Shown here: positions 1 through 64,000 of the stretch, piece after piece
Position numbering within the stretch: position 1 is the first letter of the stretch
How the letters are laid out: every line of letters starts with the position of its first letter
Virus record (IMG/VR): IMGVR_UViG_3300021502_000037
Span: 1,047-65,046 of that record
Source: a virus
Lineage: Duplodnaviria; Caudoviricetes
Reading direction: 5' to 3' (one strand)
Length of the DNA: 64,000 bases
Notes under the pieces: model-generated
What the model was told of the DNA's origin: nothing
Database searches by the model: none
The model's input: only the letters and a program-made list of their open reading frames with translations
Position numbers and translations under genes: made by a program

Positions 1-83
1 ATAGGCGACATAATTATTACTAAAGAGGTTAAAGTAATAGACTCTCCAAAATGGAGATTTTCTGCCGCATAAGAGGGATTTTT

Positions 84-2813
84 ATGACTATATCAATAAC
101 CAAAAATTTCTGGAATAGTACAACAGACCAATATAATACAATAGCAAAAATTGTTTTTACATCTCCAAATATAGATAGCCCTGCTGTTGCTGGAACTAGA
201 TCACATATTTTACCGGGTTCTGATTTTATAGGGTCATGGTTTGAAGCCGTTGATCTAATGCATAGAATATCTTGGAATGAAGATCCCCCAGATAAACAGG
301 CAACATATTTTGCCAAATTAAGTATGAATCAAGATGAGGCTTTTAATTTTAATAGTGATATGACTGTGAGTGTTGTTTCTAATTATCCTGTGATATTTTC
401 TGGCGGGCAAGTAGTAAACTATAATAAAGATGAATATGGTATTGTAGATACCGCAGTTTCTGGAACTATAACTACATTTGGCGGGCAACTATTAGGGTTT
501 ATAAAAGAGAATGTAAAAAAGGGCGGAGCAATTCATGGGGATATCAATGTTATTTATAGAACAGCACCAAATTCAGTGGATATTTATACTTACGACGTTA
601 TAAAAAATGTTTGGGACACTTATTTAGAAGCACCAGATAATTTTGGTGACTACCCTTCGATATTAAAAATAGGAACAAAAATATATTGTATAAAAGGTGA
701 TAGTAGTAATGTATTCTGGGAGTATGATACTGTCAGTTTTATATGGACTAATCTATTTAATCTACCGGTTATCGCAGATAATTATACATTCATAGGAAGT
801 TTTGATGATGAGAATAAAATATATTTTTTAAAAGCTGGAAATTCAATTTTATATGAGTATAATGTATTGAGTAATACGTGGGATGGTGGTATATCTATTA
901 CACTTTCAGGGCACGATGAGGTTTGGTATGGACCTTCTTTTTGGAAGTATAATGATAAATACTATATGTGGGTTGCAGCTAGAGATTCTAGTACTGTAGG
1001 TTTAAGGTGTGTAGAAATTGATACTTCTACAGGGGTTGCTACTGATAAGGGTTTATATAAAGATATATCGGCAGCAGATATAACTAATTTTATATCTTTT
1101 GGTAAGGACACAACATGTAGTGGACTATATGGGGCTGGTATTTCTACTTTAAGTCATTATAATTTAAATGGTACTGATAATGAGTTTTTATACTCTTTTC
1201 ATGATGTTACACAAAGTGGTATTGATATAATTAAAGAAGGAGATTATTCATCTGCTGATTGTTTTATAAATCCACAAGATCTTTTTTTTCCCACGCAAGA
1301 AAATATAAATCCAGAGGTAGCTTCTATTACTACTATTAGTGGTGGGAATGGTTATTATTTTTTAGATAGGGAAAATAATTTTATAGACACATATTTATGT
1401 TTATATAATTTAACTGCCTCAGGGACATCCACTAATTGTTCTACTTCTTATAGTTTATTATCTGGAGAATCTTCAGACACAGCTTATACTAATTTAACAG
1501 AATTGAATGATAGTATATATTTATTAGAAGGTGTTTATTCAAATTCATTATGGAAATATAATATTGGTACAGAAGTTTGGTCTGTAGATGGTTGTATAGC
1601 AATCGATGAATTTAATACAGATCAAAAATATACTGTAAAAGAACATACATTTTTATTAAGCGATGATACAGACTTATATTTATTGAAAGGTGCGGGTTAT
1701 AACTCATTTTATAAATATACTACAGAATCTGGTGTTTGGTCACAATTAGATAGTATGGCTGGTATCTTATCAGAGTATGCTCAAGGAGTTTATGTATCGT
1801 CTAATGATAGTATTTATGTTATACAAGGGAAAGATTCTTCAGCACTGTGGAAATATGATGTGTCTGGTGGTTCGTGGAGTATCATGACTGGATCTCCAAG
1901 TAGTTTCACTTCTAATTGTGGTTTTCACTACCCAGTATGGGGAGGGGATTACATTTATGCAACTCGCGGTAGAGGATATGGTCATTTTTGGAAATATAAA
2001 ATCTCTACAAATGAATGGGTACCAAATACCGGGTTACTATTATATGATTCTTTAATCACAGGATTAACGTCTAGAGGAACTTCTGATAGTAATGGTAAAA
2101 TATATAGTATAGATACTATTAGTGTTAGTGAGTACAGGGTAGCTACTGATTTATGGTTACGTATAGATGGGTATATTTCATATAATGATCTTAATAAGAA
2201 TTTTGTTTCTAATGACACCGGTTCTGATTTATATGTGGCAGGAGGTTCTGGTTTAAGATCATATTCTGTTGATAACTTAGCTATTATATCAGAACAAACT
2301 AATTATGATTTGACTTTTAGCGAGGTTGTTGGTACTAGTATAGTTTCAGTTACTAGCTATTTTAATACCTGGGAAAATAATTTGAGTAATGATGATATTT
2401 GGGCTGGGGCAAAAAATACTATTATATTCGAAGCCACAAATGGAGAAGCATATGCCTGTAAACTAACAGCTTGGGATGATGAGACACATGCTACTACTGC
2501 TAATCAAATTTTAAACGGAGATCATTATAGAGTTACTTGTGCAGCTTATAAATCAATAGGGGGATCAAAAACAGAACCATTATCAGGAAATCATACAGAC
2601 ACCATAGTGCATCCAGTAGGCGTGGATACAGTATTAAAAGGTGACGATTCTTATTATGGTACTTTTACATTTATACACATACCTAACGGAGGGCCAACAG
2701 GGGATGAACATGGTGAGTATTTAATATTCCTTCCAAGATTGGCCGGTATTGATGATACATTTTCTGCTGGAAATTATGATTTTGTAACTACATTCCATTA
2801 TAGCTATACTTAA
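84..2813 (+). CDS. Kelch-like beta-propeller putative virion/tail protein
   Basis: Repeated IY-x-x-G...(F/L)W(K/E)Y(D/N)...W blades. ATG at 84 follows the SD-like GAGGGA (ORF track starts at 51). Confidence 0.6.
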   Translation: MTISITKNFWNSTTDQYNTIAKIVFTSPNIDSPAVAGTRSHILPGSDFIGSWFEAVDLMHRISWNEDPPDKQATYFAKLSMNQDEAFNFNSDMTVSVVSNYPVIFSGGQVVNYNKDEYGIVDTAVSGTITTFGGQLLGFIKENVKKGGAIHGDINVIYRTAPNSVDIYTYDVIKNVWDTYLEAPDNFGDYPSILKIGTKIYCIKGDSSNVFWEYDTVSFIWTNLFNLPVIADNYTFIGSFDDENKIYFLKAGNSILYEYNVLSNTWDGGISITLSGHDEVWYGPSFWKYNDKYYMWVAARDSSTVGLRCVEIDTSTGVATDKGLYKDISAADITNFISFGKDTTCSGLYGAGISTLSHYNLNGTDNEFLYSFHDVTQSGIDIIKEGDYSSADCFINPQDLFFPTQENINPEVASITTISGGNGYYFLDRENNFIDTYLCLYNLTASGTSTNCSTSYSLLSGESSDTAYTNLTELNDSIYLLEGVYSNSLWKYNIGTEVWSVDGCIAIDEFNTDQKYTVKEHTFLLSDDTDLYLLKGAGYNSFYKYTTESGVWSQLDSMAGILSEYAQGVYVSSNDSIYVIQGKDSSALWKYDVSGGSWSIMTGSPSSFTSNCGFHYPVWGGDYIYATRGRGYGHFWKYKISTNEWVPNTGLLLYDSLITGLTSRGTSDSNGKIYSIDTISVSEYRVATDLWLRIDGYISYNDLNKNFVSNDTGSDLYVAGGSGLRSYSVDNLAIISEQTNYDLTFSEVVGTSIVSVTSYFNTWENNLSNDDIWAGAKNTIIFEATNGEAYACKLTAWDDETHATTANQILNGDHYRVTCAAYKSIGGSKTEPLSGNHTDTIVHPVGVDTVLKGDDSYYGTFTFIHIPNGGPTGDEHGEYLIFLPRLAGIDDTFSAGNYDFVTTFHYSYT

Positions 2814-2858
2814 TAATAATTAGATTCACTACTAATTATATCTTTGTAGGGGTGGTTT

Positions 2859-4265
2859 ATGGCAGAATATAAAAATAATATACACGTTAATTTTGATGTA
2901 AATGATAGTATAGATGCTATTACATATTTACCATCTGTTTTTAGAATACAAAGTTCTGAAAGTGGTATATTTAATATAAACAATGATTTATATATTAGTT
3001 TAGTTGATGCTATTGATACCTATGATATTCAGGTTGAAGCAACTCTAAGTGGTGTATTAAAAAGTTCAAATTTTAACCATATAGTAGATATTTCTATGGA
3101 TGATCTATTTATGGATACACCAGTGCCTATAGAAGTAAATTTTTGTACTTCTATCACTACTAATAAAGTTATTTCATATGTATCTACATTTTTAATCTAT
3201 AGAGACATATTTGGTACAGAAGATATAGATGTTTCTTCATATATAGGTACTAGTTATGATGCTTCTTTTACCGATATACAAAATATATTTCATATTTATA
3301 TAGACGCAGTAGATGTTAAAACTGATGTACCTGTAGATTTATATATATCTAATAATAAATATTATAATTACCCTATGGATCAGTACTCTACGATATTGGA
3401 TTTAGTTGGTATAGGTATGGATTTTGAACAGGGGCCTGGTAAAGTAGCTAATACACAGTTGGATGCTTTTTCTTCAGGGTTAATTTTGAATGGAGAGGTT
3501 TTATACGATTCTTATTGTACTGAGAGTGGGGTTGTTGGTGGGTGTAGATCGGATATTACTACTATATCTGGTGGACAAACTTATATTCAAATGGACGGAT
3601 TTTCGTCTTTAGTTAATATTAGTGGGTCGGTTAATTGTGACATACGTACATGGAGTTTAGAATTTGGTGATTTTTTTGCTGATCATTGGAGTGTTACTAC
3701 TGCGTCAGGGTCAGCATGGATAGATATAATAGATACATTTTGTAGTATTGATACAGGTAACTGTTATTTTTCTGTTGATGGGGAAAGGGTTGAATCTACA
3801 TTTGTTACTATAGATGGTGGATACAGGATGTGCTATGACCCAATAGATAATTTTAGTACTCTATTAGAATTTCAAATGGATGTACATGCACAGAATTTTT
3901 ATGGTGATATATTAGAGAATTCTTATAAATTTTTATATGGTGCCGATATTAGATTGCATGAAGTAGTTACTTTTGTTAATAAAAAATATATTCCAATATG
4001 GGCAAAAGTAAACAATGTAATGGATTGTCCTGAATTTTCTACAGTTGCTTATAAATTTGAAACAAAAGACTACTATGGTAAAGATTTAGGGGCGTATATA
4101 AATCCAGTAATAGGAGTTGATTTACCTGTGATTTTATATCCACAAAATACATTCTTTTTTTATGGTCGAACTTACCGTATAGGAATTTCTGGGTTAAAAG
4201 ATTTTTCTGGGAATGTAAAGTCTGATTACATATATACCTTTACTATAGAGAACCCTTTAGAATGA
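2859..4265 (+). CDS. Putative structural protein, beta-rich with Ig-like C-terminus
   Basis: 468-aa acidic, beta-rich ORF. The C-terminal Y-x-I-x-ISGLKDFSGN...YTFT pattern resembles bacterial Ig-like domains. Confidence 0.45.
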   Translation: MAEYKNNIHVNFDVNDSIDAITYLPSVFRIQSSESGIFNINNDLYISLVDAIDTYDIQVEATLSGVLKSSNFNHIVDISMDDLFMDTPVPIEVNFCTSITTNKVISYVSTFLIYRDIFGTEDIDVSSYIGTSYDASFTDIQNIFHIYIDAVDVKTDVPVDLYISNNKYYNYPMDQYSTILDLVGIGMDFEQGPGKVANTQLDAFSSGLILNGEVLYDSYCTESGVVGGCRSDITTISGGQTYIQMDGFSSLVNISGSVNCDIRTWSLEFGDFFADHWSVTTASGSAWIDIIDTFCSIDTGNCYFSVDGERVESTFVTIDGGYRMCYDPIDNFSTLLEFQMDVHAQNFYGDILENSYKFLYGADIRLHEVVTFVNKKYIPIWAKVNNVMDCPEFSTVAYKFETKDYYGKDLGAYINPVIGVDLPVILYPQNTFFFYGRTYRIGISGLKDFSGNVKSDYIYTFTIENPLE

Positions 4266-4960
4266 AAAAATTAACATACGAATATATAAAAGAAAATATA
4301 GAGTTGGAAGGTTACATACTATTAACTAACTATTATATTAATAGCAAGCATAAGTTAAGATGTATTTGTAGACGAGGTCATTTATATAATGTTACTTGGT
4401 CAGATTGGAAGTCAAAAAAAAGATGCCCTAAGTGTTATCATATTGATAGGGCAAAAAGATTACGTTTAGATTTTAATGGTATAAAAAAAGAATTTAGAAA
4501 AGAAGGGTGTTATATACAATCTACAGAATATATTAATGTAGATCAAAAATTAGATTATATTTGTAAACGTGGACATAAGCACAGTATAAGTTGGCACAAT
4601 TGGAAAAGTGGTTGGAGGTGTCCTTATTGTCACCATGAAGATTTGTCAAAAAAAATGTCTGGTATAAATCATCCAAACTGGAAAGGTGGTATTTCAAAAA
4701 AATCCTACTGTCAAGATTGGACAAATGATTTAAAAGAACTTGTTAAAGAACGAGATGGTTTTAAATGTTTAAATCCATGTTGTTTGTCAAAAACCCCGAA
4801 GGATTTAACGGTTCACCATATAGATTATAACAAAAAATCTTGCGGGGCGGAAAATCTTATCACTGTTTGCAGATCTTGTAATTCTAGAGCTAATACAAAT
4901 AGAAATTGGCACGAAGCGTGGTACAAAGCGATTTTAAATAAAAGATATAATTATAAATAG
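4262..4960 (+). CDS. HNH homing endonuclease with Zn-ribbon repeats
   Basis: Two C-x-x-GH...CPxC repeats and a C-terminal VHHIDYNK...NLITVCRSCN HNH motif. ATGA overlap with the upstream stop. Confidence 0.85.
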   Translation: MKKLTYEYIKENIELEGYILLTNYYINSKHKLRCICRRGHLYNVTWSDWKSKKRCPKCYHIDRAKRLRLDFNGIKKEFRKEGCYIQSTEYINVDQKLDYICKRGHKHSISWHNWKSGWRCPYCHHEDLSKKMSGINHPNWKGGISKKSYCQDWTNDLKELVKERDGFKCLNPCCLSKTPKDLTVHHIDYNKKSCGAENLITVCRSCNSRANTNRNWHEAWYKAILNKRYNYK

Positions 4961-4988
4961 AAATAATATTTAATAGGAGGTATTAATT

Positions 4989-6596
4989 ATGGGTGCGGTA
5001 TCAAGATGGGTAAAATATGGTATAGATGCAGTAGGTGTAGCACATGACGGAAGTACAAATTGTAGGGGTGATAGGGGGTTTTCTATAGGGACCGTAGATC
5101 CTAGCGATAAAATGACATTAACTGGAACAACAAATAGACTATATCTATCTATAGATGGTGAAAGTGGTCCTTATGTTACACTTGTTTCCGGTACTAATTT
5201 GGATGCTAGATTTATAGCTAAAGATATAACGGAAAAATTACGTGCTATTTCTGGACATACAGGAACTAATTGGACAAACGCTATTTGTAAGTGGGAAAAT
5301 GCACATGATCAACAAGCTTGGATAAGTTATGGTCATAGATTTAAGATTTACTCCGGTGATTCAGGGTCTTTTTCTACTGTTGCTGTTACAACTGGGAATA
5401 CAAATGACGCTGGAGAAACCTTAGGTTTTGGGACAGCTAGAGAAAGAGGTGGAAGAACCGATAATTTGGCATCACATTCATATGGGTTTCAAGGTACAGT
5501 GAGTGTTTCCGGTGTTTATGAAGGGTTATTTGATGAGGTTTATAAAATTGTAGTATCTAATGATCACGAGGAAGTAAGAGGTATAGCAACACCAACAAAA
5601 GGTGGGAGTAATACATATGACGGTACAATTACTACAGGGGGTATTTATAACGCAACTGTAGACTCCTTATATACAATTTCTGTGAATGCTACCAGCGCAA
5701 CTATGGGTGCGGGCGCAGGTAATGTACCTACAATTACTTGGACATCAAGTGGGGACGACGATGATAGTTCTGGACCTGTAGAACTATTGTACCCAGAACA
5801 TTGGATTAATATAGGTAAATATGGTCTAATGGTTAAATTTTCTGATGCTGTGTTTAATACCTGTTCTCCAGCTTGGACTATACAATGTAGAAAACCAGAT
5901 TATGCTGAGGGTACAAATAATGAATCCGCAGTGGGTACAGCTAAATATGTTTGGGCATCGGATAGAGGAGAAATGTCAGATACCCCAGTAGCTACAGTAT
6001 CCGGTGTTTATACAGCACTTGGAACTAAAGGTTTAAATATAAAATTTGAACCCACAGACTCTACGGATAAATTACAAGCTGTAGATGAGTTTTATGTTTA
6101 TTGTGCGGGACCAGAGCCTGAAGATCATGGTGGAGGTGGTATAAGCAGTTTAAATTATGGAAATGTTACAGTATCAACAGAATCGGATGTTAAATGTGTT
6201 ATGTTTGAGGTAATGTCTGGAGCAGTGGAGGTATCAACTGTAAGATTTGGATTACAATCAAATGGTACTTTTGTTCATCATAATGATCAGGATGCCGATA
6301 CGAAATTTAGATTTGGTACGGTAGGCATTGATAACTATGCGTTGGGTGCTGGATTAGATGAAAAGATAGAATGGAGACAAAATGTTACAGCAGCGGATAT
6401 TGATAGTAATACACCGCCACCTTATTTATATGCTACCAAAGAAAACTTGAGTGAGGTTAGTACGGCAGACGATTCTGAATCTGTTGGAAATTTCGGGTTA
6501 GTGAGTGATGTAATCTTTGTTAATATTCATTTAGGCTCTAGCGAGACCGGAGCAAATTCTAGCGTGAATATGCGCGCGTATTACGATTATTCTTGA
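4989..6596 (+). CDS. Putative structural (tail-associated) protein
   Basis: 535 aa, G/T/S-rich, strong SD AGGAGG. Shares an N-terminal domain pattern with the 14740 ORF. Confidence 0.45.
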   Translation: MGAVSRWVKYGIDAVGVAHDGSTNCRGDRGFSIGTVDPSDKMTLTGTTNRLYLSIDGESGPYVTLVSGTNLDARFIAKDITEKLRAISGHTGTNWTNAICKWENAHDQQAWISYGHRFKIYSGDSGSFSTVAVTTGNTNDAGETLGFGTARERGGRTDNLASHSYGFQGTVSVSGVYEGLFDEVYKIVVSNDHEEVRGIATPTKGGSNTYDGTITTGGIYNATVDSLYTISVNATSATMGAGAGNVPTITWTSSGDDDDSSGPVELLYPEHWINIGKYGLMVKFSDAVFNTCSPAWTIQCRKPDYAEGTNNESAVGTAKYVWASDRGEMSDTPVATVSGVYTALGTKGLNIKFEPTDSTDKLQAVDEFYVYCAGPEPEDHGGGGISSLNYGNVTVSTESDVKCVMFEVMSGAVEVSTVRFGLQSNGTFVHHNDQDADTKFRFGTVGIDNYALGAGLDEKIEWRQNVTAADIDSNTPPPYLYATKENLSEVSTADDSESVGNFGLVSDVIFVNIHLGSSETGANSSVNMRAYYDYS

Positions 6597-6610
6597 TATA
6601 AGGTATTGAA

Positions 6611-7732
6611 ATGATTAATAAAATTAAATTATGTAAATGCGGTTGTGGTAAAGAAGTAAAATTGGGGAATATATACATACATGGACACAATAGAGCTGGT
6701 TTTTCAAGTTACCCTAAAAATGATAAATGGTCAATTAAATATGATGGATGTATCAAGTGTGGTTCTATAATGGAGAAGCATGCAGGTAGGGGATTGTGCG
6801 CATCTTGTTATAGAAAATTTATTTATTATCGTAAAAAACAAAAAATTGGGAAGTGGGCACGAAAATATACAAAATGTATACAATGTGGTACTAATAATTC
6901 ACCGCATAGAGCAAGAGGGGTATGTCGTAAGTGTTATGATATTAATACTAATTTAAGTAATGGAAAAAGTAAACGTAATTTCGGACAATGGTCTTGGTAT
7001 CATAAAGAATGTCAGAAGTGTGGAACAACGGCATCCCCTCATAGTAAAGGAGGTTTGTGTACGGATTGTCATGAGCAAAGTAAAAGAGACCTAAGCAAAT
7101 GTGCCCCTTGCCCTGTATGTGAGTTTATGGTAGAAAAGTTAAATCAACATTTAACAATGAAGTCTAAAAAATGTAAAGCCCATTATGATTATCAATATAA
7201 AATGTTTAGACAGTATTTTGATAGTGATTTGAATCTAAGTGATATAGCTGAGGAGATAAATGGGGAGAGGCACGCTGTTACACGACAATTCAATAGGTTT
7301 TTTGGAAAGGAAAAAACAAGAATAAGAAATGAAGCTGTAAAACGTTGTAATGTGTCTGAAAAAGCAGTAATAAATCATAATAGTAAAAATAGGTTTGGCA
7401 CCGTGGTTGAATATAAATCACCAAATCAAGGCATAATAAAATTAAGATCTAAATTGGAGGCTAAGTATGCTAATATTTTAGATAAAAATAATATAGATTG
7501 GTATTATGAATGTAAATCTTTTCAATATATAGATAAAGATAATAAAAGAAGGACTTATACACCTGATTTTTTTCTTCCAGCGCAAAATAAATTTATAGAA
7601 GTAAAAGGGTTTAAACAAAGTAACGCAGATTATAAAATTGAATGGCTACAAAATATTGGAGTTAATATAGAAATGATAATGCAAAAAGATATAAAGGAGG
7701 CATTATGTATAGAGGATGGGCAGCGACATTAA
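6611..7732 (+). CDS. Zn-finger repeat PD-(D/E)xK endonuclease (probable homing endonuclease)
   Basis: CKCGCG start, three W..(K)Y..C..CG....H...G.C..C repeats, and a C-terminal RSKLE...WYYE...YTPDFFLP...IEVKG nuclease motif. Confidence 0.75.
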   Translation: MINKIKLCKCGCGKEVKLGNIYIHGHNRAGFSSYPKNDKWSIKYDGCIKCGSIMEKHAGRGLCASCYRKFIYYRKKQKIGKWARKYTKCIQCGTNNSPHRARGVCRKCYDINTNLSNGKSKRNFGQWSWYHKECQKCGTTASPHSKGGLCTDCHEQSKRDLSKCAPCPVCEFMVEKLNQHLTMKSKKCKAHYDYQYKMFRQYFDSDLNLSDIAEEINGERHAVTRQFNRFFGKEKTRIRNEAVKRCNVSEKAVINHNSKNRFGTVVEYKSPNQGIIKLRSKLEAKYANILDKNNIDWYYECKSFQYIDKDNKRRTYTPDFFLPAQNKFIEVKGFKQSNADYKIEWLQNIGVNIEMIMQKDIKEALCIEDGQRH

Positions 7733-8001
7733 AAGATGGTAGGGTTTTAAGAGAGGATACTGTTGAGTGGATAGACGTACCAAAAAGAGATATAATAAAA
7801 TTATCTTTAATATATGATAAAAAAAGATGGGACATAGAAAATAAGCAAGCTTATTTTATTAAGACTAGAGTCTCGGTGGTACCTGGTAATAACGATAGTT
7901 TTAGGGTAGAAAAAAGAATGGTTGGGTGGTATGAGGGAAAGGACAAATTGGCTTATGTTATAGATGAGCACACAGGGAGCTGTAAAATAGAGGTTTTATA
8001 A
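7705..8001 (+). CDS. Hypothetical protein
   Basis: 98-aa ORF with SD AGGAGG, abutting the next gene. Confidence 0.6.
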   Translation: MYRGWAATLKDGRVLREDTVEWIDVPKRDIIKLSLIYDKKRWDIENKQAYFIKTRVSVVPGNNDSFRVEKRMVGWYEGKDKLAYVIDEHTGSCKIEVL

Positions 8002-11000
8002 ATGGCATTAGATAATAAAAAAATAACAAAAGTTTGTAAATATTGGAATGAAGAAGAGTCATCCGTGTGTTCTTATTGGAGTTCCAGTAGTACTTCATGC
8101 ACACATGGCGGCACAGATGGGATATACCCAACAGAGTATCCAACCTGTAATTTAATTGGTACTAATTTAAAGTGTAATTTATACAATGGTAAGGGGGTAG
8201 AGCCAAGGTGTATCTTACCAGATGTACGTAGAGGGGGTATTAATAGACGAACAGGTACTCAATGGATAACAAAAGATGAAAATGATAGTTGGGTGGGTTT
8301 TGATGATATAACTTGCTATGGTTCATGGGGGTTTTGTGATGGAGATCCTGATGGGCTCGGTAACGGTTATGGATCTGGAGATGGTTTAAGTATAAAGTGT
8401 GCAGGGTATAACCCTAGTGAGATGGAGTTTGGTAGTTATTTTGGGGATATTCCATTAGATATCCAAATATGTAATTATCGTGCTATTATTGGTAGATGTG
8501 CTTGGTGGAATTCTGAGGCATCTATGTTTCTTATAGATGATAGTGGTAAGGTGGTAAATTCTATAAGTATGTGCGTACATACAGACGCAATGGTTGATAA
8601 ATTTAAAAACACACATTTTGATGAGGAATTAGGTATTTTTGTACTACCGTGCAATGGTGCTGTTTCTGATTGTCCTTTTTATACAGGTATAAAATGGGAA
8701 TATTGTATAAATAAAAAATTACACAGTGGTAGTAAAGTAAGAGCTGAACAAATACAAGAGCTTAGATACTATTTGAGAAAAAATAAATGGGATGCCGAAT
8801 CTTTTTCTAACACCTTTTATAACCCAGATATATATGCTTGGGATAGGGCCTCTGGTTTAATTATAAAAAAAGTTATGTCTCCTTCAGGTGTAATAGAAGA
8901 TAATACAGTTTTAAATGTGATCAAGGTAGGATTTGAAGATTTTTCGAGTTTTAATTTATCTTTTAGGAACATTGAAATAGATAGTGGGACTAAAGAAGAA
9001 GATATAGACGTTGATTATCCTACGTTAATAGAAAACCTATCCTTAGACGGAATGTTAACCCCGTTAATACTAAATGTATTTGATCAAAAGGTAGGTTCCT
9101 CAGAGAGTGATTTAACTAATATATTTGAAATGGTGGACATATTTGATGAGACTATTCTTATTTTAGGAGAAACTAGATTTTTTTTATCGAAGCCCTATGT
9201 TTTAAATTTATCCTCTATAGATATAGAAGGGTTTCCTGTGGAATTAAACCAGTATTCTTCTATGTTTGAAATTAGAAAAAATGTATCAAGTACTAAATAT
9301 AATGAAATTTGTGAACAAATAGAGAGCAGATTGAATTTTTATATAAATTATAGTAAACAAGATGTTGGTTTAAATATTACACCTATTAGTGTGTTAAATG
9401 GTGGGGAGTTTTTTATAAAGGTAAAAACTATAATTGGGAACAATACTATTATAGTTTTTGATAAGGGCGGTGGTTCTTGGGATTATGATCGAGTTGAGGT
9501 TGAAAAAATATATCATGGGGTAGTTATAGCTCAGACAGAGTTTAATGTTACTTCTGTTGAAGGGGTAATAGAATACCCACCATATTATCCAGCAAGTTTT
9601 TGTGGTGCAGAAAATACAAATACATCTTTTAATAAAAAGATTTGTTTCGAATTAAAAACTTTTGGGGATGGAAAATCAGAAATAGAACATGTATACAATG
9701 ATTATGTTATACCAAATTCATACGATGGTAAGACTTATGAAGTAGGGTATATACCTTATGAAGTTACATTACCATCAAAAATTTTATCTTATGATGACGG
9801 TAATATAATACCATTAGGTATTGGTGGTTATTTATTGTTAATAATACCAGATGAAGATAATTTATTACAAAGTATATATAAACCATGGATGATTGGTGAT
9901 GCAGAAACAGACGAGGATATAATATTAAAACTTGAATATAGCATCGAGCATGAAGATGATCAAAGCGTGGCTGTTGCTCAACAAGTAGCAGACAACAAAG
10001 CATTTGATTTAGAACTTTTTATGCGGTCTGAAAAATATCTACCTATTAATCAGATTATTGTTAAACCAAAAGACGTCAACACCCTCCATGCTGTTGGTCC
10101 TGGATGTTTTATTGAGTTAAAAAGTATAAAAATCTATGAAAAAAAAAGTTTTAATGAGCCTTCAAGTGGTACAAAATGTGATTATATTGATTCTAATGAT
10201 GCAGTTTGCGGTAAAGATACTGTATTTTGTAAAGATGAAACTAAATTTGAACTTATTAGTAATACGGTTGGACAATTGTCTGCTATTAACGACGAAACTT
10301 TACTTATTTCTGTAGTTTTCAAGAGTAAAAAAACAGGTAGAATTTTAGGAGTGACTAGAACTAAAATGATAACCTGGGTTAGAAATCCTTCTTGTAGAGC
10401 AGCACCTATATTTTATAAATGGGCAACAGAATATGAAGAATTTGATATGATCCCACTGCAATATTATAGATTTGATCATATTGGTATAATAAAAAGACCA
10501 GCAAGTGACTCCTATATCAGATTAGAGACTATACCTGGTTTTGGTGATTTTATAATGCATCCATTTGTTTTTTCTCCAACAACAGCCTTATATAACATGG
10601 ATCCAGATGTATTGTTTTTGTTAAACTTACCCGCAGAAGACTTTGTTATAGAATATTATAGAACAGAGGTTTTAGGAAGTGTAGATACAAAATATGAAGA
10701 GGGTGTGTGGGATAGTTCGTCACACACCATTCAGTATTTTAAATCATCCTCCATAACTGCATCTGAAGAAGTTGTTTATACTCCACAAAGCGTGAAACAT
10801 GGTTATTTTGATATGTGTAAACTATGCACACCAAAAAGTACTGTTACTATGTGGGCGATCGTAGCATTTGGCGGGGTAAATACGTTTTGTATGGCTAATT
10901 ATTTGCCGGCAAATTTAGTCAGTTTAAATCCCCCAATGTTTACAGGTGCTACCATGTATTACGCTGGGATTGGGATAGGTTATTTTGAAGAGTGTGCAAT

Positions 11001-14000
11001 GAATATTCCTCAAGGTTTTATTAAGAGTAATCAGCACACAAAAGAATATAGTTATGGTAAATTTGGTGGTGGAACAAGAGAAGTTATGGATAGTTATAGG
11101 AGCGTAGACAATGTTTGTTACGATAGTGGTGAGGTAAATTTTAGTGATTATAAAGATTTAATTGCATTTGAGGGGTTTAAAAATGGTAATATGTCTTTAG
11201 AAGAAAAAATTAAGGGTAATTTAGATATTCAGGATTATTTGTTTCGTAAATGGATGCCTATATATAATACTTTTTCAGCATCGGATTTAAATAGTAATCT
11301 GGTTGATTACCCATTCGAAGAGTATACCTTTGATTTAAAATCTCCTTATTACCATCCTTTTTCTATATATACTGCAGAGAGTATAGATGGTGTATCAATT
11401 GCAGAAAAAATAGTACAAAATATTCCCGAAGAAGCTGATATTGATGCCCCTATATTTAAAACGTATGTTTTTGATGATGTTTTTAATGCTTGTACCTTTG
11501 GTAATACATTTTTAGGGACAATGAACCCCGATGGTACATACGATGGGGAGGTTGAGGGCGCAGAAGGTTTAGTTTATCCAAATATAGCCGGTGCCCAAGC
11601 TAATCATCCAAACACTTCTTGGTTATCTTTTAAAGAAAAACCTACAGAAGGTGGTGAAGGTAGTGAAGGCGGGGGAGATGGTGGATCAGAGAGTATACAG
11701 TGGGTTTGGAAAGAACGTTTATACCCTGTAAAAAGATTTTTTAAAGTAAGCAGTCTTAAAAGTAATATTGAACAAGACATAATTAAAAAAGAAGATATTA
11801 ATAATTTTCTTGAGCCTATGTTAAAAGGTTCTTATATAGAAGTAGCTGGAAAAGTAACTAATTTTTTTGAATGGCTGTCTATAGGGGCATCAAAATGTGT
11901 TTTTAACTATGAATTAAGAGAATATAATTTATATTGTGAAACTAAGGAATCTAAATTAAAAATTTTATTTTTAAACAATGAACAACTAAAAAATGAACAA
12001 CCAAGTATGTTTTTTTTACAATTAAACGATGGGTACCCAAGGGGAGTAAGTAAACATGGAACTTTTGACCCTGAAGAAATGCAAAATATAGATGGAACAA
12101 TAGCTGGTTTTGAAATTAGGAAATTATATGAGTTTTATACCACATGTACTAAAGATCCTTGGGAAGAATATATAACATTATTTGATAATGGGTATGTGGA
12201 TATATTTATGGATGACCCAGAAGAAGATGCTATTGAAGATGATAGGTATTATTATGACAGTAACCCAGCAACGTGCAATAAATCCTATTTTCAGAGAGGA
12301 ATAAATATTGATTTATTAGTTTTTAATGCATGTAATTTACCAAGTATTAATACAATAATAGAATCTTATGATATCAGTGTTTCTATTGCCCCCGATCTTG
12401 AAGCAAGTAACTCTGCTTATACTTCAATAACCCCAAATGAATGGTTTCCAAATTTTTCTTATTGTCCTAATATTGTTTATAGGGAAAGTAATTCAGAAAT
12501 TGTAGATATTTCATTTAAATGTAAAGAAAAGGTCAGCATTTCAAAAATAATATGTAAATTTAAATGTAAAAAAGAACAAGAATATAAAGATTCAGAATTT
12601 TTTAAAGAAATAAAAGTTGATTATTTATATAATGTACCAGAGGTACAAGTAAAAGTTAATAACAGTGTAGTATATCAAACAGAAGGGATTGAATTTTGTG
12701 TTGAAGCTACTCCTTTGAAAGATAAAATTGAATACGAGGGTGGTGAGATTATAGGTTCTAAACAGGGTGCTGTAGAGTATAATTTTGAGACAATAGAAGA
12801 AAATCAGGTTAAAATACTTGATTGGGAAGTTAATTTATTAGAAGATGCTACTTACAACGATACTATAACCATTTCATTTAGAATGAAACCTACATCTTCT
12901 GAACTTATTTCAGCCGGACTAATAGATACATTAGAGACATTTGAAAATAGCGATACAATTACATATACTGAGCATTGTTTTTATCTTGAGTGTGTTTATA
13001 TATACGATACACAGCTTGTGGATGCTTATGAAGATATTGAGATAAATAATTCTAAATATTTTATTTCTACAGGTAACTTTGGAGATTTTCAGCCTAATAA
13101 GTTTGATATTTCAAATATAGAACGAGCTTTTTTAAAACAAGGAAATGGACTTAATAGAATCTCTACATTAACACAGACGGATGGTTTTGATGGTATGGTT
13201 TTTTATATGGGTTCAGCCAACGAGTGCACTAGTATTGATAAATGTAGGGGGCGTTTGATGGGGAAAGTGCAAGATATAGAATTAAAAAAAGAAGACTCTG
13301 ATGGGGTCTTATCAACTTTAGAAGAGTATGAAGGGGCTCAAAATAACTTATATCAAGATGCTATAGATAAAGGAGAAACATTTTTTACTATGAACTCTGT
13401 TTGTCCACCTGGGTTGGAAGTGGTGTTAAATGATAATTGTATAGAATTTCCACGGTGGAATTGTATTTTTACAAATAAAATGGTTTTACCACTTATACCC
13501 CCTTTAGATATGGAACCTATCCAACCAGATGGTTATTATTTTGATTGGGGTTTAGATAAGATTATTAAAAGACAGTGTTTTAGGCAAGATGCTGGATTAG
13601 TAGATTGTTTTGATGGGTATAAATTAAAATCTTATACTGACCAAGATAAAATTGTTGGTGTTTCTTTAATGGGTGAAATATGGACATACGCTGGATCTGT
13701 TCAATCTAGAGCCAGTTCTACAGTTTCTAAAGGGTGGTCAGCCAATAAAAATGAATTAGGAGCTAATGATGAGTTTTATAAAAAATTAATAATTCTTCAA
13801 AATAAACACTCTTCAGAACAAGATACTTTACGAAATGGTAATGAGCGGAAAATATTGGAGTTAAATAGAGATAACAAAAAAGCACTTGAAGATCTTCATA
13901 CCGAGCACGTTGGTAGTATTAAAAGTCTTGAAGGCGATGAAAAAATAGATATGGAATTAGAATATGAAGAAGAGAAATATAATTTACTTAAAGAACAAAC

Positions 14001-14724
14001 AACCATATTAATAGATACTAATATAGATCAACTCAATGCGTGGACAGTACTTATATCAACGCAGTATAGAGAAGTAGAAGCAGAAAATTTATTTTATGTA
14101 ACACGTAGGAAGGTTGTAGCTTCACATATGTCCCCGAATATGTATATAATTAAAATGGAGTATGATACTGGACAAAGTGTTGAACTTTTAGAATTAGAAA
14201 AAACACAAAAAATAGATATAATAACTTTAACACATGATTATGATGTAAAATTAATAGAAAATGAGCGACGGAAAGATTATGACGATATAAATTCAGATGA
14301 AGAAACTGCAATAGAAAATAATAGACAATCTATAGAGGAAGAATTTAATGAGGAATATGATACTTTAAAAGATGAACAAGAAGAAAGTATGGAAAATTTA
14401 ATCAATGAACAAAAAGAATCACGCGAATCATACTATAATAGTAATGGTATAGAAGAAGAAGGGCCCACAGAGACTTTAGAATATTTACATCAAGCAATGT
14501 ATGGGTATGGCACACAAGAAGAGAATAAACAATTGATGTATGGAGATGTAAGTTCTATGGATGATATAAGTGTTACTGTTTCTGCAGATAATGATGATTT
14601 AGTTGATTACGGTTTAGGTACAAATTTTAAGGTACAGAGAGAAGCTTATTATTATTTATTAAAAGAAAAAGGGTTAACTACAGAATTTTTTCCACCACCA
14701 ATAATGGCTTATTATGTTAAGTAA
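8002..14724 (+). CDS. Very large hypothetical protein (Cys-rich N-terminus, acidic coiled-coil C-terminus), probable virion component
   Basis: 2240-aa uninterrupted ORF in the structural block. Confidence 0.45.
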   Translation: MALDNKKITKVCKYWNEEESSVCSYWSSSSTSCTHGGTDGIYPTEYPTCNLIGTNLKCNLYNGKGVEPRCILPDVRRGGINRRTGTQWITKDENDSWVGFDDITCYGSWGFCDGDPDGLGNGYGSGDGLSIKCAGYNPSEMEFGSYFGDIPLDIQICNYRAIIGRCAWWNSEASMFLIDDSGKVVNSISMCVHTDAMVDKFKNTHFDEELGIFVLPCNGAVSDCPFYTGIKWEYCINKKLHSGSKVRAEQIQELRYYLRKNKWDAESFSNTFYNPDIYAWDRASGLIIKKVMSPSGVIEDNTVLNVIKVGFEDFSSFNLSFRNIEIDSGTKEEDIDVDYPTLIENLSLDGMLTPLILNVFDQKVGSSESDLTNIFEMVDIFDETILILGETRFFLSKPYVLNLSSIDIEGFPVELNQYSSMFEIRKNVSSTKYNEICEQIESRLNFYINYSKQDVGLNITPISVLNGGEFFIKVKTIIGNNTIIVFDKGGGSWDYDRVEVEKIYHGVVIAQTEFNVTSVEGVIEYPPYYPASFCGAENTNTSFNKKICFELKTFGDGKSEIEHVYNDYVIPNSYDGKTYEVGYIPYEVTLPSKILSYDDGNIIPLGIGGYLLLIIPDEDNLLQSIYKPWMIGDAETDEDIILKLEYSIEHEDDQSVAVAQQVADNKAFDLELFMRSEKYLPINQIIVKPKDVNTLHAVGPGCFIELKSIKIYEKKSFNEPSSGTKCDYIDSNDAVCGKDTVFCKDETKFELISNTVGQLSAINDETLLISVVFKSKKTGRILGVTRTKMITWVRNPSCRAAPIFYKWATEYEEFDMIPLQYYRFDHIGIIKRPASDSYIRLETIPGFGDFIMHPFVFSPTTALYNMDPDVLFLLNLPAEDFVIEYYRTEVLGSVDTKYEEGVWDSSSHTIQYFKSSSITASEEVVYTPQSVKHGYFDMCKLCTPKSTVTMWAIVAFGGVNTFCMANYLPANLVSLNPPMFTGATMYYAGIGIGYFEECAMNIPQGFIKSNQHTKEYSYGKFGGGTREVMDSYRSVDNVCYDSGEVNFSDYKDLIAFEGFKNGNMSLEEKIKGNLDIQDYLFRKWMPIYNTFSASDLNSNLVDYPFEEYTFDLKSPYYHPFSIYTAESIDGVSIAEKIVQNIPEEADIDAPIFKTYVFDDVFNACTFGNTFLGTMNPDGTYDGEVEGAEGLVYPNIAGAQANHPNTSWLSFKEKPTEGGEGSEGGGDGGSESIQWVWKERLYPVKRFFKVSSLKSNIEQDIIKKEDINNFLEPMLKGSYIEVAGKVTNFFEWLSIGASKCVFNYELREYNLYCETKESKLKILFLNNEQLKNEQPSMFFLQLNDGYPRGVSKHGTFDPEEMQNIDGTIAGFEIRKLYEFYTTCTKDPWEEYITLFDNGYVDIFMDDPEEDAIEDDRYYYDSNPATCNKSYFQRGINIDLLVFNACNLPSINTIIESYDISVSIAPDLEASNSAYTSITPNEWFPNFSYCPNIVYRESNSEIVDISFKCKEKVSISKIICKFKCKKEQEYKDSEFFKEIKVDYLYNVPEVQVKVNNSVVYQTEGIEFCVEATPLKDKIEYEGGEIIGSKQGAVEYNFETIEENQVKILDWEVNLLEDATYNDTITISFRMKPTSSELISAGLIDTLETFENSDTITYTEHCFYLECVYIYDTQLVDAYEDIEINNSKYFISTGNFGDFQPNKFDISNIERAFLKQGNGLNRISTLTQTDGFDGMVFYMGSANECTSIDKCRGRLMGKVQDIELKKEDSDGVLSTLEEYEGAQNNLYQDAIDKGETFFTMNSVCPPGLEVVLNDNCIEFPRWNCIFTNKMVLPLIPPLDMEPIQPDGYYFDWGLDKIIKRQCFRQDAGLVDCFDGYKLKSYTDQDKIVGVSLMGEIWTYAGSVQSRASSTVSKGWSANKNELGANDEFYKKLIILQNKHSSEQDTLRNGNERKILELNRDNKKALEDLHTEHVGSIKSLEGDEKIDMELEYEEEKYNLLKEQTTILIDTNIDQLNAWTVLISTQYREVEAENLFYVTRRKVVASHMSPNMYIIKMEYDTGQSVELLELEKTQKIDIITLTHDYDVKLIENERRKDYDDINSDEETAIENNRQSIEEEFNEEYDTLKDEQEESMENLINEQKESRESYYNSNGIEEEGPTETLEYLHQAMYGYGTQEENKQLMYGDVSSMDDISVTVSADNDDLVDYGLGTNFKVQREAYYYLLKEKGLTTEFFPPPIMAYYVK

Positions 14725-14739
14725 AAGGGATTTTTAAAT

Positions 14740-17700
14740 ATGGCTTTTAATATATTAGCATCAGCACGCAGCATAAAAAATTGTTATGAATGTATGTATG
14801 ATTCTTTGAATTTTCATAAGTTTGAATTCACTGAAAAAGGGAATCTACGTGGGTGGGATCTTACATCTAATGTTTGTTTATATGGGTGTTGGTCTGAATT
14901 TTTATTTGGGCACTCAACAGATCGTAAATGTTATATAAGCAGAGAAGAAAATTTTATACACATAGAAGCAGAGCATCAATATATAATTAAGTTAACTATG
15001 AGGGTAATCAATAGAAATTTAGATGTATTAAAAGGTGCAGGTAGTTTAACTACAGGGCGTATACAATGGGTAAGTATAGAAGAGAGTATATGGGATGATA
15101 TTAAACAAAAAGATTTTTCCATTGTGGCAGATGGAAAATGGCATATTTATACATTAAATATGGGGCCGAGTACTTCTTGGGTTGGCAGGATTAATAATTT
15201 AAGAATCTATCCATTTATAGATGGGTGGGAAAAAGATAGTTTTGCAATTTCTTCTATAGGGTTGGGAGGTGTAGAAAAATATAATTGTTCAAATACAAAT
15301 TGTTCCTATAATCAATATTATTCTCATCCATGTAAAGGAGCAGGATCATTTGGATCTATAACATCTAAAGAAAATTTATCAGAAGCATATACAACTATTT
15401 CAGGCGTAAATGATATTTTTAGTATAAATATAAATAATTATGGGTATGAAAATTTAAGTCTTGGAAATAATATAGATCTTAATGGTATTGAAATAGCAGC
15501 GCTTTTAAATAAAAAAATATCTGACTTAGGTATTGGATCATACGCATACTCAGTTGTAGAATATATTAATAAATGTATAAAGATTACCTCTGGAGCAATC
15601 GGTATTGATAGTAATATAAAAATAGCCTATAATAATGCAGCTGTTACACTTGGGTTTTTTAATGACACGGGCGAGGATATATCAGATTATGAAATAGGTA
15701 GTGGTTGTGTAGATGGCTATAGTTGTATGAGTAGTGCTATACTAACTGTAGATGTTTTAAATAGGATGGTTGATGGTAATATAAAGTCTGCAGCCTATAC
15801 ACATGTCCCAAGTAACTACAGTGTTAGCAGTGGGAGACTTGATTATTATAATGTTGTTTCAGAAACTATGGATTATAGAACTGGAGACGGTTTAAAAAAA
15901 ATTGCTTGGAATAATAGATTAAATACAATAATAGATATATCACACCCTATAAATACAAACGGTAAAATACATAATATACATATTAGTGGGAAAGTGTATA
16001 GTGATGATCAAGCAAAAGTATTTATACTTAGACCATTAAAGAATGGTAAGTATAAAACTATATATACATTTAATTTAAAAGTTAAAGACTCAGTACAATT
16101 ATCAAGAGAGATTATATTTCATAGTGTAGAATGCAATGTTTATGTTCAAAAAGGAGATGTATTAGGTTTTTATAATATTGATCTTTTTTATAGCGCAGGA
16201 AAAAAATCAACACCAGATGCTGTATTTTTTCATATAGATGGAGAAATATCTGGAACATTTAATCCTGGAAAATTATCAAATTATGGGGTAGCAGGGTTTT
16301 TATATTTTTGTTTTAGTGATACTAAACAAACTAATACGATTTTTGATGTTGATTTGGGAGATAGAATTAATATTAAAAATATAAATATTTTAGGATCAAT
16401 ATTAAATACTGATAATACTTTTAATATTGGAATATGTAATGACATTGGTTTTTTATGCGAGCTTTATGAGGAACAGCATCGGCACCCACAGGTGGGCGGC
16501 GCTGTAATACATAACAATAAAGGGTACGGGCTGAGTGCTTTAACAGATGGGGTTATTGTTTCATTGGATGGAGGGGTTGGGGATCAATACGGGGTTGATT
16601 CAGATGGTTTGTGGATCACAGGAGAGTCATCTTATTTTTATGTAAATGGTGACGAGGAATTTTCTACGGAAGAAGAAGATTCAGATACTATGGGGGGGTA
16701 TATGTTAGATCATCGCTCCATACCAGAAATGTTTGAAAACGACCCAGTATCATTATTTTTGACTTGGGATTATGGTTTTTCTATCCCAATAAACAAAGTA
16801 AAAATATATTTTAAGGAACCGTATAATTTTAGAAATATGGAATTATCTTATTATTTAGGTGCATACAACGCTTCTGGTAATGCGACTTTAGAACCATATT
16901 TTAATAGAATACCGAATTATAATTTAGTAACATTAGATAACAGGCCTATTGAAAAAGATAATAATGTTTACATCTATGATAATCCAACATACGCAAAACC
17001 TATATTTGAATACGAAACATGTATAAACGCAGATGCGGTAAGAGTTGTTTCTCAAACTAAGTGGTTTGGATATGAGTGTGAATTTGATTCTGTAGATGCA
17101 TATGGTTTTCGTATTTTTAGTGACTACCATAAAAGTACAAAAATATCAGAAATTGAAGTTTATACAGAATTTGAAACAGAAAATACTATTTCTTTGTGTG
17201 AGCTTTTAAATGTATCTTGTTCTAAATATGGTGATTTATGGTCAACAGTAGATTTTTTTGAAGTGTCAGATGGAGAGTTTACTGGGGTTATAAGTGATAG
17301 CCCTAGGTATGTAAAATTTGAATTTTTAGCTGCACAATCAATTTTTCAAATAAATGAATTAGGTTGTGAATTAGATAAGAATATAAAAATTGAGGGGTGT
17401 AAAGAAACTGTATTACTAGAGAGTTCTAAAAACCTTGTAATAAATAAAGCTACAGAATTTAAATTAAAAAATACATACGACATATCATTAGATTTGGATA
17501 TTGATATAAATAAAATTTTAAAAGTCCCTAATAGGCTACTTTTACACAATATTCCAGATTCTTATGAAAATATAAGTAATTCTCTTATTGGTCCAGGAGG
17601 GAAGATTTATAAATATAACGAACCCCATGAAATAAAAACAGTTTATAATGTATGTAGTTCAGGTGCTCCAATTTACACATTAAAAAATCTTTTGGTGGGC

Positions 17701-20700
17701 AAAAAATATTATTATAATATTGATAATAATGGGTGGCATGAAGGTCAAACGATATCAGTTGCTGGGGATGTAAGTCAAACGATACCAGATACTGGGGCAA
17801 TAAATTATGGTAAAGGAAAAAATTGGAAAAAAAATGTTTTAACATTTGACAACCCTGTTTACGGTAAATATTTTGAAATTAGTCTATATTCTCCATCTAT
17901 AATCTCAGAGATACAATTATTAAAAGCATATTATATTAATGATATACTACCAATTAAGAATATACTTATAGGAAGAAGTGACTCTGTAATAGACAATAGA
18001 GTACCTCTTAATTATAATAATATTAATTATGATGTAGAAGGTGAGGTTGTATTTCATGAAGAATTTAATAGTACTGTTTTATCTTCAAAATGGGAAAAAA
18101 ACAAACCTCATGGTTGGATGTATTGCGGCATGGGTGAAGAAGAAAAAGATACCTTTATGTTAATTCCAACAACATCTGGGTTACGTTTTAATAAAATGTC
18201 TACCGCTTGTCATTTTCCAAATATATCTATGGACTTAGATTATAAATTAAAAGGTTTTGAATTAATTATAAAACAAACCCCGGCCCCATATTTTGAGACA
18301 TATAAATCTGATAAACATGTTTATCACCGTGATTACGTAGTAGATATCTCTAAATTTCATATATACTTACTCAATAGTGAAAATGAAATATTATATCAAT
18401 ATAGACACGATTCTGAAGTAGCTGAATCGTATTATAGCCATTCTTTTAAGGTTATAGGGTCACACTCAATTACTAAATCCGAATTAACTACAGTAAGTAG
18501 AATTGAAATTGGGGTTGATGGCAATAGTAATCATTATGGAGATCGAGACACATTTAATTTGGCGATAGAAGAGGTAGAAGCCTTTAGCCCCACTGTATTA
18601 GATAGCCCTCTAGTATATACAGAACGCGCGTTACAATCAGTTACAATAAAAACTGTCAAAGAGATGGATATACACACAAAATTATATATTGAATTCGAAC
18701 AAGAAGAATATTTAACCAAATTAGAATTATATGGAGATGCTTTTTGGTTAGGATTGGGTGACACAGGTATAACACCAAGTACTTTACCAATTGTTTATGT
18801 AGGAAAAAGTACAGATGGATATATATATGATCAATTGGCTTCTACAAATACCACAGACACTGTGTGTGGTGGGTTTAGTTATTTAACTTATAAAGAATGT
18901 ATGTTAATGCGTTTACGAAAGACACTCACTAACGATGGAATTAAATATGTAGAAATGCTTACTTCAGTACCAGAGGGGGAAGAGAAGATATTTAATTATA
19001 AAAGATATATAGATAGTTACCCATCTAATCAAGGTACTTATCCAACTACAGCTAATAAAGAGTTTATGTACTCTTATAGAACACGCGATATAGAATTTAA
19101 ATATGATATAACTTTAGGGGAGTATATTAGTTGTGATTTTGGGTCTAATGGACCTTATAAATTTGATGAAATAGAAATATTAGCTTCTAATAGTACCTAC
19201 CCTATGTTAATTACTATATATGGAAGAAACTCAGTTGACGACGAGTACGAAGAAGTTTATACCATATCGGATGTTTTAAATTACTCTGGTACAACTCTTA
19301 ATTATAGGATAATAGATGGTCTTGGGAGTACTTATTATAATAGAATTTTAATAACCGATTTACCAGATAAAGGATATAGATGTTACAAGTTTGTATTTGG
19401 TAGAGATAGTTGGAAGATCCATATTAATCATATCGATTTTAAAAAGAATATACAGTTAAATGGGGGGTTGGTTTTAACTTTAGAGGATTGTATAGAAGAG
19501 ATAGCTATTGATATAGAAAAAATACATAACATAGGGTGGTTTTCAAATAAAGTATTTTATGGTACAGATACCAGTATTATATGGGGATATAATAGGTACG
19601 CGAATAGTATTAGTAATGCCCCTTTTATAGATATACATTCTGATAATGTGTTTTTTTCTAGTTCAATAGTTGAATGCCCTGATGAGGTAATGTGGGGGTC
19701 TCAAATAGATTTTACAGATGATTTTTCTGACGGTATTTATGATGACAAATGGGAGTTTATACGATTAAATAATGAAATGTTGTTAGAAGAAGATAATAAA
19801 TTAAGTGTGTACTCATATGGCAACAATACTCCAAATTGGTATGGCCCTAAAATAACTAAGTACTTTGATAAAACTGTAGCTATTGATTTTATTATTAATT
19901 TAATGTGTAAAGCCCCTGATATTTCTAAAGGAAGAACTACAATAGATTTTAAAGGTGCTTATGGAGAATCAATTTTAAAATTATCCATAGAAATTATAGA
20001 TGATGAAGTAACAAGTTCTATATATGCATTAGAAGAAATAATATATTTTGATACTACTAGTATTAGTAAATCTTCTTTAAATAGTATTCGTATTGTGCGA
20101 GAGATAAAACCTACAAAAATAAAGTATTTTGTTTCTAATACACTTATATATGAAGTTGAAACCCTTGTAGAAGAGAAGGTTTATTCTGTAGATATTATAT
20201 TTGAAAAATATGAAAATGCTATAGTACTTAATGAACATTACATAGAGTTTGTATCCATAGTCATAAATTCTATTTCAGATAATGTTAGATGGGTAAAATT
20301 ATTGTTAGAACATAACGATATAAATTTTTATGGTACTTATATACAAAATTTATGTATGTACCCAACTACGTCAAAGGTATTAACATCAGAAGGCGAGTAT
20401 AACTGTGAATGGGAGCCTTTTTTATATGATATTACTACTTTAATGCAAGAAACCTCTAATGTAGCAAGGCATGCTATTATTACTACAAACTATCCTGACG
20501 AATTTAATTATAAAGCTATAAATGTAGTCAATGGTGATAATACAGGAAAAGATGGTTGTTGGGAATTTGATATATTATCAGATGGGAGTTTTCCATACAT
20601 AGAAATTGATCTTGGTGATACATATATTATTGATGAGATAAAGTTGTATCATGGAAGACGTAGTGCAGACACTGATTATATAAATAAGATTACCCCTAAA

Positions 20701-23673
20701 GGGTATGTCCCTGTTACAATGGATGCGGACGGGACTGCTAATTTTTTGGATGGGGTATTAGATATACCTATAGAATTTCAGGTTATAGAGTGTGCTGTTC
20801 CTCCACGTAGTAGGGGTGGGGTAGCAGTTACTAATAAAATGTTACTTACATTGCATGTACAAATAACCAATAGGGATTTATTACCGGAGATTACAATTGG
20901 GTTTTGTAACTATGGTTTGTATAGGAGCTATGATGCAGCTAGTAGTGTTATAGCAGTATCGAATTTATACATAAATATAGATACATTTGATGAAGGCACT
21001 AATAAAGCGTTAGCTTATGCTTATGTAGATTTTTATGATATACCATCAGCAGGTATAGGGGCTTTATTTATTACATGTACAAATTATGAGGATGTTGAGT
21101 ATTGGGGGGTTGATAGTATAGAGTTAAGTAGTTATAGCTTAGGTGTGGATACCCCATCATCTTTTTCATGCTTTCAAAGGGATGGTAGTTATGTTATACA
21201 AGGGTCTACCACATCTTCTGGTGACGATTTTGAATACCTTTGTCCCACAGAACTTAGAACTATAGTAGAGTGCCCTGGTAGCGACCCATTTTTTTTTATA
21301 GAGCGCATGGGATCATCTATAAATGCAGATGGAGAAGTAGTGAAAAAAATGTTTTATTATAAGTATCAATATGATATAAAAACATCTGGTACAGTACATG
21401 ATAAAGTACATTATTATGATAATGTATCTATAAGAAGAATTAAAGTAATATTTGAGGGGTGGAGTGGTGACAGAAAAACACGTTTTAATCCACTTAGTGG
21501 TTTATACGAAGTTTTTACTGGTAGTTATTTACGAGAAATAGAAGTACATAAGTATAGTCCTGTAGGTATAAATGAGGTCTTCGATGAATTAGCATATAGT
21601 AATAAAGACACCGCGGAGTTGTTATTTACATCAGATTACCCTATTATGGCCCTTAATCTTGGTAAGCCTTATAATATAAAGGAAATTAAACCATATTTAC
21701 CAGCAAGTAGGTATGGTGACTTTTCTAGTAATCAATATGATGAATTTAGTCGTAGAACCTTACGTTGGTACACAGACGGTAATGATATTAGATTTTCCGA
21801 TTACATATTTGATAACCCAAGTAAAATTTTATTTGATAGTAAAGATGAAACACAGACGGTATATAATTCCGATAAATCTAGTGACATTATAGAGCCCCTG
21901 GTACAAGGGGATGGTACAACTACCGAGTCAGAAATTACTTATATATTTGAATATAATTTTTTTTTAGAGGGCGGGGTTTATAACATAAGTTTTGAAGCGT
22001 ATGATATTACGGAAGAAAGGAAGATAAGTATTTGGTTTGAAGGTAATACTAACTATGAATGTATTATAACTATTACTGGGAGCAGTTTAGATTGGATAGA
22101 ATGTAGAGGAACTGTTGGTATTGATACAAATGGTTATTATACTATATTAGCAAAACAAAATAGTAATTTTGATGAACCTTGGGGAATAAGAAATTTACTA
22201 ATTAATTTTATACAGGGATCAAATAAACAATGGGTAATGTTTGCCTGGAAAAATTTTTTTAATATGGTATTAACACCATCATTTACATTAGAGTATATAG
22301 AAATAAGGTCTATAGATGATTTAACCCCAACTTATAATAGTAATTGGTGGCATTCAATAGGCAGTGTTTTATCTACGGAGGAGTATAATTTAAAAGAGGG
22401 TAAGGCGGGTATAAGAATAGAATTACCTGGGAATAATGTACTTGATGTAATAAGGTATAGAGGTGGTGATTGTTTTACTCAAGATAAATATTGGTCAGAT
22501 AAAGATAAATTAACTTTTTGGTTATATATAAGTGATATAACAGCTTTGAAACTTGAGGAATGCTTTATTCTATATGGTATAGAAAATGCGGGTGTATTAG
22601 ATCAAGGTTTAATAATAGTTGATGTGGAGGAAATAACATATTATACTTGGCAGTTAAGTAACTGTACTCTTAGTAATGGGTGGAATAAAGTTGAATTATA
22701 TTTTAATGATTACTTTATGGTATTTCCAATGGATCCAATAAATGATTTCTATGTTAATAGTGGTATAGATAGTCTATTGGATTTCAATAATAAATTTGGT
22801 TTAAATTCTTTTAAATTTATTATACAATGTGAAGAACAAGCATGTTATATGGTATTAGATACTTTAAAACATGAGCGAACAGAATTTTTACCTGTAAAAA
22901 ATAATAATGGTGTTTATCTATCTGGTAATGAGTCGTTAATTTTTAATATAAATAATTTATCTTTAAAGCGCGGAACAGTGGAATTTGATATAAAATTGTC
23001 TTCTGATACTATAGGTGTGAATAGTTTTGGTTTAACCAACGCTGTAACTTTATTATCTATAGTCACAAATAACAATGAAATTATAACTTTACTTATAACT
23101 ATTGGAAAAGGGTTAAATGTTTGTATAGGTAAAATTGGTACAATGATGTTATTAACAGATACTTACATTTCTAATAAAAAAAATTCACCAATGTATATTG
23201 GAATAGATCAAGATGTAACTATAAAAATTGTATGGTCCAACGACGGTACAGAAATGGACAATTCGGATACATTTAGATTATATATGAATAATGAATGGGT
23301 GTACTCTGTTATTGATAAGTGGGCTATAACATCTAATTCTATAGATAGTATAGTTTTTGGAGGTACAGCAACTTCTTTTGCAGCTGTTAGTACAGATGGT
23401 AGTGGTATTTTTTCTAATATAAAAGTATATAATTATTGTAAAACAGATAATAATGTAATTGCTGATAGTATAGTAGCAAATGATTTTTTAGAGATATCTA
23501 AAGATAATGAAAATTTTTTAAAGCTGGGCGATAAAAATTTACCTATACAATACCCTGGAATAGAGCCAGGAGAAGCTATAACTGTATATGTTAGATCAAA
23601 TAAAGAAAATGATTCTACCATAAATAATGAAATGACTGGTAATTTAATAGCTAGTTGGACACTTATAGTTTAA
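14740..23673 (+). CDS. Giant multidomain putative tail/adhesin protein (discoidin/F5-8-like and LamG-like modules)
   Basis: 2977 aa. Contains NVAR...NVVNGD...W...YIEIDLG...IDEIKLYH (discoidin-like) and C-terminal GTVEF...IVW...FRLYMN...IVFGG...FSNIKVYN (LamG-like). Confidence 0.55.
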   Translation: MAFNILASARSIKNCYECMYDSLNFHKFEFTEKGNLRGWDLTSNVCLYGCWSEFLFGHSTDRKCYISREENFIHIEAEHQYIIKLTMRVINRNLDVLKGAGSLTTGRIQWVSIEESIWDDIKQKDFSIVADGKWHIYTLNMGPSTSWVGRINNLRIYPFIDGWEKDSFAISSIGLGGVEKYNCSNTNCSYNQYYSHPCKGAGSFGSITSKENLSEAYTTISGVNDIFSININNYGYENLSLGNNIDLNGIEIAALLNKKISDLGIGSYAYSVVEYINKCIKITSGAIGIDSNIKIAYNNAAVTLGFFNDTGEDISDYEIGSGCVDGYSCMSSAILTVDVLNRMVDGNIKSAAYTHVPSNYSVSSGRLDYYNVVSETMDYRTGDGLKKIAWNNRLNTIIDISHPINTNGKIHNIHISGKVYSDDQAKVFILRPLKNGKYKTIYTFNLKVKDSVQLSREIIFHSVECNVYVQKGDVLGFYNIDLFYSAGKKSTPDAVFFHIDGEISGTFNPGKLSNYGVAGFLYFCFSDTKQTNTIFDVDLGDRINIKNINILGSILNTDNTFNIGICNDIGFLCELYEEQHRHPQVGGAVIHNNKGYGLSALTDGVIVSLDGGVGDQYGVDSDGLWITGESSYFYVNGDEEFSTEEEDSDTMGGYMLDHRSIPEMFENDPVSLFLTWDYGFSIPINKVKIYFKEPYNFRNMELSYYLGAYNASGNATLEPYFNRIPNYNLVTLDNRPIEKDNNVYIYDNPTYAKPIFEYETCINADAVRVVSQTKWFGYECEFDSVDAYGFRIFSDYHKSTKISEIEVYTEFETENTISLCELLNVSCSKYGDLWSTVDFFEVSDGEFTGVISDSPRYVKFEFLAAQSIFQINELGCELDKNIKIEGCKETVLLESSKNLVINKATEFKLKNTYDISLDLDIDINKILKVPNRLLLHNIPDSYENISNSLIGPGGKIYKYNEPHEIKTVYNVCSSGAPIYTLKNLLVGKKYYYNIDNNGWHEGQTISVAGDVSQTIPDTGAINYGKGKNWKKNVLTFDNPVYGKYFEISLYSPSIISEIQLLKAYYINDILPIKNILIGRSDSVIDNRVPLNYNNINYDVEGEVVFHEEFNSTVLSSKWEKNKPHGWMYCGMGEEEKDTFMLIPTTSGLRFNKMSTACHFPNISMDLDYKLKGFELIIKQTPAPYFETYKSDKHVYHRDYVVDISKFHIYLLNSENEILYQYRHDSEVAESYYSHSFKVIGSHSITKSELTTVSRIEIGVDGNSNHYGDRDTFNLAIEEVEAFSPTVLDSPLVYTERALQSVTIKTVKEMDIHTKLYIEFEQEEYLTKLELYGDAFWLGLGDTGITPSTLPIVYVGKSTDGYIYDQLASTNTTDTVCGGFSYLTYKECMLMRLRKTLTNDGIKYVEMLTSVPEGEEKIFNYKRYIDSYPSNQGTYPTTANKEFMYSYRTRDIEFKYDITLGEYISCDFGSNGPYKFDEIEILASNSTYPMLITIYGRNSVDDEYEEVYTISDVLNYSGTTLNYRIIDGLGSTYYNRILITDLPDKGYRCYKFVFGRDSWKIHINHIDFKKNIQLNGGLVLTLEDCIEEIAIDIEKIHNIGWFSNKVFYGTDTSIIWGYNRYANSISNAPFIDIHSDNVFFSSSIVECPDEVMWGSQIDFTDDFSDGIYDDKWEFIRLNNEMLLEEDNKLSVYSYGNNTPNWYGPKITKYFDKTVAIDFIINLMCKAPDISKGRTTIDFKGAYGESILKLSIEIIDDEVTSSIYALEEIIYFDTTSISKSSLNSIRIVREIKPTKIKYFVSNTLIYEVETLVEEKVYSVDIIFEKYENAIVLNEHYIEFVSIVINSISDNVRWVKLLLEHNDINFYGTYIQNLCMYPTTSKVLTSEGEYNCEWEPFLYDITTLMQETSNVARHAIITTNYPDEFNYKAINVVNGDNTGKDGCWEFDILSDGSFPYIEIDLGDTYIIDEIKLYHGRRSADTDYINKITPKGYVPVTMDADGTANFLDGVLDIPIEFQVIECAVPPRSRGGVAVTNKMLLTLHVQITNRDLLPEITIGFCNYGLYRSYDAASSVIAVSNLYINIDTFDEGTNKALAYAYVDFYDIPSAGIGALFITCTNYEDVEYWGVDSIELSSYSLGVDTPSSFSCFQRDGSYVIQGSTTSSGDDFEYLCPTELRTIVECPGSDPFFFIERMGSSINADGEVVKKMFYYKYQYDIKTSGTVHDKVHYYDNVSIRRIKVIFEGWSGDRKTRFNPLSGLYEVFTGSYLREIEVHKYSPVGINEVFDELAYSNKDTAELLFTSDYPIMALNLGKPYNIKEIKPYLPASRYGDFSSNQYDEFSRRTLRWYTDGNDIRFSDYIFDNPSKILFDSKDETQTVYNSDKSSDIIEPLVQGDGTTTESEITYIFEYNFFLEGGVYNISFEAYDITEERKISIWFEGNTNYECIITITGSSLDWIECRGTVGIDTNGYYTILAKQNSNFDEPWGIRNLLINFIQGSNKQWVMFAWKNFFNMVLTPSFTLEYIEIRSIDDLTPTYNSNWWHSIGSVLSTEEYNLKEGKAGIRIELPGNNVLDVIRYRGGDCFTQDKYWSDKDKLTFWLYISDITALKLEECFILYGIENAGVLDQGLIIVDVEEITYYTWQLSNCTLSNGWNKVELYFNDYFMVFPMDPINDFYVNSGIDSLLDFNNKFGLNSFKFIIQCEEQACYMVLDTLKHERTEFLPVKNNNGVYLSGNESLIFNINNLSLKRGTVEFDIKLSSDTIGVNSFGLTNAVTLLSIVTNNNEIITLLITIGKGLNVCIGKIGTMMLLTDTYISNKKNSPMYIGIDQDVTIKIVWSNDGTEMDNSDTFRLYMNNEWVYSVIDKWAITSNSIDSIVFGGTATSFAAVSTDGSGIFSNIKVYNYCKTDNNVIADSIVANDFLEISKDNENFLKLGDKNLPIQYPGIEPGEAITVYVRSNKENDSTINNEMTGNLIASWTLIV

Positions 23674-23694
23674 AAACATAATAAGGATAGTTAT

Positions 23695-26600
23695 ATGGAT
23701 TATAATCTAGTTAGAAATTCACAATTAAGCTATGACTTTTTTAATAGCAGCAGGGTGTTTTCCACAACAGAAATATCATATATAGATGATAATGATATGT
23801 CTTTTGAAAAAAGTATACAGGTATCAGGAACAGAAAGTCTATGGTTTCTATCTGATTTTAATAAAAGAATAAAAATAGACGAGGTTAGGTTATATTTATA
23901 CTCATCTACAGCTTCAGGAACAGTATTAGACGGTATAAATTTTTATTATAAAGATTATACAGAGGATTCTTATACTTTAATTACGGATAAATATATTGGA
24001 AATGATAATTTTTATTATGGGAAAGTACCTTACCCTTCAGCCCCCATAGAAGTTAAAACTACTATAAGTGGTATAACTTGTAATATTTCGGAATATTTTA
24101 TTTCAAACGATGACTACGCAGTTGGGTTCGGTGAAGATGGTAATTTAAATAAAAAGTATATAACCAGATCCGATGATGCTAATCGAACACAACCTCAAAC
24201 AGTAGCTATATATAATAGAAATGTAAATGGTGTAAATGAGTTAACAGATGCTTATATATGCGTAGAATACACAGGTGAAATTGGGGACAATTATTTAAAA
24301 ATATCTACAGATAGTAATGGGGGGTATATAGGTATAGATGATGGAGTATTGATAGAAGGTAATAATATTACTAGTGATTATCAATGGGAGATGGGAAGTT
24401 TTTATAATACTAAAATAGATGTTGATAAATTAATATTAGATGCTATTGATTTAGACTATATGAGGGGGACTGTACCACATCCAGATTCTACATCTACACG
24501 ATTAAATTGGGGACCAAATTGTTTTGCTAAAGATGAGGTAGAAAAAGTTTTATATATAGTTGTACCAGATTATTATTTAAAATTATATAGGTATGATTAT
24601 TTTTTAGATACTTGGGAATTTATAGGGAAAATAAATCCAGGATGTAATTTTTTAAGTTTGTATGCATCGTCGGGGGCGTATAGTATTGCCAAAATGGGAA
24701 ACTATATTTATGTTCTTCTTAACTATGATGGTGAGTTTGGCAGGTATGATTTAAATGGATCAGAAAATAATTGGGAAGTTTTACAGTCAATAAATATTAT
24801 CACTCCTGTTCATACCTACGATAAATACACACTCTGTGGGGACTTGGATGAATATATATATACTATTAATAGTAAATATAGTGGTGATAGTATAGACAGC
24901 TCTTTTGCTAAATATAGTACTATTTCTGGAAGCGTTGCTGGGTGGGAACCATTAAGTGGAGGATATGACCACAGCCAAAGCTCATACGTACATATTTCGT
25001 TTACATATGATAATGATCATAATTGTTTTTATTATTTTAATGGGATTAATAATGGTTCGACTAAAGTACAAAAATACGATATTAATAGTAATACTTGGAA
25101 TAAAGAATGGCTTGATCCATTTGTTTATTCACCCTACTCTTATACATATCATATGAGTTATTTAAATAATTATTTATATATTTTAGTTGCGGGAGAATTA
25201 TGTAAATATAATGTTGAACTTTTTAACTTTGAAGTTATTCAACAAATAGTTGATGATGTCTATACTCTATATTATAATCAACAATCTATTGTTATTCTAA
25301 GGAGTGTATTTGACGAAGGGGATAATCTTGATTTCCTGTGGATAGGGACAAATATCCAGAGGTATTACAATCTAGATCGTATGTTTAGTTATAATAATGA
25401 ATTATTAAAAGGTAGTTATAAAACACCTATTTTTAATACTAGTGATGGTAATGAGTATAGTTATTTCTTAATAGACTGTACGCTTGAAAATAATACTAAT
25501 GTGACGTTTAATCTATATAACACAACAAATACTATGCGTTTAAGAAGTAGTAATATTTCTCCAATTCCATTAGAAAAACTTTTTTATGTAAAATCTTCAA
25601 AGTTAAGCTCCATTAATTTGTTTACCGATGGAGTTGATTCGGACGAATGTAATAGTAGTATGAATGGGTATAATTTTTCAGAGAATCATGTATACGACTA
25701 TGCAATTGATAGAAGGACCGGATATAGGGCGATTTCATATAAATATGCAAGTTCAACTCAGCATGGTTTGGATATGTATGATTATGAGGGCAATTTAAAA
25801 GAAAGAGCGCTTGATGATTATCCTGAAAGTAATTCTGATCATCCTTTTATGTTAGATATAATGACGTTTGACAATAACGATGGAATTTGGGGGTATTGTA
25901 GTTCTGAAAAAATAATTTTGCATTTTTCATCAACATTTTCGTTTATAGCAATAGTTACCGCAGAAGACGAAGGTGTGAGTAGTTATGGGTTTGGGCAGTT
26001 GTTATCTTATATGTGTGCAGGTTATTCTGCATCCTTATGGTATATTCAGACCGCGCGTGGAAAATTACGCCATTTAGATACTCACGGTAATTTAATAACA
26101 GAAACTGTATTAGATGAACCTATGATGATGGTTTCTAATGGTAATGGTGGGGTGTGGATATTACATAAAGACAATAAAGAAATTATTAAATATGCTGAAA
26201 ATCACGATGTTGAATTAGTAATTACATTGACTACGGATGTATTAAAGATGGCATCAGATTTAGATGGTGGTTTATGGTTTTCTCACGAATCAATATTACG
26301 ATATACAGATAGTTCTGGGACAGCAACTTATTCAGTTGAGATCAGCGCAGATTTTACATCTATTGAGGGTGGCCACTCTTCTTGTATTGTGTATAGTGAT
26401 ACAGTACAAACAGCTTATTATGTAAAATTAAATGAAGGCGTAGTTAAAGAGATAGTACTAGACGAGGCCCAACCTTTGGGCGTGAAATTTTTTTCTTATG
26501 GTAACGATGACATGTTTGAAAGTAAAACAAATTTATTACCGGTAAGTTATGATCCTTATTGGGGTAATTCTGGTAATATAGAGTGGGAAGAAGTACAATT

Positions 26601-26835
26601 AAATGGTTATTTTTTAGATAAAGTTAGATACTATCAATTAGAATTAACATTAAAAACCAGTTCGGCTTCTACAACCCCTACTGTTAATAAAATTAATTTA
26701 GTTCCAGGTATTAAACTTGTAGATATACCAAAAGGTGGTTTTAAAAATATTTATGTTAAATTAGATGTTCCAACAGACGAGAGAAATCAAACTTATAATA
26801 CTAAATTAAAATGTTGGTGGGAGGATAAGGAATAA
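23695..26835 (+). CDS. Beta-propeller-containing putative tail/baseplate protein
   Basis: Kelch-like LYRYD...W blades, followed by NHL-like D.dGGxW blades. Confidence 0.55.
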   Translation: MDYNLVRNSQLSYDFFNSSRVFSTTEISYIDDNDMSFEKSIQVSGTESLWFLSDFNKRIKIDEVRLYLYSSTASGTVLDGINFYYKDYTEDSYTLITDKYIGNDNFYYGKVPYPSAPIEVKTTISGITCNISEYFISNDDYAVGFGEDGNLNKKYITRSDDANRTQPQTVAIYNRNVNGVNELTDAYICVEYTGEIGDNYLKISTDSNGGYIGIDDGVLIEGNNITSDYQWEMGSFYNTKIDVDKLILDAIDLDYMRGTVPHPDSTSTRLNWGPNCFAKDEVEKVLYIVVPDYYLKLYRYDYFLDTWEFIGKINPGCNFLSLYASSGAYSIAKMGNYIYVLLNYDGEFGRYDLNGSENNWEVLQSINIITPVHTYDKYTLCGDLDEYIYTINSKYSGDSIDSSFAKYSTISGSVAGWEPLSGGYDHSQSSYVHISFTYDNDHNCFYYFNGINNGSTKVQKYDINSNTWNKEWLDPFVYSPYSYTYHMSYLNNYLYILVAGELCKYNVELFNFEVIQQIVDDVYTLYYNQQSIVILRSVFDEGDNLDFLWIGTNIQRYYNLDRMFSYNNELLKGSYKTPIFNTSDGNEYSYFLIDCTLENNTNVTFNLYNTTNTMRLRSSNISPIPLEKLFYVKSSKLSSINLFTDGVDSDECNSSMNGYNFSENHVYDYAIDRRTGYRAISYKYASSTQHGLDMYDYEGNLKERALDDYPESNSDHPFMLDIMTFDNNDGIWGYCSSEKIILHFSSTFSFIAIVTAEDEGVSSYGFGQLLSYMCAGYSASLWYIQTARGKLRHLDTHGNLITETVLDEPMMMVSNGNGGVWILHKDNKEIIKYAENHDVELVITLTTDVLKMASDLDGGLWFSHESILRYTDSSGTATYSVEISADFTSIEGGHSSCIVYSDTVQTAYYVKLNEGVVKEIVLDEAQPLGVKFFSYGNDDMFESKTNLLPVSYDPYWGNSGNIEWEEVQLNGYFLDKVRYYQLELTLKTSSASTTPTVNKINLVPGIKLVDIPKGGFKNIYVKLDVPTDERNQTYNTKLKCWWEDKE

Positions 26836-26838
26836 AAT

Positions 26839-27312
26839 ATGGATGCTGTTTATGTATCAAACAACTCATTCACTGTAGCAAATAATCATGTTGAAGAATT
26901 TATTTCTGGCCGGAGGTTAAAATTAAACTGTAGTAGTGACGGTATAAGATACTCAACAGTTACTTCATCTAGTTATTTTATTCCAAATACAACAGTTGTA
27001 ATTAATGAGGATGAATTAACCTCTAATTTATTATCGGTAGCTTATGGAGTTGTTCAACCAGGTGATTCTGGCAGCTTACCAGATCATATTCATAGTTCCG
27101 CAGAAGGTACTGGTGGATTAATAGATATAGATTTTATAGATTTAAATGATACACCAATAACTTTTTCCGGCTCGCAGGGAAAATATTTAATTGTAAATTC
27201 AACAGAAAGTGGGATAGGTTTTAAAGAACCAATAATTTTATACGGTACAGGTAGTCCACCACCAGCATTAAACTATGATGAAGGTACTGTATACTTCAAA
27301 TATACAAACTAA
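26839..27312 (+). CDS. Putative tail fibre-associated protein
   Basis: FIDLNDTP.TFSG..GKYL.VN..ESGI.F and GTGSPP...GTVYFKY motifs are typical of phage fibre proteins. Confidence 0.5.
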   Translation: MDAVYVSNNSFTVANNHVEEFISGRRLKLNCSSDGIRYSTVTSSSYFIPNTTVVINEDELTSNLLSVAYGVVQPGDSGSLPDHIHSSAEGTGGLIDIDFIDLNDTPITFSGSQGKYLIVNSTESGIGFKEPIILYGTGSPPPALNYDEGTVYFKYTN

Positions 27313-27324
27313 AGGAGTAATAAT

Positions 27325-28533
27325 ATGGCGTACCATTGTTTACATACAAATTCATTTACAGGTTACGAAGAAGCACTATCATTTATTTCAACATCTTTAC
27401 AAACTATGGGTTGGACATTATATGATGATGTAAGCTCTACTGAGAAAGTATTTACATCTACAGGGTCAGACAATCAGTTTGTTAATGCTTATGTACGAAT
27501 ATATATATCAACATATTTACAATTTAATGGTTATATGTGGTGGGACAATAGCACACATGCTGGTACAGGTAAAACTTATACACATTCCGCATATAATTAT
27601 ATTACTATTAGAGATAATCACTCTATAGTACTTTATGGAGATGAAGATGAGATAGTTATTTGGCACGCTGGAATTGTGAGTAATAGTAAGTGTATCGGGT
27701 TTGGATTTGTGCAACCATACATTGTTGGTTACACGGTAGCCTCTGGAATATCCTCTGGATCAAATATTATTGTTGATGTAGATAGCACAGCTAATCTTAT
27801 GACGGGTGCAAATTTAATGATAATTGGAAGTAGTACAGAAGGTAGAGATGCAGTAGAATTAAAAGAAATAATAAGTGATACACAAATAGAATTAACGAGT
27901 ACACCTAGAACATATGCTTCTGGGGCTAAAATAGGTCACTACCCCTGTACTTTTTATTGCTCTACAGCAAACTATAATTTTAGTACTACTGGTTTCCATT
28001 ATGTATGTGGGGCTGGAAGTGCATCAACTATTGATGGTGACTACTATGAGGTATATGTATCCGACGGTAGGTTTCATGCTACAAGTTCACAATTAGATCC
28101 AGAAGACTATTTAAATAAATACATAGTTCAACCATTTGGTTTAAAAGAGCAGTATACGCCATACAGTATAACTGGGTACTGTAAATATATAAAATATGCA
28201 CCGGTGGGAGCCTCCTCAGCTACAGGGTATGAGCCAATTTTATATTGTGTTGGTGAAGTGTTATTTAGTGGTACACCAACATCCACAACAAGTTCTGGTA
28301 TTATTGATATTGGGCACAGTTGGGGCACTGATAAGTTTAAAGATAAGATTATTGTAATTACATCTGGACCTGGATTAGGAGAAACAAGAAAAGTATCATA
28401 TAATAATAATGATACTTTATCTATAAATACTTTGTGGAGTACCTCTCCTGATAATTCATCTACCTATGAAATTTATAGTTCAGTTTATAGAAATTTTAGT
28501 TCCCATTTATGTATGAGTGAGATTATTGATTAA
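27325..28533 (+). CDS. Putative tail fibre/structural protein
   Basis: 402 aa, S/T/G/Y-rich. C-terminal W..D.F....I.ITSG.G.GETR...N....L.....W...PD.SSTY module is seen in virion proteins. Confidence 0.5.
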   Translation: MAYHCLHTNSFTGYEEALSFISTSLQTMGWTLYDDVSSTEKVFTSTGSDNQFVNAYVRIYISTYLQFNGYMWWDNSTHAGTGKTYTHSAYNYITIRDNHSIVLYGDEDEIVIWHAGIVSNSKCIGFGFVQPYIVGYTVASGISSGSNIIVDVDSTANLMTGANLMIIGSSTEGRDAVELKEIISDTQIELTSTPRTYASGAKIGHYPCTFYCSTANYNFSTTGFHYVCGAGSASTIDGDYYEVYVSDGRFHATSSQLDPEDYLNKYIVQPFGLKEQYTPYSITGYCKYIKYAPVGASSATGYEPILYCVGEVLFSGTPTSTTSSGIIDIGHSWGTDKFKDKIIVITSGPGLGETRKVSYNNNDTLSINTLWSTSPDNSSTYEIYSSVYRNFSSHLCMSEIID

Positions 28534-28539
28534 GGAGAG

Positions 28540-28820
28540 TTAATATGGCTATTAGAAACGCACTAATCATAGAACGGGATGACCTTTTGTGCGATCATTT
28601 ATTAATTGCACGTAGAGTTTATGGAAGTAAAATTAAATATAGAAAACATGCTTTTATATCTTTAGATAGTTTTGGAATAAAATTTAAATTTACGATGGAA
28701 ATAAATTAATATGGCTATTAGAAACGCACTAATCATAGAACGGGATGACCTTTTGTGCGATCATTTATTAATTGCACGTAGAGTTTATGGAAGTAAAATT
28801 AAATATAGAAAACATGCTTT
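28540..28820 (+). repeat. 115-bp exact direct repeat (28540-28654 and 28706-28820)
   Basis: Both copies read ttaatatggctattagaaacg...aaacatgcttt, offset by 166 bp. Confidence 0.95.
28545..28709 (+). CDS. 54-aa small protein, paralogue of the next gene (below the ORF-track cutoff)
   Basis: SD AAGGAG, then MAIRNALIIERDDLLCDHLLIARRVYGSKIKYRKHAFISLDSFGIKFKFTMEIN*. Confidence 0.55.
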   Translation: MAIRNALIIERDDLLCDHLLIARRVYGSKIKYRKHAFISLDSFGIKFKFTMEIN

Positions 28821-28977
28821 AGTAATTAAAATGGAGTTTATCGCTTCTGAAGATGTATTTAAGATATTAGTTAATTCTCAATGGGAAGATGTTATAGAAA
28901 CTAAAATAGTTATTAATGGTGAGTGGAAAAATGTAATAAGTTCACATATAATTGTAGATGGCGAATGGAAAAATTAA
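28711..28977 (+). CDS. Small tail-fibre-associated protein
   Basis: C-terminal VNSQW/INGEWK/VDGEWK repeats resemble phage fibre-tip motifs. Confidence 0.5.
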   Translation: MAIRNALIIERDDLLCDHLLIARRVYGSKIKYRKHALVIKMEFIASEDVFKILVNSQWEDVIETKIVINGEWKNVISSHIIVDGEWKN

Positions 28978-28992
28978 TTTAATAGGATATAA

Positions 28993-31716
28993 ATGGCTGA
29001 TAATACAACTATTTGGACACAAACTAATTTAGCTCAGTGGGCTGAAGATAGTAATAGGGGCTCGTGGTATAAATACTTGCAGTCTTCTAAGTCATTACAG
29101 TTATCTATTAAAGGTAAAATGACCATTTCTTCTAATTTAAAAGGCTGTTTGACTGTAAGTAATATTGGAACATTAAATTTACAAGGGTATTTAAAACAAA
29201 ATTTTAATAGCTTAATAAATTTAAATAGTAGAATAAAAATTTTTGAACATACTAATATTAATTTGGTATCCGCAGTAAAAGGAAAAGTAGTAGATAATAA
29301 GGGCCTACAAAGTTTCATACGTAGTACTTCTCAAGAAAATATTAATTTATTGTCTTATATTAAGCAACAATTTCAATTCCAGAAGAATTTATTATTTGCA
29401 GTGAAAGGGAAAGCAATTAGCAGCGTAGATTTTGTTGAGGCAATAAAAGGAACAACAATTGGGTCTATTAATATAATTGGTTTTACTAGAAGTGTAGTTG
29501 AGGAGTATATTAATTTATATGGATATACTAAACAAACATATAATTATTTTGAAGATATAAGAAATATTATACGTGGAAAAGTAATAGAAGAACAATCAAA
29601 TTTATTTAATTATATTAAAAGCCAAGTAATTTTATATAAAAATATAATTGGGTATACAAAAGCAATAGAACCCTATTCAATAATAGAGATTAAAAATATT
29701 GTGAAGGGAATTGGGTATGGTTTTGAAGACATTAGAAATATTATTAAAGGATTTAAAAGAGATGTAAATTTTAATTTAAGTAGTTATTTGAAAATTTTTT
29801 TCCCCGCTGGTAATAAAAATTTATCTTTTTATCTTAAAACGACTATAATAGAGTATAGTGATTTTAATATTTATTTACAAACCATACCTTATATGTTATT
29901 GACTATTAATATAAGAGGTATTTTTCCTACAAATTTACCAACTATAGATTTATCAGCTGAAATGCTCACAAATAATAATGCTAGATGGTTACCTGCTTAT
30001 ATTTCAGCATTTCAATATAAAGATCTTTCAATAAATCTTATATCCACATATATTTTTAATTTACCATCCTATCTTAATACTATACAACCTGTTAATATAG
30101 GTGTTTCTTTACATGGTTTTGCTAAACATGACTTGGGTATAGTGTTTAATACTGGTTTTTGGCCAGAACTTAATGCTAATATAGTATCTATACCACCAAA
30201 AAATTTGGGGGCAATAATAATTGGTTACTTGGGGATGTTGTATAAAAAAGATTTAGGTATTATGGTTGGTGGTGTTTTAAAGACTAATTTATTAGCATAT
30301 TTAAAGCCTGTTTTACCCATTGATTTAAAAGTATTTTTAACGCCGAAAGGTAAAATTTTTAATCTTGGAGCAGAGATAAAACCTAAAATTATTTTTATGA
30401 AGTCTGTAATTTATGTTGCACTTTTAGAACATATGGATTTAAATGCCATAATAAATTATGGTTGTGAGTTTTCAACATATAGTAATCTTCCAGTTTATTT
30501 TAATACTTTATTTTTAAAAGAACTAACCGCTGTAATACAACCTAAATTAGCTACGAATCAAGTTAATAATTTAAATTTTGTGATTAACTATAATGAATAT
30601 ATAGGAACAAATATATTTGATATAAATTATTTTATTGGAAGAAATAAAGATATTTATACTTCTATGAAAATAGAATTTGAAGGTTATAGTAATGTTATAA
30701 ATATTGGGTATATAGAGTTAGATTTTGTTAAAACTTTTGCAAAAAATCTTAATTTAACATTAAATTGTATTTTATCTTCTATGGATTTATCAGCTAAAAT
30801 ACAACCTATATCTATTTTAGGGTATCAATATAACCCTTTAAATATTGATTTGAGTACTAGACGTATAATTATAGATATAAATAAAATACATGAGCAGTGG
30901 TATAGAGTAGTAGAATTATTTTTTAGCTCTGGGACAAAAGAAAATTATAACTTAAATTATGTTTATTTTGACGGTGTAAAAAAAGTTTTTAAAGAAGATA
31001 AAGATAGATATTGGACAGTGCTATTGGCGTCCCATTTACCAAATAAAGACGATTTATTACCACAAAAATTAGATATTAAAAAAAAATATTTAATAAAATT
31101 ATCTGATTACTCTACAATAGACGAAGCAGTTAAATATTTAATTGATAGGGTTGCTATCCCTAGAAAATTAAATTTAAAAGGTATACTAAACGTAATTCAA
31201 TTACCACAATTAAATTTATCTTGTAGTTTAATAAGTGATTTTAAATATAAATGGGCAAAAAATCTTAAGAATAGTATTATAGGTGATTATGTAGAAGTAA
31301 CACTTCTCTCAAGTATAAAATCTGTGGTACAGACAATGAACGACTTATTAACCGCAACTAAAAGTATTCATCGAACATTTAGTAACTTACAAAATAGAAT
31401 TGGGTATATGTCTGATACAAATGGGTTACAAGTAGCACTACTTGCTGGAGGGTCTGATGCAATTGAATTAAAAATGGCAACAAAACATTTATATAAATTC
31501 TCGACGGGCCTATTAACCACTTTAAATTATTATTATGGTAATTTAAGTATTGTGAATGCAATAAAAGGAACGTTGGCCGGTATGTATGATGTAAAGGTCA
31601 CACTGTCGCCTATCGGTTATCTGGTACCAGAAAGTTTTAATTTGGTGTTTAATTTTACAGAGGGTAATTATGTAGAGCCAGAGCATAATAGTATTGAATT
31701 TAATTTTTATATTTAA
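28993..31716 (+). CDS. Repeat-rich putative structural protein
   Basis: Many approximately 11-15-aa (N/D)L-x-x-x-(I/L)-(K/R)-G-like repeats. Confidence 0.5.
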   Translation: MADNTTIWTQTNLAQWAEDSNRGSWYKYLQSSKSLQLSIKGKMTISSNLKGCLTVSNIGTLNLQGYLKQNFNSLINLNSRIKIFEHTNINLVSAVKGKVVDNKGLQSFIRSTSQENINLLSYIKQQFQFQKNLLFAVKGKAISSVDFVEAIKGTTIGSINIIGFTRSVVEEYINLYGYTKQTYNYFEDIRNIIRGKVIEEQSNLFNYIKSQVILYKNIIGYTKAIEPYSIIEIKNIVKGIGYGFEDIRNIIKGFKRDVNFNLSSYLKIFFPAGNKNLSFYLKTTIIEYSDFNIYLQTIPYMLLTINIRGIFPTNLPTIDLSAEMLTNNNARWLPAYISAFQYKDLSINLISTYIFNLPSYLNTIQPVNIGVSLHGFAKHDLGIVFNTGFWPELNANIVSIPPKNLGAIIIGYLGMLYKKDLGIMVGGVLKTNLLAYLKPVLPIDLKVFLTPKGKIFNLGAEIKPKIIFMKSVIYVALLEHMDLNAIINYGCEFSTYSNLPVYFNTLFLKELTAVIQPKLATNQVNNLNFVINYNEYIGTNIFDINYFIGRNKDIYTSMKIEFEGYSNVINIGYIELDFVKTFAKNLNLTLNCILSSMDLSAKIQPISILGYQYNPLNIDLSTRRIIIDINKIHEQWYRVVELFFSSGTKENYNLNYVYFDGVKKVFKEDKDRYWTVLLASHLPNKDDLLPQKLDIKKKYLIKLSDYSTIDEAVKYLIDRVAIPRKLNLKGILNVIQLPQLNLSCSLISDFKYKWAKNLKNSIIGDYVEVTLLSSIKSVVQTMNDLLTATKSIHRTFSNLQNRIGYMSDTNGLQVALLAGGSDAIELKMATKHLYKFSTGLLTTLNYYYGNLSIVNAIKGTLAGMYDVKVTLSPIGYLVPESFNLVFNFTEGNYVEPEHNSIEFNFYI

Positions 31717-31728
31717 AATAGGTGGTAT

Positions 31729-32640
31729 ATGGAAATTTTAAAGGTTGGAAATAATAAAGAATATAGTACCGTACAGGCAGCAGTAACCGCAGCCGTGGAT
31801 GACGATATAGTATTGATTTACCCAGGTAATTATGAGGAAGAGGTAGTAATTCAAAAAAGGGTACATTTACGTGGTAACACAAAAAACGTGTCCAACGGGG
31901 ATGTGACAATAACCTCTGATAACTCAACACCGTTATCTATAAATTGTAATACAACAACTACAGGTATAATATATATAGAAAATATAAAATTAATTACTGA
32001 CTCGACTAGTTCTATTGATGGTTCGTTTAAGGTAGTATCTGCGGATGAGGCTTTGTATATAAAAGTAAATCGTTGTAGTTTACATGCTACCAATAATAGT
32101 GGGGATTCATCAAATATCTATATTGGAGACCCTGTATTTTGTGGTGGGGTGTCGGTTTCTTACTGTTATTTATATTCAAATAATTTTCATACAAAATATT
32201 TAGAAAATGTGAATGTATCATCGTTAATAAAAACAGAGTGTAATTATATATTACAATCATATTACGGATGTCCTACCGTAGATGATACAGTATATACGCC
32301 TACATATGGATATGGAACAGATTATGGTTCTAATTTAATAACCCCTTATATGTATTATTTTTCTGGTTATACAAAAAAGCTTGGAATTCCAGTTAGTAGA
32401 GTGGTAAAAGCTTTTACAGAAGATAAATATGAGTATTCGCCAGTTATGTCTGAATCAAATTATACTTGTATAGCGGAAGAAACGTCAGTTACTGGTACGG
32501 GTTATTTTTATTTACAAACAACTTTTTCTGGTGCACACCAAATAATATGTGAAGATGACAAGACTGGAGTAAAGTATAATGATTTAATATATTCAGATGT
32601 TTATCCTTCTACAGTATCTGGATTTACAGGATTACCATAA
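31729..32640 (+). CDS. Putative beta-helix/pectin-lyase-like virion protein
   Basis: N-terminal VG..KEYSTVQAAV.AA...D.VLIYPGNYEEEV cap motif. Confidence 0.55.
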   Translation: MEILKVGNNKEYSTVQAAVTAAVDDDIVLIYPGNYEEEVVIQKRVHLRGNTKNVSNGDVTITSDNSTPLSINCNTTTTGIIYIENIKLITDSTSSIDGSFKVVSADEALYIKVNRCSLHATNNSGDSSNIYIGDPVFCGGVSVSYCYLYSNNFHTKYLENVNVSSLIKTECNYILQSYYGCPTVDDTVYTPTYGYGTDYGSNLITPYMYYFSGYTKKLGIPVSRVVKAFTEDKYEYSPVMSESNYTCIAEETSVTGTGYFYLQTTFSGAHQIICEDDKTGVKYNDLIYSDVYPSTVSGFTGLP

Positions 32641-32658
32641 ATTTTTAATAATTAATAC

Positions 32659-32686
32659 TTGACAAATATTTATACTGTATTACTAT
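32659..32686 (+). promoter_or_regulatory. sigma70-like promoter at the start of the replication block
   Basis: TTGACA-N16-TACTAT in an intergenic gap. Confidence 0.75.
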
Positions 32687-32728
32687 GTATATATTAGCAA
32701 TTAATAATTATAAAGAGAGGAAAAATTT

Positions 32729-33856
32729 ATGGAATTTACAATTAATATTTTAGAATTACAAAAAGCCATGAAAATTGTAGGAGTAGCAGCAAATATAAAT
32801 GCTGTAGATTTGTCAGGTAAGATACATATATTCGCAAAAAAAGACATAATAATTTTTAGTGTAGTAGGTTACAATTTATCTGTAACTTACACAGTTTCGG
32901 AATGCGATGTTATTGTAGAAGGAGAGGTTCTAGTAGAATACAATAAAATAAAACCTTTTGTAACATCGTTCAAACCTTGGGATGGTAAGATAGGAGTTAA
33001 AGAATTTAAATTTATTTTAAATGATGTATTTATAGTTAAAGTTAAGAATATTCATAAGGATGGTACATTTTCTGCAGGCGTAGTGAAATTACCGCATTAT
33101 GCCCCACAAAAACCTATAGGAGATACAGTCATAGTATCCCCAACATTTACTTTAGATGCTGCCGATTTTATAACTGCTACAAATAAAGTTTTATACGCAG
33201 TTAACCCGTTAGAATTTAATATAAAGATTATAAGTGGTATGAACATTGTATTCTCTGACGATACAGTAAGTTTTGTTGGGACTGACGGCAGGTCTTTATC
33301 TGAGTACATAGTTAAAAATGATGGCGGGCTAAAAGAAGGTAACTTTGTTGTTAAATATGATTTTATAATGGGTATACGTAGAATAGTTAGTACAGACTCT
33401 AAAATTTTTTGGAAGGTTTCTAATAATAAAATACAAGTATTTTTTGATAATATTTTCTTTTCAGGTAGTAGAATTATAAGTGGGGAGTATCCTCCATATA
33501 GAGACATGTTTTCACAATATGAAAATGAAATACTATTAGATAAACAAATTATAATGGATAGTTTATTACCATTTAAAGATCTATTAGAGTCAGAAGATAA
33601 TAATAGACTTACTTTTTCTATACATGGAGATACAGTATATTTTAAAAATCCAGCGTTAGAATTTGAAACTAAACAGGATATAAAAGATGTCGAATTAATT
33701 ATAGATATTGATGGTAGTTTATTAGTTAAAGCTATAGAACATATAAAATCTGAAAAGATCAAAATGTATTATTCTGATTCTGATGGAATTCTTATTTTTG
33801 ATGAAGAAGAAGGAAGTAACCAAAAAGCCCTTATAACTCCGCTTAAATTTAGATAG
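32729..33856 (+). CDS. dnaN: DNA polymerase III beta sliding clamp
   Basis: 375 aa with VGTDGRSLS and GEYPPY motifs and a C-terminal LITPLK. Confidence 0.85.
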   Translation: MEFTINILELQKAMKIVGVAANINAVDLSGKIHIFAKKDIIIFSVVGYNLSVTYTVSECDVIVEGEVLVEYNKIKPFVTSFKPWDGKIGVKEFKFILNDVFIVKVKNIHKDGTFSAGVVKLPHYAPQKPIGDTVIVSPTFTLDAADFITATNKVLYAVNPLEFNIKIISGMNIVFSDDTVSFVGTDGRSLSEYIVKNDGGLKEGNFVVKYDFIMGIRRIVSTDSKIFWKVSNNKIQVFFDNIFFSGSRIISGEYPPYRDMFSQYENEILLDKQIIMDSLLPFKDLLESEDNNRLTFSIHGDTVYFKNPALEFETKQDIKDVELIIDIDGSLLVKAIEHIKSEKIKMYYSDSDGILIFDEEEGSNQKALITPLKFR

Positions 33857-33860
33857 TACT

Positions 33861-34481
33861 GTGGGTAAAGACATGGACATTGGTACTTTTATAGACAAAT
33901 TTAATAGTTTATTACTGGAAAGTAAAACGAATAATATATTTGGAAAAGATTATTTGTATGATAATTTGGATAAAGTTTGTGTAGATTATTTAAGATATCG
34001 TGGGTATATCGTTCCGAATAAAATTTCTTATACTTCTAATATAACAAAAATGGATCAATTAATAGATATATTTTATTTGAATTTATATAAATATCATCCA
34101 GACTATATTAAGCTGTATAAAGATAAAATTAAAGATAGGCAAGCTGTTTCAGCTTTTGTTAAGAGTAGACAAACAGCCTCTGAAACATCTAGAAAAGAAG
34201 CTTTAAATGAATGTGCGGATATTATATATAAATTTTTTGAATACGAGAGTGATATAGGGTTTTCAGGAACTGTAAGTTTATCAATTTTTTCTGTAGTAAA
34301 GTTAAAATGGGTAGTAGAAAAGGTTTTGGATCTTATAAATAATAAGAGACAAGAAGATAAAGACAAGGAATTAAAAATAAAAATAGATAAAATGACTAAT
34401 GATAACAAACATGAAAATGTTGGAATAGGTAATTTAGATACTATTTTAAATAGTATAATAGGGGGTGCCGATGTCGAGTAA
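33861..34481 (+). CDS. Hypothetical protein
   Basis: 206-aa ORF packed between dnaN and recA. Confidence 0.6.
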   Translation: MGKDMDIGTFIDKFNSLLLESKTNNIFGKDYLYDNLDKVCVDYLRYRGYIVPNKISYTSNITKMDQLIDIFYLNLYKYHPDYIKLYKDKIKDRQAVSAFVKSRQTASETSRKEALNECADIIYKFFEYESDIGFSGTVSLSIFSVVKLKWVVEKVLDLINNKRQEDKDKELKIKIDKMTNDNKHENVGIGNLDTILNSIIGGADVE

Positions 34482-35559
34482 ACAAAAAAAAGAACCTAGA
34501 AAGAAGATAGATATAAATAATGATAATAAAGAAGCACAATTGGAACTTATAAAAAAAGCTATAGTTAAAAAGTATGGCAACGTTATGAGTAAGTTGAGTG
34601 ACTATAATGATATATTGATTCAGACTATTTCTTCTGGATGTATAGGATTAGATTTAGCTATGGGGAGAGGTGGTTTTGCTCGTGGTAGGATTTATGAAGT
34701 TTATGGCCCTAATAGTAGTGGTAAAACTACCTTGGCATTAAATGCTGTAATACAGGCTCAGAAGCGTGGATTAAAGGCGTGTTTTATAGACGCAGAGCAT
34801 TCAGCAGATAGAGAATTGTTTAAGAACTATGGGGTTGATATAGAAGCTTTAGATATAATTCAAGGTTATGATGGAGAAGCTAATCTAGATATTTTAGAGA
34901 AACTTGTGCGAACAGGGGCTTATGACATAGCAGTTGTTGATAGTGTTAGCGCTTTAATACCGAGGAGTGAAGCTGAAGCAGATATAGATAAGGAGTTTAT
35001 GGGTCTTCATGCTAGATTAATGAGTAAAGCTCTACGGAGGTTGGCACCTCTTGCTGATGAAGTTAATTGTTTAATTATATTTATAAATCAATTAAGAATG
35101 AAGATTGGGAGTTATGGGGATCCAACCACAACAACTGGTGGGGAGGCTCTAGGTTTTTATTCTAGTGGTAGGATATTCGTAAGGGGGCCAGAAGCTAAAG
35201 CAAGAAGGATTGTGGACTCAGTAACTGGAGATGTAATTGGACATACTACAGAATTTGAAATGATAAAAAATAAATTGTCTTCGCCGTTTAAAAAGGCTAC
35301 TGTAAATTTAATTTATGGTAATGGGTATGATCTATATACTGAACTAGTAGATTTAGCAGTTAGTGTTGGGATAATAGATAAAGCCGGTTCATGGTATAAA
35401 TATAATGGTGAGTCTATAGGGCAGGGCTCTATTGGTGTTGTAAAGTACTTAAAAGAATATCAAGATATTCACGGTGAAATTAGAAAAAAAGTATTGGAGC
35501 TTTTAGGTATTGATAAGATTTATAATGAACAAGTAGATAGTTTAGAAGAAACTAATTGA
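34471..35559 (+). CDS. recA: RecA recombinase
   Basis: GPNSSGKTT Walker A, FIDAEH, VVDSVSALIPRSE, ARLMSKALR, FINQLR, TTGGEAL, AGSWY motifs. Confidence 0.97.
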   Translation: MSSKQKKEPRKKIDINNDNKEAQLELIKKAIVKKYGNVMSKLSDYNDILIQTISSGCIGLDLAMGRGGFARGRIYEVYGPNSSGKTTLALNAVIQAQKRGLKACFIDAEHSADRELFKNYGVDIEALDIIQGYDGEANLDILEKLVRTGAYDIAVVDSVSALIPRSEAEADIDKEFMGLHARLMSKALRRLAPLADEVNCLIIFINQLRMKIGSYGDPTTTTGGEALGFYSSGRIFVRGPEAKARRIVDSVTGDVIGHTTEFEMIKNKLSSPFKKATVNLIYGNGYDLYTELVDLAVSVGIIDKAGSWYKYNGESIGQGSIGVVKYLKEYQDIHGEIRKKVLELLGIDKIYNEQVDSLEETN

Positions 35560-35912
35560 GTTTAATATCTGAAAATATTTATGATACTGTACGTAAAATT
35601 TTGCCGGGGTTAAGAATAACAAAAGAATACTATGTTAAATTTAAGAATAAAAAATTATTTTTTGATTTTTATATAGCAGATTTAAGTCTTTTAGTAGAAG
35701 TACAGGGTATACAACATGTAGAATTTGTAAAACATTTTCATGGGAATAAAGAAAAGTTTTTAGAACAAAGATATAGAGATAATTTAAAAATAGAATATAC
35801 AGAAAACAGTAACAAATCTTTGGTTAGATTTTATTACGATGAAATTATAACCGAAGACTTGGTAATGCTAAAATTTAATAAAGTATTTGACAAAGGTGGG
35901 TTTTATGAGTGA
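35556..35912 (+). CDS. Vsr/DUF559-like endonuclease
   Basis: LFFDFYI...VEVQG.QH...RDNLK motif. Confidence 0.7.
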   Translation: MSLISENIYDTVRKILPGLRITKEYYVKFKNKKLFFDFYIADLSLLVEVQGIQHVEFVKHFHGNKEKFLEQRYRDNLKIEYTENSNKSLVRFYYDEIITEDLVMLKFNKVFDKGGFYE

Positions 35913-36195
35913 GATTTTGATTTCAACTACTAATGACTCCTTAAGGTATAAAAAAGATTGTAAAGATTTTGAATGTTTAAAAGATGGAACCTTAACTGGA
36001 GATGAGAGGTATTGTGAAAAAAGTCATAGATGTCAACAACGTGGTTTTAGAAATGGTAAATCTGTTGGTATGTTGCTTGGTATATTAATAATTAAAGATA
36101 TAGTTACTGGGGAAGTTATAGAGCATTTACCTTTTTGTACTGGTATACATGACTTAAGAACTATAGATAAAAAATTTACTGATTCAATAATATAA
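35905..36195 (+). CDS. Small Cys-containing hypothetical protein
   Basis: ORF overlapping the upstream stop; ATG at 35905. Confidence 0.5.
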   Translation: MSEILISTTNDSLRYKKDCKDFECLKDGTLTGDERYCEKSHRCQQRGFRNGKSVGMLLGILIIKDIVTGEVIEHLPFCTGIHDLRTIDKKFTDSII

Positions 36196-36210
36196 TTGGA
36201 GATTTTATAA

Positions 36211-36672
36211 ATGGATAATGATGTGTTGTTATTTCGATATGTAAAACCAAACACAGGTTTGATTGAAGAGGCCATGTCTTATGATGTTAGAAAGCTAGAA
36301 CAAACAACCGGAGAAGTATTAAGTAAGTATGCTTTAGTTTTATCGCAATATAATGTATTTTTTACTTCGGAACGGAATAAAATAAAGGTAACAATTCATA
36401 AAGCAAAAAGGTTACTAGATGGTATAATCAATACCATTTTAACAAAGGAAGATGTAAAAAAGCATGGTACAAAAACTGCAGCAGTCAATTATATTGTAAG
36501 TAGCAGTGCAAAATACAATGGGATTAGCGAGGACATTAATGCAGCCAATGAAGAGTTACTTTATATAGAAGGTATAGATAAAACAGTATCTGATTTGGTT
36601 GCTACTATAAAAAGAGAGTTGACTAGAAGAGAAAATGAGTTGCATGCTACAAGGTTTGAAAGAAAAATTTAA
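36211..36672 (+). CDS. Helical protein, possibly UvsY-like recombination mediator
   Basis: 153-aa coiled-coil-like ORF near recA. The function is only a guess. Confidence 0.35.
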   Translation: MDNDVLLFRYVKPNTGLIEEAMSYDVRKLEQTTGEVLSKYALVLSQYNVFFTSERNKIKVTIHKAKRLLDGIINTILTKEDVKKHGTKTAAVNYIVSSSAKYNGISEDINAANEELLYIEGIDKTVSDLVATIKRELTRRENELHATRFERKI

Positions 36673-36680
36673 AGAAATAC

Positions 36681-36708
36681 TTGACAAAGTTGTTTAGATG
36701 ATTATATT
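36681..36708 (+). promoter_or_regulatory. sigma70-like promoter
   Basis: TTGACA-N16-TATATT. Confidence 0.75.
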
Positions 36709-36778
36709 TATATAAAATTAATAGTATAATAGTTTAGCGGTTTATCAACTATAACTTGTGATTATCGGAAAGGAAATT

Positions 36779-37720
36779 ATGACAGAAAACGATATTAAAA
36801 ATTTGGCAGAAATAAAAGAGTTTTTAGAAGAAAACAACATTGAATACAGCACTGAGTTGGGTAATTTTTGTTTGTTTTATGATAGAGAACCTGAAAAAAG
36901 AAGATACGAAATCGAGTATGTGTCCTCATTAGATTTTCCTATAGAGTACCCTAAATATGATATAGAGGGTGTTAATAAAGATTATTTTTTTAATAAATCT
37001 GTAGAGGCAGAAGAAAATAATTCATTCAAGATGTGGATTAAAGATTTTGAATGGGCTGATGACAGAAAAAGACCAATACTGAAGTCACAAATACTACATG
37101 CTTATGGGGTCACACCTAACAAATTCTACGCACGTGAGTGTGTTGTGAAAGAAGTTAGTACAAAAGAAGGAAGGGCTTTTGAGGTTGAAAATTGTTTTTA
37201 TGGGAAAAGAGGGGCATCTCTTAGCTTGGGGTTGTATTTGAAAAAGGATAAGAACGGTTTGAAGAAGGATACGTTGTTGATGCTTTATACGTTTGGAAAA
37301 AATTTTTTTGGCGGAAAAAAAGCAGAAAATATATTAGAGGTACTTCGAGTTGGGACACTGAAAAAATCTTACGTTACAGGCGGGGCCTCTAAATTGCTTA
37401 AATATTTTGTGAAGAATTATGAAACGATTCAGATTGGTAAGCATGAAGTAAAGGTTGAGATTCTTAAATTTTATAGCGATTATGATCATAATCTGGGGTC
37501 TAGTATGGATGGAGTAGGTTTTAAATTCCATAGTTACTCAAAGGGAGGGTTCATGAATCTATGGCTGAAGTCTATGACGGCTAAGCATCGTCAGCCGATG
37601 AAACATAAGTGGGTTATGGAACAGATAAAAATAGGGAAATGTAGGAGTATTCCTAATGCAGGAGTTAAAACATTCCTACTTGATGTTACAACTTATAAAA
37701 AAGAAGTTGGGATAGTTTAA
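36779..37720 (+). CDS. Hef-like protein with a probable Mom/GNAT-like C-terminal domain
   Basis: YARECVVKEV...F...N...G...SLGLY...EVLR...VTGGASKLLKYF...FYSD motif set. Confidence 0.55.
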   Translation: MTENDIKNLAEIKEFLEENNIEYSTELGNFCLFYDREPEKRRYEIEYVSSLDFPIEYPKYDIEGVNKDYFFNKSVEAEENNSFKMWIKDFEWADDRKRPILKSQILHAYGVTPNKFYARECVVKEVSTKEGRAFEVENCFYGKRGASLSLGLYLKKDKNGLKKDTLLMLYTFGKNFFGGKKAENILEVLRVGTLKKSYVTGGASKLLKYFVKNYETIQIGKHEVKVEILKFYSDYDHNLGSSMDGVGFKFHSYSKGGFMNLWLKSMTAKHRQPMKHKWVMEQIKIGKCRSIPNAGVKTFLLDVTTYKKEVGIV

Positions 37721-37724
37721 AATA

Positions 37725-39033
37725 GTGTCTAAAAAATTAACAATAAAAGAGTTTATTAAAAAAGCTGAAAGTGTACATAATTTTCGATACGATTATTCAA
37801 AATCAATATATGTGAATAATCGTATCAAAATTGAAATTATATGTCCAAAGCATGGCAGTTTTTGGCAAAATCCAAATGGTCATATGAGAGGAAGTTGGTG
37901 TAAAAAATGCTCTAATAGCTATAGAAGTAAAAAAAGAAGAACGCCATTGCGAAGATTTATAGAAAGAGCAAATCAAATTCATAATAGTAAGTATGACTAT
38001 TCGTTGGTAAAATATGTAAACAATCCCCACTAAAGTAAAAATTATATGCCCTATTCATGGTATGTTTGAGCAAAAACCAAATAATCATTTACAAGGGCGT
38101 AATTGTTTGAGGTGGGGATATGAAATAAACAGTCAAAATTTTAGAAAGACACTTAAGCAATTTATTTTTGATGCTATATTAGTTCATGGTGATAAATACA
38201 ATTATTTAATGGTTGAATATATAAATGATGGAACAAAAGTTAAAATTATATGTCCAAAACACGGAGAATTTTACCAAACACCAACCCATCATCTTGGAGG
38301 CCAAGGTTGTGCTAAATGTTCCCACCATGTTTCAAAAGGTGAGACAGAGGTATCAAATTGGTTAAAATCCTTTAATTTAAATGTAGAAATAAGTAATAGA
38401 ACTATTATTAAACCAAAAGAAATTGATATTTATTTACCAGATTTCAAACTTGGTATAGAGTATAATGGAACATATTGGCATACAGAAAAATACCGAAAAA
38501 ATATAAATTATCACAGAGATAAAACATTTAAAGCAAGAGAAGCTGGTGTTCATTTGATGCAGTTTTGGGACATTGAGTGGGATGAAAAACAAGATATAGT
38601 AAAGTCAATTATTCTTAGAAAAATTGGTAAAAGTAAATATAATTATTACGCTAAAAATCTTATGGTAAAAGAAGTAAAACCAAGTGAATCGAGAGTCTTT
38701 TGTGAAGTTAATAGTATTCATGGGTTTCGTGATGGTAGAGTTCACAACGGCCTTTACTTTGGTGATGAGTTAATGGTATTAATTGTTGTGGGTAATGGTG
38801 GAGAAATGATTCGATTTGTAGTAAAAAATTACTGTTCTGTAAAAAATAGTTTTTCTAAATTATTAAAGTATTCTGATATAAAATATTCTTTTGTTGATCA
38901 AAGAGTGTTTAATGGTTTAGAGTATTATAAAAATGGTTTCAAACTTTTATATATCACGAAACCAAATTATTTTTATATAAACAAGCATTATAAATTATAT
39001 GATTGTGGGTATATGAAATTTAAAAAAAAGTAA
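37725..39033 (+). pseudogene. Frameshifted Zn-ribbon-repeat/Vsr-like homing endonuclease with degenerate Hef-like C-terminus
   Basis: Repeats F...A..VH..(K/R)YDYS...Y.N...K..IICP.HG.F.Q continue across a +1 shift at about 38025 (TKVKIICPIHGMFEQ in the next frame). Contains EIDIYLP...IEYNG.YWH. Confidence 0.75.
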
Positions 39034-39201
39034 CTTGACAAAATTATTTATATGATTATATTTATATAAGGTTAATAACATTATAAATCACCGGCGCAGT
39101 TTTTGGCGTCCGGTGTATTTGATGGCTATTAAAAATAAAATTTGACAATATTAAAATAAGTATTATGTTAATATATAAAAGAAGTAAGCAAAGGTAGTTC
39201 A
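39031..39201 (+). repeat. Dual-promoter/hairpin cassette, copy 1 (copy 2 at 50028-50201)
   Basis: TTGACA at 39035 and 39142, GC-rich hairpin at 39085-39120, ends in agcaaaggtagttca. Confidence 0.85.
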
Positions 39202-40598
39202 TGGGTATATTGGAAAAAGAAAAATTTTGTAAACCTACAGAAGAAAGAGCATTACTATCATACCTTTTTATAGATATAGATTATTTTTATTCTATGAAAA
39301 CGGTTATATCTGAGAGTTGTTTTTTATATCCAGAACACAAATTATTGTTTATTGCTGTGTCCGCCCTTGTTAATTCAGGTGTTAAATTATTAAGTATAGA
39401 TTTAGTTACTAACTATATATTAACAAATGGCATTATGGACTCTGTTGGAGGGTTAGAGTATGTTCAAACAATAAGTAGCATGAATTTACCAGAGGAAAAT
39501 TTTAATATCTATTTAGATTCAGTATCAGATACTGCAAATAAATTTAAACTTTATACCGTTTTAACTGATAGTGTTAAGGATGTATCCGATAATGCTAAAG
39601 TTGGGAATGACAGCCAGCATTTAATAGGAAAAGTAGAATCTAAAATAATGGATTTGTCAAATAAATCTAAATTTAAACAAGAGCCTATTAATTTAGGTGA
39701 AGGTTTGAGGGACTATATTGAAGACTTAAGATTGAACCCTGTTGAGCAAACCGGGTTATCGACTGGCTATCCTATTTTAGATAAACAAATTGATGGTTTA
39801 ATACCTGGAACATTGACTATATTTTGTGCTAGAAAGAAGATGGGTAAAAGTGCTTTATTAACAAATATAGCAATAAATTCAGCCTATATATTACAAGAAC
39901 CTGTTCTATACGTTGATACTGAGTTATCTTTTAAAGAATGGAGAACGAGGGCTTTAGCTATACTTAGCAGAGTTCCAGAACGTACTATAAAACATGGAAA
40001 GTATACGGAACAAGAATATAAAGACATTATGAAGTCTGTAGAAATAATAGAAAAAGGTAAACTATTTCATGAATACATGCCTGGATTTACTGTTGATAAA
40101 ATTGTAGCGTCCTTTAATAAATATAAAATAAAAGAAGATATAGGTATGGGAATTTTTGATTATTTAAAAGAACCACAATTATCTGATGAGTCGGCGGGTA
40201 GAAAAGAGTATCAAATTTTAGGAGATGTTACTACTAGGTTAAAAGATTTAGCTGGACAATTAGATATACCAATGCTTACAGCAGTACAATTAAACAGGAA
40301 ACACGACATTGCCGATAGTGACAGAATTGCACGGTATGGGGATATTATAATTTTTTGGGAGTATAGAACTGAAGAAGAGATTGAAAATGGTGGAGATAAA
40401 TCAGGCTCACATAAATTGATAATTAAAGATACACGACGCGGTGGTGGAACACCGGAAGAAGGTATATGTTATTGGTTTTTTAAAGAAACTTTAAATATAA
40501 AAGAAGTAGCACCTACTAATCAACCAATAATGACAGGTGAAAGTGTAATGAATGACAAAAGTGCCAATATAAAGGATTTCGATGACTTTCTCACATAA
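39201..40598 (+). CDS. dnaB: Replicative DNA helicase
   Basis: ERALL N-terminus, TGYPILD, ARKKMGKS Walker A, FDYL, LKDLA..LDIP..TAVQLNR. Confidence 0.93.
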   Translation: MGILEKEKFCKPTEERALLSYLFIDIDYFYSMKTVISESCFLYPEHKLLFIAVSALVNSGVKLLSIDLVTNYILTNGIMDSVGGLEYVQTISSMNLPEENFNIYLDSVSDTANKFKLYTVLTDSVKDVSDNAKVGNDSQHLIGKVESKIMDLSNKSKFKQEPINLGEGLRDYIEDLRLNPVEQTGLSTGYPILDKQIDGLIPGTLTIFCARKKMGKSALLTNIAINSAYILQEPVLYVDTELSFKEWRTRALAILSRVPERTIKHGKYTEQEYKDIMKSVEIIEKGKLFHEYMPGFTVDKIVASFNKYKIKEDIGMGIFDYLKEPQLSDESAGRKEYQILGDVTTRLKDLAGQLDIPMLTAVQLNRKHDIADSDRIARYGDIIIFWEYRTEEEIENGGDKSGSHKLIIKDTRRGGGTPEEGICYWFFKETLNIKEVAPTNQPIMTGESVMNDKSANIKDFDDFLT

Positions 40599-41592
40599 TG
40601 ATATAAGTTTTAGGGATAAAATGGAAACTTTAAAGTTGTCTATTGAACCAAAATATTTAATAGAGTCTTTAGGTTTTAAAATTGAAAAAGAAAGTAGTAA
40701 AGAATTAAGATGCGCTTGTATTATACATGGTGGTGATAATAAAACATCTTTTAGATTTAATATAGAAAAAAGAACTTGGATATGTTTTTCTCATCATTGC
40801 CATGAAACTCATGGGTACGATATGATTTCGTTAGTTCAAGCGGTTTTAAAAGTTAATTTTATGGAGGCAATAGAGTATTTACAGGGAATGACCTCGTGTG
40901 ATGTAAATTTGTATCAGTATAAACGTAATCAGGAGATAGGTAAATTTATAAATTCAAATAAACCAATACAGACACTTGTAAGTGAGAGTAACCTAAAATG
41001 TTATAATGGGTTAAGGTCGGGTTATTTTACCAAGGAAGGTTTTTCAAATGAGACATTAGACTACTTTGAGGTTGGTGGAGGGTATACAGATAGTAATGGA
41101 GTTATAAGGGATGTTATACCTATAAGAGATGATAAAGGTGGATTAATAGCATACAGTTTTAGAGACATACGAAATTTTATTATAGATGATAAGTATATAA
41201 ATACACCTAATTTTGAAAAAAATAAAGTATTATACAACCTCCATAATGTTATAAACAGGAGAATAAACAAACCAGTTATTGTTGTAGAAGGATATAAAAG
41301 TGTATGGAAATTGTATGAGTATGGTATTTATAATGTAGTTGCTTCTATGGGGTCAGTGGTTACAGATGGACAAGTTAATTTGTTATGTAAATATGCTTTA
41401 AATGGAGCTATTATAGCGTTTGATAATGATTTACCTGGAGTAGTAGGGACATTATACAGTTATAAATTATTACGTAATAAGATAGATGTGGTACCATTGT
41501 TTTTATCAAGTGTAAGTTTAAATATTGGAGATAGTCCTGCTGAATTTAGTAAAGAGATTGCTTATAGATATTTAGAAATTGAAAATTGTTAA
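40582..41592 (+). CDS. dnaG: DNA primase (CHC2 Zn finger + TOPRIM)
   Basis: C..H...W.CF..C zinc finger, IPIRD, KYINTP, LYNL, VVEG, FDNDLPG. Confidence 0.88.
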   Translation: MTFSHNDISFRDKMETLKLSIEPKYLIESLGFKIEKESSKELRCACIIHGGDNKTSFRFNIEKRTWICFSHHCHETHGYDMISLVQAVLKVNFMEAIEYLQGMTSCDVNLYQYKRNQEIGKFINSNKPIQTLVSESNLKCYNGLRSGYFTKEGFSNETLDYFEVGGGYTDSNGVIRDVIPIRDDKGGLIAYSFRDIRNFIIDDKYINTPNFEKNKVLYNLHNVINRRINKPVIVVEGYKSVWKLYEYGIYNVVASMGSVVTDGQVNLLCKYALNGAIIAFDNDLPGVVGTLYSYKLLRNKIDVVPLFLSSVSLNIGDSPAEFSKEIAYRYLEIENC

Positions 41593-41622
41593 TAATTGTT
41601 GACTAGAAAGGATGTAGTACAT

Positions 41623-41934
41623 ATGACTAAAGCAAATAAAAATGAAAAAATTGTTGGAACACCGTCTTTGGCACTATTACCAAAGCGTAATTATAAATAT
41701 AATGTAAAAAGTAAAAAGGTTACTATTTTAGTACCCATAGATAATAAGGAGGTTAGCGGAGTAGATATTTTTGATGTTGAGAATAATGTTTTTTATATTA
41801 GTAATATTTCAGATATATTAATTAAACTTGATTTATATCCAAAATTAAAATCAAATCAATTATTTACACCTACAGTAGTTCTATTTAAAAAGAAGGCCAT
41901 TGAAATTATAGGAAGTATTATAACTATGTTATAG
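41623..41934 (+). CDS. Hypothetical protein
   Basis: ORF within the operon; ATG follows AAGGA. Confidence 0.5.
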   Translation: MTKANKNEKIVGTPSLALLPKRNYKYNVKSKKVTILVPIDNKEVSGVDIFDVENNVFYISNISDILIKLDLYPKLKSNQLFTPTVVLFKKKAIEIIGSIITML

Positions 41935-41945
41935 GGGAATAAATT

Positions 41946-42302
41946 ATGAGTATCAAATGTCCAAAATGTAATACAGACAGTCCAGTTCATTTTTTTCAAG
42001 AAAATTTAATTTGTGATCATTGTGGGGATGAAGTAGACATAGATTATTATATGTGTCCAAAATGTGGTTCCACTTTTAAAATGTCTGGTGGGGAAGTTTA
42101 TTCTTGTGTTCAGTTTTCTAAAGACGAATTTAAAAATTTATTTGGGGCAACAACAGAAGAAGTTTTAAAACAATATACCACAGATATGATGTCTGATAAT
42201 ATACATTCTTGTATAAAATGTGGCGGGTTAGCTTTTGAGGTTAGTGAGGGTTTATATAAATGTAATAGTTGCGGGTTTGAGATAGAAATAGAGGAAACAT
42301 AA
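41946..42302 (+). CDS. Multi-Zn-ribbon protein
   Basis: Five CxxC pairs. Confidence 0.65.
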
Positions 42303-43084
42303 TGATTGATTATTATTCTGTATTAGGTGTAAGTAAAGGAGCTTCTGATGAGGAAATTAAAAAGTCTTATAGAAAATTAGCTATGGAACATCACCCTGAT
42401 CATACTAATGGAAATAAAGAATCAGAAGAAAAATTTAAAAAAATAAGTGAGGCTTACAATATTTTATCTAATAAAGAAAAAAGACAGGAATATGACAACC
42501 CACAACATGATTTTTTAAATGATTTGTTTAATAGGTCTATGGGTGGGTTTGGGTCCAATCCATTTCGACAACGTAGAAACAGTGTTGATAGAGATACTTT
42601 ACCTAAAAGAGGTGCTGATGTACAAGAAGAAATACATATTAATATGTCATATTTTATTCTCGGCGGGCAAATAGAAAAAGATATTAATTATATTGATTTG
42701 TGCGATGAGTGCAATGCTAATGGAGGAAAAAATAAATCAACATGTAATGAGTGTGGTGGTATAGGAATGAAAACCGTAAGAATTCAACAAGGCAATCATA
42801 CAGTATCAACAGCTGCACAATGTACAGTTTGTAATGGAAGTGGAATAACTTATAAAAATGTATGTGAAAAATGTAATGGTCAAGGTAAAACATCTAGTAC
42901 AAAAAAAATAACGATAAATATACCTATTGGATTAAAAGATGGTATGGGTATACGGTTGTCAGGAGCAGGTGGTAAAGGGACCGGAGGGGCCCCTAATGGG
43001 GATGTATTAGTAAAAGTTAATATGATATACCCAACCGTATCAACGTTGACTGAAGAACAAATTACTCTGCTTAAAGGTATATAG
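42302..43084 (+). CDS. dnaJ: DnaJ chaperone (short)
   Basis: DYYSVLGV...HPD J-domain, four CxxCxGxG-type repeats, partial C-terminal domain. Confidence 0.93.
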
Positions 43085-43086
43085 TA

Positions 43087-43659
43087 ATGAATATAAGAGT
43101 TTTAAGTTTAGATATCTCATCGGTATCCACCGGTTGGTCAATATATGATGGTAAAAATTTTACTGGTGGAACAATACTTTTAGATAAAAAAATAGATAAA
43201 GTAGTTAAACTGCAGAAATTTAGAAAAGCATTAACAGATATATTAGTAAAAGAAAAACCAACACATATAGTTATTGAAGCAGTGTTTATGGGTATTAATG
43301 TTAAAACTATAAAAATTTTATCTGAATTCTCTGGAGTAGCTCAAGAATGTTGTTTTTCTACCACAAATGTTACTGCCTATGTAGTTGAGAATACTACTGT
43401 AAAATCATTTTTTAAAACTAGAAAGAAAGAAGAGCTATACTATTTTGTTTTAAGCATATTTGATTTAGAAGAAAAAGATGATATGCCATTTAAAACAAAT
43501 AATGATATAATTGATTCTATAGCGCAGAATATATATTATTGTGATATAGTTTTAAATTATATTGAATTTAGAATTGAAACTGAATACGGATATAAATATA
43601 GTGTTAATAAAAGTAAATTTGTAAAAATAATAGGAGATACAGATGGCAAAAGAAATTAA
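43087..43659 (+). CDS. ruvC: RuvC-like Holliday junction resolvase
   Basis: VLSLDISS..TGW, IVIE, ND..DSI motifs. Confidence 0.8.
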   Translation: MNIRVLSLDISSVSTGWSIYDGKNFTGGTILLDKKIDKVVKLQKFRKALTDILVKEKPTHIVIEAVFMGINVKTIKILSEFSGVAQECCFSTTNVTAYVVENTTVKSFFKTRKKEELYYFVLSIFDLEEKDDMPFKTNNDIIDSIAQNIYYCDIVLNYIEFRIETEYGYKYSVNKSKFVKIIGDTDGKRN

Positions 43660-44803
43660 ACTTAGTGCTTCTAGAATAAGTACATTTCTATCGTGTAAAT
43701 TGAAATATTGGTTTCAATATATAGAAAAGATTATCAAGTTAGATAAGGAGGTATTTATTTTTGGTAATGTAGTCCATAACACTTTAGAGTTTGCTGGCGG
43801 ATTATTTATTAAAAATAAAAATAAATTTTTAAAGAAAGACTATAAAAAGATTTATGATTTTTACAATACTGTTAGTATTGAATTAGGTCTTGAGGACCCT
43901 GAACTTTGTAAAGAGGGGAAAGGGCTTGTAGAAAAACGATTAGCAGATTTTATGGATGGTCGAGCTGTTATAGGGTTAGAAACTAAGTTTGGATTTAAAA
44001 AGGAAGATGAATTAATATTGGATAATGGTGTAAGTTTAATAGGTGCAATAGATAAGGTTGAAGAGTTGAATGCTACTACCGTATTAATTGTTGATTATAA
44101 AACTTCTAAAACTGCTCCAACACAAGAACAATTAAATGTCGATGTTCAGTTATCTATTTATGATTTGGTTGCAAAAAAGCTGTGGCCGGGCTATGAAAAT
44201 GTACTATTATCTTTAGATCTATTAAAACATGATAAAATATATACTTATAGAACAGATGAACAACGTGAAAGTTTTATGGACTACTTAAAAGAAATTCATA
44301 CACAAATGAGTAAGTTAACTGAAGAAACAGCTAAACCAAAGTTAAACATATTTTGTGCATGGTGTGATTTTAAAGATATTTGTCCAGCATATAAAAAAGT
44401 TATTGAAGCAGAAGAAGAAGTAATACCAGCATATATGAATATGAATGATAAAGAATTAGTGGATCTATGGACTAATTTAAAATCTAAAAGTCAAATTCTT
44501 TCTAGAAAGGAGAAAGATATAGCAGAAATTTTAAAAGCTAGATTAAAAAATAATGTAAGGAATGAATTAAATAGTGATGACGTGGTTGTTTATACTAGAC
44601 AAAATAGAATGTCTTATTATGATGTTAATAATGTGGCTAAATATATACCTAAACATGACTTTAAAAAAGTTGTGAAGGTTAATAATGCTATGTTAACTGC
44701 GTATTTAAATAAGAATGCTGCGCTTAAAGAAGTTATTGATGGGACTGTACAGAATAGTTATACTAAACCATTTTTATCTACTAGAAAGTTGAAGGGTAAA
44801 TAA
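43643..44803 (+). CDS. PD-(D/E)xK RecB/Cas4-like exonuclease
   Basis: LSASRI..F..C, G..VH..LE, GAIDKV, IVDYKTS, QLSIY, CAWCDF..C. Confidence 0.85.
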   Translation: MAKEIKLSASRISTFLSCKLKYWFQYIEKIIKLDKEVFIFGNVVHNTLEFAGGLFIKNKNKFLKKDYKKIYDFYNTVSIELGLEDPELCKEGKGLVEKRLADFMDGRAVIGLETKFGFKKEDELILDNGVSLIGAIDKVEELNATTVLIVDYKTSKTAPTQEQLNVDVQLSIYDLVAKKLWPGYENVLLSLDLLKHDKIYTYRTDEQRESFMDYLKEIHTQMSKLTEETAKPKLNIFCAWCDFKDICPAYKKVIEAEEEVIPAYMNMNDKELVDLWTNLKSKSQILSRKEKDIAEILKARLKNNVRNELNSDDVVVYTRQNRMSYYDVNNVAKYIPKHDFKKVVKVNNAMLTAYLNKNAALKEVIDGTVQNSYTKPFLSTRKLKGK

Positions 44804-44805
44804 TT

Positions 44806-45660
44806 TTGGGTAAAAAATGGACTATAGAGATTGTTAGAGAGGGATTTGAAGCTGATGGGTATGAATTGTTGACTATTGAGTATATTAATAATCATCAAAA
44901 ATTGGATTATATTTGCCCGAAGCAACGTAAAGGGCAGGTTACTTGGCATCATTGGCTGATGGGTAGTAGGTGTCCTTGTTGTTCTGGGATTCTTAAAAAA
45001 ACTATAGATTTTATCCGCTCCGAATTTGAAAAAGAAGGCTACAAACTTTTGACTAAAAAATATATAAATAATTCACAAAAATTGGATTATATTTGTCCAA
45101 AAGGACATAGATATTATATAACATGGGGAAATTGGCAGCAGGGCAGACGTTGTCCTTGTTTTGCTGGTAGACCGCCAATTAATATAGATTCAGTTAAATT
45201 TGAATTTAATAAAAGAGGGTATGAATTATTGTCAAAAAAATATATTAATGCCCGTTCAAATTTAAAATTTAAATGTAAACGGGGACACATTGGTAAAATG
45301 TCTTGGGACAATTTTAGTCATGGATCAATTTGTTTAAAATGTGCAATAGAAAATAATACTGGTCCAGGCCACCCAAGTTGGAAAGGTGGTATTTCAAAAG
45401 AACCTTATTGTAAAGATTGGGATAAAGATTTGAAAGAATTTGTAAAAGAACGTGATGGTTACAAATGTATGAACCCCGACTGTTGGGAAAAAGACAATGT
45501 GTTGCATGTTCATCATATTAATTATAATAAAAAGTCTTGCGGGGCTGAAAATCTTACTACAGTTTGCAGGTCATGCAATGGAAGAGCAAATAAAGATAGA
45601 GAATGGCACGAGGCGTGGTATAAAGCAATTTTACATAAAAGATACAATTACATTTATTAA
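44806..45660 (+). CDS. HNH homing endonuclease with Zn-ribbon repeats
   Basis: Three F.kEGY.LL..Y.N...L.Y.C..GH repeats and the same HNH tail as the 4262 ORF. Confidence 0.85.
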   Translation: MGKKWTIEIVREGFEADGYELLTIEYINNHQKLDYICPKQRKGQVTWHHWLMGSRCPCCSGILKKTIDFIRSEFEKEGYKLLTKKYINNSQKLDYICPKGHRYYITWGNWQQGRRCPCFAGRPPINIDSVKFEFNKRGYELLSKKYINARSNLKFKCKRGHIGKMSWDNFSHGSICLKCAIENNTGPGHPSWKGGISKEPYCKDWDKDLKEFVKERDGYKCMNPDCWEKDNVLHVHHINYNKKSCGAENLTTVCRSCNGRANKDREWHEAWYKAILHKRYNYIY

Positions 45661-45681
45661 TTTATAAATTAAGGAGAAGGA

Positions 45682-48138
45682 ATGAAAAAAATTAAAAGAA
45701 GTAAAAAACAAAACAAAATTAAAGTTGTAGCGTATTGTGATAGCCCCTCAGTTGCAACAGGGTTTGGAACAGTATCTAGAAATATTTTATCTGGTCTTTA
45801 CGATACAGGTAGGTATGATATTGATGTGCTTGGTATTAATTATTGGGGAGATCCTCATGAATTTCCGTTTAGAATTTTCCCAACAGGAGTTAATTCACAA
45901 CGTGACCCCTATGGGAGAGAAAAAATTTGTGGAATGATACCACAAATGCAGTATGATATTTTATTTTTCCTACAGGATACATTTATTCTCTCATTTTTGC
46001 CAGAATTAATTAAAAAACTCGAATATGAAAAAAAGAATGATTTTAGATCTATTTGTTATTTCCCCGTAGACGGTCGACCAAAAAATCAATGGATCCATAA
46101 TATAAATGCTGTCCATTATCCTGTAGCATATACGCAGTTTGGGCATGATCAAGCTAAAGAAGTTTGTCCTGAATATAAAGGATCTGATATTATAGTTCAT
46201 GGTGTAAATACAAAAGAATATTTTGTTTTACCAGAAAAAGATAGTCTTGCTTTTAGGTCTCAATATTTTGGTAGGCACTCAGAAAAATTTATTATAACCA
46301 ATTTAAATAGAAATCAACAAAGAAAAGATATACCTAGAACAATTCAAGCTTTTGCTGAATTTAGAAAAGAAGTTAAAGATAGTATTTTATATTTACACAT
46401 GGCAAGAAACGATCAAGGATGGGATTTAGTTGAAGTATGTAAAGCATATGGATTAGATATTAGTAATGATGTAATTTTTCCTGAGAATTTCGGTCCAAAT
46501 CAAGGTTATCCGAGAGAGGTTGTGAACATGATTTATAATGCAAGTGATTGTGTTGTCAGCACTACCTTGGGCGAGGGTTTTGGATTTTGTGTACATCCTA
46601 AAACCAATGTGTATACAGAAGAAGGTGTAAAATATATTGAAAATTTAACAATTACTGATAATGTTTTGTCCTCTGATGGTAGTTATAATAGTGTTGAGGC
46701 TATTATGTCTAAAAATCATGATGGAAATTTGTATGAAATAACTACTTGGATGTCAAATATACCAATAAAAGCATCTCCAGAACATGGTTTCTTGGTTAAG
46801 GGATCTAAAACAGAGTATAATTGGAAGAAGGCTTCCGAGTTAAATATAAAGGACATACTAGTTTTTCCTAAAGGCAGTGTTTGTAGTTCTAATGTTATAG
46901 ATATACTTGAGTTAATAAAACCAAATTTGTCTGTTGCTCAGTTGAATAATCTTATAGAGACTAAAAATCATTTTAAAATCCAGTCAAATTTTACAAAAGA
47001 AAGTAAATTTATACCGAAAAAGTTAAAAATAACTGAAGATTTAATGTATTTATTTGGGTTATATTTGGCTGAAGGACATGTTGGTGCTTCTAAAATGGAT
47101 AGTATAGGATTTAGTTTTCATAAAAAAGAGGTAAATTTACTTACATTTGTGGAAAATTTCATGGCAGATACTTTTGGGTTATCTTGTACATATTTAGATC
47201 ATACAAGTAGAGGGAGTGATTATAAAGGACAAACCATAGTATTTTACTCTAGTGTTTTAGCTCAACTATTTAAAACTTTATTTGGTTTGGGAGCTAGGAA
47301 TAAATATATACATAACATATTATTAACACAGCCAAATATAATGTTACAGAAATTATTATATGGTGAATTTTTAGGTGATGGTAGTTATGGTGAGTCTACT
47401 TATGAATTTTCTATATCGACTACTTCTAAACATATAGCTTATGCGTTAAGATTAATAATGGCAAAAATGGGTATTATTTCTTCAGTGAGAACAAGTAGGG
47501 TTGAATATAAAGTAAATGTTAGTGGTTCATCTAAAAGAAAGCTTCTTGATTTATTTAATATTTATTATGATACAAATAGACCTTGGGAAAAAGGTGTTGA
47601 TAGGGCTACTCAGAATGATGATTATTTATTATTACCTATTAAAGATATAACCATAACTAAGTATGCTGGGAAATTAGTAGATATACAGGTTGCAAATACT
47701 AATAATTTTGTGGCAGAAAATGTGGTGGTACATAATTCGTGGATCGAAGCAATGGCAACAAAAACTCCAGTAGTTATACCAGACAATACTGCAATGACAG
47801 AATTTGTTAATGATACTAATGGTTATTTAGTTAAAAGCGGAACAAATTCAAGTTTATTCACAGTAATTCCCAATGATAATGAAATTATACGACCGCTGGT
47901 AGATGTAGAAGATTTGGTAGATAAACTAAAACAAATTTATTATGATAGAGATGAAGCAAAATGCCGTGCTGAAACAGCTTATAAATGGGTAACGGAAGAG
48001 ATGGATTGGAAAAAAAATATTGTTCCACAATGGATAAAAGTATTTGATAAAGTTTATGCTGATTTGAAAAGCGGTAAACCAAGTAATCTTTTAGTTGATG
48101 GTAAGGCTGATAATATAATTAATGCGGAATCGTTTTAA
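45682..48138 (+). CDS. GT4-family glycosyltransferase containing an intein
   Basis: TGFG, HGVNT, NRNQQRKD and an E-X7-E motif (EGFGF|SWIE) split by the intein. Confidence 0.88.
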   Translation: MKKIKRSKKQNKIKVVAYCDSPSVATGFGTVSRNILSGLYDTGRYDIDVLGINYWGDPHEFPFRIFPTGVNSQRDPYGREKICGMIPQMQYDILFFLQDTFILSFLPELIKKLEYEKKNDFRSICYFPVDGRPKNQWIHNINAVHYPVAYTQFGHDQAKEVCPEYKGSDIIVHGVNTKEYFVLPEKDSLAFRSQYFGRHSEKFIITNLNRNQQRKDIPRTIQAFAEFRKEVKDSILYLHMARNDQGWDLVEVCKAYGLDISNDVIFPENFGPNQGYPREVVNMIYNASDCVVSTTLGEGFGFCVHPKTNVYTEEGVKYIENLTITDNVLSSDGSYNSVEAIMSKNHDGNLYEITTWMSNIPIKASPEHGFLVKGSKTEYNWKKASELNIKDILVFPKGSVCSSNVIDILELIKPNLSVAQLNNLIETKNHFKIQSNFTKESKFIPKKLKITEDLMYLFGLYLAEGHVGASKMDSIGFSFHKKEVNLLTFVENFMADTFGLSCTYLDHTSRGSDYKGQTIVFYSSVLAQLFKTLFGLGARNKYIHNILLTQPNIMLQKLLYGEFLGDGSYGESTYEFSISTTSKHIAYALRLIMAKMGIISSVRTSRVEYKVNVSGSSKRKLLDLFNIYYDTNRPWEKGVDRATQNDDYLLLPIKDITITKYAGKLVDIQVANTNNFVAENVVVHNSWIEAMATKTPVVIPDNTAMTEFVNDTNGYLVKSGTNSSLFTVIPNDNEIIRPLVDVEDLVDKLKQIYYDRDEAKCRAETAYKWVTEEMDWKKNIVPQWIKVFDKVYADLKSGKPSNLLVDGKADNIINAESF
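46588..47736 (+). mobile_element. Intein with LAGLIDADG endonuclease (383 aa)
   Basis: Starts CVHP, ends VVHN|S. LAGLIDADG-like blocks LFGLYLAEG and GEFLGDG. Confidence 0.92.
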
Positions 48139-48148
48139 GGAATTTTAT

Positions 48149-48409
48149 ATTTAAATAATAAGAAAACCACTAAGTCTTTAGCTTAGTGGTTGAATTATTA
48201 CAAATTAAAACTTGACAAAAGCTTTTACACGTATTATATTATAATTAACATTAATCCTGCTATAAATGAAAACCAAGTTTATAGTAGGATTAATACATTT
48301 TTAAACATATTAACCGCAGGGACTGCGGGGTTAGCCTACCAAATTTAGATGGTAACAAACATCTAATTACTTAGGAAACCCGTAAATCTTTAGCTTAGGG
48401 GTAGTTCAT
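48149..48409 (+). mobile_element. Non-autonomous IS200/IS605-type element (261 bp; left end, promoter, omegaRNA-like 3' part, right end)
   Basis: Target TTAT at 48145-48148. Left end AAAA + CCACTAAG-TCTTTAG-CTTAGTGG hairpin. tnpB-end-like ACCGCAGGGACTGCGGGGTTAGCC. Right end GAAA + hairpin + TAGTTCAT. Confidence 0.8.
48212..48240 (+). promoter_or_regulatory. sigma70-like promoter inside the non-autonomous element
   Basis: TTGACA-N17-TATATT. Confidence 0.7.
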
Positions 48410-49979
48410 GGATGTAAAAATATTAGAAGAAGCAGGTTATAAACACGCATTATATGGTATATCTTTGAGTTATAATAAAGATATAGAAAATATGGAGAAA
48501 GTTTCTAAATCTTTGTGTAAATTAGATGGTGGCCATAATAAATTTTTAGAAAGTATTGTGGTATGGTTAGAAATAAATGCTGCTAGATATTGGTGGCAAG
48601 AATTTGATACATATAGAGTTGGTATCACCAAACAATCTGAGTGTTTTGATGATAAAACTGAAATCTTAACTTTAGATGGTTGGAAATATTTTAAAAATTT
48701 AAAAAATGAAGATTTATTTTGTACGATGAATATAAAAAATAGAAATATAGAATATCAGAAAGCAACTAATTATATAGAGAATGATTTTAATGGGGAGGTA
48801 CTTTCTATTAATGGTAAATCAATAGATTTAATTGTAACTAAAAATCATAATATGGTAATAAAATGTAGACGAAGTGAAAATTTGAGAATTATACCCGCTG
48901 ATAAATTTACACATTCACATGGTATTCCAAAGAAAGCAATATGGAAGGGTAAAGAGGTGTCAGAGTTTATACTACCTATGGTACAGAAAGAAACGAAATA
49001 CTCTACATTTTACCCAGAAAAAAAAATTAATATGGATTTATGGTTAAAATTTTTTGGTTTTTGGTTGGCAGAAGGATGTGTTTTTTGTAATCGTAATAAA
49101 AAAAATTACATATCATCCGCTTGTCAAGTTGAGGATAGTAAATATATACCTGAAATAGATGCAATTTTTGATGAATTACCCTTTAAGGTTTATAGATATG
49201 TTGAGAAGAGAAAAGATAAGAAATCAATAATTGTATGGAAAATTTCTAATAAACAGTTATATTTTTATTTATTAGAATATAAAGGAGCATTGAATAAATA
49301 TATAAATAAAGATTTACTTACTTTATCTAAAAGACAATTAAACATTCTTGAAAAATGGTTAATGGTTGGAGATGGTTGTGTTACTTTTAAGCACTATATT
49401 TACATTTCAATTAGTAAAAAATTAATTGATACTGTTCAAGAACTATGGTTAAAATTAGGGTATTCCTCTTCTATTAGAATTCATCGTGAAGCTCAAAATA
49501 ATTGTAAACGTGTTTATTCAATTGCAAGACATAGAACGTCTTATGCATATGCTTTGAAAAATAATATAAAAAAAGTAAATTATAAAGGTAAAATTTATTG
49601 TGTTGAGGTTCCTAATCATATTATTTTAGCTCGTAGAAATGGAAAGATAGTATGGACTGGTAATTCAACAATACATACACTTTTAAAAAGTAGATTAACT
49701 CAAAATAATTTTGAATCTGATATACCAGAAAAATTTTTAAATTATTTAAATACAATTATTACTAATTATCATAATAGTAAGAATAAAAATAAAGCTGAAT
49801 TTACAAAGGAAATAAAAAATATCCTTCCAGAAGGTTTTTTACAGCGAAGAATTGTGTGCACAAATTATAAAGTTTTAAAAAACATGATTAATCAAAGAAA
49901 GAATCATACTTTAGGTGGTTGGAAAATGTTTATAAATCATTTAAAAAATAATTTAGAACATTCAGATTTAATATTTTAA
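48408..49979 (+). CDS. thyX: ThyX-like flavin-dependent thymidylate synthase homologue containing an intein
   Basis: GGHNKFLE, RYWWQEFDTYR, SE|STIH, LPEGF.Q.R....NYK.L.N...QRK.H...W. Spliced product about 182 aa. Confidence 0.7.
   Translation: MDVKILEEAGYKHALYGISLSYNKDIENMEKVSKSLCKLDGGHNKFLESIVVWLEINAARYWWQEFDTYRVGITKQSECFDDKTEILTLDGWKYFKNLKNEDLFCTMNIKNRNIEYQKATNYIENDFNGEVLSINGKSIDLIVTKNHNMVIKCRRSENLRIIPADKFTHSHGIPKKAIWKGKEVSEFILPMVQKETKYSTFYPEKKINMDLWLKFFGFWLAEGCVFCNRNKKNYISSACQVEDSKYIPEIDAIFDELPFKVYRYVEKRKDKKSIIVWKISNKQLYFYLLEYKGALNKYINKDLLTLSKRQLNILEKWLMVGDGCVTFKHYIYISISKKLIDTVQELWLKLGYSSSIRIHREAQNNCKRVYSIARHRTSYAYALKNNIKKVNYKGKIYCVEVPNHIILARRNGKIVWTGNSTIHTLLKSRLTQNNFESDIPEKFLNYLNTIITNYHNSKNKNKAEFTKEIKNILPEGFLQRRIVCTNYKVLKNMINQRKNHTLGGWKMFINHLKNNLEHSDLIF
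48642..49664 (+). mobile_element. Intein with LAGLIDADG endonuclease (341 aa)
   Basis: Starts CFDD, ends WTGN|S. Blocks FFGFWLAEG and LMVGDG. Confidence 0.92.
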
Positions 49980-50025
49980 TTTAATTAGCGGTTGATTAAA
50001 TAACCAATCGCTAATTAAATTAAAA
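49974..50025. terminator. Long inverted repeat (21-bp stem, 10-nt loop) after thyX; terminator or processing hairpin
   Basis: ttttaatttaattagcggttg ... caatcgctaattaaattaaaa. Confidence 0.6.
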
Positions 50026-50027
50026 AA

Positions 50028-50201
50028 TAACTTGACAAAATTATTTAGATGATTATATTTATAGAAGGTTAATAACACCCTAAATCACCGGCGCCGGCTG
50101 TTTGGCGTCCGGTGTATTTGATTGTTATGAAAAATAAAACTTGACATTAATAAACTAAGCATTATATTATTAGATAAGGTTAATTAAGCAAAGGTAGTTC
50201 A
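50028..50201 (+). repeat. Dual-promoter/hairpin cassette, copy 2
   Basis: TTGACA at 50032 and 50141, hairpin at 50082-50119, continues into the tRNA-like RNA. Confidence 0.85.
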
Positions 50202-50261
50202 ATGTAGAATATTCGGTGACCAGCCGGAAGATGCAGGTGCAATTCCTGCCCTTTTGCTCCA
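50188..50261 (+). tRNA. Non-canonical tRNA-Gly(ACC)-like RNA
   Basis: Cloverleaf GCAAAGG/CTTTTGC, U73, encoded CCA. Anticodon arm TTCGG-TGACCAG-CCGGA; T arm GCAGG-TGCAATT-CCTGC. Confidence 0.7.
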
Positions 50262-50277
50262 AATAAAATAAAATAAA

Positions 50278-50964
50278 ATGATTAAACATAAAGATTTAAT
50301 GGGCAAAACATTCGGGAGATTAAAAGTTATTGGAAAGGAAGGCCCAGCAAAAAATAGAATAATGCAATGGTTATGTGAATGTTCGTGTGGCAATATATTA
50401 ATAGTAAGATCCAATCATCTTATACATGGGCATACAAGAAGTTGTGGATGTTTACAGAAAGAAAAAGTTACGGATGTTTTTATTCCAGATCTTATTGGAA
50501 AAAAATTTGGTAGACTTACAGTGCTGAGTTTAAGTAAAAAAAGAAAAAATAGAGCTGCAGTATGGAGATGTAAATGTGATTGTGGGAATTATACAGAAGT
50601 AATAACATCATGTCTTATAATTGGACATACAAAATCGTGTGGCTGTCTTCAAACAGAATCTTGTTCTGGTGATAATAATTTTAATTGGAGAGATGACACC
50701 TCAAAAGGAATTTATTGTCGAGACTGGACTAATGATTTAAAAGATTGTGTTAAAGAACGTGATGAATATAAATGTTTAAATCCTGATTGTTGGGGTAAAG
50801 ATAAGACATTATCTGTTCATCATATTAATTATAATAAAAAATCTTGTGGTCTAGAAAATCTTATTACAGTTTGCAGATCTTGTAATACTAGAGCAAATAC
50901 AGATAGAGAATGGCACGAGGCTTGGTATAAAGCAATTTTATATAGTAGATATGGTTATATTTAA
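50278..50964 (+). CDS. HNH homing endonuclease with FGRL.V...W.C.C.CG repeats
   Basis: Two DL.GK.FGRL.V...W.C.C.CG...SCGCLQ repeats plus the same HNH tail as 4262 and 44806. Confidence 0.85.
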   Translation: MIKHKDLMGKTFGRLKVIGKEGPAKNRIMQWLCECSCGNILIVRSNHLIHGHTRSCGCLQKEKVTDVFIPDLIGKKFGRLTVLSLSKKRKNRAAVWRCKCDCGNYTEVITSCLIIGHTKSCGCLQTESCSGDNNFNWRDDTSKGIYCRDWTNDLKDCVKERDEYKCLNPDCWGKDKTLSVHHINYNKKSCGLENLITVCRSCNTRANTDREWHEAWYKAILYSRYGYI

Positions 50965-50965
50965 C

Positions 50966-50993
50966 TTGACAATGTTAATATATGTATTATATT
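50966..50993 (+). promoter_or_regulatory. sigma70-like promoter for the second tRNA-like RNA
   Basis: TTGACA-N16-TATATT. Confidence 0.7.
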
Positions 50994-51010
50994 ATATGTA
51001 AGGTGAATGA

Positions 51011-51084
51011 GCAAAAGTAGTTTAATGTAAAATATCTGATGACCAATCAGAAGATGTTGGTTCAATTCCTGTCCTTTTGCTCCA
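51011..51084 (+). tRNA. Second tRNA-Gly(ACC)-like RNA (weaker T stem)
   Basis: GCAAAAG/CTTTTGC, U73, CCA. Anticodon arm TCTGA-TGACCAA-TCAGA, with compensatory changes relative to copy 1. Confidence 0.62.
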
Positions 51085-51120
51085 AATAATTAATTTTAAA
51101 TGTTAAGGAAAAATTATGAA

Positions 51121-51600
51121 CAGCTTTAGAGCCGCAATCCCAGAAAGGTCTTCGGGGTTAGGCTCTTGACAAATGAAATTTAATACTTATTATTAATTTA
51201 AAGGGAAAATTTATGATAACAAGAGAATTAAAATTACAATTACAATTAAAAACTAAGCAGAAAAACTTATGCAATTTAATAGGTATTTCTCAATTAAGAC
51301 AATTTATTTCCTACAAGAGTGACATACACGGTAGAAAATGTGTTTTAGTTGATTCAAAATATACCACCATGACTTGTTCAATTTGTGGAGTCAAAACTGG
51401 TCCTACAAGTTTAAACGGGCTTGCTGTAAGAAATTGGGAGTGTAGTGCTTGTGGAGCACAACATGACCGCGACATTAATGCGGCTAATGTAATTCTCAAT
51501 TTTGGGCTGGGATACAGCCTCGATAACGCTGCAACCCACGCCTGTAAAGGGCCGGGGATTTGTAAACTGGAATCGTCGGGCGGTGCCCGATGAGTATCAA
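51121..51600 (+). mobile_element. IS200/IS605-family element (480 bp) with internally deleted tnpB, inserted 3' of ATGAA
   Basis: Left end has CAAT at +15..18 before a hairpin. Right end GAAT + CGTCGGGC-GGT-GCCCGATG hairpin + AGTATCAA. No target duplication. Confidence 0.88.
51213..51593 (+). pseudogene. tnpB: Internally deleted TnpB
   Basis: N-terminal MITRELKL fused to the C-terminal YK...VD..YTT.TCSICG...W.CSACG..HDRDINAA. RuvC-I and RuvC-II are missing. Confidence 0.85.
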
Positions 51601-53773
51601 AATAAAAGGTATAAAATATGTGGGGCCACTAACAGATGGTTCTGGTTATGGAAAAGCTTGTAGAGAAAATATAAAAGCACTATTATCTGTTGGAGTAAAT
51701 TTAACATTATCTCCTATATCTTTTGAAACAATTAGACCAGATTTAGGTGGTGATGGTGAAATATTAAAAAAATTAATAAATAAATCTATAGATTATAATA
51801 TAGTTATTATTCATACAACACCTGAATTTTGGGAAAAATATAGAGAAGATGGTAAATTAAATTTGGGATACACTATATGGGAAACTACAAAATTACATCC
51901 GGCGTGGAAAGATTATATTAATAATAATGTTGAAAAAGTTTTGGTAGGTTGTGAATGGAATGTAGATGTCTTTAAAGAAAGCGGAATAACATTACCAATA
52001 GAAGTTATTCCACATCCAATAAATATACCAGATGAAAATGTAAAAGCATTCAATATAAATGGTGTTTCTGATGATACTTTTACATTCTACAGTATTTTTC
52101 AATGGTGTTACGATGATAAAACTAGGGTATTAACTGAAGACGGATTTAAATATTTTAAAGATTTAACATATGATGATAAGTTGGCTACATTAAATTTAAA
52201 TACGGAGGAATTAGAATATCATAAACCAGATAATCTTGTAAGTTTCGATAGAAAAGATAAAATGATATCTATACAAGGTAATTTATTTGACGTTTGTGTT
52301 AATCCAGAACATAAAATGGTTGTTAGAAATGCGGACAGTAGTGATTGGTTTTTAAAACCTTTAAAAGATATGTTAAGTAGTAATAAAAAAAATGAATTAA
52401 TTGTTAGCGATAAATATAGAGCAAAGAAAAATTGTAAATGGTTTGGAGAAGAATGTGAAAACTTTTATTTACCTAAATATAAGCATGGTAAAGATGAAAA
52501 ATTAGATGAATTTACCATAATTTTAATGGACGACATGTTGGAATTTATAGGTTGGTATATTTCAGAAGGTTCCACCTATAAGGGTGAAAGTGGTTATGTT
52601 ACTACAATTACACAATCTAAAAGTGCTGTATATATAAAAGAAATTACAGAATGTATAAAACGTATGGGATTTACTCCTTTTAAAAGGGATAAGGATATTA
52701 GATTTAATTCTAAAGACATGTATTATTTGTTAAAAAATTTAGGTACATCTCAATATAAATTTATTTTTAATTGGGCAAAAAAATTAAGTTCAAGACAAAT
52801 AATTATTCTATTAACATCATTATTTAAAGGCGATGGTAGTTTATATGAGAATGGGGATTGGGTAAAGTATACTACAACGTCCAAAAAATTAGCAGAAGAT
52901 GTTCAGGAATGTTTGTTAAAAGTAGGAATGTCTGGAGCAATTTCTATATCAGATCCAACAAAAAAGAAACCTGGAACAATAGATGGAAGAGAAATTAGAG
53001 GAAAATTACTACAATATACTGTATCTGTGAATAGAAAATTTAATGAGCCGAGTATGTATTATGCAAATGTAAAAGAAATTAATTATGATGGTAAAATATA
53101 TTGTGCGGAAATAAAAAATCATACTATGTTAGTTGAACGTAATGGTAAAATATTATTTTCTGGGAATACAGAAAGGAAAAATCCTGTAGCAGCTATAAAA
53201 GCCTATTGGTATGCTTTTCAAAATGATGAGAATGTAGCATTAGTATTAAAAACATATAGAAGTGACTATTCTGAACAAGAAAAAGAAGCAATTAGAAGGA
53301 CACTTAATAGGTTAAAAGATATTATGCCTATGGATACTTATCCAAAAATATATTTAATTCCAGATTTATTGACAGATAATGAAATAAATGGTTTACATAA
53401 ACGTGGGGATTGTTATTTAAGTACAGACCGTGGTGAAGGTTTTGGTTTAAGTGGTGCTGCTGCTGGTTCTTTTGGCAATCCAATAATGGTAACAGGTTTT
53501 GGCGGGGCTTTAGAATATGCTAAAGAAGATAATAGTTATTTAATTGATTATCAGTTAACACCGGTTTTCGGACAGCCATGGAGTCCGTGGTATAAGGGTA
53601 CTCAACTATGGGCGGAAACAAGTGTATTACACACATCTCAGTTATTAAGACATGTTTATGAAAATCAAGATGAAGCAAAACAAAAAGGTTTAAAGTTACA
53701 AAAATTTATAAAAGATAATTTATCTTATGAAACTATAGGTAATAAAATAATTAAAGAAATTGAGATGATATAG
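51590..53773 (+). CDS. GT4-family glycosyltransferase containing an intein
   Basis: SGYG, YTIWET, FQW|TERKN, RGEGFGL motifs. The start MSI is supplied by the IS right end. Confidence 0.88.
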   Translation: MSIKIKGIKYVGPLTDGSGYGKACRENIKALLSVGVNLTLSPISFETIRPDLGGDGEILKKLINKSIDYNIVIIHTTPEFWEKYREDGKLNLGYTIWETTKLHPAWKDYINNNVEKVLVGCEWNVDVFKESGITLPIEVIPHPINIPDENVKAFNINGVSDDTFTFYSIFQWCYDDKTRVLTEDGFKYFKDLTYDDKLATLNLNTEELEYHKPDNLVSFDRKDKMISIQGNLFDVCVNPEHKMVVRNADSSDWFLKPLKDMLSSNKKNELIVSDKYRAKKNCKWFGEECENFYLPKYKHGKDEKLDEFTIILMDDMLEFIGWYISEGSTYKGESGYVTTITQSKSAVYIKEITECIKRMGFTPFKRDKDIRFNSKDMYYLLKNLGTSQYKFIFNWAKKLSSRQIIILLTSLFKGDGSLYENGDWVKYTTTSKKLAEDVQECLLKVGMSGAISISDPTKKKPGTIDGREIRGKLLQYTVSVNRKFNEPSMYYANVKEINYDGKIYCAEIKNHTMLVERNGKILFSGNTERKNPVAAIKAYWYAFQNDENVALVLKTYRSDYSEQEKEAIRRTLNRLKDIMPMDTYPKIYLIPDLLTDNEINGLHKRGDCYLSTDRGEGFGLSGAAAGSFGNPIMVTGFGGALEYAKEDNSYLIDYQLTPVFGQPWSPWYKGTQLWAETSVLHTSQLLRHVYENQDEAKQKGLKLQKFIKDNLSYETIGNKIIKEIEMI
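52106..53167 (+). mobile_element. Intein with LAGLIDADG endonuclease (354 aa)
   Basis: Starts CYDD, ends FSGN|T. Blocks FIGWYISEG and LFKGDG. Confidence 0.92.
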
Positions 53774-53776
53774 CTT

Positions 53777-55126
53777 GTGTTTAAAAAATTAAATATTGAA
53801 GATATAAGAAAAGAATTTAAAGATAAAGGTAAAACTTTAATTACTGAAATTTATATTAATAGTAAGCAATCATTAGATTATATTTGTAAAAATGGACATA
53901 AACATCATATGAGAATTGACCATTTACGAAGTGGTGTTGATTGCCCTTATTGTAATGGTATGGCCAAAAAATCAATAGAAAAAATAAAACCGTATTTTTC
54001 TATAGAAGGGTATGAATTGCTTTCAGATGCATACGAAAATGCTTTTGGAGAATTAATTTGTAAATGTAAATTAGGTCATGTATTTAAAACTACTTGGCAT
54101 AGTTGGAGCTCTAGTAAAAACAGGTGTCCAATATGTAATAAAGGTGTTAGATTTGATTTTGATATAGTTAAAAAAGATATTGAAGATGGTGGTTATGAAT
54201 TAATAACTACTGAATATATTAATTCAGCACAAATTTTACATACTAAATGTCCCAAAAATCATGATTACTTTGTTAATTTTGGAAATTGGAAGCATAAAAA
54301 ATCTAGATGTCCGCGTTGTTCAGGTAATGGTGCTTCTTCTCCAGAATATATTATAAGGGAATTTTTAGATATAAATAATATTGATTATTTAATTAATGAT
54401 AAAAAAATTATTGCTCCATATGAATTAGATATAGTTATCCAAGATAAAAAGATTGCTATAGAATATTGTGGTTTATATTGGCATTCTGAAAGTAAAGGAA
54501 AATGTAATGATTATCATATACACAAATATAATTTATGTAAAGAAAAAGGTTATAGGCTAATAACAATTTTTGAAGATGAGTATATATTTAATTATGATGT
54601 AGTTAAATACAATCTTAATTCTATTTTGAAATTGAATAATATTAAAACAAAACAATTAACTAATTATAATATTATAGAAGTATCAAATATAGAAGCGAAA
54701 GTGTTTTTTAATAAAAATTCATTTATAGGTTGTTATGCAGATACAGATATAAAGTTAGGTATATTTATAAACGGTAATTTGGTGGGTGTTGGTTTATTTT
54801 CTTATCAAAACTCTGATAATTATTTATTAATTGGGTTTTGTTCTAACATGGTATATAGAAAAAGAGATATTTTATTTAAAATTATAGAGTATTTTAAAAT
54901 TAATTATAGGTGGAGAACTATTTCTGTAGAAGTTGATAAAAGATGGTATAGCGGTGACATATTTTACAGATTAGGATTTGATTTTATAAAAATTATTAAA
55001 CCTATTAGTTGGAATTTTAAATCGAAGAAAAGAGTAACTAATAAAATAAAAGATATAAATTATGATAAGATTTGGGATTGTGGTAAAAATAAATATATGT
55101 TAAAAAATAGAATGGAGTTAACATGA
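53777..55126 (+). CDS. Zn-ribbon-repeat/Vsr-like homing endonuclease with Hef-like C-terminus
   Basis: Three C..(G/N)H...CP.C repeats, ELDI...IAIEYCGLYWHS, IFEDE, VDKRW, IWDCG. Confidence 0.75.
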   Translation: MFKKLNIEDIRKEFKDKGKTLITEIYINSKQSLDYICKNGHKHHMRIDHLRSGVDCPYCNGMAKKSIEKIKPYFSIEGYELLSDAYENAFGELICKCKLGHVFKTTWHSWSSSKNRCPICNKGVRFDFDIVKKDIEDGGYELITTEYINSAQILHTKCPKNHDYFVNFGNWKHKKSRCPRCSGNGASSPEYIIREFLDINNIDYLINDKKIIAPYELDIVIQDKKIAIEYCGLYWHSESKGKCNDYHIHKYNLCKEKGYRLITIFEDEYIFNYDVVKYNLNSILKLNNIKTKQLTNYNIIEVSNIEAKVFFNKNSFIGCYADTDIKLGIFINGNLVGVGLFSYQNSDNYLLIGFCSNMVYRKRDILFKIIEYFKINYRWRTISVEVDKRWYSGDIFYRLGFDFIKIIKPISWNFKSKKRVTNKIKDINYDKIWDCGKNKYMLKNRMELT

Positions 55127-55629
55127 AAAAAACATTAAATGTAGGTTGTGGCGAAAGAATTTTTAAAGAATATCCTGAAGGATATCAATGTATAAATTAT
55201 GATGAACGTAATCTTGATTGTGTTGATGTTGTTGGTGATGTAAGAAAATTAGATTTTCCAAATGAAGAGTTCGATTATATAATTGCATTTGATATTATAG
55301 AACATTTTAAAATTTCTGAAACGGTTAATATTTTAACCGAATGGAAAAGAGTACTTAAAGTTGGCGGTACTATAGAGTTTAGGCTGCCAAATTTGGAGGA
55401 AATATGTAAAGATTATTTGAAAAGAAAAGATGAGAATCGTGTTGATGGGGCTCCTATGGCACAGTACTTCTCTTGGCTGCTTTATGGAGGACAAGATTAT
55501 TCAGGTAACTTTCATTATATTGGGTTTGACCGTCGCCTTATTGCTTATGAATGTAATAAAGTCGGTCTGCTTGAGGTTTCTTGGAAGGCAGAAGGGTATA
55601 ATATGATAGTTAAGTGTAGGAGACCATAA
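55123..55629 (+). CDS. SAM-dependent methyltransferase (type 11)
   Basis: LNVGCG, GDVRKLDF...FD, IIEH, RVLKVGG. Confidence 0.88.
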   Translation: MKKTLNVGCGERIFKEYPEGYQCINYDERNLDCVDVVGDVRKLDFPNEEFDYIIAFDIIEHFKISETVNILTEWKRVLKVGGTIEFRLPNLEEICKDYLKRKDENRVDGAPMAQYFSWLLYGGQDYSGNFHYIGFDRRLIAYECNKVGLLEVSWKAEGYNMIVKCRRP

Positions 55630-56285
55630 TGATTAAAGTAATTAGTGCTAATTTTGTTAAGAATGAAGCGCACTGTATAGAAAGGATGCTTGACGGTGTG
55701 CAGCCTTATGTTTCTGAAAGTTATGTGCTTATAGACAGAGAAACTACAGATAATACTAAAGAGATATGTGAGGCTCGTGGTTGTATAGTAGATTATTTTG
55801 ATTTTGAAAATTTTTCTAAGGTATGGAACCAGTTATTGTATTGGGTTAATGACAAAAGCGATTGGACAGTTTTTATCGCCCCCGATGAGACTATAGACAA
55901 AAATTTTGGTGAAATGTTAGTTCCTTTGGCTAATAAAATTTCTAGTACAGAGGTAGATGGTGTGTGGTTTTCTAGACGACACTGGCTGGATTTAGAGAAA
56001 AAAGAAGAATACACTGCACAAAATTGGTATCCTGATTGGCAACTTAGGTTTATACGGAATGATTTTCCTAGAGTGCACCTACAGAATTATGTGCATGAGT
56101 GGTCGGTTGGCGTAAGAAAATCTATTAGAATGCCTGGAAAAGATATACATCACTACAATATGTATTGGAAACCGAAAATTGACTACGATTTTGAAAAGAT
56201 GAATCAGCTGTATGAGCGTTTGACGCGACAACAAAACGAAGACGGTGGACATAACATATGGCCAAATGAGTTTAAGAAGGAGTAA
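55629..56285 (+). CDS. GT2-family glycosyltransferase
   Basis: VKNE..CI, D..TTD.T, PDE, YPDWQLR, VHE. Confidence 0.82.
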   Translation: MIKVISANFVKNEAHCIERMLDGVQPYVSESYVLIDRETTDNTKEICEARGCIVDYFDFENFSKVWNQLLYWVNDKSDWTVFIAPDETIDKNFGEMLVPLANKISSTEVDGVWFSRRHWLDLEKKEEYTAQNWYPDWQLRFIRNDFPRVHLQNYVHEWSVGVRKSIRMPGKDIHHYNMYWKPKIDYDFEKMNQLYERLTRQQNEDGGHNIWPNEFKKE

Positions 56286-56288
56286 TAT

Positions 56289-57293
56289 ATGAATTTAGTT
56301 TTAGTAGGGTTAGGTTATTGGGGTCCAAATTTACTACGGACATTTAATAGTTTGGGATCTGTGTACGCTGCAGTAGATAATAATATTGATAGACTCAATA
56401 AGTTTAGTAGTGACCCTGTTTATAATGGTATCAAATTTGAAGAAAGTTGGAATAAATTTCTTACAGATGATAAAGTCGATGGGTTTATTATAGCAACACC
56501 ACCTAATACTCATTATGAGATAGCTATGGCTGCTATATTAAGCAACAAACATATATTTATAGAGAAACCCATGGCTCTAGATCCAGAAGAAGCAGCTACT
56601 ATAGTAGAAGCCGCCGCTTTAAGGGATTTGGTAGTTATGGTAGGACATATATTTTTATACAGCCCAGAAATTATTAAACTTAAAGGAGTAATTACTTCCA
56701 AGGAGTTTGGTGATGTACAATATATTTACACACACCGTCTTAATTTGGGTAAAGTTCAGAGACCAGTTAATGTAGTAGATGATTTGGCTCCTCACGATAT
56801 AAGTATTTTAGATTACCTGTTGGGGGAGCAATGTACAGCTGCACAGGTTACAGCCGAGTCACATGTTATCGACACTGAGGATGTAGCTTTTGTTAATTTA
56901 AAGTATAATGATGTTCTTTGTCATTTACATCTAAGTTGGTTGGACCCGTTGAAGATTAGAAATATTGTTGTTGTCGGCACAAGGCAGATGGTGGTGTGTG
57001 ATTCTATGAATAAGACAATTAATATTTATAATACAGGTATAGATGTTGCTAAAGCTGAAAGTGAGATGAGTGAGTCATACTCAAATTATCTTATGACTTA
57101 CAGGTATGGTGATACTCTTATTCCACATATAGAAAATTTTGAGCCTATGAAAACCGAATGTAAAGACTTCATTGATTGTATAGAAAGCGGTAATGTGCCT
57201 ATATCCTCAGGTAGAGTTGGCCAATCAGTAGTTAATACTTTAAATATTATTCGTAAATCTTTGTGTAGTGGTGGTGGGTGGGTGTCCTTATGA
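56289..57293 (+). CDS. Gfo/Idh/MocA NAD-dependent oxidoreductase (sugar-nucleotide dehydrogenase-like)
   Basis: VGLGYWG, IATPPNTH, IEKP, VGH, DLAPHDI. Confidence 0.9.
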   Translation: MNLVLVGLGYWGPNLLRTFNSLGSVYAAVDNNIDRLNKFSSDPVYNGIKFEESWNKFLTDDKVDGFIIATPPNTHYEIAMAAILSNKHIFIEKPMALDPEEAATIVEAAALRDLVVMVGHIFLYSPEIIKLKGVITSKEFGDVQYIYTHRLNLGKVQRPVNVVDDLAPHDISILDYLLGEQCTAAQVTAESHVIDTEDVAFVNLKYNDVLCHLHLSWLDPLKIRNIVVVGTRQMVVCDSMNKTINIYNTGIDVAKAESEMSESYSNYLMTYRYGDTLIPHIENFEPMKTECKDFIDCIESGNVPISSGRVGQSVVNTLNIIRKSLCSGGGWVSL

Positions 57294-58117
57294 TCTCAGC
57301 ACACCTCATAACACACCAATGTGTTATTTTAGACTATTGTCTTGAAGCAACTATACGTTGTATGATGGATTTGTGTGATGACATTTATATAAATGATGGA
57401 CAGTCTGATGATGGTACACAAGATATACTTTATACTTTGCGGAACGAATATGGAAAAGACCGTGTAAAAATCTTTGTGCGTGATTGGCAACATAATAGGA
57501 GTATGTGGGCGAACGAAAAAAATTTTATACTTGACAAAATACCAAATGATACTTATATTTTAGCTATTGACGCTGACGAAGTTATACATGAAGATGAAAT
57601 GGGGTTAATTAAGACGGCGGTAAAATTAAAAACTAACTCAATAGCATTTGACGTTATTCATTTTTATGGAAGGCCTACACACCATATAGTAGGCCCAGCG
57701 TGGTATAAACAACATACAAGGTTGTGGCATCGTTCTACAGGGATTAGATTGGTGCACAGAGAACGCGGTTGTGCCGATGATGTTTTGTGGCCGGATGGTT
57801 ATCCAGCTCATATGGGAAGGTTTTTAAATTGTGGAGCAAAGCTTTATCATTACGGCAATTGTAGAGATCCAAAGGCTTTAGGGATGAAAGCTAAAAAAGC
57901 AGATGATCTTTACCAATATAGTACTGAGTATAGTGGTGGTAAATTGGCAAAACCAAGATCATTTACATATGCTTTTGACTCTACTGGAGCAATACCCTTC
58001 ACCGGTTCACAACCTAAGTATATAAAAGAGTGGTATGAGGCACATAAGAGCCAACAAACAAGTTATGATGTCAGAGATGGAAAGCAAAACAAACTTTGGT
58101 GTTTTGAGGAGAATTAA
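57278..58117 (+). CDS. GT2-family glycosyltransferase
   Basis: NDGQSDDGT, IDADE, YHYG. Confidence 0.85.
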   Translation: MGVLMISAHLITHQCVILDYCLEATIRCMMDLCDDIYINDGQSDDGTQDILYTLRNEYGKDRVKIFVRDWQHNRSMWANEKNFILDKIPNDTYILAIDADEVIHEDEMGLIKTAVKLKTNSIAFDVIHFYGRPTHHIVGPAWYKQHTRLWHRSTGIRLVHRERGCADDVLWPDGYPAHMGRFLNCGAKLYHYGNCRDPKALGMKAKKADDLYQYSTEYSGGKLAKPRSFTYAFDSTGAIPFTGSQPKYIKEWYEAHKSQQTSYDVRDGKQNKLWCFEEN

Positions 58118-58122
58118 ATGAA

Positions 58123-58187
58123 CAGTTTTAGAACCACAGTCACAAAATGGTGCTTAGTGTTGTTTGGGGGTACTCGATGAGTATCAA
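58123..58187 (+). mobile_element. 65-bp minimal derivative of the ATGAA-targeting IS200/IS605 element
   Basis: ATGAA|CAGTTTTAGAACCACAGT...GGTACTCGATGAGTATCAA matches both ends of the 51121-51600 element. Confidence 0.78.
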
Positions 58188-59070
58188 GTTGGCTGTAGGT
58201 ATACCGGTCTATAATGATAGTGTATTTATAGAACGTAGTGTCCAGAATTGTATAGATATGGGGTATGATTACGTTGTGTATTTAGACGACGGTAGCACAG
58301 ACGATTCGTTTGATAGGTTGGTAGAGCTTACTAGAGGCCATTCACATATAGACATATTGAGGAGAAAAGAGAACAGTGTGTCAAGCAATAGTGGTAACCG
58401 TTGGGAAATAGTTGCTGAACAGTGTAGGACAGTTAATCCTGATTGGATAATGACAAGAGCAACTGATGAGGTACTATCTCACAATGCAAAGGGTGTTTTA
58501 CGAGAAAAAATAGACGCCTTAAATTCCTTTGGTGTTAATATGGTAGTTTTTAACTATATACATCTATGGAGGTCTGAGTGGTGGTATAGAGTGGATAGTT
58601 TTTGGGGGGGCCACCACACAATATGTATGTGGAAGAATGATACTGGTTGGAAGTTTAAATTCGGTAGCGGAATACATTTAGGAGCACATCGTCCTAATAG
58701 TTTAGAGGTTAAGAATATTGTACACAATATTAATGGTTCTGACTCGAAAGATATTGTTGTGGTTCATTATGGCATGTCTTCACATGATTTGTTGGCACGT
58801 AAGTTGGATTATCAGATAAGTACTTCTCTTAAGATAGGAAAGAGAGCGGCTGGAATGTCTATAACTATCCCACATCCTTCTGGTTGGCAACATATTAATG
58901 GGTATAAAGCTGCTTACGAAGAAAATGTAAATTTAGAAAAAGTTAATCAGAAATGGTTTAGTGAACCTATTCCAGATGTCCCAGCCCCAGAAATAAAATC
59001 TCTTTATAAAGTTGTTAATAAACATAGCGTTCGTATTGCAGATGAATATGCAAAAATTTATGGGAGGTAA
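58177..59070 (+). CDS. GT2-family glycosyltransferase
   Basis: IPVYN, LDDGSTD, TDE, HYG. The start MSI comes from the element. Confidence 0.85.
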   Translation: MSIKLAVGIPVYNDSVFIERSVQNCIDMGYDYVVYLDDGSTDDSFDRLVELTRGHSHIDILRRKENSVSSNSGNRWEIVAEQCRTVNPDWIMTRATDEVLSHNAKGVLREKIDALNSFGVNMVVFNYIHLWRSEWWYRVDSFWGGHHTICMWKNDTGWKFKFGSGIHLGAHRPNSLEVKNIVHNINGSDSKDIVVVHYGMSSHDLLARKLDYQISTSLKIGKRAAGMSITIPHPSGWQHINGYKAAYEENVNLEKVNQKWFSEPIPDVPAPEIKSLYKVVNKHSVRIADEYAKIYGR

Positions 59071-59072
59071 AT

Positions 59073-59684
59073 ATCAAACCTTATTTTATACACCCAACAG
59101 CTGTTGTGGAAACTGTAAAGATAGGAGCAGGTACTTATATAGGGCCTTACACTTATATATCAGATAGGGTAACTATAGGTAAGAATTGTAAGATATACAA
59201 TGCCTCAATAGGCCTCTCTGGTGAACACCCAAACGCCCATGAAGATTGTGGTGGCGTGGTAGTTATTGGTAACAATGTAGAAATTCGTGAATATGTAACC
59301 ATTAATGCCCCGATATTTGGAGAAGTTACTAAAGTAGATGACGGTTGTTATCTTATGGCTAAGTCACATGTAGGGCATGATGCACATCTAAAAGAGCGTG
59401 TTGTGTTACATACAGGTTCTGTTATAGGTGGTCATTCTGTAATAGGAAAGTATTGCTATATGGGACTTAATTGTTCGACTCACCCTTACGCTGTTTTAGG
59501 TGACTATTGTATAGTAGGAGCCAACGGTGTATACAAAGGGGAATCCCCATCAGCTATAGTGTGGGCTGGTGTCCCTTGTAAACCATTGAAAACAAATGTT
59601 GTTGGTATTGATAGGCATGCCAAGAAGGAAGAAAAATTAGTACTTATTGAAGCTTGTCAAAGGTTTCTTGGGGGGAACATTTGA
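59073..59684 (+). CDS. Left-handed beta-helix acyltransferase (LpxA-like)
   Basis: Hexapeptide repeats, IGNNVEIREYVTI, HVGHD, WAGVP. The frame extends upstream through FIHPTAVV to an ATC located 5 nt after GGAGG. Confidence 0.82.
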   Translation: MKPYFIHPTAVVETVKIGAGTYIGPYTYISDRVTIGKNCKIYNASIGLSGEHPNAHEDCGGVVVIGNNVEIREYVTINAPIFGEVTKVDDGCYLMAKSHVGHDAHLKERVVLHTGSVIGGHSVIGKYCYMGLNCSTHPYAVLGDYCIVGANGVYKGESPSAIVWAGVPCKPLKTNVVGIDRHAKKEEKLVLIEACQRFLGGNI

Positions 59685-59685
59685 T

Positions 59686-60424
59686 ATGCAGCGATTAATA
59701 TTAACTGGCCCATCTATATGTGGAATAACTATTACAAGTAGTGTATTAACCACTCATGCTGATATATGTGTGACTAATGAGTTAAGAACTTATATGCATG
59801 CACCTAATAATGACCATGCTATATCTATTTATAATAATATAAAAATAAGAATCTTAATTTTTTCAATCTATCGGCGGATATTGATTTTGAATTTATAAAG
59901 TATTTGGATTTATTACCGTCAAAGAAAAGAATATTGAAATTAGAAGAGGTGATTTTTAATAATAGTTATAGTTTTTTTGGAGATAAGGGTATTTTTAATC
60001 CAGGAGCTAAGCTATTACACGAAAACAATTTAGATTTTATATTAATAATTATATATAGAGACCCTAGAGATGTGGTCAGTAGTGTGGTACGCCAATATCC
60101 AAGTTCTCATTTTGGTTACAATAGTAATGATCCTAATGTAATATATAGAATTTGGTCAGAATGGTTAACAGAGATGATAACTATAGGCAATGATTATGCT
60201 ACTAAAAGTTTAATTATTCGATTTGAAGACTATATAGAAAATCCTGGTCTTAATGGTACCAAGATAAATTCTTTTTAGGAATTTCAGGGATGGGTCTAAT
60301 AGAAAAACAGTTAATTAACTACAAAACCGCCCACAAAGTGTATTATAAACATCTTTGTGCTGATTGGCAAAAAACTTTTTCAAAAAAGGCTATAAGATTG
60401 ATGAAAGAATTACATTATACATAA
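59686..60424 (+). pseudogene. Frameshifted sulfotransferase
   Basis: Degenerate PAPS loop (LTGPSICGIT), L..H..I...NE, FGDK, YRDPRDVVSS, RFED...NP and terminal LMKEL.Y are spread over three frames. Confidence 0.7.
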
Positions 60425-60445
60425 TTTATACTGGAGGAATTTTCA

Positions 60446-61156
60446 ATGACTGAAAAAATAAAAGGTATCTGGATGCCCCCGCATTACAAGTTTTATCAAA
60501 AGCCAGATGAATATAGACAAGCTTTACGTGTTATAGTTGAGTCTCTAGACGAAGCCGACCTACCGTATTTTATTTACGGTGGATTGTTGTTGGGTTGGTG
60601 CAGAGATGCTGAGTTCATTTCTTGGGATAATGATATAGATATTGCAATAAGAGACCAAGATTTGGATAAGTTCGAAAGAGTAGTTGATATAATAAGAGAC
60701 AAGGGGTTTAAGATAAATCCTTATTACGACGGAAGAGATTCTATAGTGTCTTTTGAGCAAGGCCCATATAGATTAGGGCCTTTAGTGGATAAAGATAGAT
60801 GTAGAATTTATGTGGTTGATGGTGTTAAGGAAGTTATAATAAACAGCGGTCCGCGTTCTTGTTATTTCAAACCTTTTGATATTAAAGTGGAAATAAATGT
60901 ATTTTATAAAATAAATAATAGTTATTATTGGATTATAGAGGATCCTACTGAACCTAAAATAACTACATACGTTTTACCGGCAGCTAACATAGATAACCTA
61001 ACTACATTTTTATATGACAATAAGAATTATTCTATACCCAGCAATCCGGAACAAATTTTAGAATTACATTTTGGCAAAGGGTGGGCTATTCCAAAAAGCG
61101 ATGATTCTACTTGTAACCATATGTATGAAAATAAACAAGGAATAGTATTGAAATGA
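60446..61156 (+). CDS. LicD-family phosphotransferase
   Basis: GGLLLGW.R...FI.WD.DIDI and P.NPE..L...FG..W..P. Confidence 0.85.
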   Translation: MTEKIKGIWMPPHYKFYQKPDEYRQALRVIVESLDEADLPYFIYGGLLLGWCRDAEFISWDNDIDIAIRDQDLDKFERVVDIIRDKGFKINPYYDGRDSIVSFEQGPYRLGPLVDKDRCRIYVVDGVKEVIINSGPRSCYFKPFDIKVEINVFYKINNSYYWIIEDPTEPKITTYVLPAANIDNLTTFLYDNKNYSIPSNPEQILELHFGKGWAIPKSDDSTCNHMYENKQGIVLK

Positions 61157-61584
61157 CTAATATTGTAGGATATACAACTGGTGTGTTTGATTTATTTCAT
61201 GTGGGCCACTTAAACTTATTGAGAAATGCTAAGAGTATGTGTGATAAACTTGTGGTGGGGGTTACTGTGGATGAATTGACTTACTACAAAAATAAAAAAT
61301 CAGTTATACCTTTTGAAGAAAGATTAAAGATAGTGGAAGCTATTAGTTATGTAGATTTAGTAATACCTCAACGGGAAATTGATAAAGTAGCTGCATGGCA
61401 TAAACTAAAATATAATATTTTATTTGTTGGTGATGATTGGTATGGTACAAAGAAATGGCAGATTATGGAATTAAAACTTAAAGATTATGGGGTCAAGGTA
61501 GTATATTTTCCTTATACTAAAGGTACCTCTTCTACTCTAATAAATGAACTTTTAATTAAGCTAAGAGGTGATGATGGTGTTTAA
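61153..61584 (+). CDS. tagD: Glycerol-3-phosphate cytidylyltransferase-like
   Basis: GVFDLFHVGHLNLL, GDDW, YTKGTSST. Confidence 0.88.
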   Translation: MTNIVGYTTGVFDLFHVGHLNLLRNAKSMCDKLVVGVTVDELTYYKNKKSVIPFEERLKIVEAISYVDLVIPQREIDKVAAWHKLKYNILFVGDDWYGTKKWQIMELKLKDYGVKVVYFPYTKGTSSTLINELLIKLRGDDGV

Positions 61585-62596
61585 TTCATTTTGTTTAAAT
61601 TCATATTTAACATTCAGATATATCCCGAAATCTGGCATTGAGTGGTTGCCTGGAGTTAAGTCACTTGTTATTGATGATCAGACGGGCACTGTCCCAGTTA
61701 GTTCTTCTGAAGATATATATGCTTTTTTAGAGGAAGATATAAAAATTACAATCAAGAACCGTTCGCCGGGAATTCTTTTGAGTAGTGGTATAGATTCTGC
61801 TATATTAGCTTCTTTTCTACCGTCAGGCACTCCTGCTTATACTATTCGATTTGAAGCTGAAGGAGCTATTGACGAAAGTCAGATGGCCTCTGAATACGCA
61901 GGTTTATATAACTTAGATCATAAAGTTATAGATGTTAGGTGGGAAGATTACGAAAAGTATATGGACAATTTGATGCTGGTTAAAGGAGCCCCTCTGCATG
62001 CGGTTGAGGTTGGTTTGTTTAAAGCGTCTAGAGAGTTTACAAGTGCCGGAGTAGACTTAATTATAGTAGGTAACGGTGCCGATTCAACTTTTGGCGGTCT
62101 GGATAAACTTCTTTCCGTAGATTATACTTGCGCAGAGTTTATTGAAAGATATACATTTGTATCCCCCAACGATGTTCTTAAAGACGTAGTTGATTTATCT
62201 TATATATTTGAGGACTATATCACACACGAGAAGTTTAATACTGTAAGGTTTCTAAAAACCGTACACGGGTTAGGCATTGTTCAAGCGTTTGGTAATGCTT
62301 TGGGTTTAAATACGTATGAACCTTATGAAAAATTAATATTATCTGGGCCACTGGATATAAATAAAATACGATCTGGACAGAGTAAATATGTTCTTCGTGA
62401 GTTATTCAATCGAAGATTTCCTAAGTTTCAAATCCCAGAAAAGATAGCTTTTGCTAGGCCAATGGATTTGTGGTTAGAAGGTTGGACCGGCCCAGTTAGA
62501 GAAGAGTTTTTGGATAACATAGATATATCTAAGTTTACTGGAGATCAGAAATGGTTAATTTATTGTTTAGAGAGGTTTATGAATATTAATGAGTAA
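61568..62596 (+). CDS. Asparagine synthase C-terminal-domain-like ATP pyrophosphatase
   Basis: LLSSGIDS PP-loop, G.GAD..FGG, KYVLR..F. No glutaminase domain. Confidence 0.78.
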   Translation: MMMVFNSFCLNSYLTFRYIPKSGIEWLPGVKSLVIDDQTGTVPVSSSEDIYAFLEEDIKITIKNRSPGILLSSGIDSAILASFLPSGTPAYTIRFEAEGAIDESQMASEYAGLYNLDHKVIDVRWEDYEKYMDNLMLVKGAPLHAVEVGLFKASREFTSAGVDLIIVGNGADSTFGGLDKLLSVDYTCAEFIERYTFVSPNDVLKDVVDLSYIFEDYITHEKFNTVRFLKTVHGLGIVQAFGNALGLNTYEPYEKLILSGPLDINKIRSGQSKYVLRELFNRRFPKFQIPEKIAFARPMDLWLEGWTGPVREEFLDNIDISKFTGDQKWLIYCLERFMNINE

Positions 62597-63878
62597 TGTA
62601 TCTATCATAAAAACAAAAGATGAATATCCTAATTCTATATTAGAAGATAATACACACATCCATAAAGCAATGCTTAAAGGTTTTGAACTTTTAGGCTATG
62701 ATGTATCTAATCCTTTAGGACATATAGTAAAACCAGGAAACCGTGTATTTATAAAGCCTAATTTTGTTGTTGATGTTTATAGGGCTTCCTGTTCAATGGT
62801 TGGTGATATATATTCAGTTATAACACACCCTTCAGTTATCAAAGCCGTAGTTGATTTTGTAGCTATAGCTTTAAATGGTAAAGGGGAAATTATAGTCGGT
62901 GATTGCCCTTCCATTGACGCTGACTTTGAAAATCTTATGTGTGTAACTGGATTAGAGGCGTTAATGGGTAGGTATGATGTCCCTATAAAATTTTTTGATC
63001 TTCGTAATGAGTGGTGTGATGATCTTAAATATTATGGTTTTAAATCTAAAATGAAAAAACTTTCTGGCGATCCTGAAGGTTCTTCTATCTTAAATCTTGG
63101 TAAAAGATCTCTTTTTTATAGAGATAATCCTTTACTTTTTAGAGGTATATACACAAAGAGATGGGGTACTATAAAACACCACTTGTTTAATAAGCATGAA
63201 TATAGTGTTTCTAACACTATGTTAAATTCTGATGTGTTTATATCAATTCCAAAACTTAAAACTCACCGTAAAGTGGCAGCCACTTTAAATATAAAGGGGT
63301 TAGTTGGGATAAATACTGATAAGAACTTTTTAATACACTGGAAGATAGGATGCCCGTCGTTAGGTGGGGATGAGTGGTATAACCCAAGTGGTTTACGTGG
63401 ATACATGTCTTTAATTTTTAAACATATAATAAACGATTTAACACCGGAAAGTCTTTATTTTCTATTAAGAACCAAAACAAATTTAAGTATGCTCAATACA
63501 GAGGTATCGCCGTGTGGTCACAAACACAGAGGTTCTGGAGAAAAAAATGAAACTTGTTGGAAGATGGCGGCTGATTTATATAAAGTATTTATTGAGGATA
63601 GAAAATCTACCACAAAGTTTTTTTCAATAGTTGATGGTATCACTTCTGGTGAGGGTAATGGGCCGTTTTGTCCTACTAGCCGACAAGACGGCGTGTTGGT
63701 GATGGGAGAAGACTTGGTAGAGGTTGATTGTGCTTCTGTAAAGTTGATGGGATTTGCTCCAGCAGAGGTTGGATATTTGAAGTATTTCCTTAATGGTAAT
63801 TATGACGTAGATACTTCTTATTATCCTAAGAAAGTTGAACTTAATTTTAAAGCACCAGAAGGGTGGAAAAGTTTATGA
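62589..63878 (+). CDS. DUF362 family protein
   Basis: VFIKPN.V, THP, ISIPKLKTH, T..IK..VG, IVDGI..GEG.GP. Confidence 0.8.
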   Translation: MSNVSIIKTKDEYPNSILEDNTHIHKAMLKGFELLGYDVSNPLGHIVKPGNRVFIKPNFVVDVYRASCSMVGDIYSVITHPSVIKAVVDFVAIALNGKGEIIVGDCPSIDADFENLMCVTGLEALMGRYDVPIKFFDLRNEWCDDLKYYGFKSKMKKLSGDPEGSSILNLGKRSLFYRDNPLLFRGIYTKRWGTIKHHLFNKHEYSVSNTMLNSDVFISIPKLKTHRKVAATLNIKGLVGINTDKNFLIHWKIGCPSLGGDEWYNPSGLRGYMSLIFKHIINDLTPESLYFLLRTKTNLSMLNTEVSPCGHKHRGSGEKNETCWKMAADLYKVFIEDRKSTTKFFSIVDGITSGEGNGPFCPTSRQDGVLVMGEDLVEVDCASVKLMGFAPAEVGYLKYFLNGNYDVDTSYYPKKVELNFKAPEGWKSL

Positions 63879-63879
63879 A

Positions 63880-64000
63880 CAGCTTTAGAGCCGCAATCCC
63901 AGAAGGGTCTTCGGGGTTAGGCTCTTGACAAATGAAATTTAATGTTTATTATTAATTTAAAAGGAAAATTTATGATAACAAGAGAACTAAAATTACAATT
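63880..64000 (+). mobile_element. Third copy (left end) of the ATGAA-targeting IS200/IS605 element; tnpB begins at 63972 and runs off the window
   Basis: Near-identical to 51121-51241. Preceded by ATGAA whose TGA is the DUF362 stop codon. Confidence 0.88.

Follow-up and report, generated by a model that had tools for sequence, protein, structure and literature searches.

An ORF-less IS605-family element in a viral genome, inserted within a start codon and restoring it

The window (the whole analyzed stretch, 64,000 nucleotides from a virus of the class Caudoviricetes) is 96% coding. A glycosyltransferase ORF ends there with the stop codon TAA at 48136-48138 and is followed by the left flank GGAATTTTAT (48139-48148), by an element of the IS605 family, which begins with base 48149 and has its 3' terminus, ...GGGGTAGTTCAT, at 48409, and by a 523-aa ORF (48408-49979), whose ATG is completed by the G at position 48410 (Table 1). 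The AT of the terminal TCAT represents bases 1 and 2 of the present start codon, and the empty alleles described below show that the AT of the original one is the final 2 bases of the flanking TTAT. As AT is present at both junctions, the boundaries are ambiguous by 2 nt; they were set to 48149-48409 because the right ends of the family finish at ...TCAT and the sequences diverge beyond that point.

Table 1. Features of the element and its flanks (positions in the window)
Feature	Position	Strand	Description
Left flank TTTAT	48144..48148	+	Outside the element
TTAT, target and left cleavage tetranucleotide	48145-48148	+	Outside the element
ORF-less IS605-family element (PATE/MITE-like)	48149..48409	+	261 nt; not in L034 or the X8/X11 contigs; ends are those of the family
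Left-end guide tetranucleotide AAAA	48163..48166	+	Directly 5' of the hairpin foot
Left-end subterminal hairpin	48167..48189	+	Arms CCACTAAG/CTTAGTGG, 8 bp; loop TCTTTAG, then TTGAATT
Sigma-70-type promoter-like site TTGACA-17-TATATT	48212..48240	+	11/12 positions; prediction
Hairpin, 17 bp	48250..48294	+	At the predicted 5' end of the transcript
tnpB 3' remnant	48301..48348	+	Last 15 codons (LNILTAGTAGLAYQI) and stop; tail of a 52-aa ORF
OmegaRNA-type 3' module	48314..48409	+	Last 96 nt; full-length match to model R1
Right-end guide tetranucleotide GAAA	48375..48378	+	Directly 5' of the hairpin
Right-end subterminal hairpin	48379..48401	+	Weakened, 6/8 pairs
Right cleavage tetranucleotide TCAT	48406..48409	+	Terminal bases of the element, as in family right ends
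Rebuilt start codon ATG of the possibly ThyX-like gene	48408..48410	+	2 bases from the element, 1 from the flank
Candidate omegaRNA guide flank	48410..48429	+	First codons of the gene; predicted from TnpB/omegaRNA architecture

The record contains a single copy of the element. A direct repeat of 42 nt (D12; 79% identity) spans both of its ends, the 12-mer TCTTTAGCTTAG has exact matches in the 64 kb only at these two ends, and the region folds much better than shuffled sequence (z = -7.1). An exact 20-mer from stem 1 of the element was found in no other record of the viral contig collection, which yielded no close full-length relative of this copy, and a blastn search with positions 47600 to 48700 found no match in deposited phage genomes. 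At the gathering score, the only Rfam families detected in the window were two tRNAs; no intron was found, with permissive E-values also run. The permissive search returned a weak Ref70 match at 48308-48428, which scored 31 bits where the cut-off is 115.

Several relatives lack the element. In the contig L034, which is 83 to 89% identical in DNA to the window on both sides of the gap, similarity stops at 48140 and restarts at 48408, so that 11 bases replace 267 (the position of the gap was taken from the ends of the blastn segments, as a MAFFT alignment misplaced the long gap). In contigs of the public runs X11 and X8, placed at 90% likeness, position 48140 or 48141 is joined to 48408 via 8 to 9 other bases, with the X8 joints having only 26 bases on the shorter side; these joints represent alleles of relatives and are not proof of excision in this strain. 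In the empty alleles of L034, X11, and X8, ...TTAT stands immediately before GGAT. The empty site is therefore scarless, with no target duplication, and the two junctions have only the 2-nt AT in common. In a distant relative, L003, the homologous ATG is likewise preceded by a short spacer, which brings the independent short-spacer alleles to five (L034, L003, one X11 contig, and two X8 variants). Five bases ahead of the cut, all four of the near empty alleles have A or G instead of T. In tblastn searches, the product of the downstream gene aligns from residue 1 with both L034 (87%) and L003 (53%). The filled form is also present in public data, namely, in contigs of X8, X9, X10, and X11; filled and empty alleles occur side by side in runs X8 and X11, and variants of the element with small indels are present in other populations. 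For the empty lineages, insertion and precise excision are indistinguishable, and a mobile element fits both.

The end hairpins of the element are alike and share the loop TCTTTAG; they are in direct, not inverted, orientation, and the covariance model R1 (see below) finds both. The left-end hairpin has 8 of 8 pairs (-14.7 kcal/mol) and is followed by TTGAATT, which matches the left ends of the family (8 others aligned). The right-end hairpin stands apart from the 18 other viral right ends, of which 17 have 8 pairs and one has 7, and from relatives with -14.4 and -17.0 kcal/mol, compared with -7.7 kcal/mol here. Its 3' arm contains a GGGG run (48398-48401), located 6 nt before the ATG.

According to the IS608 study (PMC3201880), the cleavage tetranucleotides are read by the 4 nt located 5' of the hairpin feet, with a crossed pairing of c1 to g2 and c2 to g1. 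Under this rule, AAAA predicts TTAT at the left end and GAAA predicts TCAT at the right end. For position 4 we use the pairing that TTAC/AAAG suggests. The rule is satisfied by 36 of the 48 right ends in the family and broken by the other 12, whereas shuffled guides gave a mean of 13 and a maximum of 22 (2,000 trials); the guide GAAA is paired with TCAT in 16 copies. At left ends with the guide AAAA, TTAT is found 15 to 20 nt upstream in 12 of 15 cases, and the other classes are AGAA with CTAT (3/3) and AAAT with TTAA (2/3). Scored as misses were four cases in which the predicted tetranucleotide is absent at 15 to 20 nt, namely, the left ends of L076, L064, and L068 and the boundary on the left of L016.

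The combination of the right-end hairpin with an AGTTCAT-type tail is found in 13 other viral stretches and in 24 bacterial or archaeal ones, with sequences diverging right past the tail. In 6 full-length elements, this right end is located just downstream of the TnpB gene. The left end is common to TnpB-carrying relatives, which have the hairpin loop, (A/T)TGAATT after it, and TYTAT 16 to 19 nt before it, and it also matches a 400-nt ORF-less relative found in two other viral records. Sister ORF-less elements occur in multiple copies in other records, and the family model has 19, 7, 2, and 2 matches in four other viral records. Among the records that hold the family, Y1 TnpA is intact in G004, where it adjoins TnpB, and broken in two others. 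The 65 kb of this virus, estimated by CheckV as approximately 22% of the genome, contain no match to PF01797 (Y1 TnpA) and no intact TnpB; apart from the tnpB tail of the element, the window contains only a C-terminal TnpB fragment of 126 aa, which belongs to a different family.

The 3' module consists of stem 1 (48314-48328), an outer stem that encloses a hairpin, the right-end hairpin itself, and a 7-nt tail. It is matched over its entire length (35.8 bits; E about 1e-6) by R1, a covariance model built from two TnpB-linked modules only, whose seed combined single-sequence folds with a hand-written structure for two gap-free sequences. Single-sequence folds show four helices that are common to the 3' module and the TnpB-linked modules. 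In a set of 9 sequences, aligned by fitting to R1, 93% of the cells are paired and 21 of 30 pairs display compensatory change; 0 of 500 shuffles reached this level, and slid controls gave at most 44.5%. When five modules were aligned with plain MAFFT, RNAalifold found two helices only. Among relatives with the syntenic glycosyltransferase gene, R1 had no matches in 10 loci and none in 5 records; the positive control worked. The tnpB remnant can be compared with the tails of family TnpB proteins, which read DRDxNAAxNI..., and in two X11 contigs a sequence that we read as ..IDRDLNAA continues into position 48300 or 48302. The candidate guide flank is predicted from the TnpB/omegaRNA architecture outlined in PMC10055086.

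A sequence-only reading of this DNA had proposed an IS200/IS605-type element without an ORF, inserted 3' of TTAT in such a way that it splits AT|G and restores the codon with its own terminal ..AT. Its sequence statements on this locus were all verified. Absence of the element from the empty alleles and the family-type ends confirm its nature, and the empty-site alleles that this reading had suggested looking for (L034, X11, and X8) agree with the boundaries 48149-48409 and bear out the splitting and restoration of the codon. The fit of the IS608 guide rule to both ends holds up as well, as guides and cleavage sites covary across relatives, and so does the omegaRNA-like 3' structure, through the R1 match, the shared helices, and the covariation.

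The promoter-like site reads into the right end and on into the gene that follows. Its type is that of other predicted sites of this virus (the D5 and D9 repeats) and of sites that come after the left end in relatives with TnpB (L027 and L029). A promoter role of this site, any transcript from it, and a Shine-Dalgarno role of the GGGG run are predictions, and the rewiring of thyX expression that the sequence-only reading had proposed would depend on this consensus promoter. The downstream gene had been labeled thyX from its sequence. Its intein-free homologue (L003:3511-4083) matches no Pfam family at E-values up to 1, with Thy1 (PF02511) among those unmatched, and nothing in a PDB sequence search below an E-value of 0.66; it does match PHROG 6721, to which no function is assigned. 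Among its feature neighbors in the ESM Atlas is a cluster that bears the automatic name FAD-dependent thymidylate synthase family and has Thy1 in 14% of its members. This cluster is no more than a lead; with Thy1 unmatched in Pfam, the label is weak, and the gene is referred to here as ThyX-like.

Around the observed insertion, with its boundaries, the family of both its ends, the guide and cleavage logic, the omegaRNA-like fold, and the presence/absence polymorphism in natural populations, we favor the following reading, to which we assign a probability of about 85%: the element is a non-autonomous, tnpB-derived IS605 remnant that was placed at TTAT by TnpA acting in trans and restored the ATG. 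An internal deletion in a tnpB-carrying ancestor of the IS605 family would have produced an ORF-less derivative that retained the left end, the promoter-like site, the last 15 tnpB codons, the omegaRNA-type 3' module, and the right end. A Y1 (HUH) TnpA supplied in trans would then have inserted this derivative by the single-strand "peel and paste" route, with the left-end guide AAAA specifying TTAT and the element landing 3' of it. By chance, the last 2 bases of the chosen TTAT would have been the first 2 of the start codon with which the ThyX-like gene of a large phage-like virus began. Because the right cleavage site, specified by the guide GAAA, is TCAT, the final 2 bases of the element together with the flanking G restore an in-frame ATG, which leaves the gene translatable. 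The copy probably persists in a 96%-coding genome because this is one of the few harmless placements, with the codon rebuilt, a GGGG run that may serve as a Shine-Dalgarno sequence, and a putative promoter reading into the gene. Its persistence would thus be a survivorship effect and not the result of start codon targeting. The right-end hairpin has two mismatches and is half as stable as those of its relatives, which makes present mobility doubtful, and this copy is now probably at best poorly mobile.

The sequence-only reading had gone further and proposed convergent start codon parasitism. As an evolved strategy, this would mean that the elements of this virus, convergently in two families, aim at and replace start codons. 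Three insertions in the window do touch gene starts, those at 48149, at 51121 (2 nt into codon 2), and at 63880 (in an ATGA stop/start overlap), and the right end of the second element family contains an in-frame ATG. This strategy nevertheless appears quite improbable. When family copies were scored for their position at ATG, as that reading had suggested, none of the 32 other viral right ends of the first family rebuilt a gene start; AT|G occurs at 2 of these 32, each time with a stop within 2 codons. The second family is flanked on the left by ATGAA in all 3 of its copies and restores translation with the ATG of its own right end, not through TTAT|G; its third copy (L048, in another virus) lies inside an ORF. 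Convergence in the form proposed is not supported. The target is determined by the 4-nt guide, and TTAT|G is frequent at gene starts in an AT-rich genome: the + strand of the window has 1,009 TTAT sites, of which 52 are intergenic and 6 split a start AT|G, so that such starts make up 6 of the 58 non-disruptive TTAT sites. Less probable still, to the point of being hardly tenable, is the view that the 261 nt are not an insertion at all but a native terminator-promoter-leader region that was deleted in relatives. The hairpin that directly follows the stop codon of the glycosyltransferase ORF would suit such a region, as would the promoter-like site, whose type recurs elsewhere in this virus. It would have to account, however, for two ends that belong to a transposon family with 13 other viral and 24 cellular stretches, guide rule sites that match the boundaries to the base, a tnpB remnant inside, and five independent short-spacer alleles.

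The remaining alternatives concern what the element does now. It could be an immobile, domesticated fossil, retained by the virus to provide the ThyX-like gene with a promoter, a leader, and a ribosome-binding region; in our estimate this is a real but minority prospect. The right-end hairpin, with 6 of 8 pairs and -7.7 kcal/mol against about -14 to -17 for the left end and the relatives, favors this view, since its weakness would both cripple recognition by TnpA and free the GGGG run; the virus-type promoter-like site fits it too, and the small-indel variants in other populations suggest some age. At the same time, the element is evidently not needed, because empty alleles, which coexist with filled ones, express the gene from a plain spacer of 8 to 11 nt, and beyond its presence there is no sign of selection. 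The opposite possibility, active RNA-guided homing, looks unlikely. It would have the internal promoter produce an omegaRNA of ~160 nt whose guide is the first 16 to 20 nt of the ThyX-like gene; in co-infecting viruses, TnpB of a sister element would cut element-free alleles in trans (TAM T-TTAT plus target), and recombination would then copy the element into the cut alleles. The complete omegaRNA-type module, which fits R1, and the promoter-like site ~160 nt upstream are what such a mechanism would use. PMC10055086 describes ORF-less PATE-like elements whose omegaRNAs need TnpB in trans, as well as a TnpB with the TAM TTTAT; furthermore, X11 contigs connect a TnpB 3' end to a module that is at least 90% like this one, and X8 and X11 each hold filled and empty alleles. 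Against homing, there is no intact TnpB within the 65 kb of this virus, the hairpin adjoining the guide is weakened, L034 has 3 mismatches to the candidate guide within its first 20 positions, and the near empty alleles, with A or G in place of T five bases ahead of the cut, may be uncuttable, unless these are survivors. The full version of this idea, a live protein-less "guide cassette" that expresses from its own promoter an omegaRNA fused to the host gene mRNA and, with TnpB of a sister element, acts as an RNA-guided gene drive, strikes us as somewhat more doubtful still. If it were true, element-free alleles of co-infecting relatives would be cut at the translation start and repair would copy the element; the parasite would contribute 2 of the 3 start codon bases in addition to the promoter and the ribosome-binding run; and the A or G at the fifth base in all four near empty alleles would represent TAM escape variants.

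Under the favored reading, that of a TnpA-placed, tnpB-derived remnant, the element is a known kind of transposon in an unusually neat position. The locus offers a clean natural example of how a single-strand transposon of the IS605 family persists in a 96%-coding virus genome, with a 4-nt guide placing the element and its own terminal bases happening to restore the split codon. Alleles with and without the element, and relatives of its 3' module that are linked to TnpB, occur in the same public metagenomes, so that the locus lends itself readily to testing whether TnpB supplied in trans drives ORF-less omegaRNA elements in populations of phages. Through the covariation of guides and cleavage sites, the IS608 rule is extended to a sizeable clade of elements in viruses, bacteria, and archaea, in which the hairpin is nearly invariant. 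For genome annotation, the locus is a warning that half of a gene start may be transposon.

IS608 is the prototype of IS200/IS605 single-strand transposition. This Helicobacter pylori element (PMC3201880) resembles the one studied here in having subterminal hairpins of the same orientation at both ends, in inserting 3' of a flanking tetranucleotide, and in ending in a tetranucleotide of its own; both also have AG after the right-end hairpin. In contrast to IS608, the viral element is devoid of tnpA and tnpB, its cleavage sites are TTAT and TCAT rather than TTAC and TCAA, and the spacings from the CC..GG foot are 18 nt on the left and 8 nt on the right, compared with 19 and 10 in IS608. Its clade further differs from IS608 in that the hairpins are perfect palindromes with the loop TCTTTAG in most copies. 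A parallel among ORF-less elements is provided by the PATE-like derivatives of ISGst-type IS605 elements in Geobacillus stearothermophilus (Meers et al., preprint PMC10055086), which keep LE, RE, and omegaRNA, as here, and would need both TnpA and TnpB in trans; the TAM of the ISGst2 TnpB2, TTTAT, is the same pentanucleotide as the left flank of the viral element. Those derivatives reside in a bacterial chromosome, whereas this element is found in a virus, splits and rebuilds a start codon, and has a tnpB tail and a promoter-like site reading into the host gene. The PATEs (palindrome-associated transposable elements) of Haloquadratum walsbyi (PMC3119063) are likewise short, non-coding, IS200/IS605-derived, and bounded by terminal palindromes but belong to an archaeal chromosome. 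In the literature, as judged by titles and abstracts, we found no IS605-family element that splits and rebuilds a phage start codon. A different way of making an IS605-family insertion harmless to the interrupted gene is seen in IStrons, fusions of a group I intron to an IS605-type transposon (PMC4227781 and PMC10690162), which achieve it by RNA splicing, whereas here the start codon is regenerated and the Rfam search found no intron. The neighborhood of the element also contains three inteins and three HNH-type ORFs, which are likewise missing from relatives. Phage inteins and homing endonucleases spread by homing, as the element would too if TnpB acts on it in trans; they are, however, protein-based, relying on splicing and site-specific cutting, whereas the element is a DNA transposon remnant with an RNA guide module.

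The virus record is 65 kb long and about 22% complete as estimated by CheckV, and the window represents nearly all of it; the G+C content is 30.6%, 96% of the sequence is coding, and all long ORFs are on the plus strand. Checked against the window sequence, the base-level statements of the sequence-only reading on this locus (stop codon, left flank, insert-like stretch, and the G that completes the ATG) were all correct. The two ends of the insert-like stretch share a 42-nt direct repeat (79% identity), each copy containing a hairpin with the loop TCTTTAG, and exact occurrences of the 12-mer TCTTTAGCTTAG in the window are confined to these ends. Compared with shuffled sequences, the fold of this stretch has a z score of -7.1.

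Features of the element locus and copies of the second IS605-type family
Feature	Position	Strand	Remarks
Glycosyltransferase gene with intein	45682-48138	+	upstream neighbor of the element
Glycosyltransferase stop codon	48136-48138	+	
Left flank GGAATTTTAT	ends at 48148	+	
Insert-like stretch	48149-48409	+	3' terminus ..GGGGTAGTTCAT
Promoter-like site TTGACA-17-TATATT	48212-48240	+	11/12 positions matched
tnpB 3'-end codons LNILTAGTAGLAYQI-stop	48301-48348	+	
523-aa ORF with LAGLIDADG intein	48408-49979	+	downstream neighbor of the element
G completing the ATG of the 523-aa ORF	48410	+	
Second family, copy 1	51121-51600		left flank ATGAA, 51116-51120
Second family, copy 2	63880 to window end		at ATGA stop/start overlap
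Second family, copy 3	contig L048, about 4305 onwards		inside an ORF

Relatives that lack the element show that this stretch is indeed an insertion. The metagenome contig L034 encodes the C-terminal part of the glycosyltransferase (83% amino acid identity to that of the window), and its downstream protein is 87% identical to the window's over the first 78 residues. In blastn, window positions 47737-48140 and 48408-48640 match L034 positions 1806-2209 and 2221-2453, with 11 bases between the segments in L034 versus 267 in the window; the inteins of both flanking genes are likewise absent, and the empty site reads ..AATTAT immediately 5' of GGAT. Contigs from four public sequencing runs (X8 to X11) were compared with window positions 47300-50100 at 90% likeness. 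An X11 contig joins 48140 to 48408 via 9 other bases (depth, 62.9; shorter side, 44 bases), and two variants in X8 join 48141 to 48408 via 8 bases, with a shorter side of just 26 bases; given the level of likeness used, these short-spacer joints are alleles of relatives. The filled form is found in contigs of all four runs (X10, 47885-48385; X9, 48058-48382; X8, 47965-48336; X11, 48160-48336), and the distant relative L003 (about 52% amino acid identity) has a 75-nt spacer 5' of the homologous ATG. Because AT is present at both junctions, the boundaries are ambiguous by 2 nt, and 48149-48409 is preferred because the similarity among right ends of this family extends through the tetranucleotide and no further. 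The insertion and its proposed boundaries are thus borne out by the empty alleles and the family right ends. The fifth base before the cut is A or G, not T, in all four near empty alleles (AATTAT in three, including L034 2215-2220, and AGTTAT in one), and it is T in the filled allele (TTTTAT) and in L003; if the TnpB of this clade needs TTTAT, the near empty alleles could be uncuttable, although this is a small sample of related alleles.

A pattern covering both hairpin copies matched 13 other viral-contig stretches, in all of which the hairpin is followed by a 7- to 8-nt tail (AGTTCAT, AGTTCAC, AATTGAC, and the like), with sequences differing beyond it. Four of the records concerned contain 2 to 9 TnpB (PF07282) matches each, and the right-end hairpin follows the TnpB zinc-ribbon domain by ~100 to 150 nt; in total, the collection comprises six TnpB-linked right ends. 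The left ends of these relatives, with which that of the window can be aligned, contain a hairpin whose loop is identical or almost identical, an A-rich stretch 5' of it, and (A/T)TGAATT 3' of it. A 400-nt ORF-less relative is found at different sites in two other viral records; the copies are 96% identical over 404 nt, and their likeness begins 18 nt 5' of the left hairpin and ends exactly at AGTTCAT. The same hairpin is present in 24 bacterial and archaeal genome stretches (Bacteroidales, Methanosarcina, Methanogenium, Bacillus, Clostridia, Oceanospirillales, and others), often as left-end/right-end pairs a mere 170 to 390 nt apart. Given these shared ends, the element belongs to a large IS605-family clade in which short ORF-less forms are common. 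In the cellular contigs L049 to L072, which also include Thiomargarita and Patescibacteria, CTAAG-TCTTTAG-CTTAG is nearly invariant, and a Methanogenium MAG carries at least 4 copies of an ~220-nt ORF-less element. There are also ~60-nt mini-elements with a single hairpin (contigs L031, about 863-925 on the plus strand, L079, L080, L084, and L087), which carry a left-end-type 5' side (TTAT or CTAT 17 to 19 nt upstream, guide AAAA or AGAA) and, 3' of the same hairpin, a right-end-type tail; the single guide AAAA of L087 and L086 fits both TTAT sites. They could represent either the family's smallest members or the outcome of recombination between the two hairpins.

The 3' part of the element resembles the omegaRNA-type modules of its TnpB-linked relatives. 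In single-sequence folds, five TnpB-linked 3' ends and window positions 48307-48409 have the same plan: first a 6-bp stem closed by a 3-nt loop, then a separate hairpin enclosed by an outer stem, and, after two bases, the right-end hairpin with its 7-nt tail. The covariance model R1, built from two TnpB-linked modules only, matched 48314-48409 across its full 97 positions (35.8 bits; E value of 2.9e-6 in 196 kb and 1.3e-6 in another search), in agreement with the omegaRNA-like structure first proposed from the sequence; its match to the left-end hairpin was weaker (29 bits). Among the nine best R1 matches, 93% of cells pair, versus 72.4 ± 2.0% in shuffles and at most 44.5% in slid controls, and 21 of 30 pairs have both-sided changes, counts that come from an alignment fitted to R1 and therefore favor the structure. 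Two X11 contigs reach 48300 and 48302 from sequence read as ..IDRDLNAA, and TnpB tails in the family read DRDxNAAxNI..; these identify codons 48301-48348 as what is left of the tnpB 3' end, and the element therefore arose through internal deletion of a tnpB-carrying one. TTGACA-type sites are also found soon after the left end in the TnpB-carrying relatives L027 and L029, which makes the old tnpB promoter the probable origin of the promoter-like site. Some X9 and X11 contigs match the window in the promoter-bearing piece (48202-48250) only and continue into dissimilar sequence in both directions (their loose ends lie at 48202, 48248, and 48250); this piece hence recurs elsewhere in related genomes.

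As applied here, the IS608 guide rule also includes a pairing of the fourth positions, taken from the pair TTAC/AAAG. According to PMC3201880, cleavage of IS608 follows TTAC at the left end (19 nt 5' of the hairpin) and TCAA at the right end (10 nt 3' of the hairpin), each site being recognized by the tetranucleotide 5' of the corresponding hairpin foot; at the right end, the first guide base pairs with C-3 and the second with T-4. In the window, the left guide AAAA predicts TTAT and the right guide GAAA predicts TCAT, and both are observed, just as the sequence-only reading had it. The rule is obeyed in 36 of 48 distinct right ends (GAAA-TCAT, 16; GAAG-TCAC, 13; CAAG-TGAC, 4; AAAA-TTAT, 2; GAAT-TCAA, 1), versus a mean of 13 and a maximum of 22 with guides shuffled among copies (2,000 trials); the 12 misses include single-hairpin hybrids and copies with terminal TGAT. 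Among 22 left ends, 12 of 15 with guide AAAA have TTAT 15 to 20 nt upstream, 3 of 3 with AGAA have CTAT, and 2 of 3 with AAAT have TTAA; wrong tetranucleotides are almost absent.

Most likely, a Y1 TnpA acting in trans inserted the element as a single-stranded circle 3' of TTAT. This protein is intact in the viral record G004, broken in G001, and a fragment in G003, while neither G002 nor the 65 kb of the present record gave a match. Because right-end cleavage in this subfamily occurs at TCAT, the element's own AT replaces the AT parted from G, and the gene thereby retains an ATG at the homologous position. The original Shine-Dalgarno region is displaced by 261 nt; a GGGG run, contributed by the right-end hairpin's 3' arm, now lies 6 nt 5' of the ATG. 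Only 6 of 8 pairs form in this hairpin, at -7.7 kcal/mol, compared with -14.4 and -17.0 in relatives and -14.7 at the element's own left end, which could reflect decay or selection for an open ribosome site and in either case argues against efficient TnpA recognition today. Overall, the identity of the element and the mechanism of its insertion are well supported (probability of about 0.85). The name thyX for the downstream gene found no confirmation: its intein-free homologue had no match in Pfam and no relative in a PDB sequence search, it matches PHROG 6721 (unknown function), and the only thymidylate synthase lead is a feature-based Atlas neighbor cluster automatically named as such a family.

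The position of the element had been taken as evidence of start-codon parasitism. Scoring of family copies does not support such a strategy: none of 32 other viral right ends (two sets, 18 and 14) rebuilds a gene start, and the two with AT|G encounter a stop within two codons. The window has 1,009 plus-strand TTAT sites, 52 of them intergenic and 6 splitting the AT|G of a start, so that about one in ten of the nondisruptive sites splits a start codon. With coding sequence this dense, survivorship accounts for where the element sits. Copies of the window's second family do not insert at TTAT|G: ATGAA precedes all three, with the left guide CAAT predicting TGAA and the right guide GAAT predicting the terminal TCAA (51597-51600). 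In this family, TnpB is reduced to a 126-aa C-terminal fragment (PF07282; E value, 1e-20). At copy 1, the original start would read M-K-I-K-G-I-K-Y (MEIKGIKY in relatives), and the next glycosyltransferase gene now begins at an in-frame ATG within the right end (51590), gaining two residues. Restoring translation by its own right-end ATG is another route to the same harmless outcome.

The window contains further mobile or repeated features. Three LAGLIDADG-type inteins lie in three neighboring genes (46579-47736, 48641-49664, and within 51590-53773), the first two being those missing from L034; an X11 contig skips 48635-49736, an intein-less allele whose exact joint is indefinite. An ~187-nt promoter-bearing cassette is duplicated at 39014-39200 and 50011-50200 (86 to 92% identity). 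The latter copy runs into a tRNA gene (50190-50254) and the former ends with about the first 14 bases of this tRNA, directly 5' of the ATG with which a gene begins at 39201, which suggests that the cassette was copied together with a tRNA fragment. Two 100% identical 115-nt copies (28540-28654 and 28706-28820, 166 nt apart) are located in a 460-nt gap between ORFs ending at 28533 and starting at 28993. Three paralogous ORFs (4262-4960, 44806-45660, and 50278-50964; DNA blocks 70 to 82% identical) are probably free-standing homing endonucleases, given the HNH endonuclease domain in the one examined.

PATEs were reportedly named in an earlier study. PMC10055086 describes a TTTAT TAM as well as ORF-less PATE-like IS605 elements that retain an omegaRNA and rely on trans-acting TnpA and TnpB, and on that description the window element is of the same kind and a new member. 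No comparable case was found in the literature as judged by titles and abstracts. What is unusual is the place of the element, in a large phage-like virus and in a start codon that is split and rebuilt; also unusual are the predicted promoter-like site reading into the gene and the presence of filled, empty, and TnpB-linked forms in the same metagenomes.

Follow-up and report, generated by a model that had tools for sequence, protein, structure and literature searches.

Non-canonical tRNA-Gly(ACC)-like genes with a constrained tRNA fold in a hydrothermal-vent phage, and their possible use as glycine donors outside translation

To our knowledge, few regularities of tRNA biology are as general as U33 and the absence of a tRNAGly(ACC). 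A single gene departs from both, and selection has maintained it in at least three diverged alleles, two of which lie in a hydrothermal-vent phage whose lineage is seen in vent metagenomes of 15 studies. The window, meaning the whole 64,000-nucleotide stretch of phage DNA that was analysed, contains two 74-nt cloverleaf genes with an encoded CCA end (50188-50261 and 51011-51084), and the question raised by this locus is what an RNA with such an anticodon loop does. The core of the locus consists of the following features.

50188..50261, + strand: copy 1 of the tRNA-Gly-derived gene; loop UGACCAG (G33, ACC), T loop UGC, CCA; 104.6 bits with model R1
50278..50964, + strand: HNH homing-endonuclease-like gene between the copies, 228 aa; Pfam HNH, phrog_374
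51011..51084, + strand: copy 2 of the tRNA-Gly-derived gene; loop UGACCAA, T loop UUC, weakened T stem, CCA; 101.3 bits with model R1

The original prediction placed here two 74-nt RNAs with CCA and glycine identity elements, and the sequence, ARAGORN (-ps) and Rfam recover both at these coordinates. Low scores from tRNA finders had also been expected: ARAGORN returns 0 genes in the 64-kb window at its default threshold, and only at the relaxed threshold (-ps) are the two copies called, each as a 74-nt tRNA-Gly(acc) with ends identical to those listed. Rfam RF00005 matches copy 1 with 35.0 bits and copy 2 with 35.3 bits (gathering score 29; E-values for 64 kb of 0.0013 and 0.0011, respectively). 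These are the only gathering-level RNA matches in the window (Rfam), and the only tRNA matches in the whole 65,046-base record.

The cloverleaf, as drawn by ARAGORN -ps, has acceptor, D, anticodon and T stems of 7, 4, 5 and 5 bp. The bacterial GlyRS identity set, established in E. coli work, comprises G1-C72, C2-G71, G3-C70, U73, C35 and C36. Both copies carry G1-C72, C2-G71, U73, C35 and C36 together with the encoded CCA, whereas pair 3-70 is A3-U70, in place of G3-C70, in these copies and in a third allele, found on a metagenome contig (L135). The departures from canonical tRNA that had been predicted (G33, ACC, a D loop lacking GG, an extra nucleotide, and TGC in copy 1) are all present. 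In all three alleles, the U33 of canonical elongators is replaced by G33, position 34 is A, and the 6-nt D loop AAUGUA has a single G, leaving the G18-G19 pair incomplete. The T loop reads UGC in copy 1 and UUC in copy 2 and L135. A surplus nucleotide interrupts the acceptor and T stems in all three alleles; ARAGORN places it as an unpaired C between the T stem and the acceptor 3' strand (65/66), whereas the Rfam alignments show instead a bulged U after acceptor pair 2, between pairs 2 and 3. Pair 51-63 is A-U, U-U or U-A across the alleles, and pairs 49-65 and 50-64 are G-C and C-G in two of the three. A shifted anticodon register (GAC or CCA as anticodon, with loops of 8-9 nt) lacks stem support in every allele.

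Thirteen of the 74 positions differ between the two copies. One D-stem pair and two anticodon-stem pairs have changed at both bases, the latter two being the compensatory changes reported in the prediction; a single-sided change leaves four further pairs intact, and one T-stem pair of copy 2 is broken. The minimum-energy fold of copy 1 is the cloverleaf (-21.6 kcal/mol, z -2.08). Variants of copy 2 in other samples carry T51072C, which turns a T-stem G-U into G-C, or C51073T, at the surplus nucleotide.

Whether the structure is under selection, as had been proposed, is addressed by the L135 allele, the one homologue found outside this phage, which has conserved G33/ACC and no random decay. It shares the length, anticodon loop and D loop (with its single G) of the two copies, and G33, ACC, the surplus nucleotide, CCA and U73 are all retained, with 14-17 other positions changed, mostly in stems and mostly in a pair-preserving manner. 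It scores 37.9 bits with RF00005 (gathering score 29) and is rejected by ARAGORN at the default threshold. The L135 locus has a single RNA copy and no HNH gene, and the allele sits 30 nt upstream of the orthologous glycosyltransferase, matching the placement of copy 2, which is its positional orthologue.

Pairwise divergence among the three alleles amounts to 13-17 of 74 positions, and RNAalifold returns the cloverleaf as their consensus, unprompted. Because 61 of 63 stem cells pair across the alleles and six pairs are changed on both sides, the structure is held by selection rather than decaying. Slid registers pair at only 43-62%, and 11 of 500 shuffles of the three alleles attain the observed value (63 of 500 with two alleles, a comparison that has no power with two sequences). 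Variable columns are concentrated in stems (17/42, against 5/32 unpaired; Fisher p 0.023), and random substitutions retain equally many pairs in 3 to 417 of 5000 trials, depending on the allele pair. G1-C72, C2-G71, U73, C35, C36 and CCA are invariant, and acceptor pairs 4-7 vary with compensation. All three alleles also have U8, A14, A15/U48, A21, A26/A44, U54/A58, G53-C61 and C56, which are tertiary-contact positions. The conservation of any single loop base carries little statistical weight, since there are only three alleles. The odd features are themselves the conserved part of the RNA.

These data bear directly on the simplest alternative, in which a mutation-crippled tRNA-Gly gene was duplicated through homing traffic and the copies are dying pseudogenes that look like tRNAs only because they are young. 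Such an account would fit the rejection of three of three alleles at the ARAGORN default threshold, the several broken invariant positions, and the state of copy 2, the T stem of which is weak (one U-U mismatch and two G-U pairs) and the minimum-energy fold of which is not the cloverleaf. It would also fit the density of selfish elements at the locus (HNH, Hef-like genes, inteins and a TnpB fragment) and the absence of the RNA from more distant relatives (two of two viral loci and 11 of 12 metagenome loci). However, alleles that differ at 13-17 of 74 positions still pair in 61 of 63 stem cells with six double changes, loops vary less than stems, random substitutions seldom keep the pairs, and it is the odd features that are conserved. 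Moreover, the second phage keeps the promoter hexamers, CCA and position, and a population variant of copy 2 repairs G-U to G-C. Decay is the most improbable of the explanations considered here. Both elements are tentatively best explained as live genes for a glycine tRNA derivative with a constrained tRNA fold, a view drawn from sequence comparison.

The RNA pair descends from a phage-type tRNA-Gly(GCC). Within the anticodon loop, only positions 33 and 34 differ from the nearest canonical phage tRNA-Gly(GCC) (loop UUGCCA), and the two nearest such tRNAs carry G-C at 51-63. This pattern is central to a possible, though rather unlikely, alternative, nearly as probable as the donor reading favoured below, in which the RNA is a working elongator: A34 would read GGU by Watson-Crick pairing, and the changes of U33 and G34 would defeat an anticodon nuclease that attacks tRNA-Gly(GCC) around 33/34, such that the uncleavable loop lets phage translation continue when the host tRNAGly is destroyed. 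Positions 33 and 34 are the loop bases that GlyRS does not need, and GGT makes up 624 of 1357 glycine codons (46%) in 39 ORFs, against 101 (7%) for GGC. Two copies with strong promoter-like sites are as expected of a supply function. Anticodon-loop changes in phage tRNAs are predicted to escape VapC, PrrC and colicins (PMC10264068), phage tRNAs are described as rescuing from a tRNA-cutting retron effector (PMC11555353), ACC/GGU is reported to be nearly as good as GCC/GGU in an IRES-based tRNA mimic (PMC6720975), and a natural G33 tRNA, Candida tRNASer(CAG), decodes (PMC5041475, PMC11415595). The same two sources, however, present G33 as exceptional in an elongator tRNA and as lowering decoding, and the nuclease-evading cases published keep the anticodon itself. 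Decoding also offers no account of three conserved features, namely the absence of G18, the extra nucleotide within the EF-Tu-binding helix and a 51-63 pair that is not G-C, and neither a glycine-specific anticodon nuclease nor a host is known for this phage.

The surroundings of the RNA genes comprise promoter-like sites, a repeated module and the start of a glycosyltransferase gene.

50022..50187, + strand: promoter module upstream of copy 1, with P1 (50032-50059), a GC-rich hairpin (50086-50114) with a U-rich tail, and P2
50141..50168, + strand: promoter-like site P2 of copy 1, TTGACA-16-TATATT, ending 19 nt before the RNA
50966..50993, + strand: promoter-like site P2 of copy 2, TTGACA-16-TATATT, ending 17 nt before the RNA
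39025..39201, + strand: paralogous P1-hairpin-P2 module, about 90% identical, upstream of dnaB
51085..51118, + strand: conserved spacer, AAGGA and the original glycosyltransferase ATG (51116-51118)
51119..51599, + strand: inserted mini-element with a GC-rich hairpin end, a promoter-like site at 51166 and a TnpB C-terminal fragment
51590..53773, + strand: glycosyltransferase carrying a LAGLIDADG intein; opens a sugar/glycan gene cluster

The predicted promoters correspond to the P2 sites 17-19 nt upstream of each copy, which match the consensus at 11 of 12 positions, 'promoter' here meaning a consensus match only. Both sites align with that of L135, where the promoter hexamers are kept. The module hairpin (-25.2 kcal/mol, z -3.4) belongs to a P1-hairpin-P2 arrangement that is repeated in this phage. 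Before dnaB, the repeated module ends at 39188-39201 in the same 14 nt as the start of copy 1, which supply AAGG and the A of the dnaB ATG; judged by sequence, this stump is a recombination scar of the tRNA-like gene.

The RNA precedes the glycosyltransferase in both phages. That gene starts at its original ATG in L135 and in a variant from run X11, in which a joint of 51118 to 51599/51600 (depth 90) shows the mini-element to be absent. The TnpB fragment (51213-51593, 126 aa, PF07282 E 9.9e-21) has a stop codon overlapping the new glycosyltransferase ATG, and a second copy of the mini-element, 95% identical, begins at 63868. A function of the RNA as TnpB guide was rejected: the mini-element is a separate 481-nt insertion, absent from the X11 variant and L135. 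Pairing of the anticodon loop with a nearby UGGUCA was rejected as well, as all 15 TGGTCA sites lie scattered outside the locus.

Given this placement, the cloverleaf could act in cis as a leader, cut by RNase P and 3' processing enzymes so as to determine where the downstream mRNA (from the glycosyltransferase cluster or the HNH gene) begins, how stable it is or how it is translated, the released RNA being functionless. All three alleles have a promoter-like site on one side and a promoter-less ORF on the other, with 16-31 nt separating the RNA from the ATG; copy 2 and L135 share a conserved spacer before the glycosyltransferase ATG; and the same promoter module precedes dnaB with only the 14-nt stump. 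Yet an acceptor/T minihelix suffices for processing, which leaves the invariant anticodon loop, D loop, C35-C36 and U73 unexplained; dnaB manages without a cloverleaf; and co-transcription of tRNA and mRNA is ordinary and compatible with a function of the RNA itself. A purely cis-acting role is very improbable.

The prediction also linked the RNA pair to the HNH gene, a link that the comparison of loci contradicts: none of the 80 loci that contain HNH relatives has an RNA of this kind, and L135 has the RNA without HNH. The HNH gene has neither a promoter-like site of its own nor a Shine-Dalgarno sequence, and two other HNH genes in the window are 79-82% identical to its 3' half at the DNA level. 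Homing-element traffic accounts for the duplication and for the HNH gene; duplication and mosaic alleles are by-products of homing. A separate observation is a joint of 50137 to 50963, corresponding to one copy and no HNH, which, being seen in one contig at depth 2.4 with 30 letters on the shorter side, is a hint only.

Searches for further alleles covered several collections. BLAST against named phages gave HNH fragments only for the whole locus and 27-nt matches only for copy 1 alone. Five DNA patterns scanned against viral contigs yielded no usable allele, two of them giving 0 matches. Of 11 stretches from one of these patterns, only one (L009) is tRNA-like, and it is unrelated; two other viral-contig matches were rejected as coding, GC-rich DNA (L018) and as lying inside an ORF with 12.2 bits for model R1 (L144). 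One pattern scanned against metagenome contigs gave 0 matches. The 38 stretches from genome contigs are mostly (chiefly in Bacteroidota records) the reverse complement of the coding motif GWSPDI[VI]HC and contain no full R1 cloverleaf at the pattern site; two R1 matches with E <= 0.01 (L161 and L171) lie away from that site and resemble ordinary tRNAs. ARAGORN -ps on 131 loci (977,767 bases), among them 33 loci surrounding relatives of the upstream gene and 80 surrounding HNH relatives, found no acc anticodon except in the loci of the phage's own genome (L001 and L002), and model R1 gave canonical tRNAs or weak matches only on those relatives' loci. Two viral relatives of the glycosyltransferase (L014 and L015) are without the 1.6-kb block, with no tRNA in their entire records.

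What, then, could a selected tRNA-Gly derivative do outside decoding? We tentatively favour, again from sequence features, the reading that the RNA would be charged with glycine but poorly suited to EF-Tu and the ribosome, and would donate its glycine outside translation. A separate sigma-70-type promoter would drive transcription of each copy as a leader to the following ORF, from which it would be excised as a 74-nt CCA-ending RNA, to be charged with glycine by the host GlyRS through the invariant acceptor end and C35-C36. G33 (no U-turn), the missing G18, the non-G-C 51-63 pair and the surplus nucleotide would exclude it from EF-Tu and the ribosome. Poor use by EF-Tu and the ribosome would, in this proposal, reserve the activated glycine that the RNA carries for a tRNA-dependent transferase. 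We infer each of these steps (transcription, processing, charging and exclusion from translation), as well as the identity of the user. The departures shared by the three alleles sit at the ribosome and EF-Tu interfaces, which supports a donor role. The retention of A34, in contrast, is left unexplained by such a role, and its fit to the commonest glycine codon favours decoding. Also against a donor role, a Pfam scan of 40 of the 48 window ORFs of at least 100 aa detected no family of the Fem, MprF or L/F-transferase type, in a sequence that covers 22% of the genome.

The best candidate users of the RNA are Mom-like GNAT domains in Hef-like proteins of these phages, as Mu Mom uses Gly-tRNAGly. 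Three window ORFs contain such a stretch.

36758..37720, + strand: third ORF with a Mom-like stretch; D at R151, M at Y159; no Pfam family
38062..39033, + strand: Hef-like ORF (Vsr-like nuclease and Mom-like GNAT) directly upstream of the dnaB module; tblastn 2e-12 to the L135 ORF
53777..55126, + strand: Hef-like ORF (zinc finger, Vsr-like nuclease, Mom-like domain); PDB 3r3p mobile intron protein, E 1.2e-06

A 2026 study showed that Mu Mom transfers glycine from Gly-tRNAGly to N6 of adenine in dsDNA; R111, S124 and R151, plus D149 and Y159, are reported as essential residues, and activity needs an HTH-like insertion (PMC13219725). The ORF directly upstream of the L135 allele is Hef-like and has a Mom-like GNAT domain. 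Mu Mom chains take ranks 1-2 in Foldseek (8bv8_A/B, E 1e-07, 217-218 columns; model pLDDT 92.3), the next GNAT following at 1.5e-04, and hhalign to Mom gives 92% probability. Its match to the Pfam Mom family PF25680 (26.8 bits, E 4.7e-06) is just under the cut-off of 27.1, and many of its relatives have precomputed PF25680 matches. Equivalents of R111, D149, R151 and Y159 are kept in this ORF and in 20-22 of 22 Hef-like family members. The S124 equivalent is not conserved in this family (Y in 11, T in five and S in one of 22; also C and others), and sequence alignments to Mom end at residue 169 (phmmer) or 179 (hhalign), before the HTH-like insertion.

Within the window, the 38062-39033 ORF is the only paralogue with all four of these equivalents, and it adjoins the module bearing the 14-nt tRNA-like scar. 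The 53777-55126 ORF carries G where Mom has R111 and F where Mom has Y159, and is probably not catalytic as a Mom. Neither RNA copy adjoins a Hef-like gene in the window, and in three of three named phages inspected the Hef-like genes are without an adjoining tRNA gene, such that a general Hef-tRNA linkage is not seen; the adjacency in L135 may merely reflect a hot spot for homing elements. Since Mu Mom takes all three E. coli tRNAGly isoacceptors (PMC13219725), a private donor is unnecessary for Mom, which weighs against a donor role.

The identity elements that would allow charging also bear on a decoy or sponge, that is, an abundant, uncleavable tRNA-Gly look-alike that would sequester a host protein and have no role as an amino-acid carrier. 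Its target could be an anticodon nuclease, a GNAT toxin that acetylates Gly-tRNAGly, a nuclease of the CCA tail, or GlyRS through binding. The tRNA shape and the C35-C36-A37 face are kept and the 33/34 cleavage neighbourhood is altered, near-consensus promoter-like sites precede the two copies, and the loop displays ACCA, the sequence of the tRNA 3' end, which may be meaningful in this context. Poliovirus IRES domain V is described as mimicking the tRNAGly anticodon stem-loop with ACC and as binding GlyRS (PMC3384309), and defence systems are reported to target tRNA tails and anticodon loops (PMC12851939, PMC11042736). A pure decoy, however, would need neither the full GlyRS acceptor set nor U73 nor an encoded CCA, and yet these are invariant; no cognate defence protein is known, and no published demonstration of decoy tRNAs of this kind was found. 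We regard a decoy as distinctly improbable.

The glycine-donor role could take a more specific form, in which the phage's own translation-excluded glycyl-tRNA would be the dedicated co-substrate of the Mom-like GNAT domains in Hef-type proteins. This combination is improbable; if it held, phage adenines would be glycylated or carbamoylmethylated without draining the ribosomal Gly-tRNA pool, a DNA modification that could shield the phage's own homing sites or evade restriction. It would provide the first virus-encoded non-proteinogenic tRNA and a biochemical role for the GNAT half of widespread 'homing endonucleases', as the C-terminal half of these Hef-like proteins, the genes of which occur in 350 phage records, is Mom-like. 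More generally, if the RNA does not decode, it would be the first viral counterpart of the staphylococcal cell-wall tRNAs and, together with the Mom finding, would make tRNA-dependent DNA modification with a phage's own tRNA directly testable. If it does decode, it would be a natural G33/A34 elongator of a bacterial system, with a loop remodelled at two positions that GlyRS ignores, and a handle on a glycine-specific tRNA nuclease.

Homing-endonuclease genes lodged in phage tRNA gene regions are known from T4 segB and the T5 tRNA region. The present locus resembles these in having free-standing HNH/Hef-type genes beside tRNA genes, although homing accounts for the arrangement, with two copies and HNH between them, and not for the non-canonical RNA. 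The replacement of U33 under selection is shared with Candida tRNASer(CAG) and other natural G33/A33 tRNAs (G33 in Candida), in which G33 is thought to damp decoding (PMC5041475, PMC11415595). As described there, these tRNAs are mistranslating, their anticodon and amino acid disagreeing, whereas the phage ACC and acceptor both specify glycine. Poliovirus IRES domain V is likewise a viral stem-loop that shows an ACC 'glycine anticodon' with conserved CC, albeit in a 6-nt loop of a eukaryotic-virus mRNA leader that is presented without a full cloverleaf or CCA (PMC3384309). The nuclease-evading phage tRNAs are similar in that a loop is altered beside cleavage sites and amino-acid identity is kept, but the cases reported keep U33 and the anticodon and are otherwise canonical decoders (PMC10264068, PMC11555353). 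In the phage pair, compared with the nearest phage tRNA-Gly(GCC), U33 and the wobble base have both changed, and the tRNA body likewise departs from canonical form.

Mu Mom is a proven case of viral Gly-tRNAGly use outside translation and the best structural match of the L135-adjacent ORF. It uses host tRNAs, however, a phage-encoded tRNA appearing nowhere in the main text of that report (PMC13219725), and the phage proteins described here are instead Hef-like fusions with a nuclease domain and without S124.

The non-proteogenic tRNAGly species NP1-NP3 of Staphylococcus aureus and S. epidermidis are glycine donors for FmhB/FemA/FemB; their genes have a TGC/TGT T loop and a position 19 that is not G, and their weak EF-Tu binding is ascribed to weak first T-stem pairs, A49-U65, U50-A64 and A51-U63 (PMC7826273). 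The analogy drawn in the original prediction is accurate in what it says of these tRNAs, and it fits the phage RNA in part: UGC occurs in one of three alleles, and only pair 51-63 is weak throughout, whereas all three first T-stem pairs are weak in NP1-NP3 (PMC7826273). NP1-NP3 further differ, according to the same source, in keeping U33 and UCC, in being without both G18 and G19, and in having no surplus nucleotide. The phage gene is viral and of GCC-type origin, with no Fem transferase among the 40 window ORFs scanned. In both cases, the charging elements are kept and the D-loop and T-loop rules are broken, with a UGC T loop (in copy 1 only), no G at one of positions 18/19 and a weak 51-63 pair; and the users of NP1-NP3 are GNAT-fold transferases, as is Mom.

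Both tRNA-like elements were confirmed from the sequence at their predicted positions, together with every feature listed for them in the original prediction, and relaxed ARAGORN calls reproduce the predicted ends exactly.

Features of the tRNA-like locus
50188–50261, + strand, tRNA-Gly(ACC)-like gene, copy 1
50278–50964, HNH gene
51011–51084, + strand, tRNA-Gly(ACC)-like gene, copy 2
51119–51599, + strand, mini-element with only the C-terminal 126 amino acids (TNB/zinc-ribbon domain) of a TnpB, together with a GC-rich hairpin end and a promoter-like site of its own
51590–53773, + strand, glycosyltransferase ORF

At its default threshold ARAGORN detects no genes in the window; only at a relaxed threshold are both copies called, as 74-nt tRNA-Gly(acc). 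The Rfam tRNA model scores copy 1 at 35.0 bits and copy 2 at 35.3 bits (cut-off 29); no other RNA match in the window reaches the gathering level, and the record contains no other tRNA match. A promoter-like TTGACA-16-TATATT site (11 of 12 consensus matches) lies 17–19 nt upstream of each copy, and such sites are enriched in the window (13 versus 4.8 expected, with 13 reached in none of 100 shuffles). In sequence terms the pair is real, and it appears to represent a functional, constrained RNA gene.

The window comprises nearly all of a 65,046-base IMG/VR virus record with a CheckV completeness of 22%, which marks it as a fragment of a large phage. Its GC content is 30.6%, and all long ORFs lie on the + strand. 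The left part is taken up by genes for very large, presumably virion, proteins, of which most lack a Pfam match. Further right are a sliding clamp, RecA, DnaB, primase, DnaJ, RuvC and an exonuclease, then a glycosyltransferase run and, at 55123–63878 downstream of the tRNA-like locus, a sugar-modification cluster (methyltransferase, three family-2 glycosyltransferases, GFO/IDH/MocA oxidoreductase, hexapeptide acyltransferase, LicD, cytidylyltransferase, Asn-synthase-like protein and DUF362), pointing to the assembly or decoration of a glycan by the phage. The window is rich in selfish elements, with HNH genes, Hef-like genes and LAGLIDADG inteins present three times each and the mini-element with the TnpB fragment twice. 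The inteins occupy three neighbouring genes (45682–48138, 48408–49979 and 51590–53773), two of them glycosyltransferases and one a gene of unknown function (phrog_6721). The gene at 48408 has a long leader (48250–48405) behind a promoter-like site at 48212; this leader contains GC-rich hairpins and repeats 42 nt of the upstream terminator region (family D12). Elsewhere, a perfect 115-nt direct repeat (28540–28654 and 28706–28820, spacing given as 166 nt) falls between two large ORFs. Near-identical DNA is present in hydrothermal-vent and marine-sediment metagenomes (18 runs from 15 studies among the matches listed, none of these runs on record as RNA).

Pattern scans of viral, metagenome and genome collections returned no further allele. 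A metagenome search with the downstream glycosyltransferase retrieved 12 loci, and a covariance model built from copies 1 and 2 matched one of them, contig L135, at 79.6 bits. This third allele scores 37.9 bits with the Rfam tRNA model and is called by ARAGORN at the relaxed threshold only. It lies on a 2,024-base contig encoding a glycosyltransferase N-terminus 85% identical in protein sequence to that of the window, and has 74 nt, the loop UGACCAA, the D loop AAUGUA, U73, an encoded CCA and a surplus nucleotide that is U in place of C. A TTGACA-16-TATATT site is found 17 nt upstream and the glycosyltransferase ATG 30 nt downstream, and the spacer between allele and glycosyltransferase aligns with that of copy 2. 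L135 carries a single copy, with no HNH gene and no TnpB fragment, and its upstream gene, the orthologue of 48408–49979, has no intein. At more distant loci, where the glycosyltransferase is ~60–68% identical, the RNA is absent (11 of 12 metagenome loci and both viral loci). The position ahead of the glycosyltransferase would suit a cis-acting leader, a reading of the RNA that we consider very improbable. The family is small, consisting of three alleles, all from vent-type metagenomes.

A tandem tRNA-like array with the same D arm as copy 2 was observed at 5217–5594 (− strand) of L009, a 5.8-kb contig labelled as a giant-virus MAG. Three of its members are without U33 (ACGUCAA and ACAUCCA with C33, UACUCAA with A33) and carry C54. 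L009 is an unrelated genome, yet it holds another cluster of U33-less tRNA-like genes.

L135 shows the ancestral state of the locus, in which a single promoter-plus-RNA unit immediately precedes the glycosyltransferase. In a contig of sequencing run X11, 51118 is joined to 51599/51600 with a single G between; because this joint restores the L135 reading ATG-GAA-ATA-AAA, 51119–51599 is an inserted mini-element. It landed just after the glycosyltransferase ATG and supplies a new, overlapping start. A second copy, 95% identical, begins at 63868 (63868–64000 in the window), and in each case the insertion point directly follows TTATG(A). An extra block consists of copy 1, the HNH gene and the second promoter; a form without this block is hinted at by one weak contig of run X8, where 50137 is joined to 50963. 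Among 80 loci that encode relatives of the HNH protein, the RNA is found at none, and the HNH gene is a passenger instead of a partner.

The module upstream of copy 1 (promoter-like site P1, a GC-rich hairpin and promoter-like site P2) recurs at ~90% identity upstream of dnaB. There it ends in the first 14 nt of copy 1 (39188–39201), which provide dnaB with a ribosome-binding site and with the first base of its ATG. This stretch is a recombination scar, a piece of a tRNA gene recycled as mRNA leader, and shows the tRNA-like gene to have been a breakpoint for cassette shuffling. Among the module sites (36671–36743, 39025–39201 and 50022–50187), P1 is nearly identical in all three, and in two of them the GC-rich hairpin, with its U-rich tail, and then a second promoter come after it. 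Summed contig depth over the hairpin part is several-fold above the flanks in vent metagenomes; for the hairpin, a tiny promoter-proximal RNA, an attenuator and a protein-binding site are all conceivable.

Pairwise comparison of the three alleles gives 13, 14 and 17 differences over 74 positions. In the ARAGORN structure, 61 of the 63 stem cells hold standard pairs and 6 of the 21 pairs are changed on both sides; sliding the 3′ partners by 1–3 columns lowers pairing to 43–62%, and the observed pairing values are reached in 11 of 500 column shuffles. Unaided, RNAalifold returns the same cloverleaf plus a possible 32–38 pair. Variable columns are more frequent in stems (17 of 42) than elsewhere (5 of 32; Fisher p = 0.023), and when substitutions are placed at random, matched to those observed in number and transition share, as many pairs survive in 3 to 417 of 5,000 trials, depending on the allele pair. 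Copy 2 variants in other samples are T51072C, which turns a G–U into a G–C pair, and C51073T, which affects the surplus nucleotide. All positions behind the tertiary contacts of the L-shape are present, and the conserved parts of the three alleles are exactly the odd ones. This is not the pattern of random decay, with the caveat that in three alleles any single base carries little weight. Random decay among homologues was the outcome that the original prediction had named as counting against it; since the alleles keep their odd features and paired stems, that test favours the prediction, and pseudogenes are the least probable of the explanations weighed here.

Compared with 50,697 phage records, copy 2 has its best named matches in annotated tRNA-Gly(GCC) genes, those of Bacillus phage Nate (87.5% over positions 5–43, E = 1e-3) and, weakly, Salmonella phage 1-23 (75.9% over positions 7–59, E = 2). 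In a four-way alignment of copies 1 and 2 with these two canonical genes, the anticodon loop reads UUGCCA in the canonical genes and UGACCA in the copies, differing at positions 33 and 34 only. The D loop has GG in the former and one G in the latter, the 51–63 pair is G51–C63 versus A–U or U–U, and the surplus nucleotide is absent from both canonical genes. This small set of shared derived changes identifies the copies as a tRNA-Gly(GCC) derivative.

The GlyRS identity set and the CCA are invariant in the three alleles, and acceptor pairs 4–7 vary with compensation, which makes charging of the RNA with glycine probable. The altered loop would fit, and the intact charging set speaks against, the decoy role that the original prediction had offered besides glycyl donation, and which we regard as distinctly unlikely. 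The departures from tRNA rules lie where a tRNA meets the translation machinery. At the U-turn position the base is G33; according to PMC5041475 and PMC11415595, natural tRNAs with G33 are exceptional, mistranslating ones, and the base seems to curtail their decoding. G18 is missing from the elbow, as is U55 in copy 1, and the 51–63 pair is never G–C in the three alleles. The surplus nucleotide interrupts the acceptor/T helix, to which EF-Tu binds. In staphylococci, as documented in PMC7826273, poor binding to EF-Tu is seen for tRNAGly species that have UGC/UGU T loops, a base other than G at position 19 and weak T-stem pairs; these supply GNAT-fold Fem transferases instead. We tentatively prefer a charged but translation-handicapped glycyl carrier. 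The anticodon favours another reading, a nuclease-proof GGU decoder: A34 is a Watson–Crick match to GGU, which accounts for 624 of the 1,357 glycine codons in 39 ORFs (GGC for 101), yet tRNAGly(ACC) is described as ‘banished from nearly all organisms’ in PMC6720975. Such a decoder is possible but ranks a close second, a soft order that depends on the weight given to the defects outside the anticodon.

For a glycyl carrier, a candidate user is encoded beside the L135 allele. A Hef-like ORF of 308 amino acids (L135 466–1392), ending 41 nt upstream of the allele, carries a Vsr-like (EDxHD-type) nuclease domain N-terminal to a GNAT domain. It scores 26.8 bits with the Pfam Mom family, just under the cut-off of 27.1 (E = 4.7e-06), and the PHROGs family listed is ‘Mom-like DNA modification protein’. 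The best PDB sequence match is phage Mu Mom (8bv8, E = 0.063), to which a 22-sequence family profile aligns with 92% probability. Foldseek with the AlphaFold2 model (pLDDT 92.3) places 8bv8 in the top two positions (E = 1e-07; next GNAT 1.5e-04), and Mu Mom thus appears, from the model, to be the closest solved structure to the C-terminal GNAT domain. Equivalents of Mom R111, D149, R151 and Y159 are kept in 20–22 of the 22 family members, and the essential S124 is not (four of five alignable important residues conserved). Mom moves glycine from Gly-tRNAGly to N6 of adenine in dsDNA, where the glycyl then rearranges to a carbamoylmethyl group (Silva et al. 2026, PMC13219725, main text). Three window ORFs carry the Mom-like domain (36758–37720, 38062–39033 and 53777–55126); only 38062–39033, directly upstream of the dnaB module bearing the 14-nt scar, keeps all four residues. 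Against this link, Mom accepts all host isoacceptors (main text of PMC13219725), relatives of these Hef-like ‘homing endonucleases’ occur in 350 phage records, no tRNA neighbours the Hef-like gene in the three named phages inspected, and homing elements are concentrated in this region. Among the papers searched, none connects Hef-like or EDxHD proteins with Mom, and the main text of the Mom paper (PMC13219725) makes no mention of phage-encoded tRNAs. A glycyl carrier with a Mom-like user, as one part of the carrier reading, is considered unlikely. The tRNA-like genes constitute no new category: their known relatives in kind are phage tRNAs with altered loops and non-proteogenic tRNAGly.

What the first reader, a model, noticed from the sequence alone, without database searches (positions are those of the whole stretch)
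51116..64000. IS200/IS605 (TnpB) element that lands in ATGAA start codons and supplies a replacement in-frame, translationally coupled start
Seen: three copies (left ends at 51121, 58123, 63880) all follow ATGAA, and each ATG is in a start position: after SD AAGGA, after SD GAGGAG, or overlapping the upstream stop. Both visible right ends finish CG-ATG-AGT-ATC-AA. Excision restores ATG AAA ATA AAA GGT (MKIKG) and ATG AAG TTG GCT GTA (MKLAV). With the element in place the genes read MSI-KIKG and MSI-KLAV in frame, and the element's own stop overlaps the new ATG (ATGA). Known: IS608-type ends use guide tetranucleotides. The right end has GAAT-hairpin-TCAA as in IS608, and the left guide CAAT at +15..18 predicts target TGAA. 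Inference: a splicing-free way to be harmless, a translation-level analogue of IStrons, with TnpB guides aimed at the uninvaded 5' ends of genes.
Basis: partly seen in the sequence, partly recalled or inferred. Interest (0 to 1): 0.92.

Follow-up and report, generated by a model that had tools for sequence, protein, structure and literature searches.

The report
Transposon that rebuilds gene start codons
A small jumping gene of the IS200/IS605 type, found in uncultured phages, inserts right after ATGAA (often a gene's start codon), and its right end carries a spare in-frame ATG, so the interrupted gene stays readable without any splicing.

Summary
Three copies follow ATGAA, at 51121, 58123 and 63880. 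Both visible right ends finish CGATGAGTATCAA.

All three copies are non-autonomous: a 480-nt derivative with a 126-aa TnpB remnant, a 65-nt relic, and a third copy cut by the contig end.

An ATG-blind search for the right-end scaffold found 48 distinct junctions in low-GC, phage-like contigs. All 48 carry the ATG 11 nt from the element end. In 30 of 48 it is in frame with a long ORF.

Of 20 complete insertions, 11 sit on start-like ATGs, against 40 of 555 other same-strand ATGAA sites. Nine Pfam domains begin 4-9 residues into the MSI-prefixed proteins. Uninterrupted homologues of both window host genes start at the same position.

Start sites are occupied about as often as intergenic ATGAA sites, while gene interiors are strongly depleted. 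The pattern therefore fits an ATGAA target plus survival where the insertion is harmless, not special start-seeking.

New here: the gene at 41946 starts ATGAGTATCAA (MSIK-CPKC), while 5 of 5 homologues start M-x-CP. This is a probable 6-nt scar of a lost copy.

Translation from the supplied ATG, coupling, and TnpB homing are inferred, not shown.

This scan noted the same family before on other DNA (e1-5619130). Eight literature searches, seven of them on this question, found nothing in print.

The parts
51116..51120 (+). Target pentanucleotide ATGAA of copy 1. It is the original start codon plus 2 nt of the host gene. SD-like AAGGA lies 8 nt upstream.
   Evidence: uninterrupted homologues in L019 and L033 start at the same position (MEIRGIKY)
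51121..51600 (+). Copy 1: a 480-nt non-autonomous derivative made of the left end, a promoter-like site, a TnpB remnant ORF and the right end.
51135..51157 (+). Left-end guide tetranucleotide CAAT (51135-51138), followed by the subterminal hairpin.
   Evidence: fold -18.5 kcal/mol; layout as in IS608 (PMC3201880 passages)
51166..51193 (+). Sigma-70-like promoter TTGACA-16 nt-TATTAT inside the left end, pointing rightward.
   Evidence: 11 of 12 consensus matches; a consensus match only
51213..51593 (+). 126-aa in-frame deletion remnant of TnpB (N-terminal ~20 aa fused to the Zn-ribbon/RuvC-III end). Its TGA overlaps the supplied ATG.
51570..51600 (+). Right end: guide GAAT, then a 9-bp hairpin (51573-51593) whose 3' arm contains the ATG (51590-51592), then GTA and the terminal cleavage tetranucleotide TCAA (51597-51600).
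   Evidence: centroid -14.9 kcal/mol; z -3.5
51590..53773 (+). Host gene of copy 1, read from the element-supplied ATG (MSI-KIKGIKY...). It contains a LAGLIDADG domain.
58118..58122 (+). Target ATGAA of copy 2, the original start of the family-2 glycosyltransferase. SD-like GAGGAG lies upstream.
   Evidence: 14 of 27 homologues start MK/MR-I-A-V/A at this position
58123..58187 (+). Copy 2: a 65-nt relic holding left-end and right-end termini only. The old ATG reads 20 codons through it to a TGA that overlaps the new ATG at 58177.
   Evidence: present in an independent run contig bridging 57860-58561
58177..59070 (+). Host glycosyltransferase read from the supplied ATG (MSI-KLAVGIPVYND...).
63875..63879 (+). 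Target ATGAA of copy 3. The ATG overlaps the TGA stop of ORF 62589-63878 (DUF362).
63880..64000 (+). Copy 3, left part only; the contig ends here. It is 95% identical to copy 1 over 133 nt.
   Evidence: A 480-nt contig of run X9 continues from 63817-64000, through 39 other letters, into sequence like copy 1's interior.
41946..41956 (+). Probable 6-nt scar of a lost copy. The gene starts ATGAGTATCAA (MSIK-CPKC), identical to the last 11 nt of the right end, and has its own SD.
   Evidence: Homologues start MECP (4 of 5) or MNCP (1 of 5), two residues shorter.

Best explanation
This is a family of IS200/IS605 insertion sequences that lives in uncultured, low-GC phages. It has an IS608-like Y1 transposase (TnpA) and a TnpB, and it also occurs as tnpB-only and miniature forms.

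Proposed mechanism:
1. The element integrates as single-stranded DNA directly 3' of the pentanucleotide ATGAA.
2. Its right end always finishes ...GCCCG-ATG-AGY-ATC-AA. ATGAA is 5 nt and ATGAGYATCAA is 11 nt, both 2 mod 3.
3. An insertion into a start codon followed by AA (M-K or M-N) therefore hands the gene a new ATG in the old frame. The protein gains only Ser-Ile after Met.
4. The supplied ATG lies inside the right-end hairpin and is overlapped by the stop codon of tnpB, or of whatever ORF remains in miniature copies. Ribosomes ending that ORF probably open the hairpin and restart there (termination-reinitiation).
5. A promoter-like site in the left end may add transcription.

The result is that start-codon sites are as tolerable as intergenic sites, while insertions inside genes are purged. 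That gives the observed pile-up on start codons in gene-dense phage genomes.

By the established logic of TnpB, an intact copy would make a guide RNA from the first ~16-20 nt of the host gene with ATGAA as its TAM. It would cut uninvaded alleles in co-infecting phages.

Shown: the anatomy, its conservation, the site distribution, and the true N-termini.
Inferred: translation from the new ATG, the coupling, and the homing.
For: **Right end.**
- An ATG-blind scaffold pattern gave 120 hit rows. 68 of them (48 distinct junctions) continue GATG..YAYCAW.
- The other 52 rows sit mostly in GC-rich contigs with unrelated upstream sequence.
- L122, whose TnpA is 70% identical, keeps both the ATGAA target and the GATGAGTATCAA end.

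**Frame.**
- 30 of 48 junctions are in frame with an ORF of at least 44 codons or one running open to the contig end.
- 138 of 555 other same-strand ATGAA sites meet a 50-codon cut (Fisher p 2e-7).

**Starts.**
- 11 of 20 complete insertions sit on the first start codon of a long ORF, against 40 of 555 other ATGAA sites (p 8e-8).
- Of the 20 downstream proteins scanned against Pfam, 10 had a hit. In 9 of those 10 the match begins at profile position 1-5 and protein residue 4-9: Epimerase twice, UDPG_MGDP_dh_N, CTP_transf_like, DnaJ, Glycos_transf_2, Sulfotransfer_3, RF-1 and NT5C.
- Homologues of both window host genes start at the same position without the element.

**Target.**
- By my reading of the rows printed, 21 of 24 distinct left flanks are ATGAA, 2 are TTGAA and 1 is ATGAG.
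- A precedes TGAA at 39% of all TGAA sites in these contigs.
- 8 of 9 non-start insertions also carry ATGAA.

**Selection.** Among the 17 ATGAA insertions: 7 at starts, 7 outside genes, 3 inside genes. Other ATGAA sites: 32, 45 and 478. Start versus inside gives p 8e-7.

**Coupling anatomy.**
- In all 19 complete hairpin-bearing elements an ORF ends at the TGA that overlaps the ATG. It is the 365-396-aa TnpB in the 13 elements where tnpB is full length.
- Four independent miniature types (65, 235, 320 and 471-480 nt) each keep an ORF with a start codon running into that TGA.
- The ATG lies inside a -15 kcal/mol stem.

**Family.** TnpA matches ISHp608 TnpA at E 4e-19. TnpB matches solved TnpB and Cas12f structures.

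**Tolerance of the MSI prefix.** The scar at 41946.
Against: - No expression, proteomic or ribosome data exist. No RNA run is on record as holding this DNA.
- The ATG is part of the right-end hairpin, and its distance to TCAA is probably fixed by the transposase. Its conservation alone therefore does not prove selection for translation.
- All junctions were found with one 19-nt scaffold, so they are fairly close relatives.
- 18 of 48 junctions are not in frame with a long ORF. 3 of the 17 ATGAA insertions lie inside ORFs.
- Start sites are not preferred over intergenic sites (7:7 against 32:45, p 0.57).
- Gene calls are crude ORF rules of my own.
- No empty allele of either window site appeared in four laid runs. 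These were contigs only, which drop rare variants.
- The window holds no intact tnpA or tnpB.
- The TnpB clade nearest the window's remnant lacks an obvious RuvC-II glutamate (IYITNDNL or IYITDDNL).
Confidence: 0.8

Rival explanations
1. By-product, not adaptation. The ATG is simply the foot of the transposase-binding hairpin, and ATGAA happens to be the commonest start context in AT-rich genomes. The hit genes are dispensable accessory genes (many are glycan enzymes) that tolerate loss or restart elsewhere. The in-frame ATG then has no role.
For: - The ATG lies in the stem, and the spacing to TCAA is likely constrained.
- There is no excess of start sites over intergenic sites.
- 7 of the 10 host proteins with a Pfam hit are sugar-modifying enzymes, which are often non-essential.
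Against: - Gene interiors are depleted about 35-fold relative to starts. That would not hold if loss of these genes were harmless.
- Downstream ORFs stay intact for up to 727 codons and keep complete Pfam domains.
- Hit genes also include DnaJ-like and RF-1-domain proteins.
- Four independent miniature types keep an ORF feeding the ATGA.
- The MSI scar persists in an otherwise conserved gene.
Confidence: 0.12
2. Homing, not transposition, makes the pattern. TnpB with an ATGAA TAM and guides from gene 5' ends copies the element between co-infecting phages at conserved gene starts. Start-codon copies are then over-represented because they spread laterally.
For: - Established TnpB biology: homing and retention (10.1101/2023.03.14.532601, passages; review PMC13565253, passages).
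- The same junction occurs in several metagenome contigs, for example the L049/L079 and L044/L068 flanks.
- L056 and L087 share an element and the upstream flank but differ downstream.
Against: - Many different genes are hit once each, which needs transposition.
- Miniature copies without TnpB are common.
- No cleavage data exist.
- This rival is compatible with the best explanation rather than exclusive of it.
Confidence: 0.05
3. Domesticated expression cassette. The phage keeps the miniature copies because their promoter, leader ORF and coupled start regulate the downstream glycan genes.
For: - A promoter-like site lies in the left end.
- Leader ORFs are kept in the miniature copies.
- Copies 1 to 3 all lie in one glycan-gene island.
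Against: - The same elements sit at unrelated genes and at intergenic sites in other phages.
- The ends are typical of mobile copies.
- Nothing shows any benefit to the phage.
Confidence: 0.03

Closest known systems
IS608 (ISHp608) of Helicobacter pylori, IS200/IS605 family
   Same: - Y1 HUH transposase: PDB 2a6m is the best match, E 4e-19.
- Subterminal hairpins with a guide tetranucleotide 5' of each hairpin foot.
- Insertion 3' of a short specific sequence without duplication.
- The right end finishes TCAA with guide GAAT, the same letters as IS608 (TCAA: PMC3201880 passages; GAAT: recalled).
   Different: - The target is ATGAA, not TTAC.
- TCAA lies 3-4 nt from the hairpin foot as folded here, against 10 nt in IS608.
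- The right end spells an in-frame ATG overlapped by the tnpB stop.
- The hosts are uncultured phages.
- No published IS608 property concerns start codons.
ISDra2 and ISGst elements: TnpB with omega RNA, TAM-dependent homing and retention
   Same: - TnpB with a Zn ribbon and RuvC motifs. Clade A keeps D, E and D.
- The tnpB 3' end overlaps the right end, where the guide-RNA scaffold is expected.
- The TAM equals the transposon's own target motif (10.1101/2023.03.14.532601 passages).
   Different: - The predicted TAM is ATGAA, and guides would be the first codons of genes.
- The tnpB ORF runs to 8 nt before the element end.
- No omega RNA was demonstrated here, and no Rfam family matched.
IStrons (IS605/IS607 fused to a group I intron)
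   Same: The outcome is the same: an IS605-type element that can sit inside a gene without destroying it.
   Different: - Harmlessness would come from translation restart at a supplied start codon, not from RNA splicing.
- No group I intron match appeared in 49900-52000.
- It works only at ATGAA start codons.
PATEs / MITE-like miniature IS200/IS605 derivatives
   Same: Copies 1-3 and the 235- and 320-nt forms keep the ends but lack a transposase. They must be mobilised in trans.
   Different: Every miniature type keeps an ORF that ends on the supplied ATG.
This scan's own earlier notes on other DNA (e1-5619130, e1-6153369; AI notes, not publications)
   Same: They describe the same phage IS200/IS605 family: an ATGAA target and a right end that supplies an in-frame ATG.
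   Different: They are different host genes and genomes. The null model against intergenic sites, the four miniature types and the 6-nt scar are worked out here.

Membership tests
IS200/IS605 family | Y1 (HUH) single-strand transposase TnpA | tested here: met
   Met in full-length relatives, not in the window. The 132-134-aa ORFs on the opposite strand in 8 elements (7 of ~1519 nt, L004 of 1497 nt) match ISHp608 TnpA at E 4e-19. They contain H-x-H (DHVHF or DHIHF) and the C-terminal KKYIQNQ tyrosine. No Y1_Tnp match is found in the 65-kb record.
IS200/IS605 family | Accessory TnpB (RuvC plus Zn ribbon) | tested here: met
   The window remnant matches Pfam Cas12f1-like_TNB at E 1e-20. Full-length relatives of 365-396 aa match solved TnpB and Cas12f structures.
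IS200/IS605 family | Subterminal imperfect palindromes instead of terminal inverted repeats, with a guide tetranucleotide 5' of each | tested here: met
   The left-end and right-end hairpins both have a GGT loop. CAAT precedes the left one and GAAT the right one. The layout is as described for IS608 (PMC3201880).
IS200/IS605 family | Insertion 3' of a fixed tetra- or pentanucleotide, no target duplication, conserved right-end cleavage tetranucleotide | tested here: met
   By my reading, 21 of 24 left flanks are ATGAA. 47 of 48 right ends finish TCAA. The flanks rejoin to intact reading frames.
IS200/IS605 family | Guide-to-cleavage-site base pairing that predicts the target | not testable with these tools
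   CAAT against TGAA and GAAT against TCAA fit the IS608 pairing scheme as I recall it (positions 1 and 2 crossed, position 3 A:A, position 4 Watson-Crick). The passages read confirm that guides exist and where they lie, but not the pairing scheme.
TnpB/omega-RNA (OMEGA) system | Guide RNA scaffold at the tnpB 3' end reading out into the flank; TAM-dependent cleavage | not tested
   No Rfam family matched 49900-52000 at E up to 1, apart from two tRNA-like hits. No RNA data exist. Conservation of the last ~230 nt between copy 1 and L082 is compatible with a scaffold.
IStron | Group I intron ribozyme fused to the IS | tested here: not met
   No intron family appeared in the Rfam scan of 49900-52000. 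The 65-nt and 235-nt copies are too short to hold one.

The most novel reading that the evidence does not exclude
IS605-type elements of phages have evolved ends that are transparent to translation.
- Their target (ATGAA) is a start codon, and also an ATGA stop/start junction.
- Their right-end hairpin doubles as a coupled restart site.
- Their TnpB is therefore a natural RNA-guided nuclease whose TAM is a start codon and whose guides are the first codons of genes. That lets the element home into the 5' ends of genes of co-infecting phages.
- Lost copies leave Ser-Ile scars after the initiator Met, so MSIK and MSIN N-termini in phage proteomes would record past invasions.
Probability: 0.45. 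Interest if true: 0.85.

Novelty: new variant of a known kind. Interest (0 to 1): 0.78.

Why it matters
Insertion sequences are normally thought to survive in gene-dense genomes only between genes, or by carrying an intron or intein. This would be a third route: the element's own end replaces the start codon it splits.

That route would explain how TnpB elements persist in phages that have almost no spare DNA. It predicts a TnpB with an ATGAA TAM, which could be of interest as a tool aimed at gene starts. It links transposon end structure to translation initiation. It also gives a simple marker, MSI-K/N N-termini that are two residues longer than in homologues, for tracing past invasions.

There is a practical point for annotation. 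Gene callers mis-start such genes. Here the database protein for 58177-59070 was called from an ATG inside the relic (P0001).

Tried and rejected
- **Empty alleles in reads.** Contigs of four runs (X8-X11) were laid on 50000-64000. None joined across either element. These are contigs only, so this says nothing about rare alleles.
- **Expression.** No RNA holder is listed for 57000-59500.
- **Cultured phages.** blastn of a full element (L009) and of copy 1 against 50,697 GenBank phage records found no match. tblastn of TnpB gave only matches of 29% identity or less. The DnaB-like helicase gave at most 33%, so no cultured relative is at hand.
- **Rfam.** Scanning 49900-52000 found no omega-RNA or intron family, only two tRNA-like hits.
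I could therefore not read the DNA behind P0012 (MSLKIAVG), a possible second scar.
- **L002** matched the left-end pattern but lacks ATGAA and the hairpin. I rejected it as a chance match.
- **Chance scaffold matches.** The 52 scaffold hits in mostly GC-rich contigs were rejected as chance.
- **L105** (a Bacteroidetes MAG contig) ends GATGAGCACCAT. I kept it in the 48 but it is not understood.
- **Scar motif elsewhere.** Across 612 kb of loci there are 2 non-canonical ATGAGYATCAA sites. That is about what my own rough estimate from base composition (not from any call) gives for chance, so only the one at a gene start (41946) is taken as a scar.
- **Start-seeking beyond ATGAA** is not supported (7:7 against 32:45).
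- **Literature.** Eight searches were run. Seven addressed this question; one search looked only for the IS608 guide rule. Passages were read in three papers. Nothing described a start-codon-replacing IS end.
- **Limits of the literature check.** TAM tables in supplements of TnpB surveys could list ATGAA.

Full report
**Setting.**
- The window is 64 kb of a single 65,046-base virus record that CheckV rates 22% complete.
- It has about 30% G+C, and nearly all its large ORFs lie on the + strand.
- It carries phage-type replication genes, HNH and LAGLIDADG endonuclease domains, and a glycan-enzyme island at 45-64 kb.
- No cultured phage is close.

- The left-end motif preceded by ATGAA occurs three times, at 51116, 58118 and 63875. 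Shuffles give 0.15 expected, and 0 of 100 shuffles reach three.
- CGATGAGTATCAA occurs exactly twice, ending at 51600 and 58187.

**What the three copies are.**
- Copy 1 (51121-51600, 480 nt) has three parts: a left end with a hairpin and a promoter-like TTGACA-16-TATTAT, a 126-aa ORF, and the right end.
- That ORF is an in-frame internal deletion of TnpB and matches Pfam Cas12f1-like_TNB at E 1e-20.
- Copy 2 (58123-58187, 65 nt) is a relic of the two termini. The old ATG reads 20 codons through it to a TGA that overlaps the new ATG.
- Copy 3 is cut by the contig end. A contig of run X9 runs from 63817-64000 on into copy-1-like interior sequence.
- The record holds no Y1 transposase and no intact tnpB, so all three copies are non-autonomous.

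**Relatives and family.**
- Exact-pattern scans with left-end and right-end motifs led to full-length elements. The clearest is L004 (1497 nt):
  - The left end follows ATGAA, where the ATG overlaps the upstream gene's TGA.
  - A 134-aa TnpA lies on the opposite strand.
  - A 381-aa TnpB ends ...ESLGGAR, with its TGA overlapping an ATG.
  - A 207-aa methyltransferase-like gene then reads on in frame.
- The TnpA is closest to ISHp608 TnpA (PDB 2a6m, E 4e-19). The TnpB matches solved TnpB and Cas12f structures.
- Two TnpB clades, only 26-29% identical, share the last eight residues LES[SL]GGAR, seven of them invariant, because these are encoded by the common right end.
- The element comes in several sizes:
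  - tnpA plus tnpB, about 1519 nt;
  - tnpB only, 1167-1244 nt;
  - deletion forms of 991-1146 nt;
  - miniatures of 471-480, 320, 235 and 65 nt.

**Is the right-end ATG conserved?**
- To avoid bias I searched for 19 nt of the right-end scaffold that stop before the ATG. I searched viral, metagenome and genome collections.
- Of 120 hit rows, 68 (48 distinct junctions) continue GATG..YAYCAW.
- The other 52 lie mostly in GC-rich contigs, and their upstream 60 nt are no more than 47% identical to any family member.
- Codon 2 varies among the junctions (AGT, AGC, AAC, and TGC in one duplicate). The ATG and its 11-nt distance to the element end never vary.
- L122 was found through TnpA (70% identity) and differs in the scaffold. 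It also follows ATGAA and ends GATGAGTATCAA. A G-to-A change in its 5' stem arm turns the G-T pair opposite the T of the ATG into A-T.
- Only one hit, a 4.4-kb Bacteroidetes MAG contig, came from the genome collection. The family is otherwise seen only in low-GC (29-47%), phage-like contigs.

**Are these real gene starts?**
- In 30 of 48 junctions the supplied ATG is in frame with an ORF of at least 44 codons or one running open to the contig end. Six junctions have a long ORF in another frame. Twelve have none.
- I scanned 20 downstream proteins against Pfam, and 10 had a hit. In 9 of those 10 the match starts at profile position 1-5 and protein residue 4-9. For example, Epimerase starts at residue 5 and profile position 1, and DnaJ does the same. 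The tenth hit is the methyltransferase of L004, which starts later.
- For the window's own genes:
  - 14 of 27 homologues of the copy-2 glycosyltransferase begin MK/MR-I-A-V/A, and most of the rest begin M-x-I-A or M-x-I-V at that position.
  - Two uninterrupted homologues of the copy-1 gene begin MEIRGIKY, where the window reads MSI-KIKGIKY.

**Target and null model.**
- By my reading of the rows printed, 21 of 24 distinct left flanks are ATGAA, two are TTGAA and one is ATGAG.
- A precedes TGAA at only 39% of sites in these contigs. 8 of 9 non-start insertions also have ATGAA. The machinery therefore reads a pentanucleotide.
- Of 20 complete insertions, 11 lie on the first start codon of a long ORF, against 40 of 555 other same-strand ATGAA sites (p 8e-8).
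- Sorting sites with ORFs of at least 80 codons gives the table below.

| Site class | ATGAA insertions (17) | Other ATGAA sites |
|---|---|---|
| Gene start | 7 | 32 |
| Outside genes | 7 | 45 |
| Inside genes | 3 | 478 |

- Starts versus interiors differ strongly (p 8e-7). Starts versus intergenic sites do not (p 0.57).
- The simplest reading is insertion at ATGAA anywhere, followed by loss of gene-breaking copies. Start-codon copies count as harmless.
- This is the point that argues for a working replacement start. An element without one would be purged from starts as it is from interiors.
- These gene classes rest on my own ORF rules, not on a gene finder.

**How the restart may work.**
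- The supplied ATG lies in the 3' arm of a 9-bp right-end hairpin (centroid -14.9 kcal/mol, z -3.5). GGCGG lies 6 nt upstream of it.
- In all 19 complete hairpin-bearing elements an ORF ends at the TGA that overlaps this ATG. It is the full 365-396-aa TnpB in the 13 elements where tnpB is full length.
- All four independent miniature types keep an ORF with its own start codon, or the old host ATG, running into that TGA.
- Three of these are in-frame deletions of tnpB, which chance alone would give about 1 time in 27. That is suggestive only.
- Termination-reinitiation is therefore the likeliest mode, but it is inference.
- The same facts cut the other way. The ATG's conservation could be owed to the hairpin and to fixed spacing (IS608 layout, PMC3201880 passages).

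**A scar.**
- The gene at 41946 has its own SD and begins ATGAGTATCAA, the last 11 nt of the right end.
- Its five homologues all begin M-E/N-C-P, two residues shorter than the window's MSIK-CP.
- A deletion between the ATGA of the target and the ATGA of the right end would leave exactly this.
- Across 612 kb of loci the 11-mer occurs only twice outside canonical ends. By my own rough base-composition estimate that is about chance, but only this one sits at a gene start.
- One glycosyltransferase homologue (P0012) begins MSLKIAVG and may be a second scar. Its DNA could not be fetched.

**What is known.**
- The element meets the tested defining features of IS200/IS605 and is nearest IS608 (see the membership table). 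It is not an IStron.
- TnpB-guided homing and retention, with the TAM equal to the transposon target, are established (10.1101/2023.03.14.532601, passages; review PMC13565253, passages). Guides against the first codons of uninvaded genes follow for any intact copy.
- Seven full-text searches on this question found no description of an IS end that replaces a start codon. An eighth looked only for the IS608 guide rule. I judged from listings, abstracts and passages only, and supplements were closed.
- This scan's own earlier AI notes describe the same family on other DNA (e1-5619130, e1-6153369). I re-derived their claims here rather than relying on them.

**Verdict.**
- This is a real and well-supported feature. 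It is a known kind of transposon with a new property.
- I rate the anatomy-plus-selection reading at 0.8.
- The specific steps (translation from the new ATG, coupling, homing) remain to be shown.

Noticed in passing
window 41946-42302: The gene starts ATGAGTATCAA (MSIK-CPKC). All 5 homologues start M-E/N-CP, two residues shorter. This is a probable 6-nt scar of a lost copy of the same element.
   Followed up: yes
window 48149-48409: A second, unrelated miniature element has two similar hairpin ends (48149-48190 and 48361-48402). It ends ...GTTCAT directly before the G of the ATG of ORF 48408-49979, so it appears to rebuild a split start codon (TCAT|G). I read the sequence only.
   Followed up: partly
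window 50190-50254 and 51011-51080: Two 84%-identical tRNA-like sequences score 35 bits on Rfam tRNA (gathering score 29), but ARAGORN calls neither. One lies 36 nt upstream of copy 1's target.
   Followed up: partly
window 48641-48736 and 52105-52200: A 96-nt stretch, 72% identical between the two sites, lies inside ORFs 48408-49979 and 51590-53773. Each ORF also holds a LAGLIDADG_3 domain. These are probably inteins, so the host gene of copy 1 may carry two kinds of selfish element.
   Followed up: no
L056 7989-9232 (minus strand orientation) and L087 1805-3048: The same 1244-nt tnpB-only element and nearly the same upstream flank are followed by different downstream flanks. This could be recombination at the element or one-sided co-conversion.
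   Followed up: no
alignment A1 (L020, L084, window remnant): The TnpB clade nearest the window's remnant reads IYITNDNL or IYITDDNL where clade A has VLEDL. There is no obvious RuvC-II glutamate.
   Followed up: no
L031, right-end junction: Here the supplied ATG opens a 4-codon ORF (ATG AGC ATC AAA TGA). Its TGA overlaps the ATG of a 68-codon ORF in another frame, so this could be a second-order relay or chance.
   Followed up: no
protein P0001 (window 58147-59070): The public gene call for the copy-2 host gene starts at an ATG inside the 65-nt relic (MVLSVVWGYSMSIK...). Such elements mislead gene callers.
   Followed up: partly
window 39025-39178 and 50022-50177: A duplicated ~150-nt cassette (86-92% identical) carries TTGACA promoter-like boxes and a GC-rich segment ahead of genes.
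   Followed up: no

Follow-up and report, generated by a model that had tools for sequence, protein, structure and literature searches.

IS605-type transposons combine a Y1 (HUH) transposase (TnpA) with the accessory protein TnpB (RuvC/zinc-finger, Cas12f-like), and IS608 and ISDra2 are the models in which they have been studied. Elements of the IS200/IS605 family have subterminal hairpins rather than terminal inverted repeats, and insert, without target duplication, 3' of a fixed site of 4-5 nt, with another 4-nt site at the right end. Because there is almost no non-coding space within lytic phage genomes, transposons are expected to be rare there. Among the derivatives of the family are palindrome-associated transposable elements (PATEs), which are MITE-like, short and protein-less and consist of a left end joined to a right end. 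IStrons, which are chimeras of a group I intron with an IS605 or IS607 element, limit the harm of landing in a gene by splicing; one study presents this splicing as limiting fitness cost, 'unlike canonical' IS605/IS607 elements (10.1101/2023.11.20.567912). Termination-reinitiation, by which translation of one ORF feeds the next, operates at ATGA overlaps and downstream of leader ORFs, where the ORFs are co-directional, stop and start share the ATGA, and the SD lies within the upstream ORF; when Huber et al. 2019 tested 14 pairs with such overlaps, they found strict coupling in 13 (PMC6728339).

Here a 65-bp sequence at the start of a phage glycosyltransferase (GT) gene is compared with these systems. 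The reading favored, with moderate rather than high confidence, is that this sequence is the fossil of an IS200/IS605 element lying on the start of the gene, that the ATG within the element's right end serves as the new start, and that ribosomes would be relayed to it from the old start by termination and reinitiation. The group of elements to which it belongs shares with other IS200/IS605 elements the Y1 transposase and TnpB, the hairpins, the manner of insertion and a right-end site (TCAA); it differs in that its target, (A/T)TGAA, contains a start codon, in that the tip of its right end supplies a replacement start in frame, and in that its tnpB stop overlaps this replacement start within the right-end hairpin. 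Some of its smallest members (L166, L170 and L200) fit the description of PATEs, whereas the 65-bp copy has lost both hairpins, is hence no substrate for TnpA, and would be retained for the ATG on which the gene depends. IStrons belong to the same superfamily and likewise limit harm, but they mend the transcript, whereas here an Rfam search of the window found two tRNAs only, with no intron or known RNA at the elements, and repair would occur at the translation start. Unlike coupled gene pairs, the upstream ORF here is no gene, but transposon-derived filler between the old and new start codons. Within the literature consulted, including PMC13565253 and 10.1101/2023.11.20.567912, no IS200/IS605 element was found to be credited with restoring a start codon or with coupling translation downstream; this is a real variant of a known transposon family, one that has apparently not been described previously.

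The window, that is, the whole stretch of DNA analyzed, comprises 64,000 of the 65,046 bases of its source contig, the completeness of which is about 22% (CheckV). It is AT-rich, with genes on the + strand arranged head to tail and tightly packed, and four DNA sequencing runs yield contigs identical to it, two of which span the 65-bp sequence. The surroundings of this sequence form a sugar-modification cluster, somewhat GC-richer than the window, with a GFO/IDH/MocA oxidoreductase, two GT2 glycosyltransferases, a hexapeptide transferase and a DUF362 protein as members. Elsewhere in the window there are two tandem giant ORFs (8002-14724, 2240 aa; 14740-23673, 2977 aa), a perfect direct repeat of 115 nt (28540-28654 and 28706-28820, spacing 166 nt), tRNA genes at 50190-50254 and 51011-51080, and promoter-like modules (TTGACA followed by a TATAAT-like motif; repeats D7, D13 and D17) at 36671-36743, 39025-39178 and 50022-50177, located before tRNAs and other genes. 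Repeat families D1-D5 and D11 mark paralogous ORFs at 4262-4960, 44806-45660, 50278-50964 and 53777-55126, which look like free-standing homing endonucleases because the ORF at 50278 has an HNH domain. The proteins of 48408-49979 and 51590-53773 both have LAGLIDADG domains and a common intein-like N-terminal block (repeat D10: 48641 and 52105), and these are probably intein-containing genes, the second being GT4-like. At the site itself, the features are:

57278-58117, + strand: upstream GT2 gene, whose TAA (58115-58117) lies immediately before ATG 58118 (ORF list, Pfam)
58106-58111, + strand: GAGGAG, the SD-like site of the original start, 6 nt 5' of ATG 58118
58118-58122, + strand: ATGAA, both original GT start codon and transposon target site (left-end junctions, N-termini of GT homologs)
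58118-58180, + strand: 20-codon ORF, MNSFRTTVTKWCLVLFGGTR and a stop, ending in the ATGA overlap (ORF list, translation)
58123-58187, + strand: the remnant, 65 bp (CAGT...TCAA), directly 3' of ATGAA
58123-58164, + strand: left-end-derived part (5' 42 nt), hairpin decayed, CAAT changed to CAGT (alignment, fold)
58165-58187, + strand: right-end-derived part (3' 23 nt), the former hairpin now TTTGGGGGTACTCG, then the conserved tip ATGAGTATCAA (alignment)
58166-58170, + strand: GGGGG, SD-like, 6 nt 5' of ATG 58177, in the former 5' arm of the right-end hairpin
58177-59070, + strand: GT2 glycosyltransferase gene, starting at the right-end-supplied ATG (MSIK...) (PF00535, PF13704)

An earlier note on this DNA had described a 20-codon ORF whose stop overlaps a second start codon, and this is indeed present: the TGA at 58178-58180 overlaps the ATG at 58177-58179, both ORFs are co-directional, and the ORF that opens at 58177 has 297 codons and matches PF00535 at 2.4e-5.

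The lineage is identified through full-length relatives in other phage contigs, which carry an IS200-type Y1 transposase and a 384-aa TnpB and thereby place it in IS200/IS605; in one of these (L006), TnpA, encoded on the strand opposite to tnpB, matches PF01797 at 9.5e-30, and TnpB matches PF07282 at 2.4e-20. The ends of intact copies of the family lack terminal inverted repeats and have subterminal hairpins: at the left end a fold of -18.5 to -25.7 kcal/mol, and at the right end a 9-bp stem with a GGU loop (UCGUCGGGC-GGU-GCCCGAUGA) inside which both AUG and UGA lie (local fold -15.8 to -18.5 kcal/mol). CAAT precedes the left-end hairpin, with cleavage after TGAA, while GAAT belongs to the right end, with cleavage after TCAA; this C/G swap on both sides is consistent with guide-to-site pairing of the type known from IS608.

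Copies were sampled as follows. Right ends were gathered with exact patterns, so that the comparison set holds only copies with intact hairpins: 18 of 46 IMG/VR loci were accepted as true copies (at least 17 of 21 further positions identical), a metagenome scan gave 45 loci, and removal of duplicates left 53 distinct right-end copies, the window's two included. When IMG/VR was scanned with a left-end 15-mer, 4 of the 119 matches listed were real left ends (own copies counted). The exact right-end 25-mer had no match in a one-genome-per-species prokaryote collection and is present in phage and metagenome contigs; on this distribution the lineage may be confined to phages. At the 17 loci with a recognizable left end, the junctions (read by eye from printed alignments, several of which displace them by 1-2 nt) are ATGAA in 12, TTGAA in 4 and ATGAG in 1, and at true right ends the flanks diverge immediately 3' of TCAA. 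The family thus inserts 3' of (A/T)TGAA, without target duplication, and its elements end in ATGAGYATCAA. In AT-rich phages (A/T)TGAA is very often a start codon followed by a Lys or Asn codon. Insertions away from starts (L023, L175 and L039) are found either shortly upstream of a stop, within a few codons of it, or in short intergenic stretches, which is where survivorship in a gene-dense genome would be expected to leave them.

ATGAGYATCAA is 6 nt longer than ATGAA, and an insertion 3' of an ATGAA start therefore restores an ATG in frame, with Ser-Ile as an addition to the protein. Besides the GT gene, two gene starts in the window carry the right-end tip, and a third site has a left end:

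51116-51600, + strand: copy A, an ATGAA target (51116-51120) followed by a 480-bp element (51121-51600) (PF07282, 9.9e-21)
63875-64000, + strand: copy B, an ATGAA target over the TGA of the DUF362 gene, a left end (from 63880) and the start of tnpB; it stops at the contig end
41946-41956, + strand: ATGAGTATCAA, the right-end tip alone (11 nt), at the start of a 118-aa zinc-ribbon gene

Copies A and B, the two larger ones, both lie precisely at gene starts and are 95% identical over 133-135 nt. The tnpB of copy A (51213-51593) is internally deleted in frame to 126 codons, with N- and C-terminal pieces that match full TnpB and a Cas12f1-like TNB domain, and its TGA overlaps the ATG at 51590 of a 727-aa intein-bearing gene. 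That protein begins MSIKIKGIKY, as compared with MEIKG or MKIKG in 9 of its top 12 homologs; the zinc-ribbon protein begins MSIKCPKC, as compared with ME- or MN-CPxC in 5 of 5; and the GT protein begins MSIKLAVG, two residues longer than the M-x-I-A-V-G found in 22 of 27 homologs (30-67% identical), which bears out the proposal that the gene had an old start at 58118 and acquired a new, element-supplied one at 58177. Before insertion the GT gene is predicted to have begun ATGAA/G TTG GCT, giving MKLAVG. These protein comparisons show, at the level of predicted N-termini, that the right-end ATG is a new start with added Ser-Ile. One GT homolog, P0012 (52% identity, from a contig of 301,782 bp), begins MSLKIAVG and is itself two residues longer than the other homologs; its MSLK may reflect a footprint that arose in parallel in a second large phage. 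The empty sites were derived at the protein level, from homolog N-termini; blastn of 56289-59700 against GenBank phages gave no match and IMG/VR searches with the GT protein and with P0012 confirmed no relatives, so that neither yielded a DNA-level empty site or an orthologous copy. Across the family, 28 of 47 evaluable distinct copies have 60 or more open codons in the frame set by the right-end ATG, a length attained by the other two frames in 0 of 51 and 4 of 49. Taken together as a lineage, so far seen only in phages, that practices 'start-codon mimicry'--with an (A/T)TGAA target, an ATGAGYATCAA right end, and a tnpB stop that sits on the ATG within a hairpin and so would tie translation of the host gene to the element--the family is put forward at roughly even confidence.

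Turning to the remnant itself, both of its parts align to the ends of this family. When copy A, L193 and L004 serve as references in global alignments, none of 2000 shuffles reaches the score of either the 5' 42 nt against left ends or the 3' 23 nt against right ends; with L185 as reference, 4 of 2000 reach the left-end score and none of 2000 the right-end score. Chance likeness of the 65 bp to transposon ends was ruled out by these shuffle tests, and the identification of the sequence as a minimal IS200/IS605 remnant is upheld. Within the right-end part, 13 nt (CGATGAGTATCAA) are identical to 51588-51600, and blastn of the region against the window returns 51116-51130, 63875-63889 and 51588-51600. 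The 20-codon ORF joins the short frame of the left end to the terminal codons of tnpB; from the target ATG, full copies translate as MNSFRAAIPEGSSGLGS and a stop. The remnant may have been a two-hairpin mini-element formerly; alternatively, it may have formed from a longer copy by deletion in place.

The hairpins have decayed, as had been noted earlier: the left end folds at -5.0 kcal/mol in the remnant versus -18.5 in copy A and -25.7 in L004, the 9-bp stem of the right end is absent, and the RNA fold of 58095-58215 has no significant structure (z = -0.71). The divergence of the remnant is about 20-25%, and no stop has arisen across the 20 codons. The change from CAAT to CAGT, to which attention had also been drawn, is present in the sequence, and CAGT keeps 3 of 4 guide positions, a proportion that does not exceed the overall identity (about 77%). 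Alignment and fold show 58123-58187 to be a fossil, no longer mobile, of an element of the IS200/IS605 family.

The opposite view, that the 65 bp are a PATE-like mini-element that is still mobile and no fossil at all, draws on the 47-bp mini-elements of the same family, in each of which about 22 nt from the left end are joined to the right-end hairpin. These occur in several copies, namely in L166 (6739-6790), in L170 (1098-1262), where two lie in tandem, one of them with a compensatory stem change (TCGGAC/GTCCGA), and in L200 (minus strand, right end finishing at 363 in reverse-complement coordinates); they possibly are still mobile. The 65-bp copy, however, has both hairpins disrupted, and thus lacks the intact hairpins with guide and cleavage sites that TnpA would need to mobilize a PATE; a search of IMG/VR with a combined left-end and right-end mini-element pattern gave no hits, and hence no second mini-element with decayed hairpins, and the window contains no further copy; the 65-kb contig to which the window belongs, itself about 22% of the genome, yielded no TnpA; and in the four metagenome runs there was no presence/absence variation, site variant or alternative joint at the remnant. 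Continued mobility of this copy is accordingly regarded as exceedingly improbable.

Decay of such an insertion can go further than it has at the GT gene. The tip ATGAGTATCAA has three exact matches in the window versus 0.11 expected, and none of 100 shuffles gives three or more; one-mismatch variants of this 11-mer add four hits, which is at chance level (7 in total versus 3.57 expected), and none of these lies at a gene start. At 41946 the tip directly follows the gene's own SD, AGGGGA, with no other element sequence and no relay ORF. The simplest reading is that this is probably a 6-bp transposon footprint (Ser-Ile added); one possible origin is a deletion between the two ATGA repeats found on either side of every insertion of this kind. 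Lengths of 480, 65 and 6 bp would thus form a series of decay within the window, in which the 65-bp copy is intermediate. The earlier note had called that copy the end state of domestication, and on neither count does this description hold: the gene at 41946 keeps merely the 11-nt right-end tip without a relay ORF, 5 of 5 of its homologs being two residues shorter, and 'domestication' is too strong a word for a remnant that represents damage limitation rather than a new function.

How then is the GT gene translated? Under the favored reading, the transposon landed 3' of the ATGAA with which the gene originally started; ribosomes would still load at the original GAGGAG and ATG 58118, translate the 20-codon ORF, stop at the UGA overlapping AUG 58177, and restart there, aided by the GGGGG 6 nt upstream. 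The GAGGAG has a duplex energy of -9.3 kcal/mol (top 1.7% of 3000 random window positions) and the GGGGG one of -9.7 kcal/mol (top 1.2%), energies computed with a generic anti-SD motif. Since the original SD and ATG are intact, the 20-codon mini-ORF is almost certainly translated; that termination at the ATGA feeds initiation at 58177 is probable.

The GT gene might instead start at ATG 58147, giving a protein of 307 aa with a 10-residue extension through the remnant and rendering the ATGA overlap irrelevant. This codon is in frame with 58177 without an intervening stop, and a database protein (P0001) has been called at 307 aa; yet there is no SD-like site upstream (+0.2 kcal/mol), and none of 27 homologs has anything corresponding to the extension MVLSVVWGYS; 22 of them begin one residue before the K/R position. 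Initiation there is very improbable, and the public gene-caller start, which falls inside the remnant, is probably a mis-call.

A weightier alternative accepts the same fossil but takes the 20-codon ORF to be inherited debris: the GT would be initiated directly at ATG 58177 from GGGGG, and translation of the mini-ORF would be irrelevant or mildly inhibitory. By itself the ORF says little against this. An open run of 19 codons appears in a fraction of 0.24 among 20,000 shuffles, and among random 57-nt windows drawn from this stretch the fraction is 0.30-0.38; the frame adds a factor of 1/3, so that the coincidence amounts to about 1/3 if the open frames were inherited and to about 0.08-0.13 if the sequence were random. 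Given open-frame chance multiplied by 1/3, the single ORF is not significant alone, and its billing as the strongest internal evidence for coupling cannot be sustained; what support there is comes from the family. Direct initiation is favored further by the GGGGG, which with its 6-nt spacer is as SD-like as the best sites of this phage, by the destruction in this copy of the hairpin in which the AUG of intact copies is hidden, and by the footprint at 41946, where a gene works without a relay once a normal SD adjoins the ATG. For the same reasons--loss of the AUG-burying hairpin and gain of GGGGG--the claim that only the relay function has been retained goes too far.

What speaks against direct initiation is, first, that a strong SD and ATG 58118 remain intact 59 nt upstream, so that ribosomes would cross the site anyway; second, that the 20 codons have acquired no stop despite the divergence given above; and third, the behavior of the rest of the family. 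In all 53 copies the tnpB frame ends in ...ESSGGAR and a TGA that lies over the right-end ATG, though this motif was enforced by the search pattern. Of the truncated copies, 20 are evaluable on both sides. The ORF from start to TGA is kept in 16 of the 16 that precede an ORF (copy A, L205, L012, L013/L030, L019, L033, L037, L166, L170, L184, L186, L191, L192, L193, L200 and the window mini-element), as compared with 2 of the 4 without a following ORF (kept in L004 and L173, lost in L024 and L195), for a Fisher probability, computed by hand, of about 0.03. Six independent internal deletions of tnpB, with differing break points, are in frame without exception. Among nine short remnants, the nearest upstream WTGAA or ATGAC is in frame with the TGA in eight (L033 is without such a site), and these eight measure 44, 47, 47, 47, 47, 65, 128 and 131 bp, all of them 2 modulo 3; mini-element length modulo 3 had been set beforehand as a test of coupling, and this outcome favors it. 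At the 1/3 expected per independent event, such frame retention is far from chance, with the qualification that a single mobile mini-element may have given rise to the 47-bp elements in L166, L170 and L200, which would then not be independent events.

Selection for a translation relay is supported by these patterns for the family as a whole. In intact copies the right-end hairpin would hide the new start in the mRNA unless a ribosome comes from upstream, so that translation from upstream, whether of tnpB or of a mini-ORF, is probably needed to open it. In the 65-bp copy, where the hairpin is gone, the relay probably adds to GT expression without fully controlling it, and this copy may be partly independent of the relay. 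Hence the view that coupling is selected stands family-wide, on the difference between truncated copies with and without a following ORF, and is weaker for the 65-bp copy itself, given the ORF coincidence, the hairpin loss and the GGGGG. Initiation from GGGGG with no contribution from the mini-ORF is a live alternative, though a rather unlikely one; preference is given, as stated at the outset, to a fossil whose right-end ATG is reached through a termination-reinitiation relay.

The family seems to answer the scarcity of space within phage genomes by landing on start codons and returning both a start codon and a ribosome relay. If start-codon mimicry is true, it would be the translational counterpart of IStron splicing, allowing low-cost residence in gene-dense phage genomes; moreover, the TnpB guide would then correspond to the first codons of the host gene, so that the element could home to gene starts. 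A practical caution concerns gene callers, by which what is probably a wrong start (58147) was chosen here. If confirmed, these observations would provide a natural series--full element, truncated element, mini-remnant and 6-bp footprint--for the study of how transposon scars are resolved, and would account for the N-terminal 'MSIK/MSIN' tags on unrelated phage proteins. More generally, they would add, beside IStron splicing, a second strategy of harmless insertion for TnpB-bearing transposons, one that acts at the level of translation.
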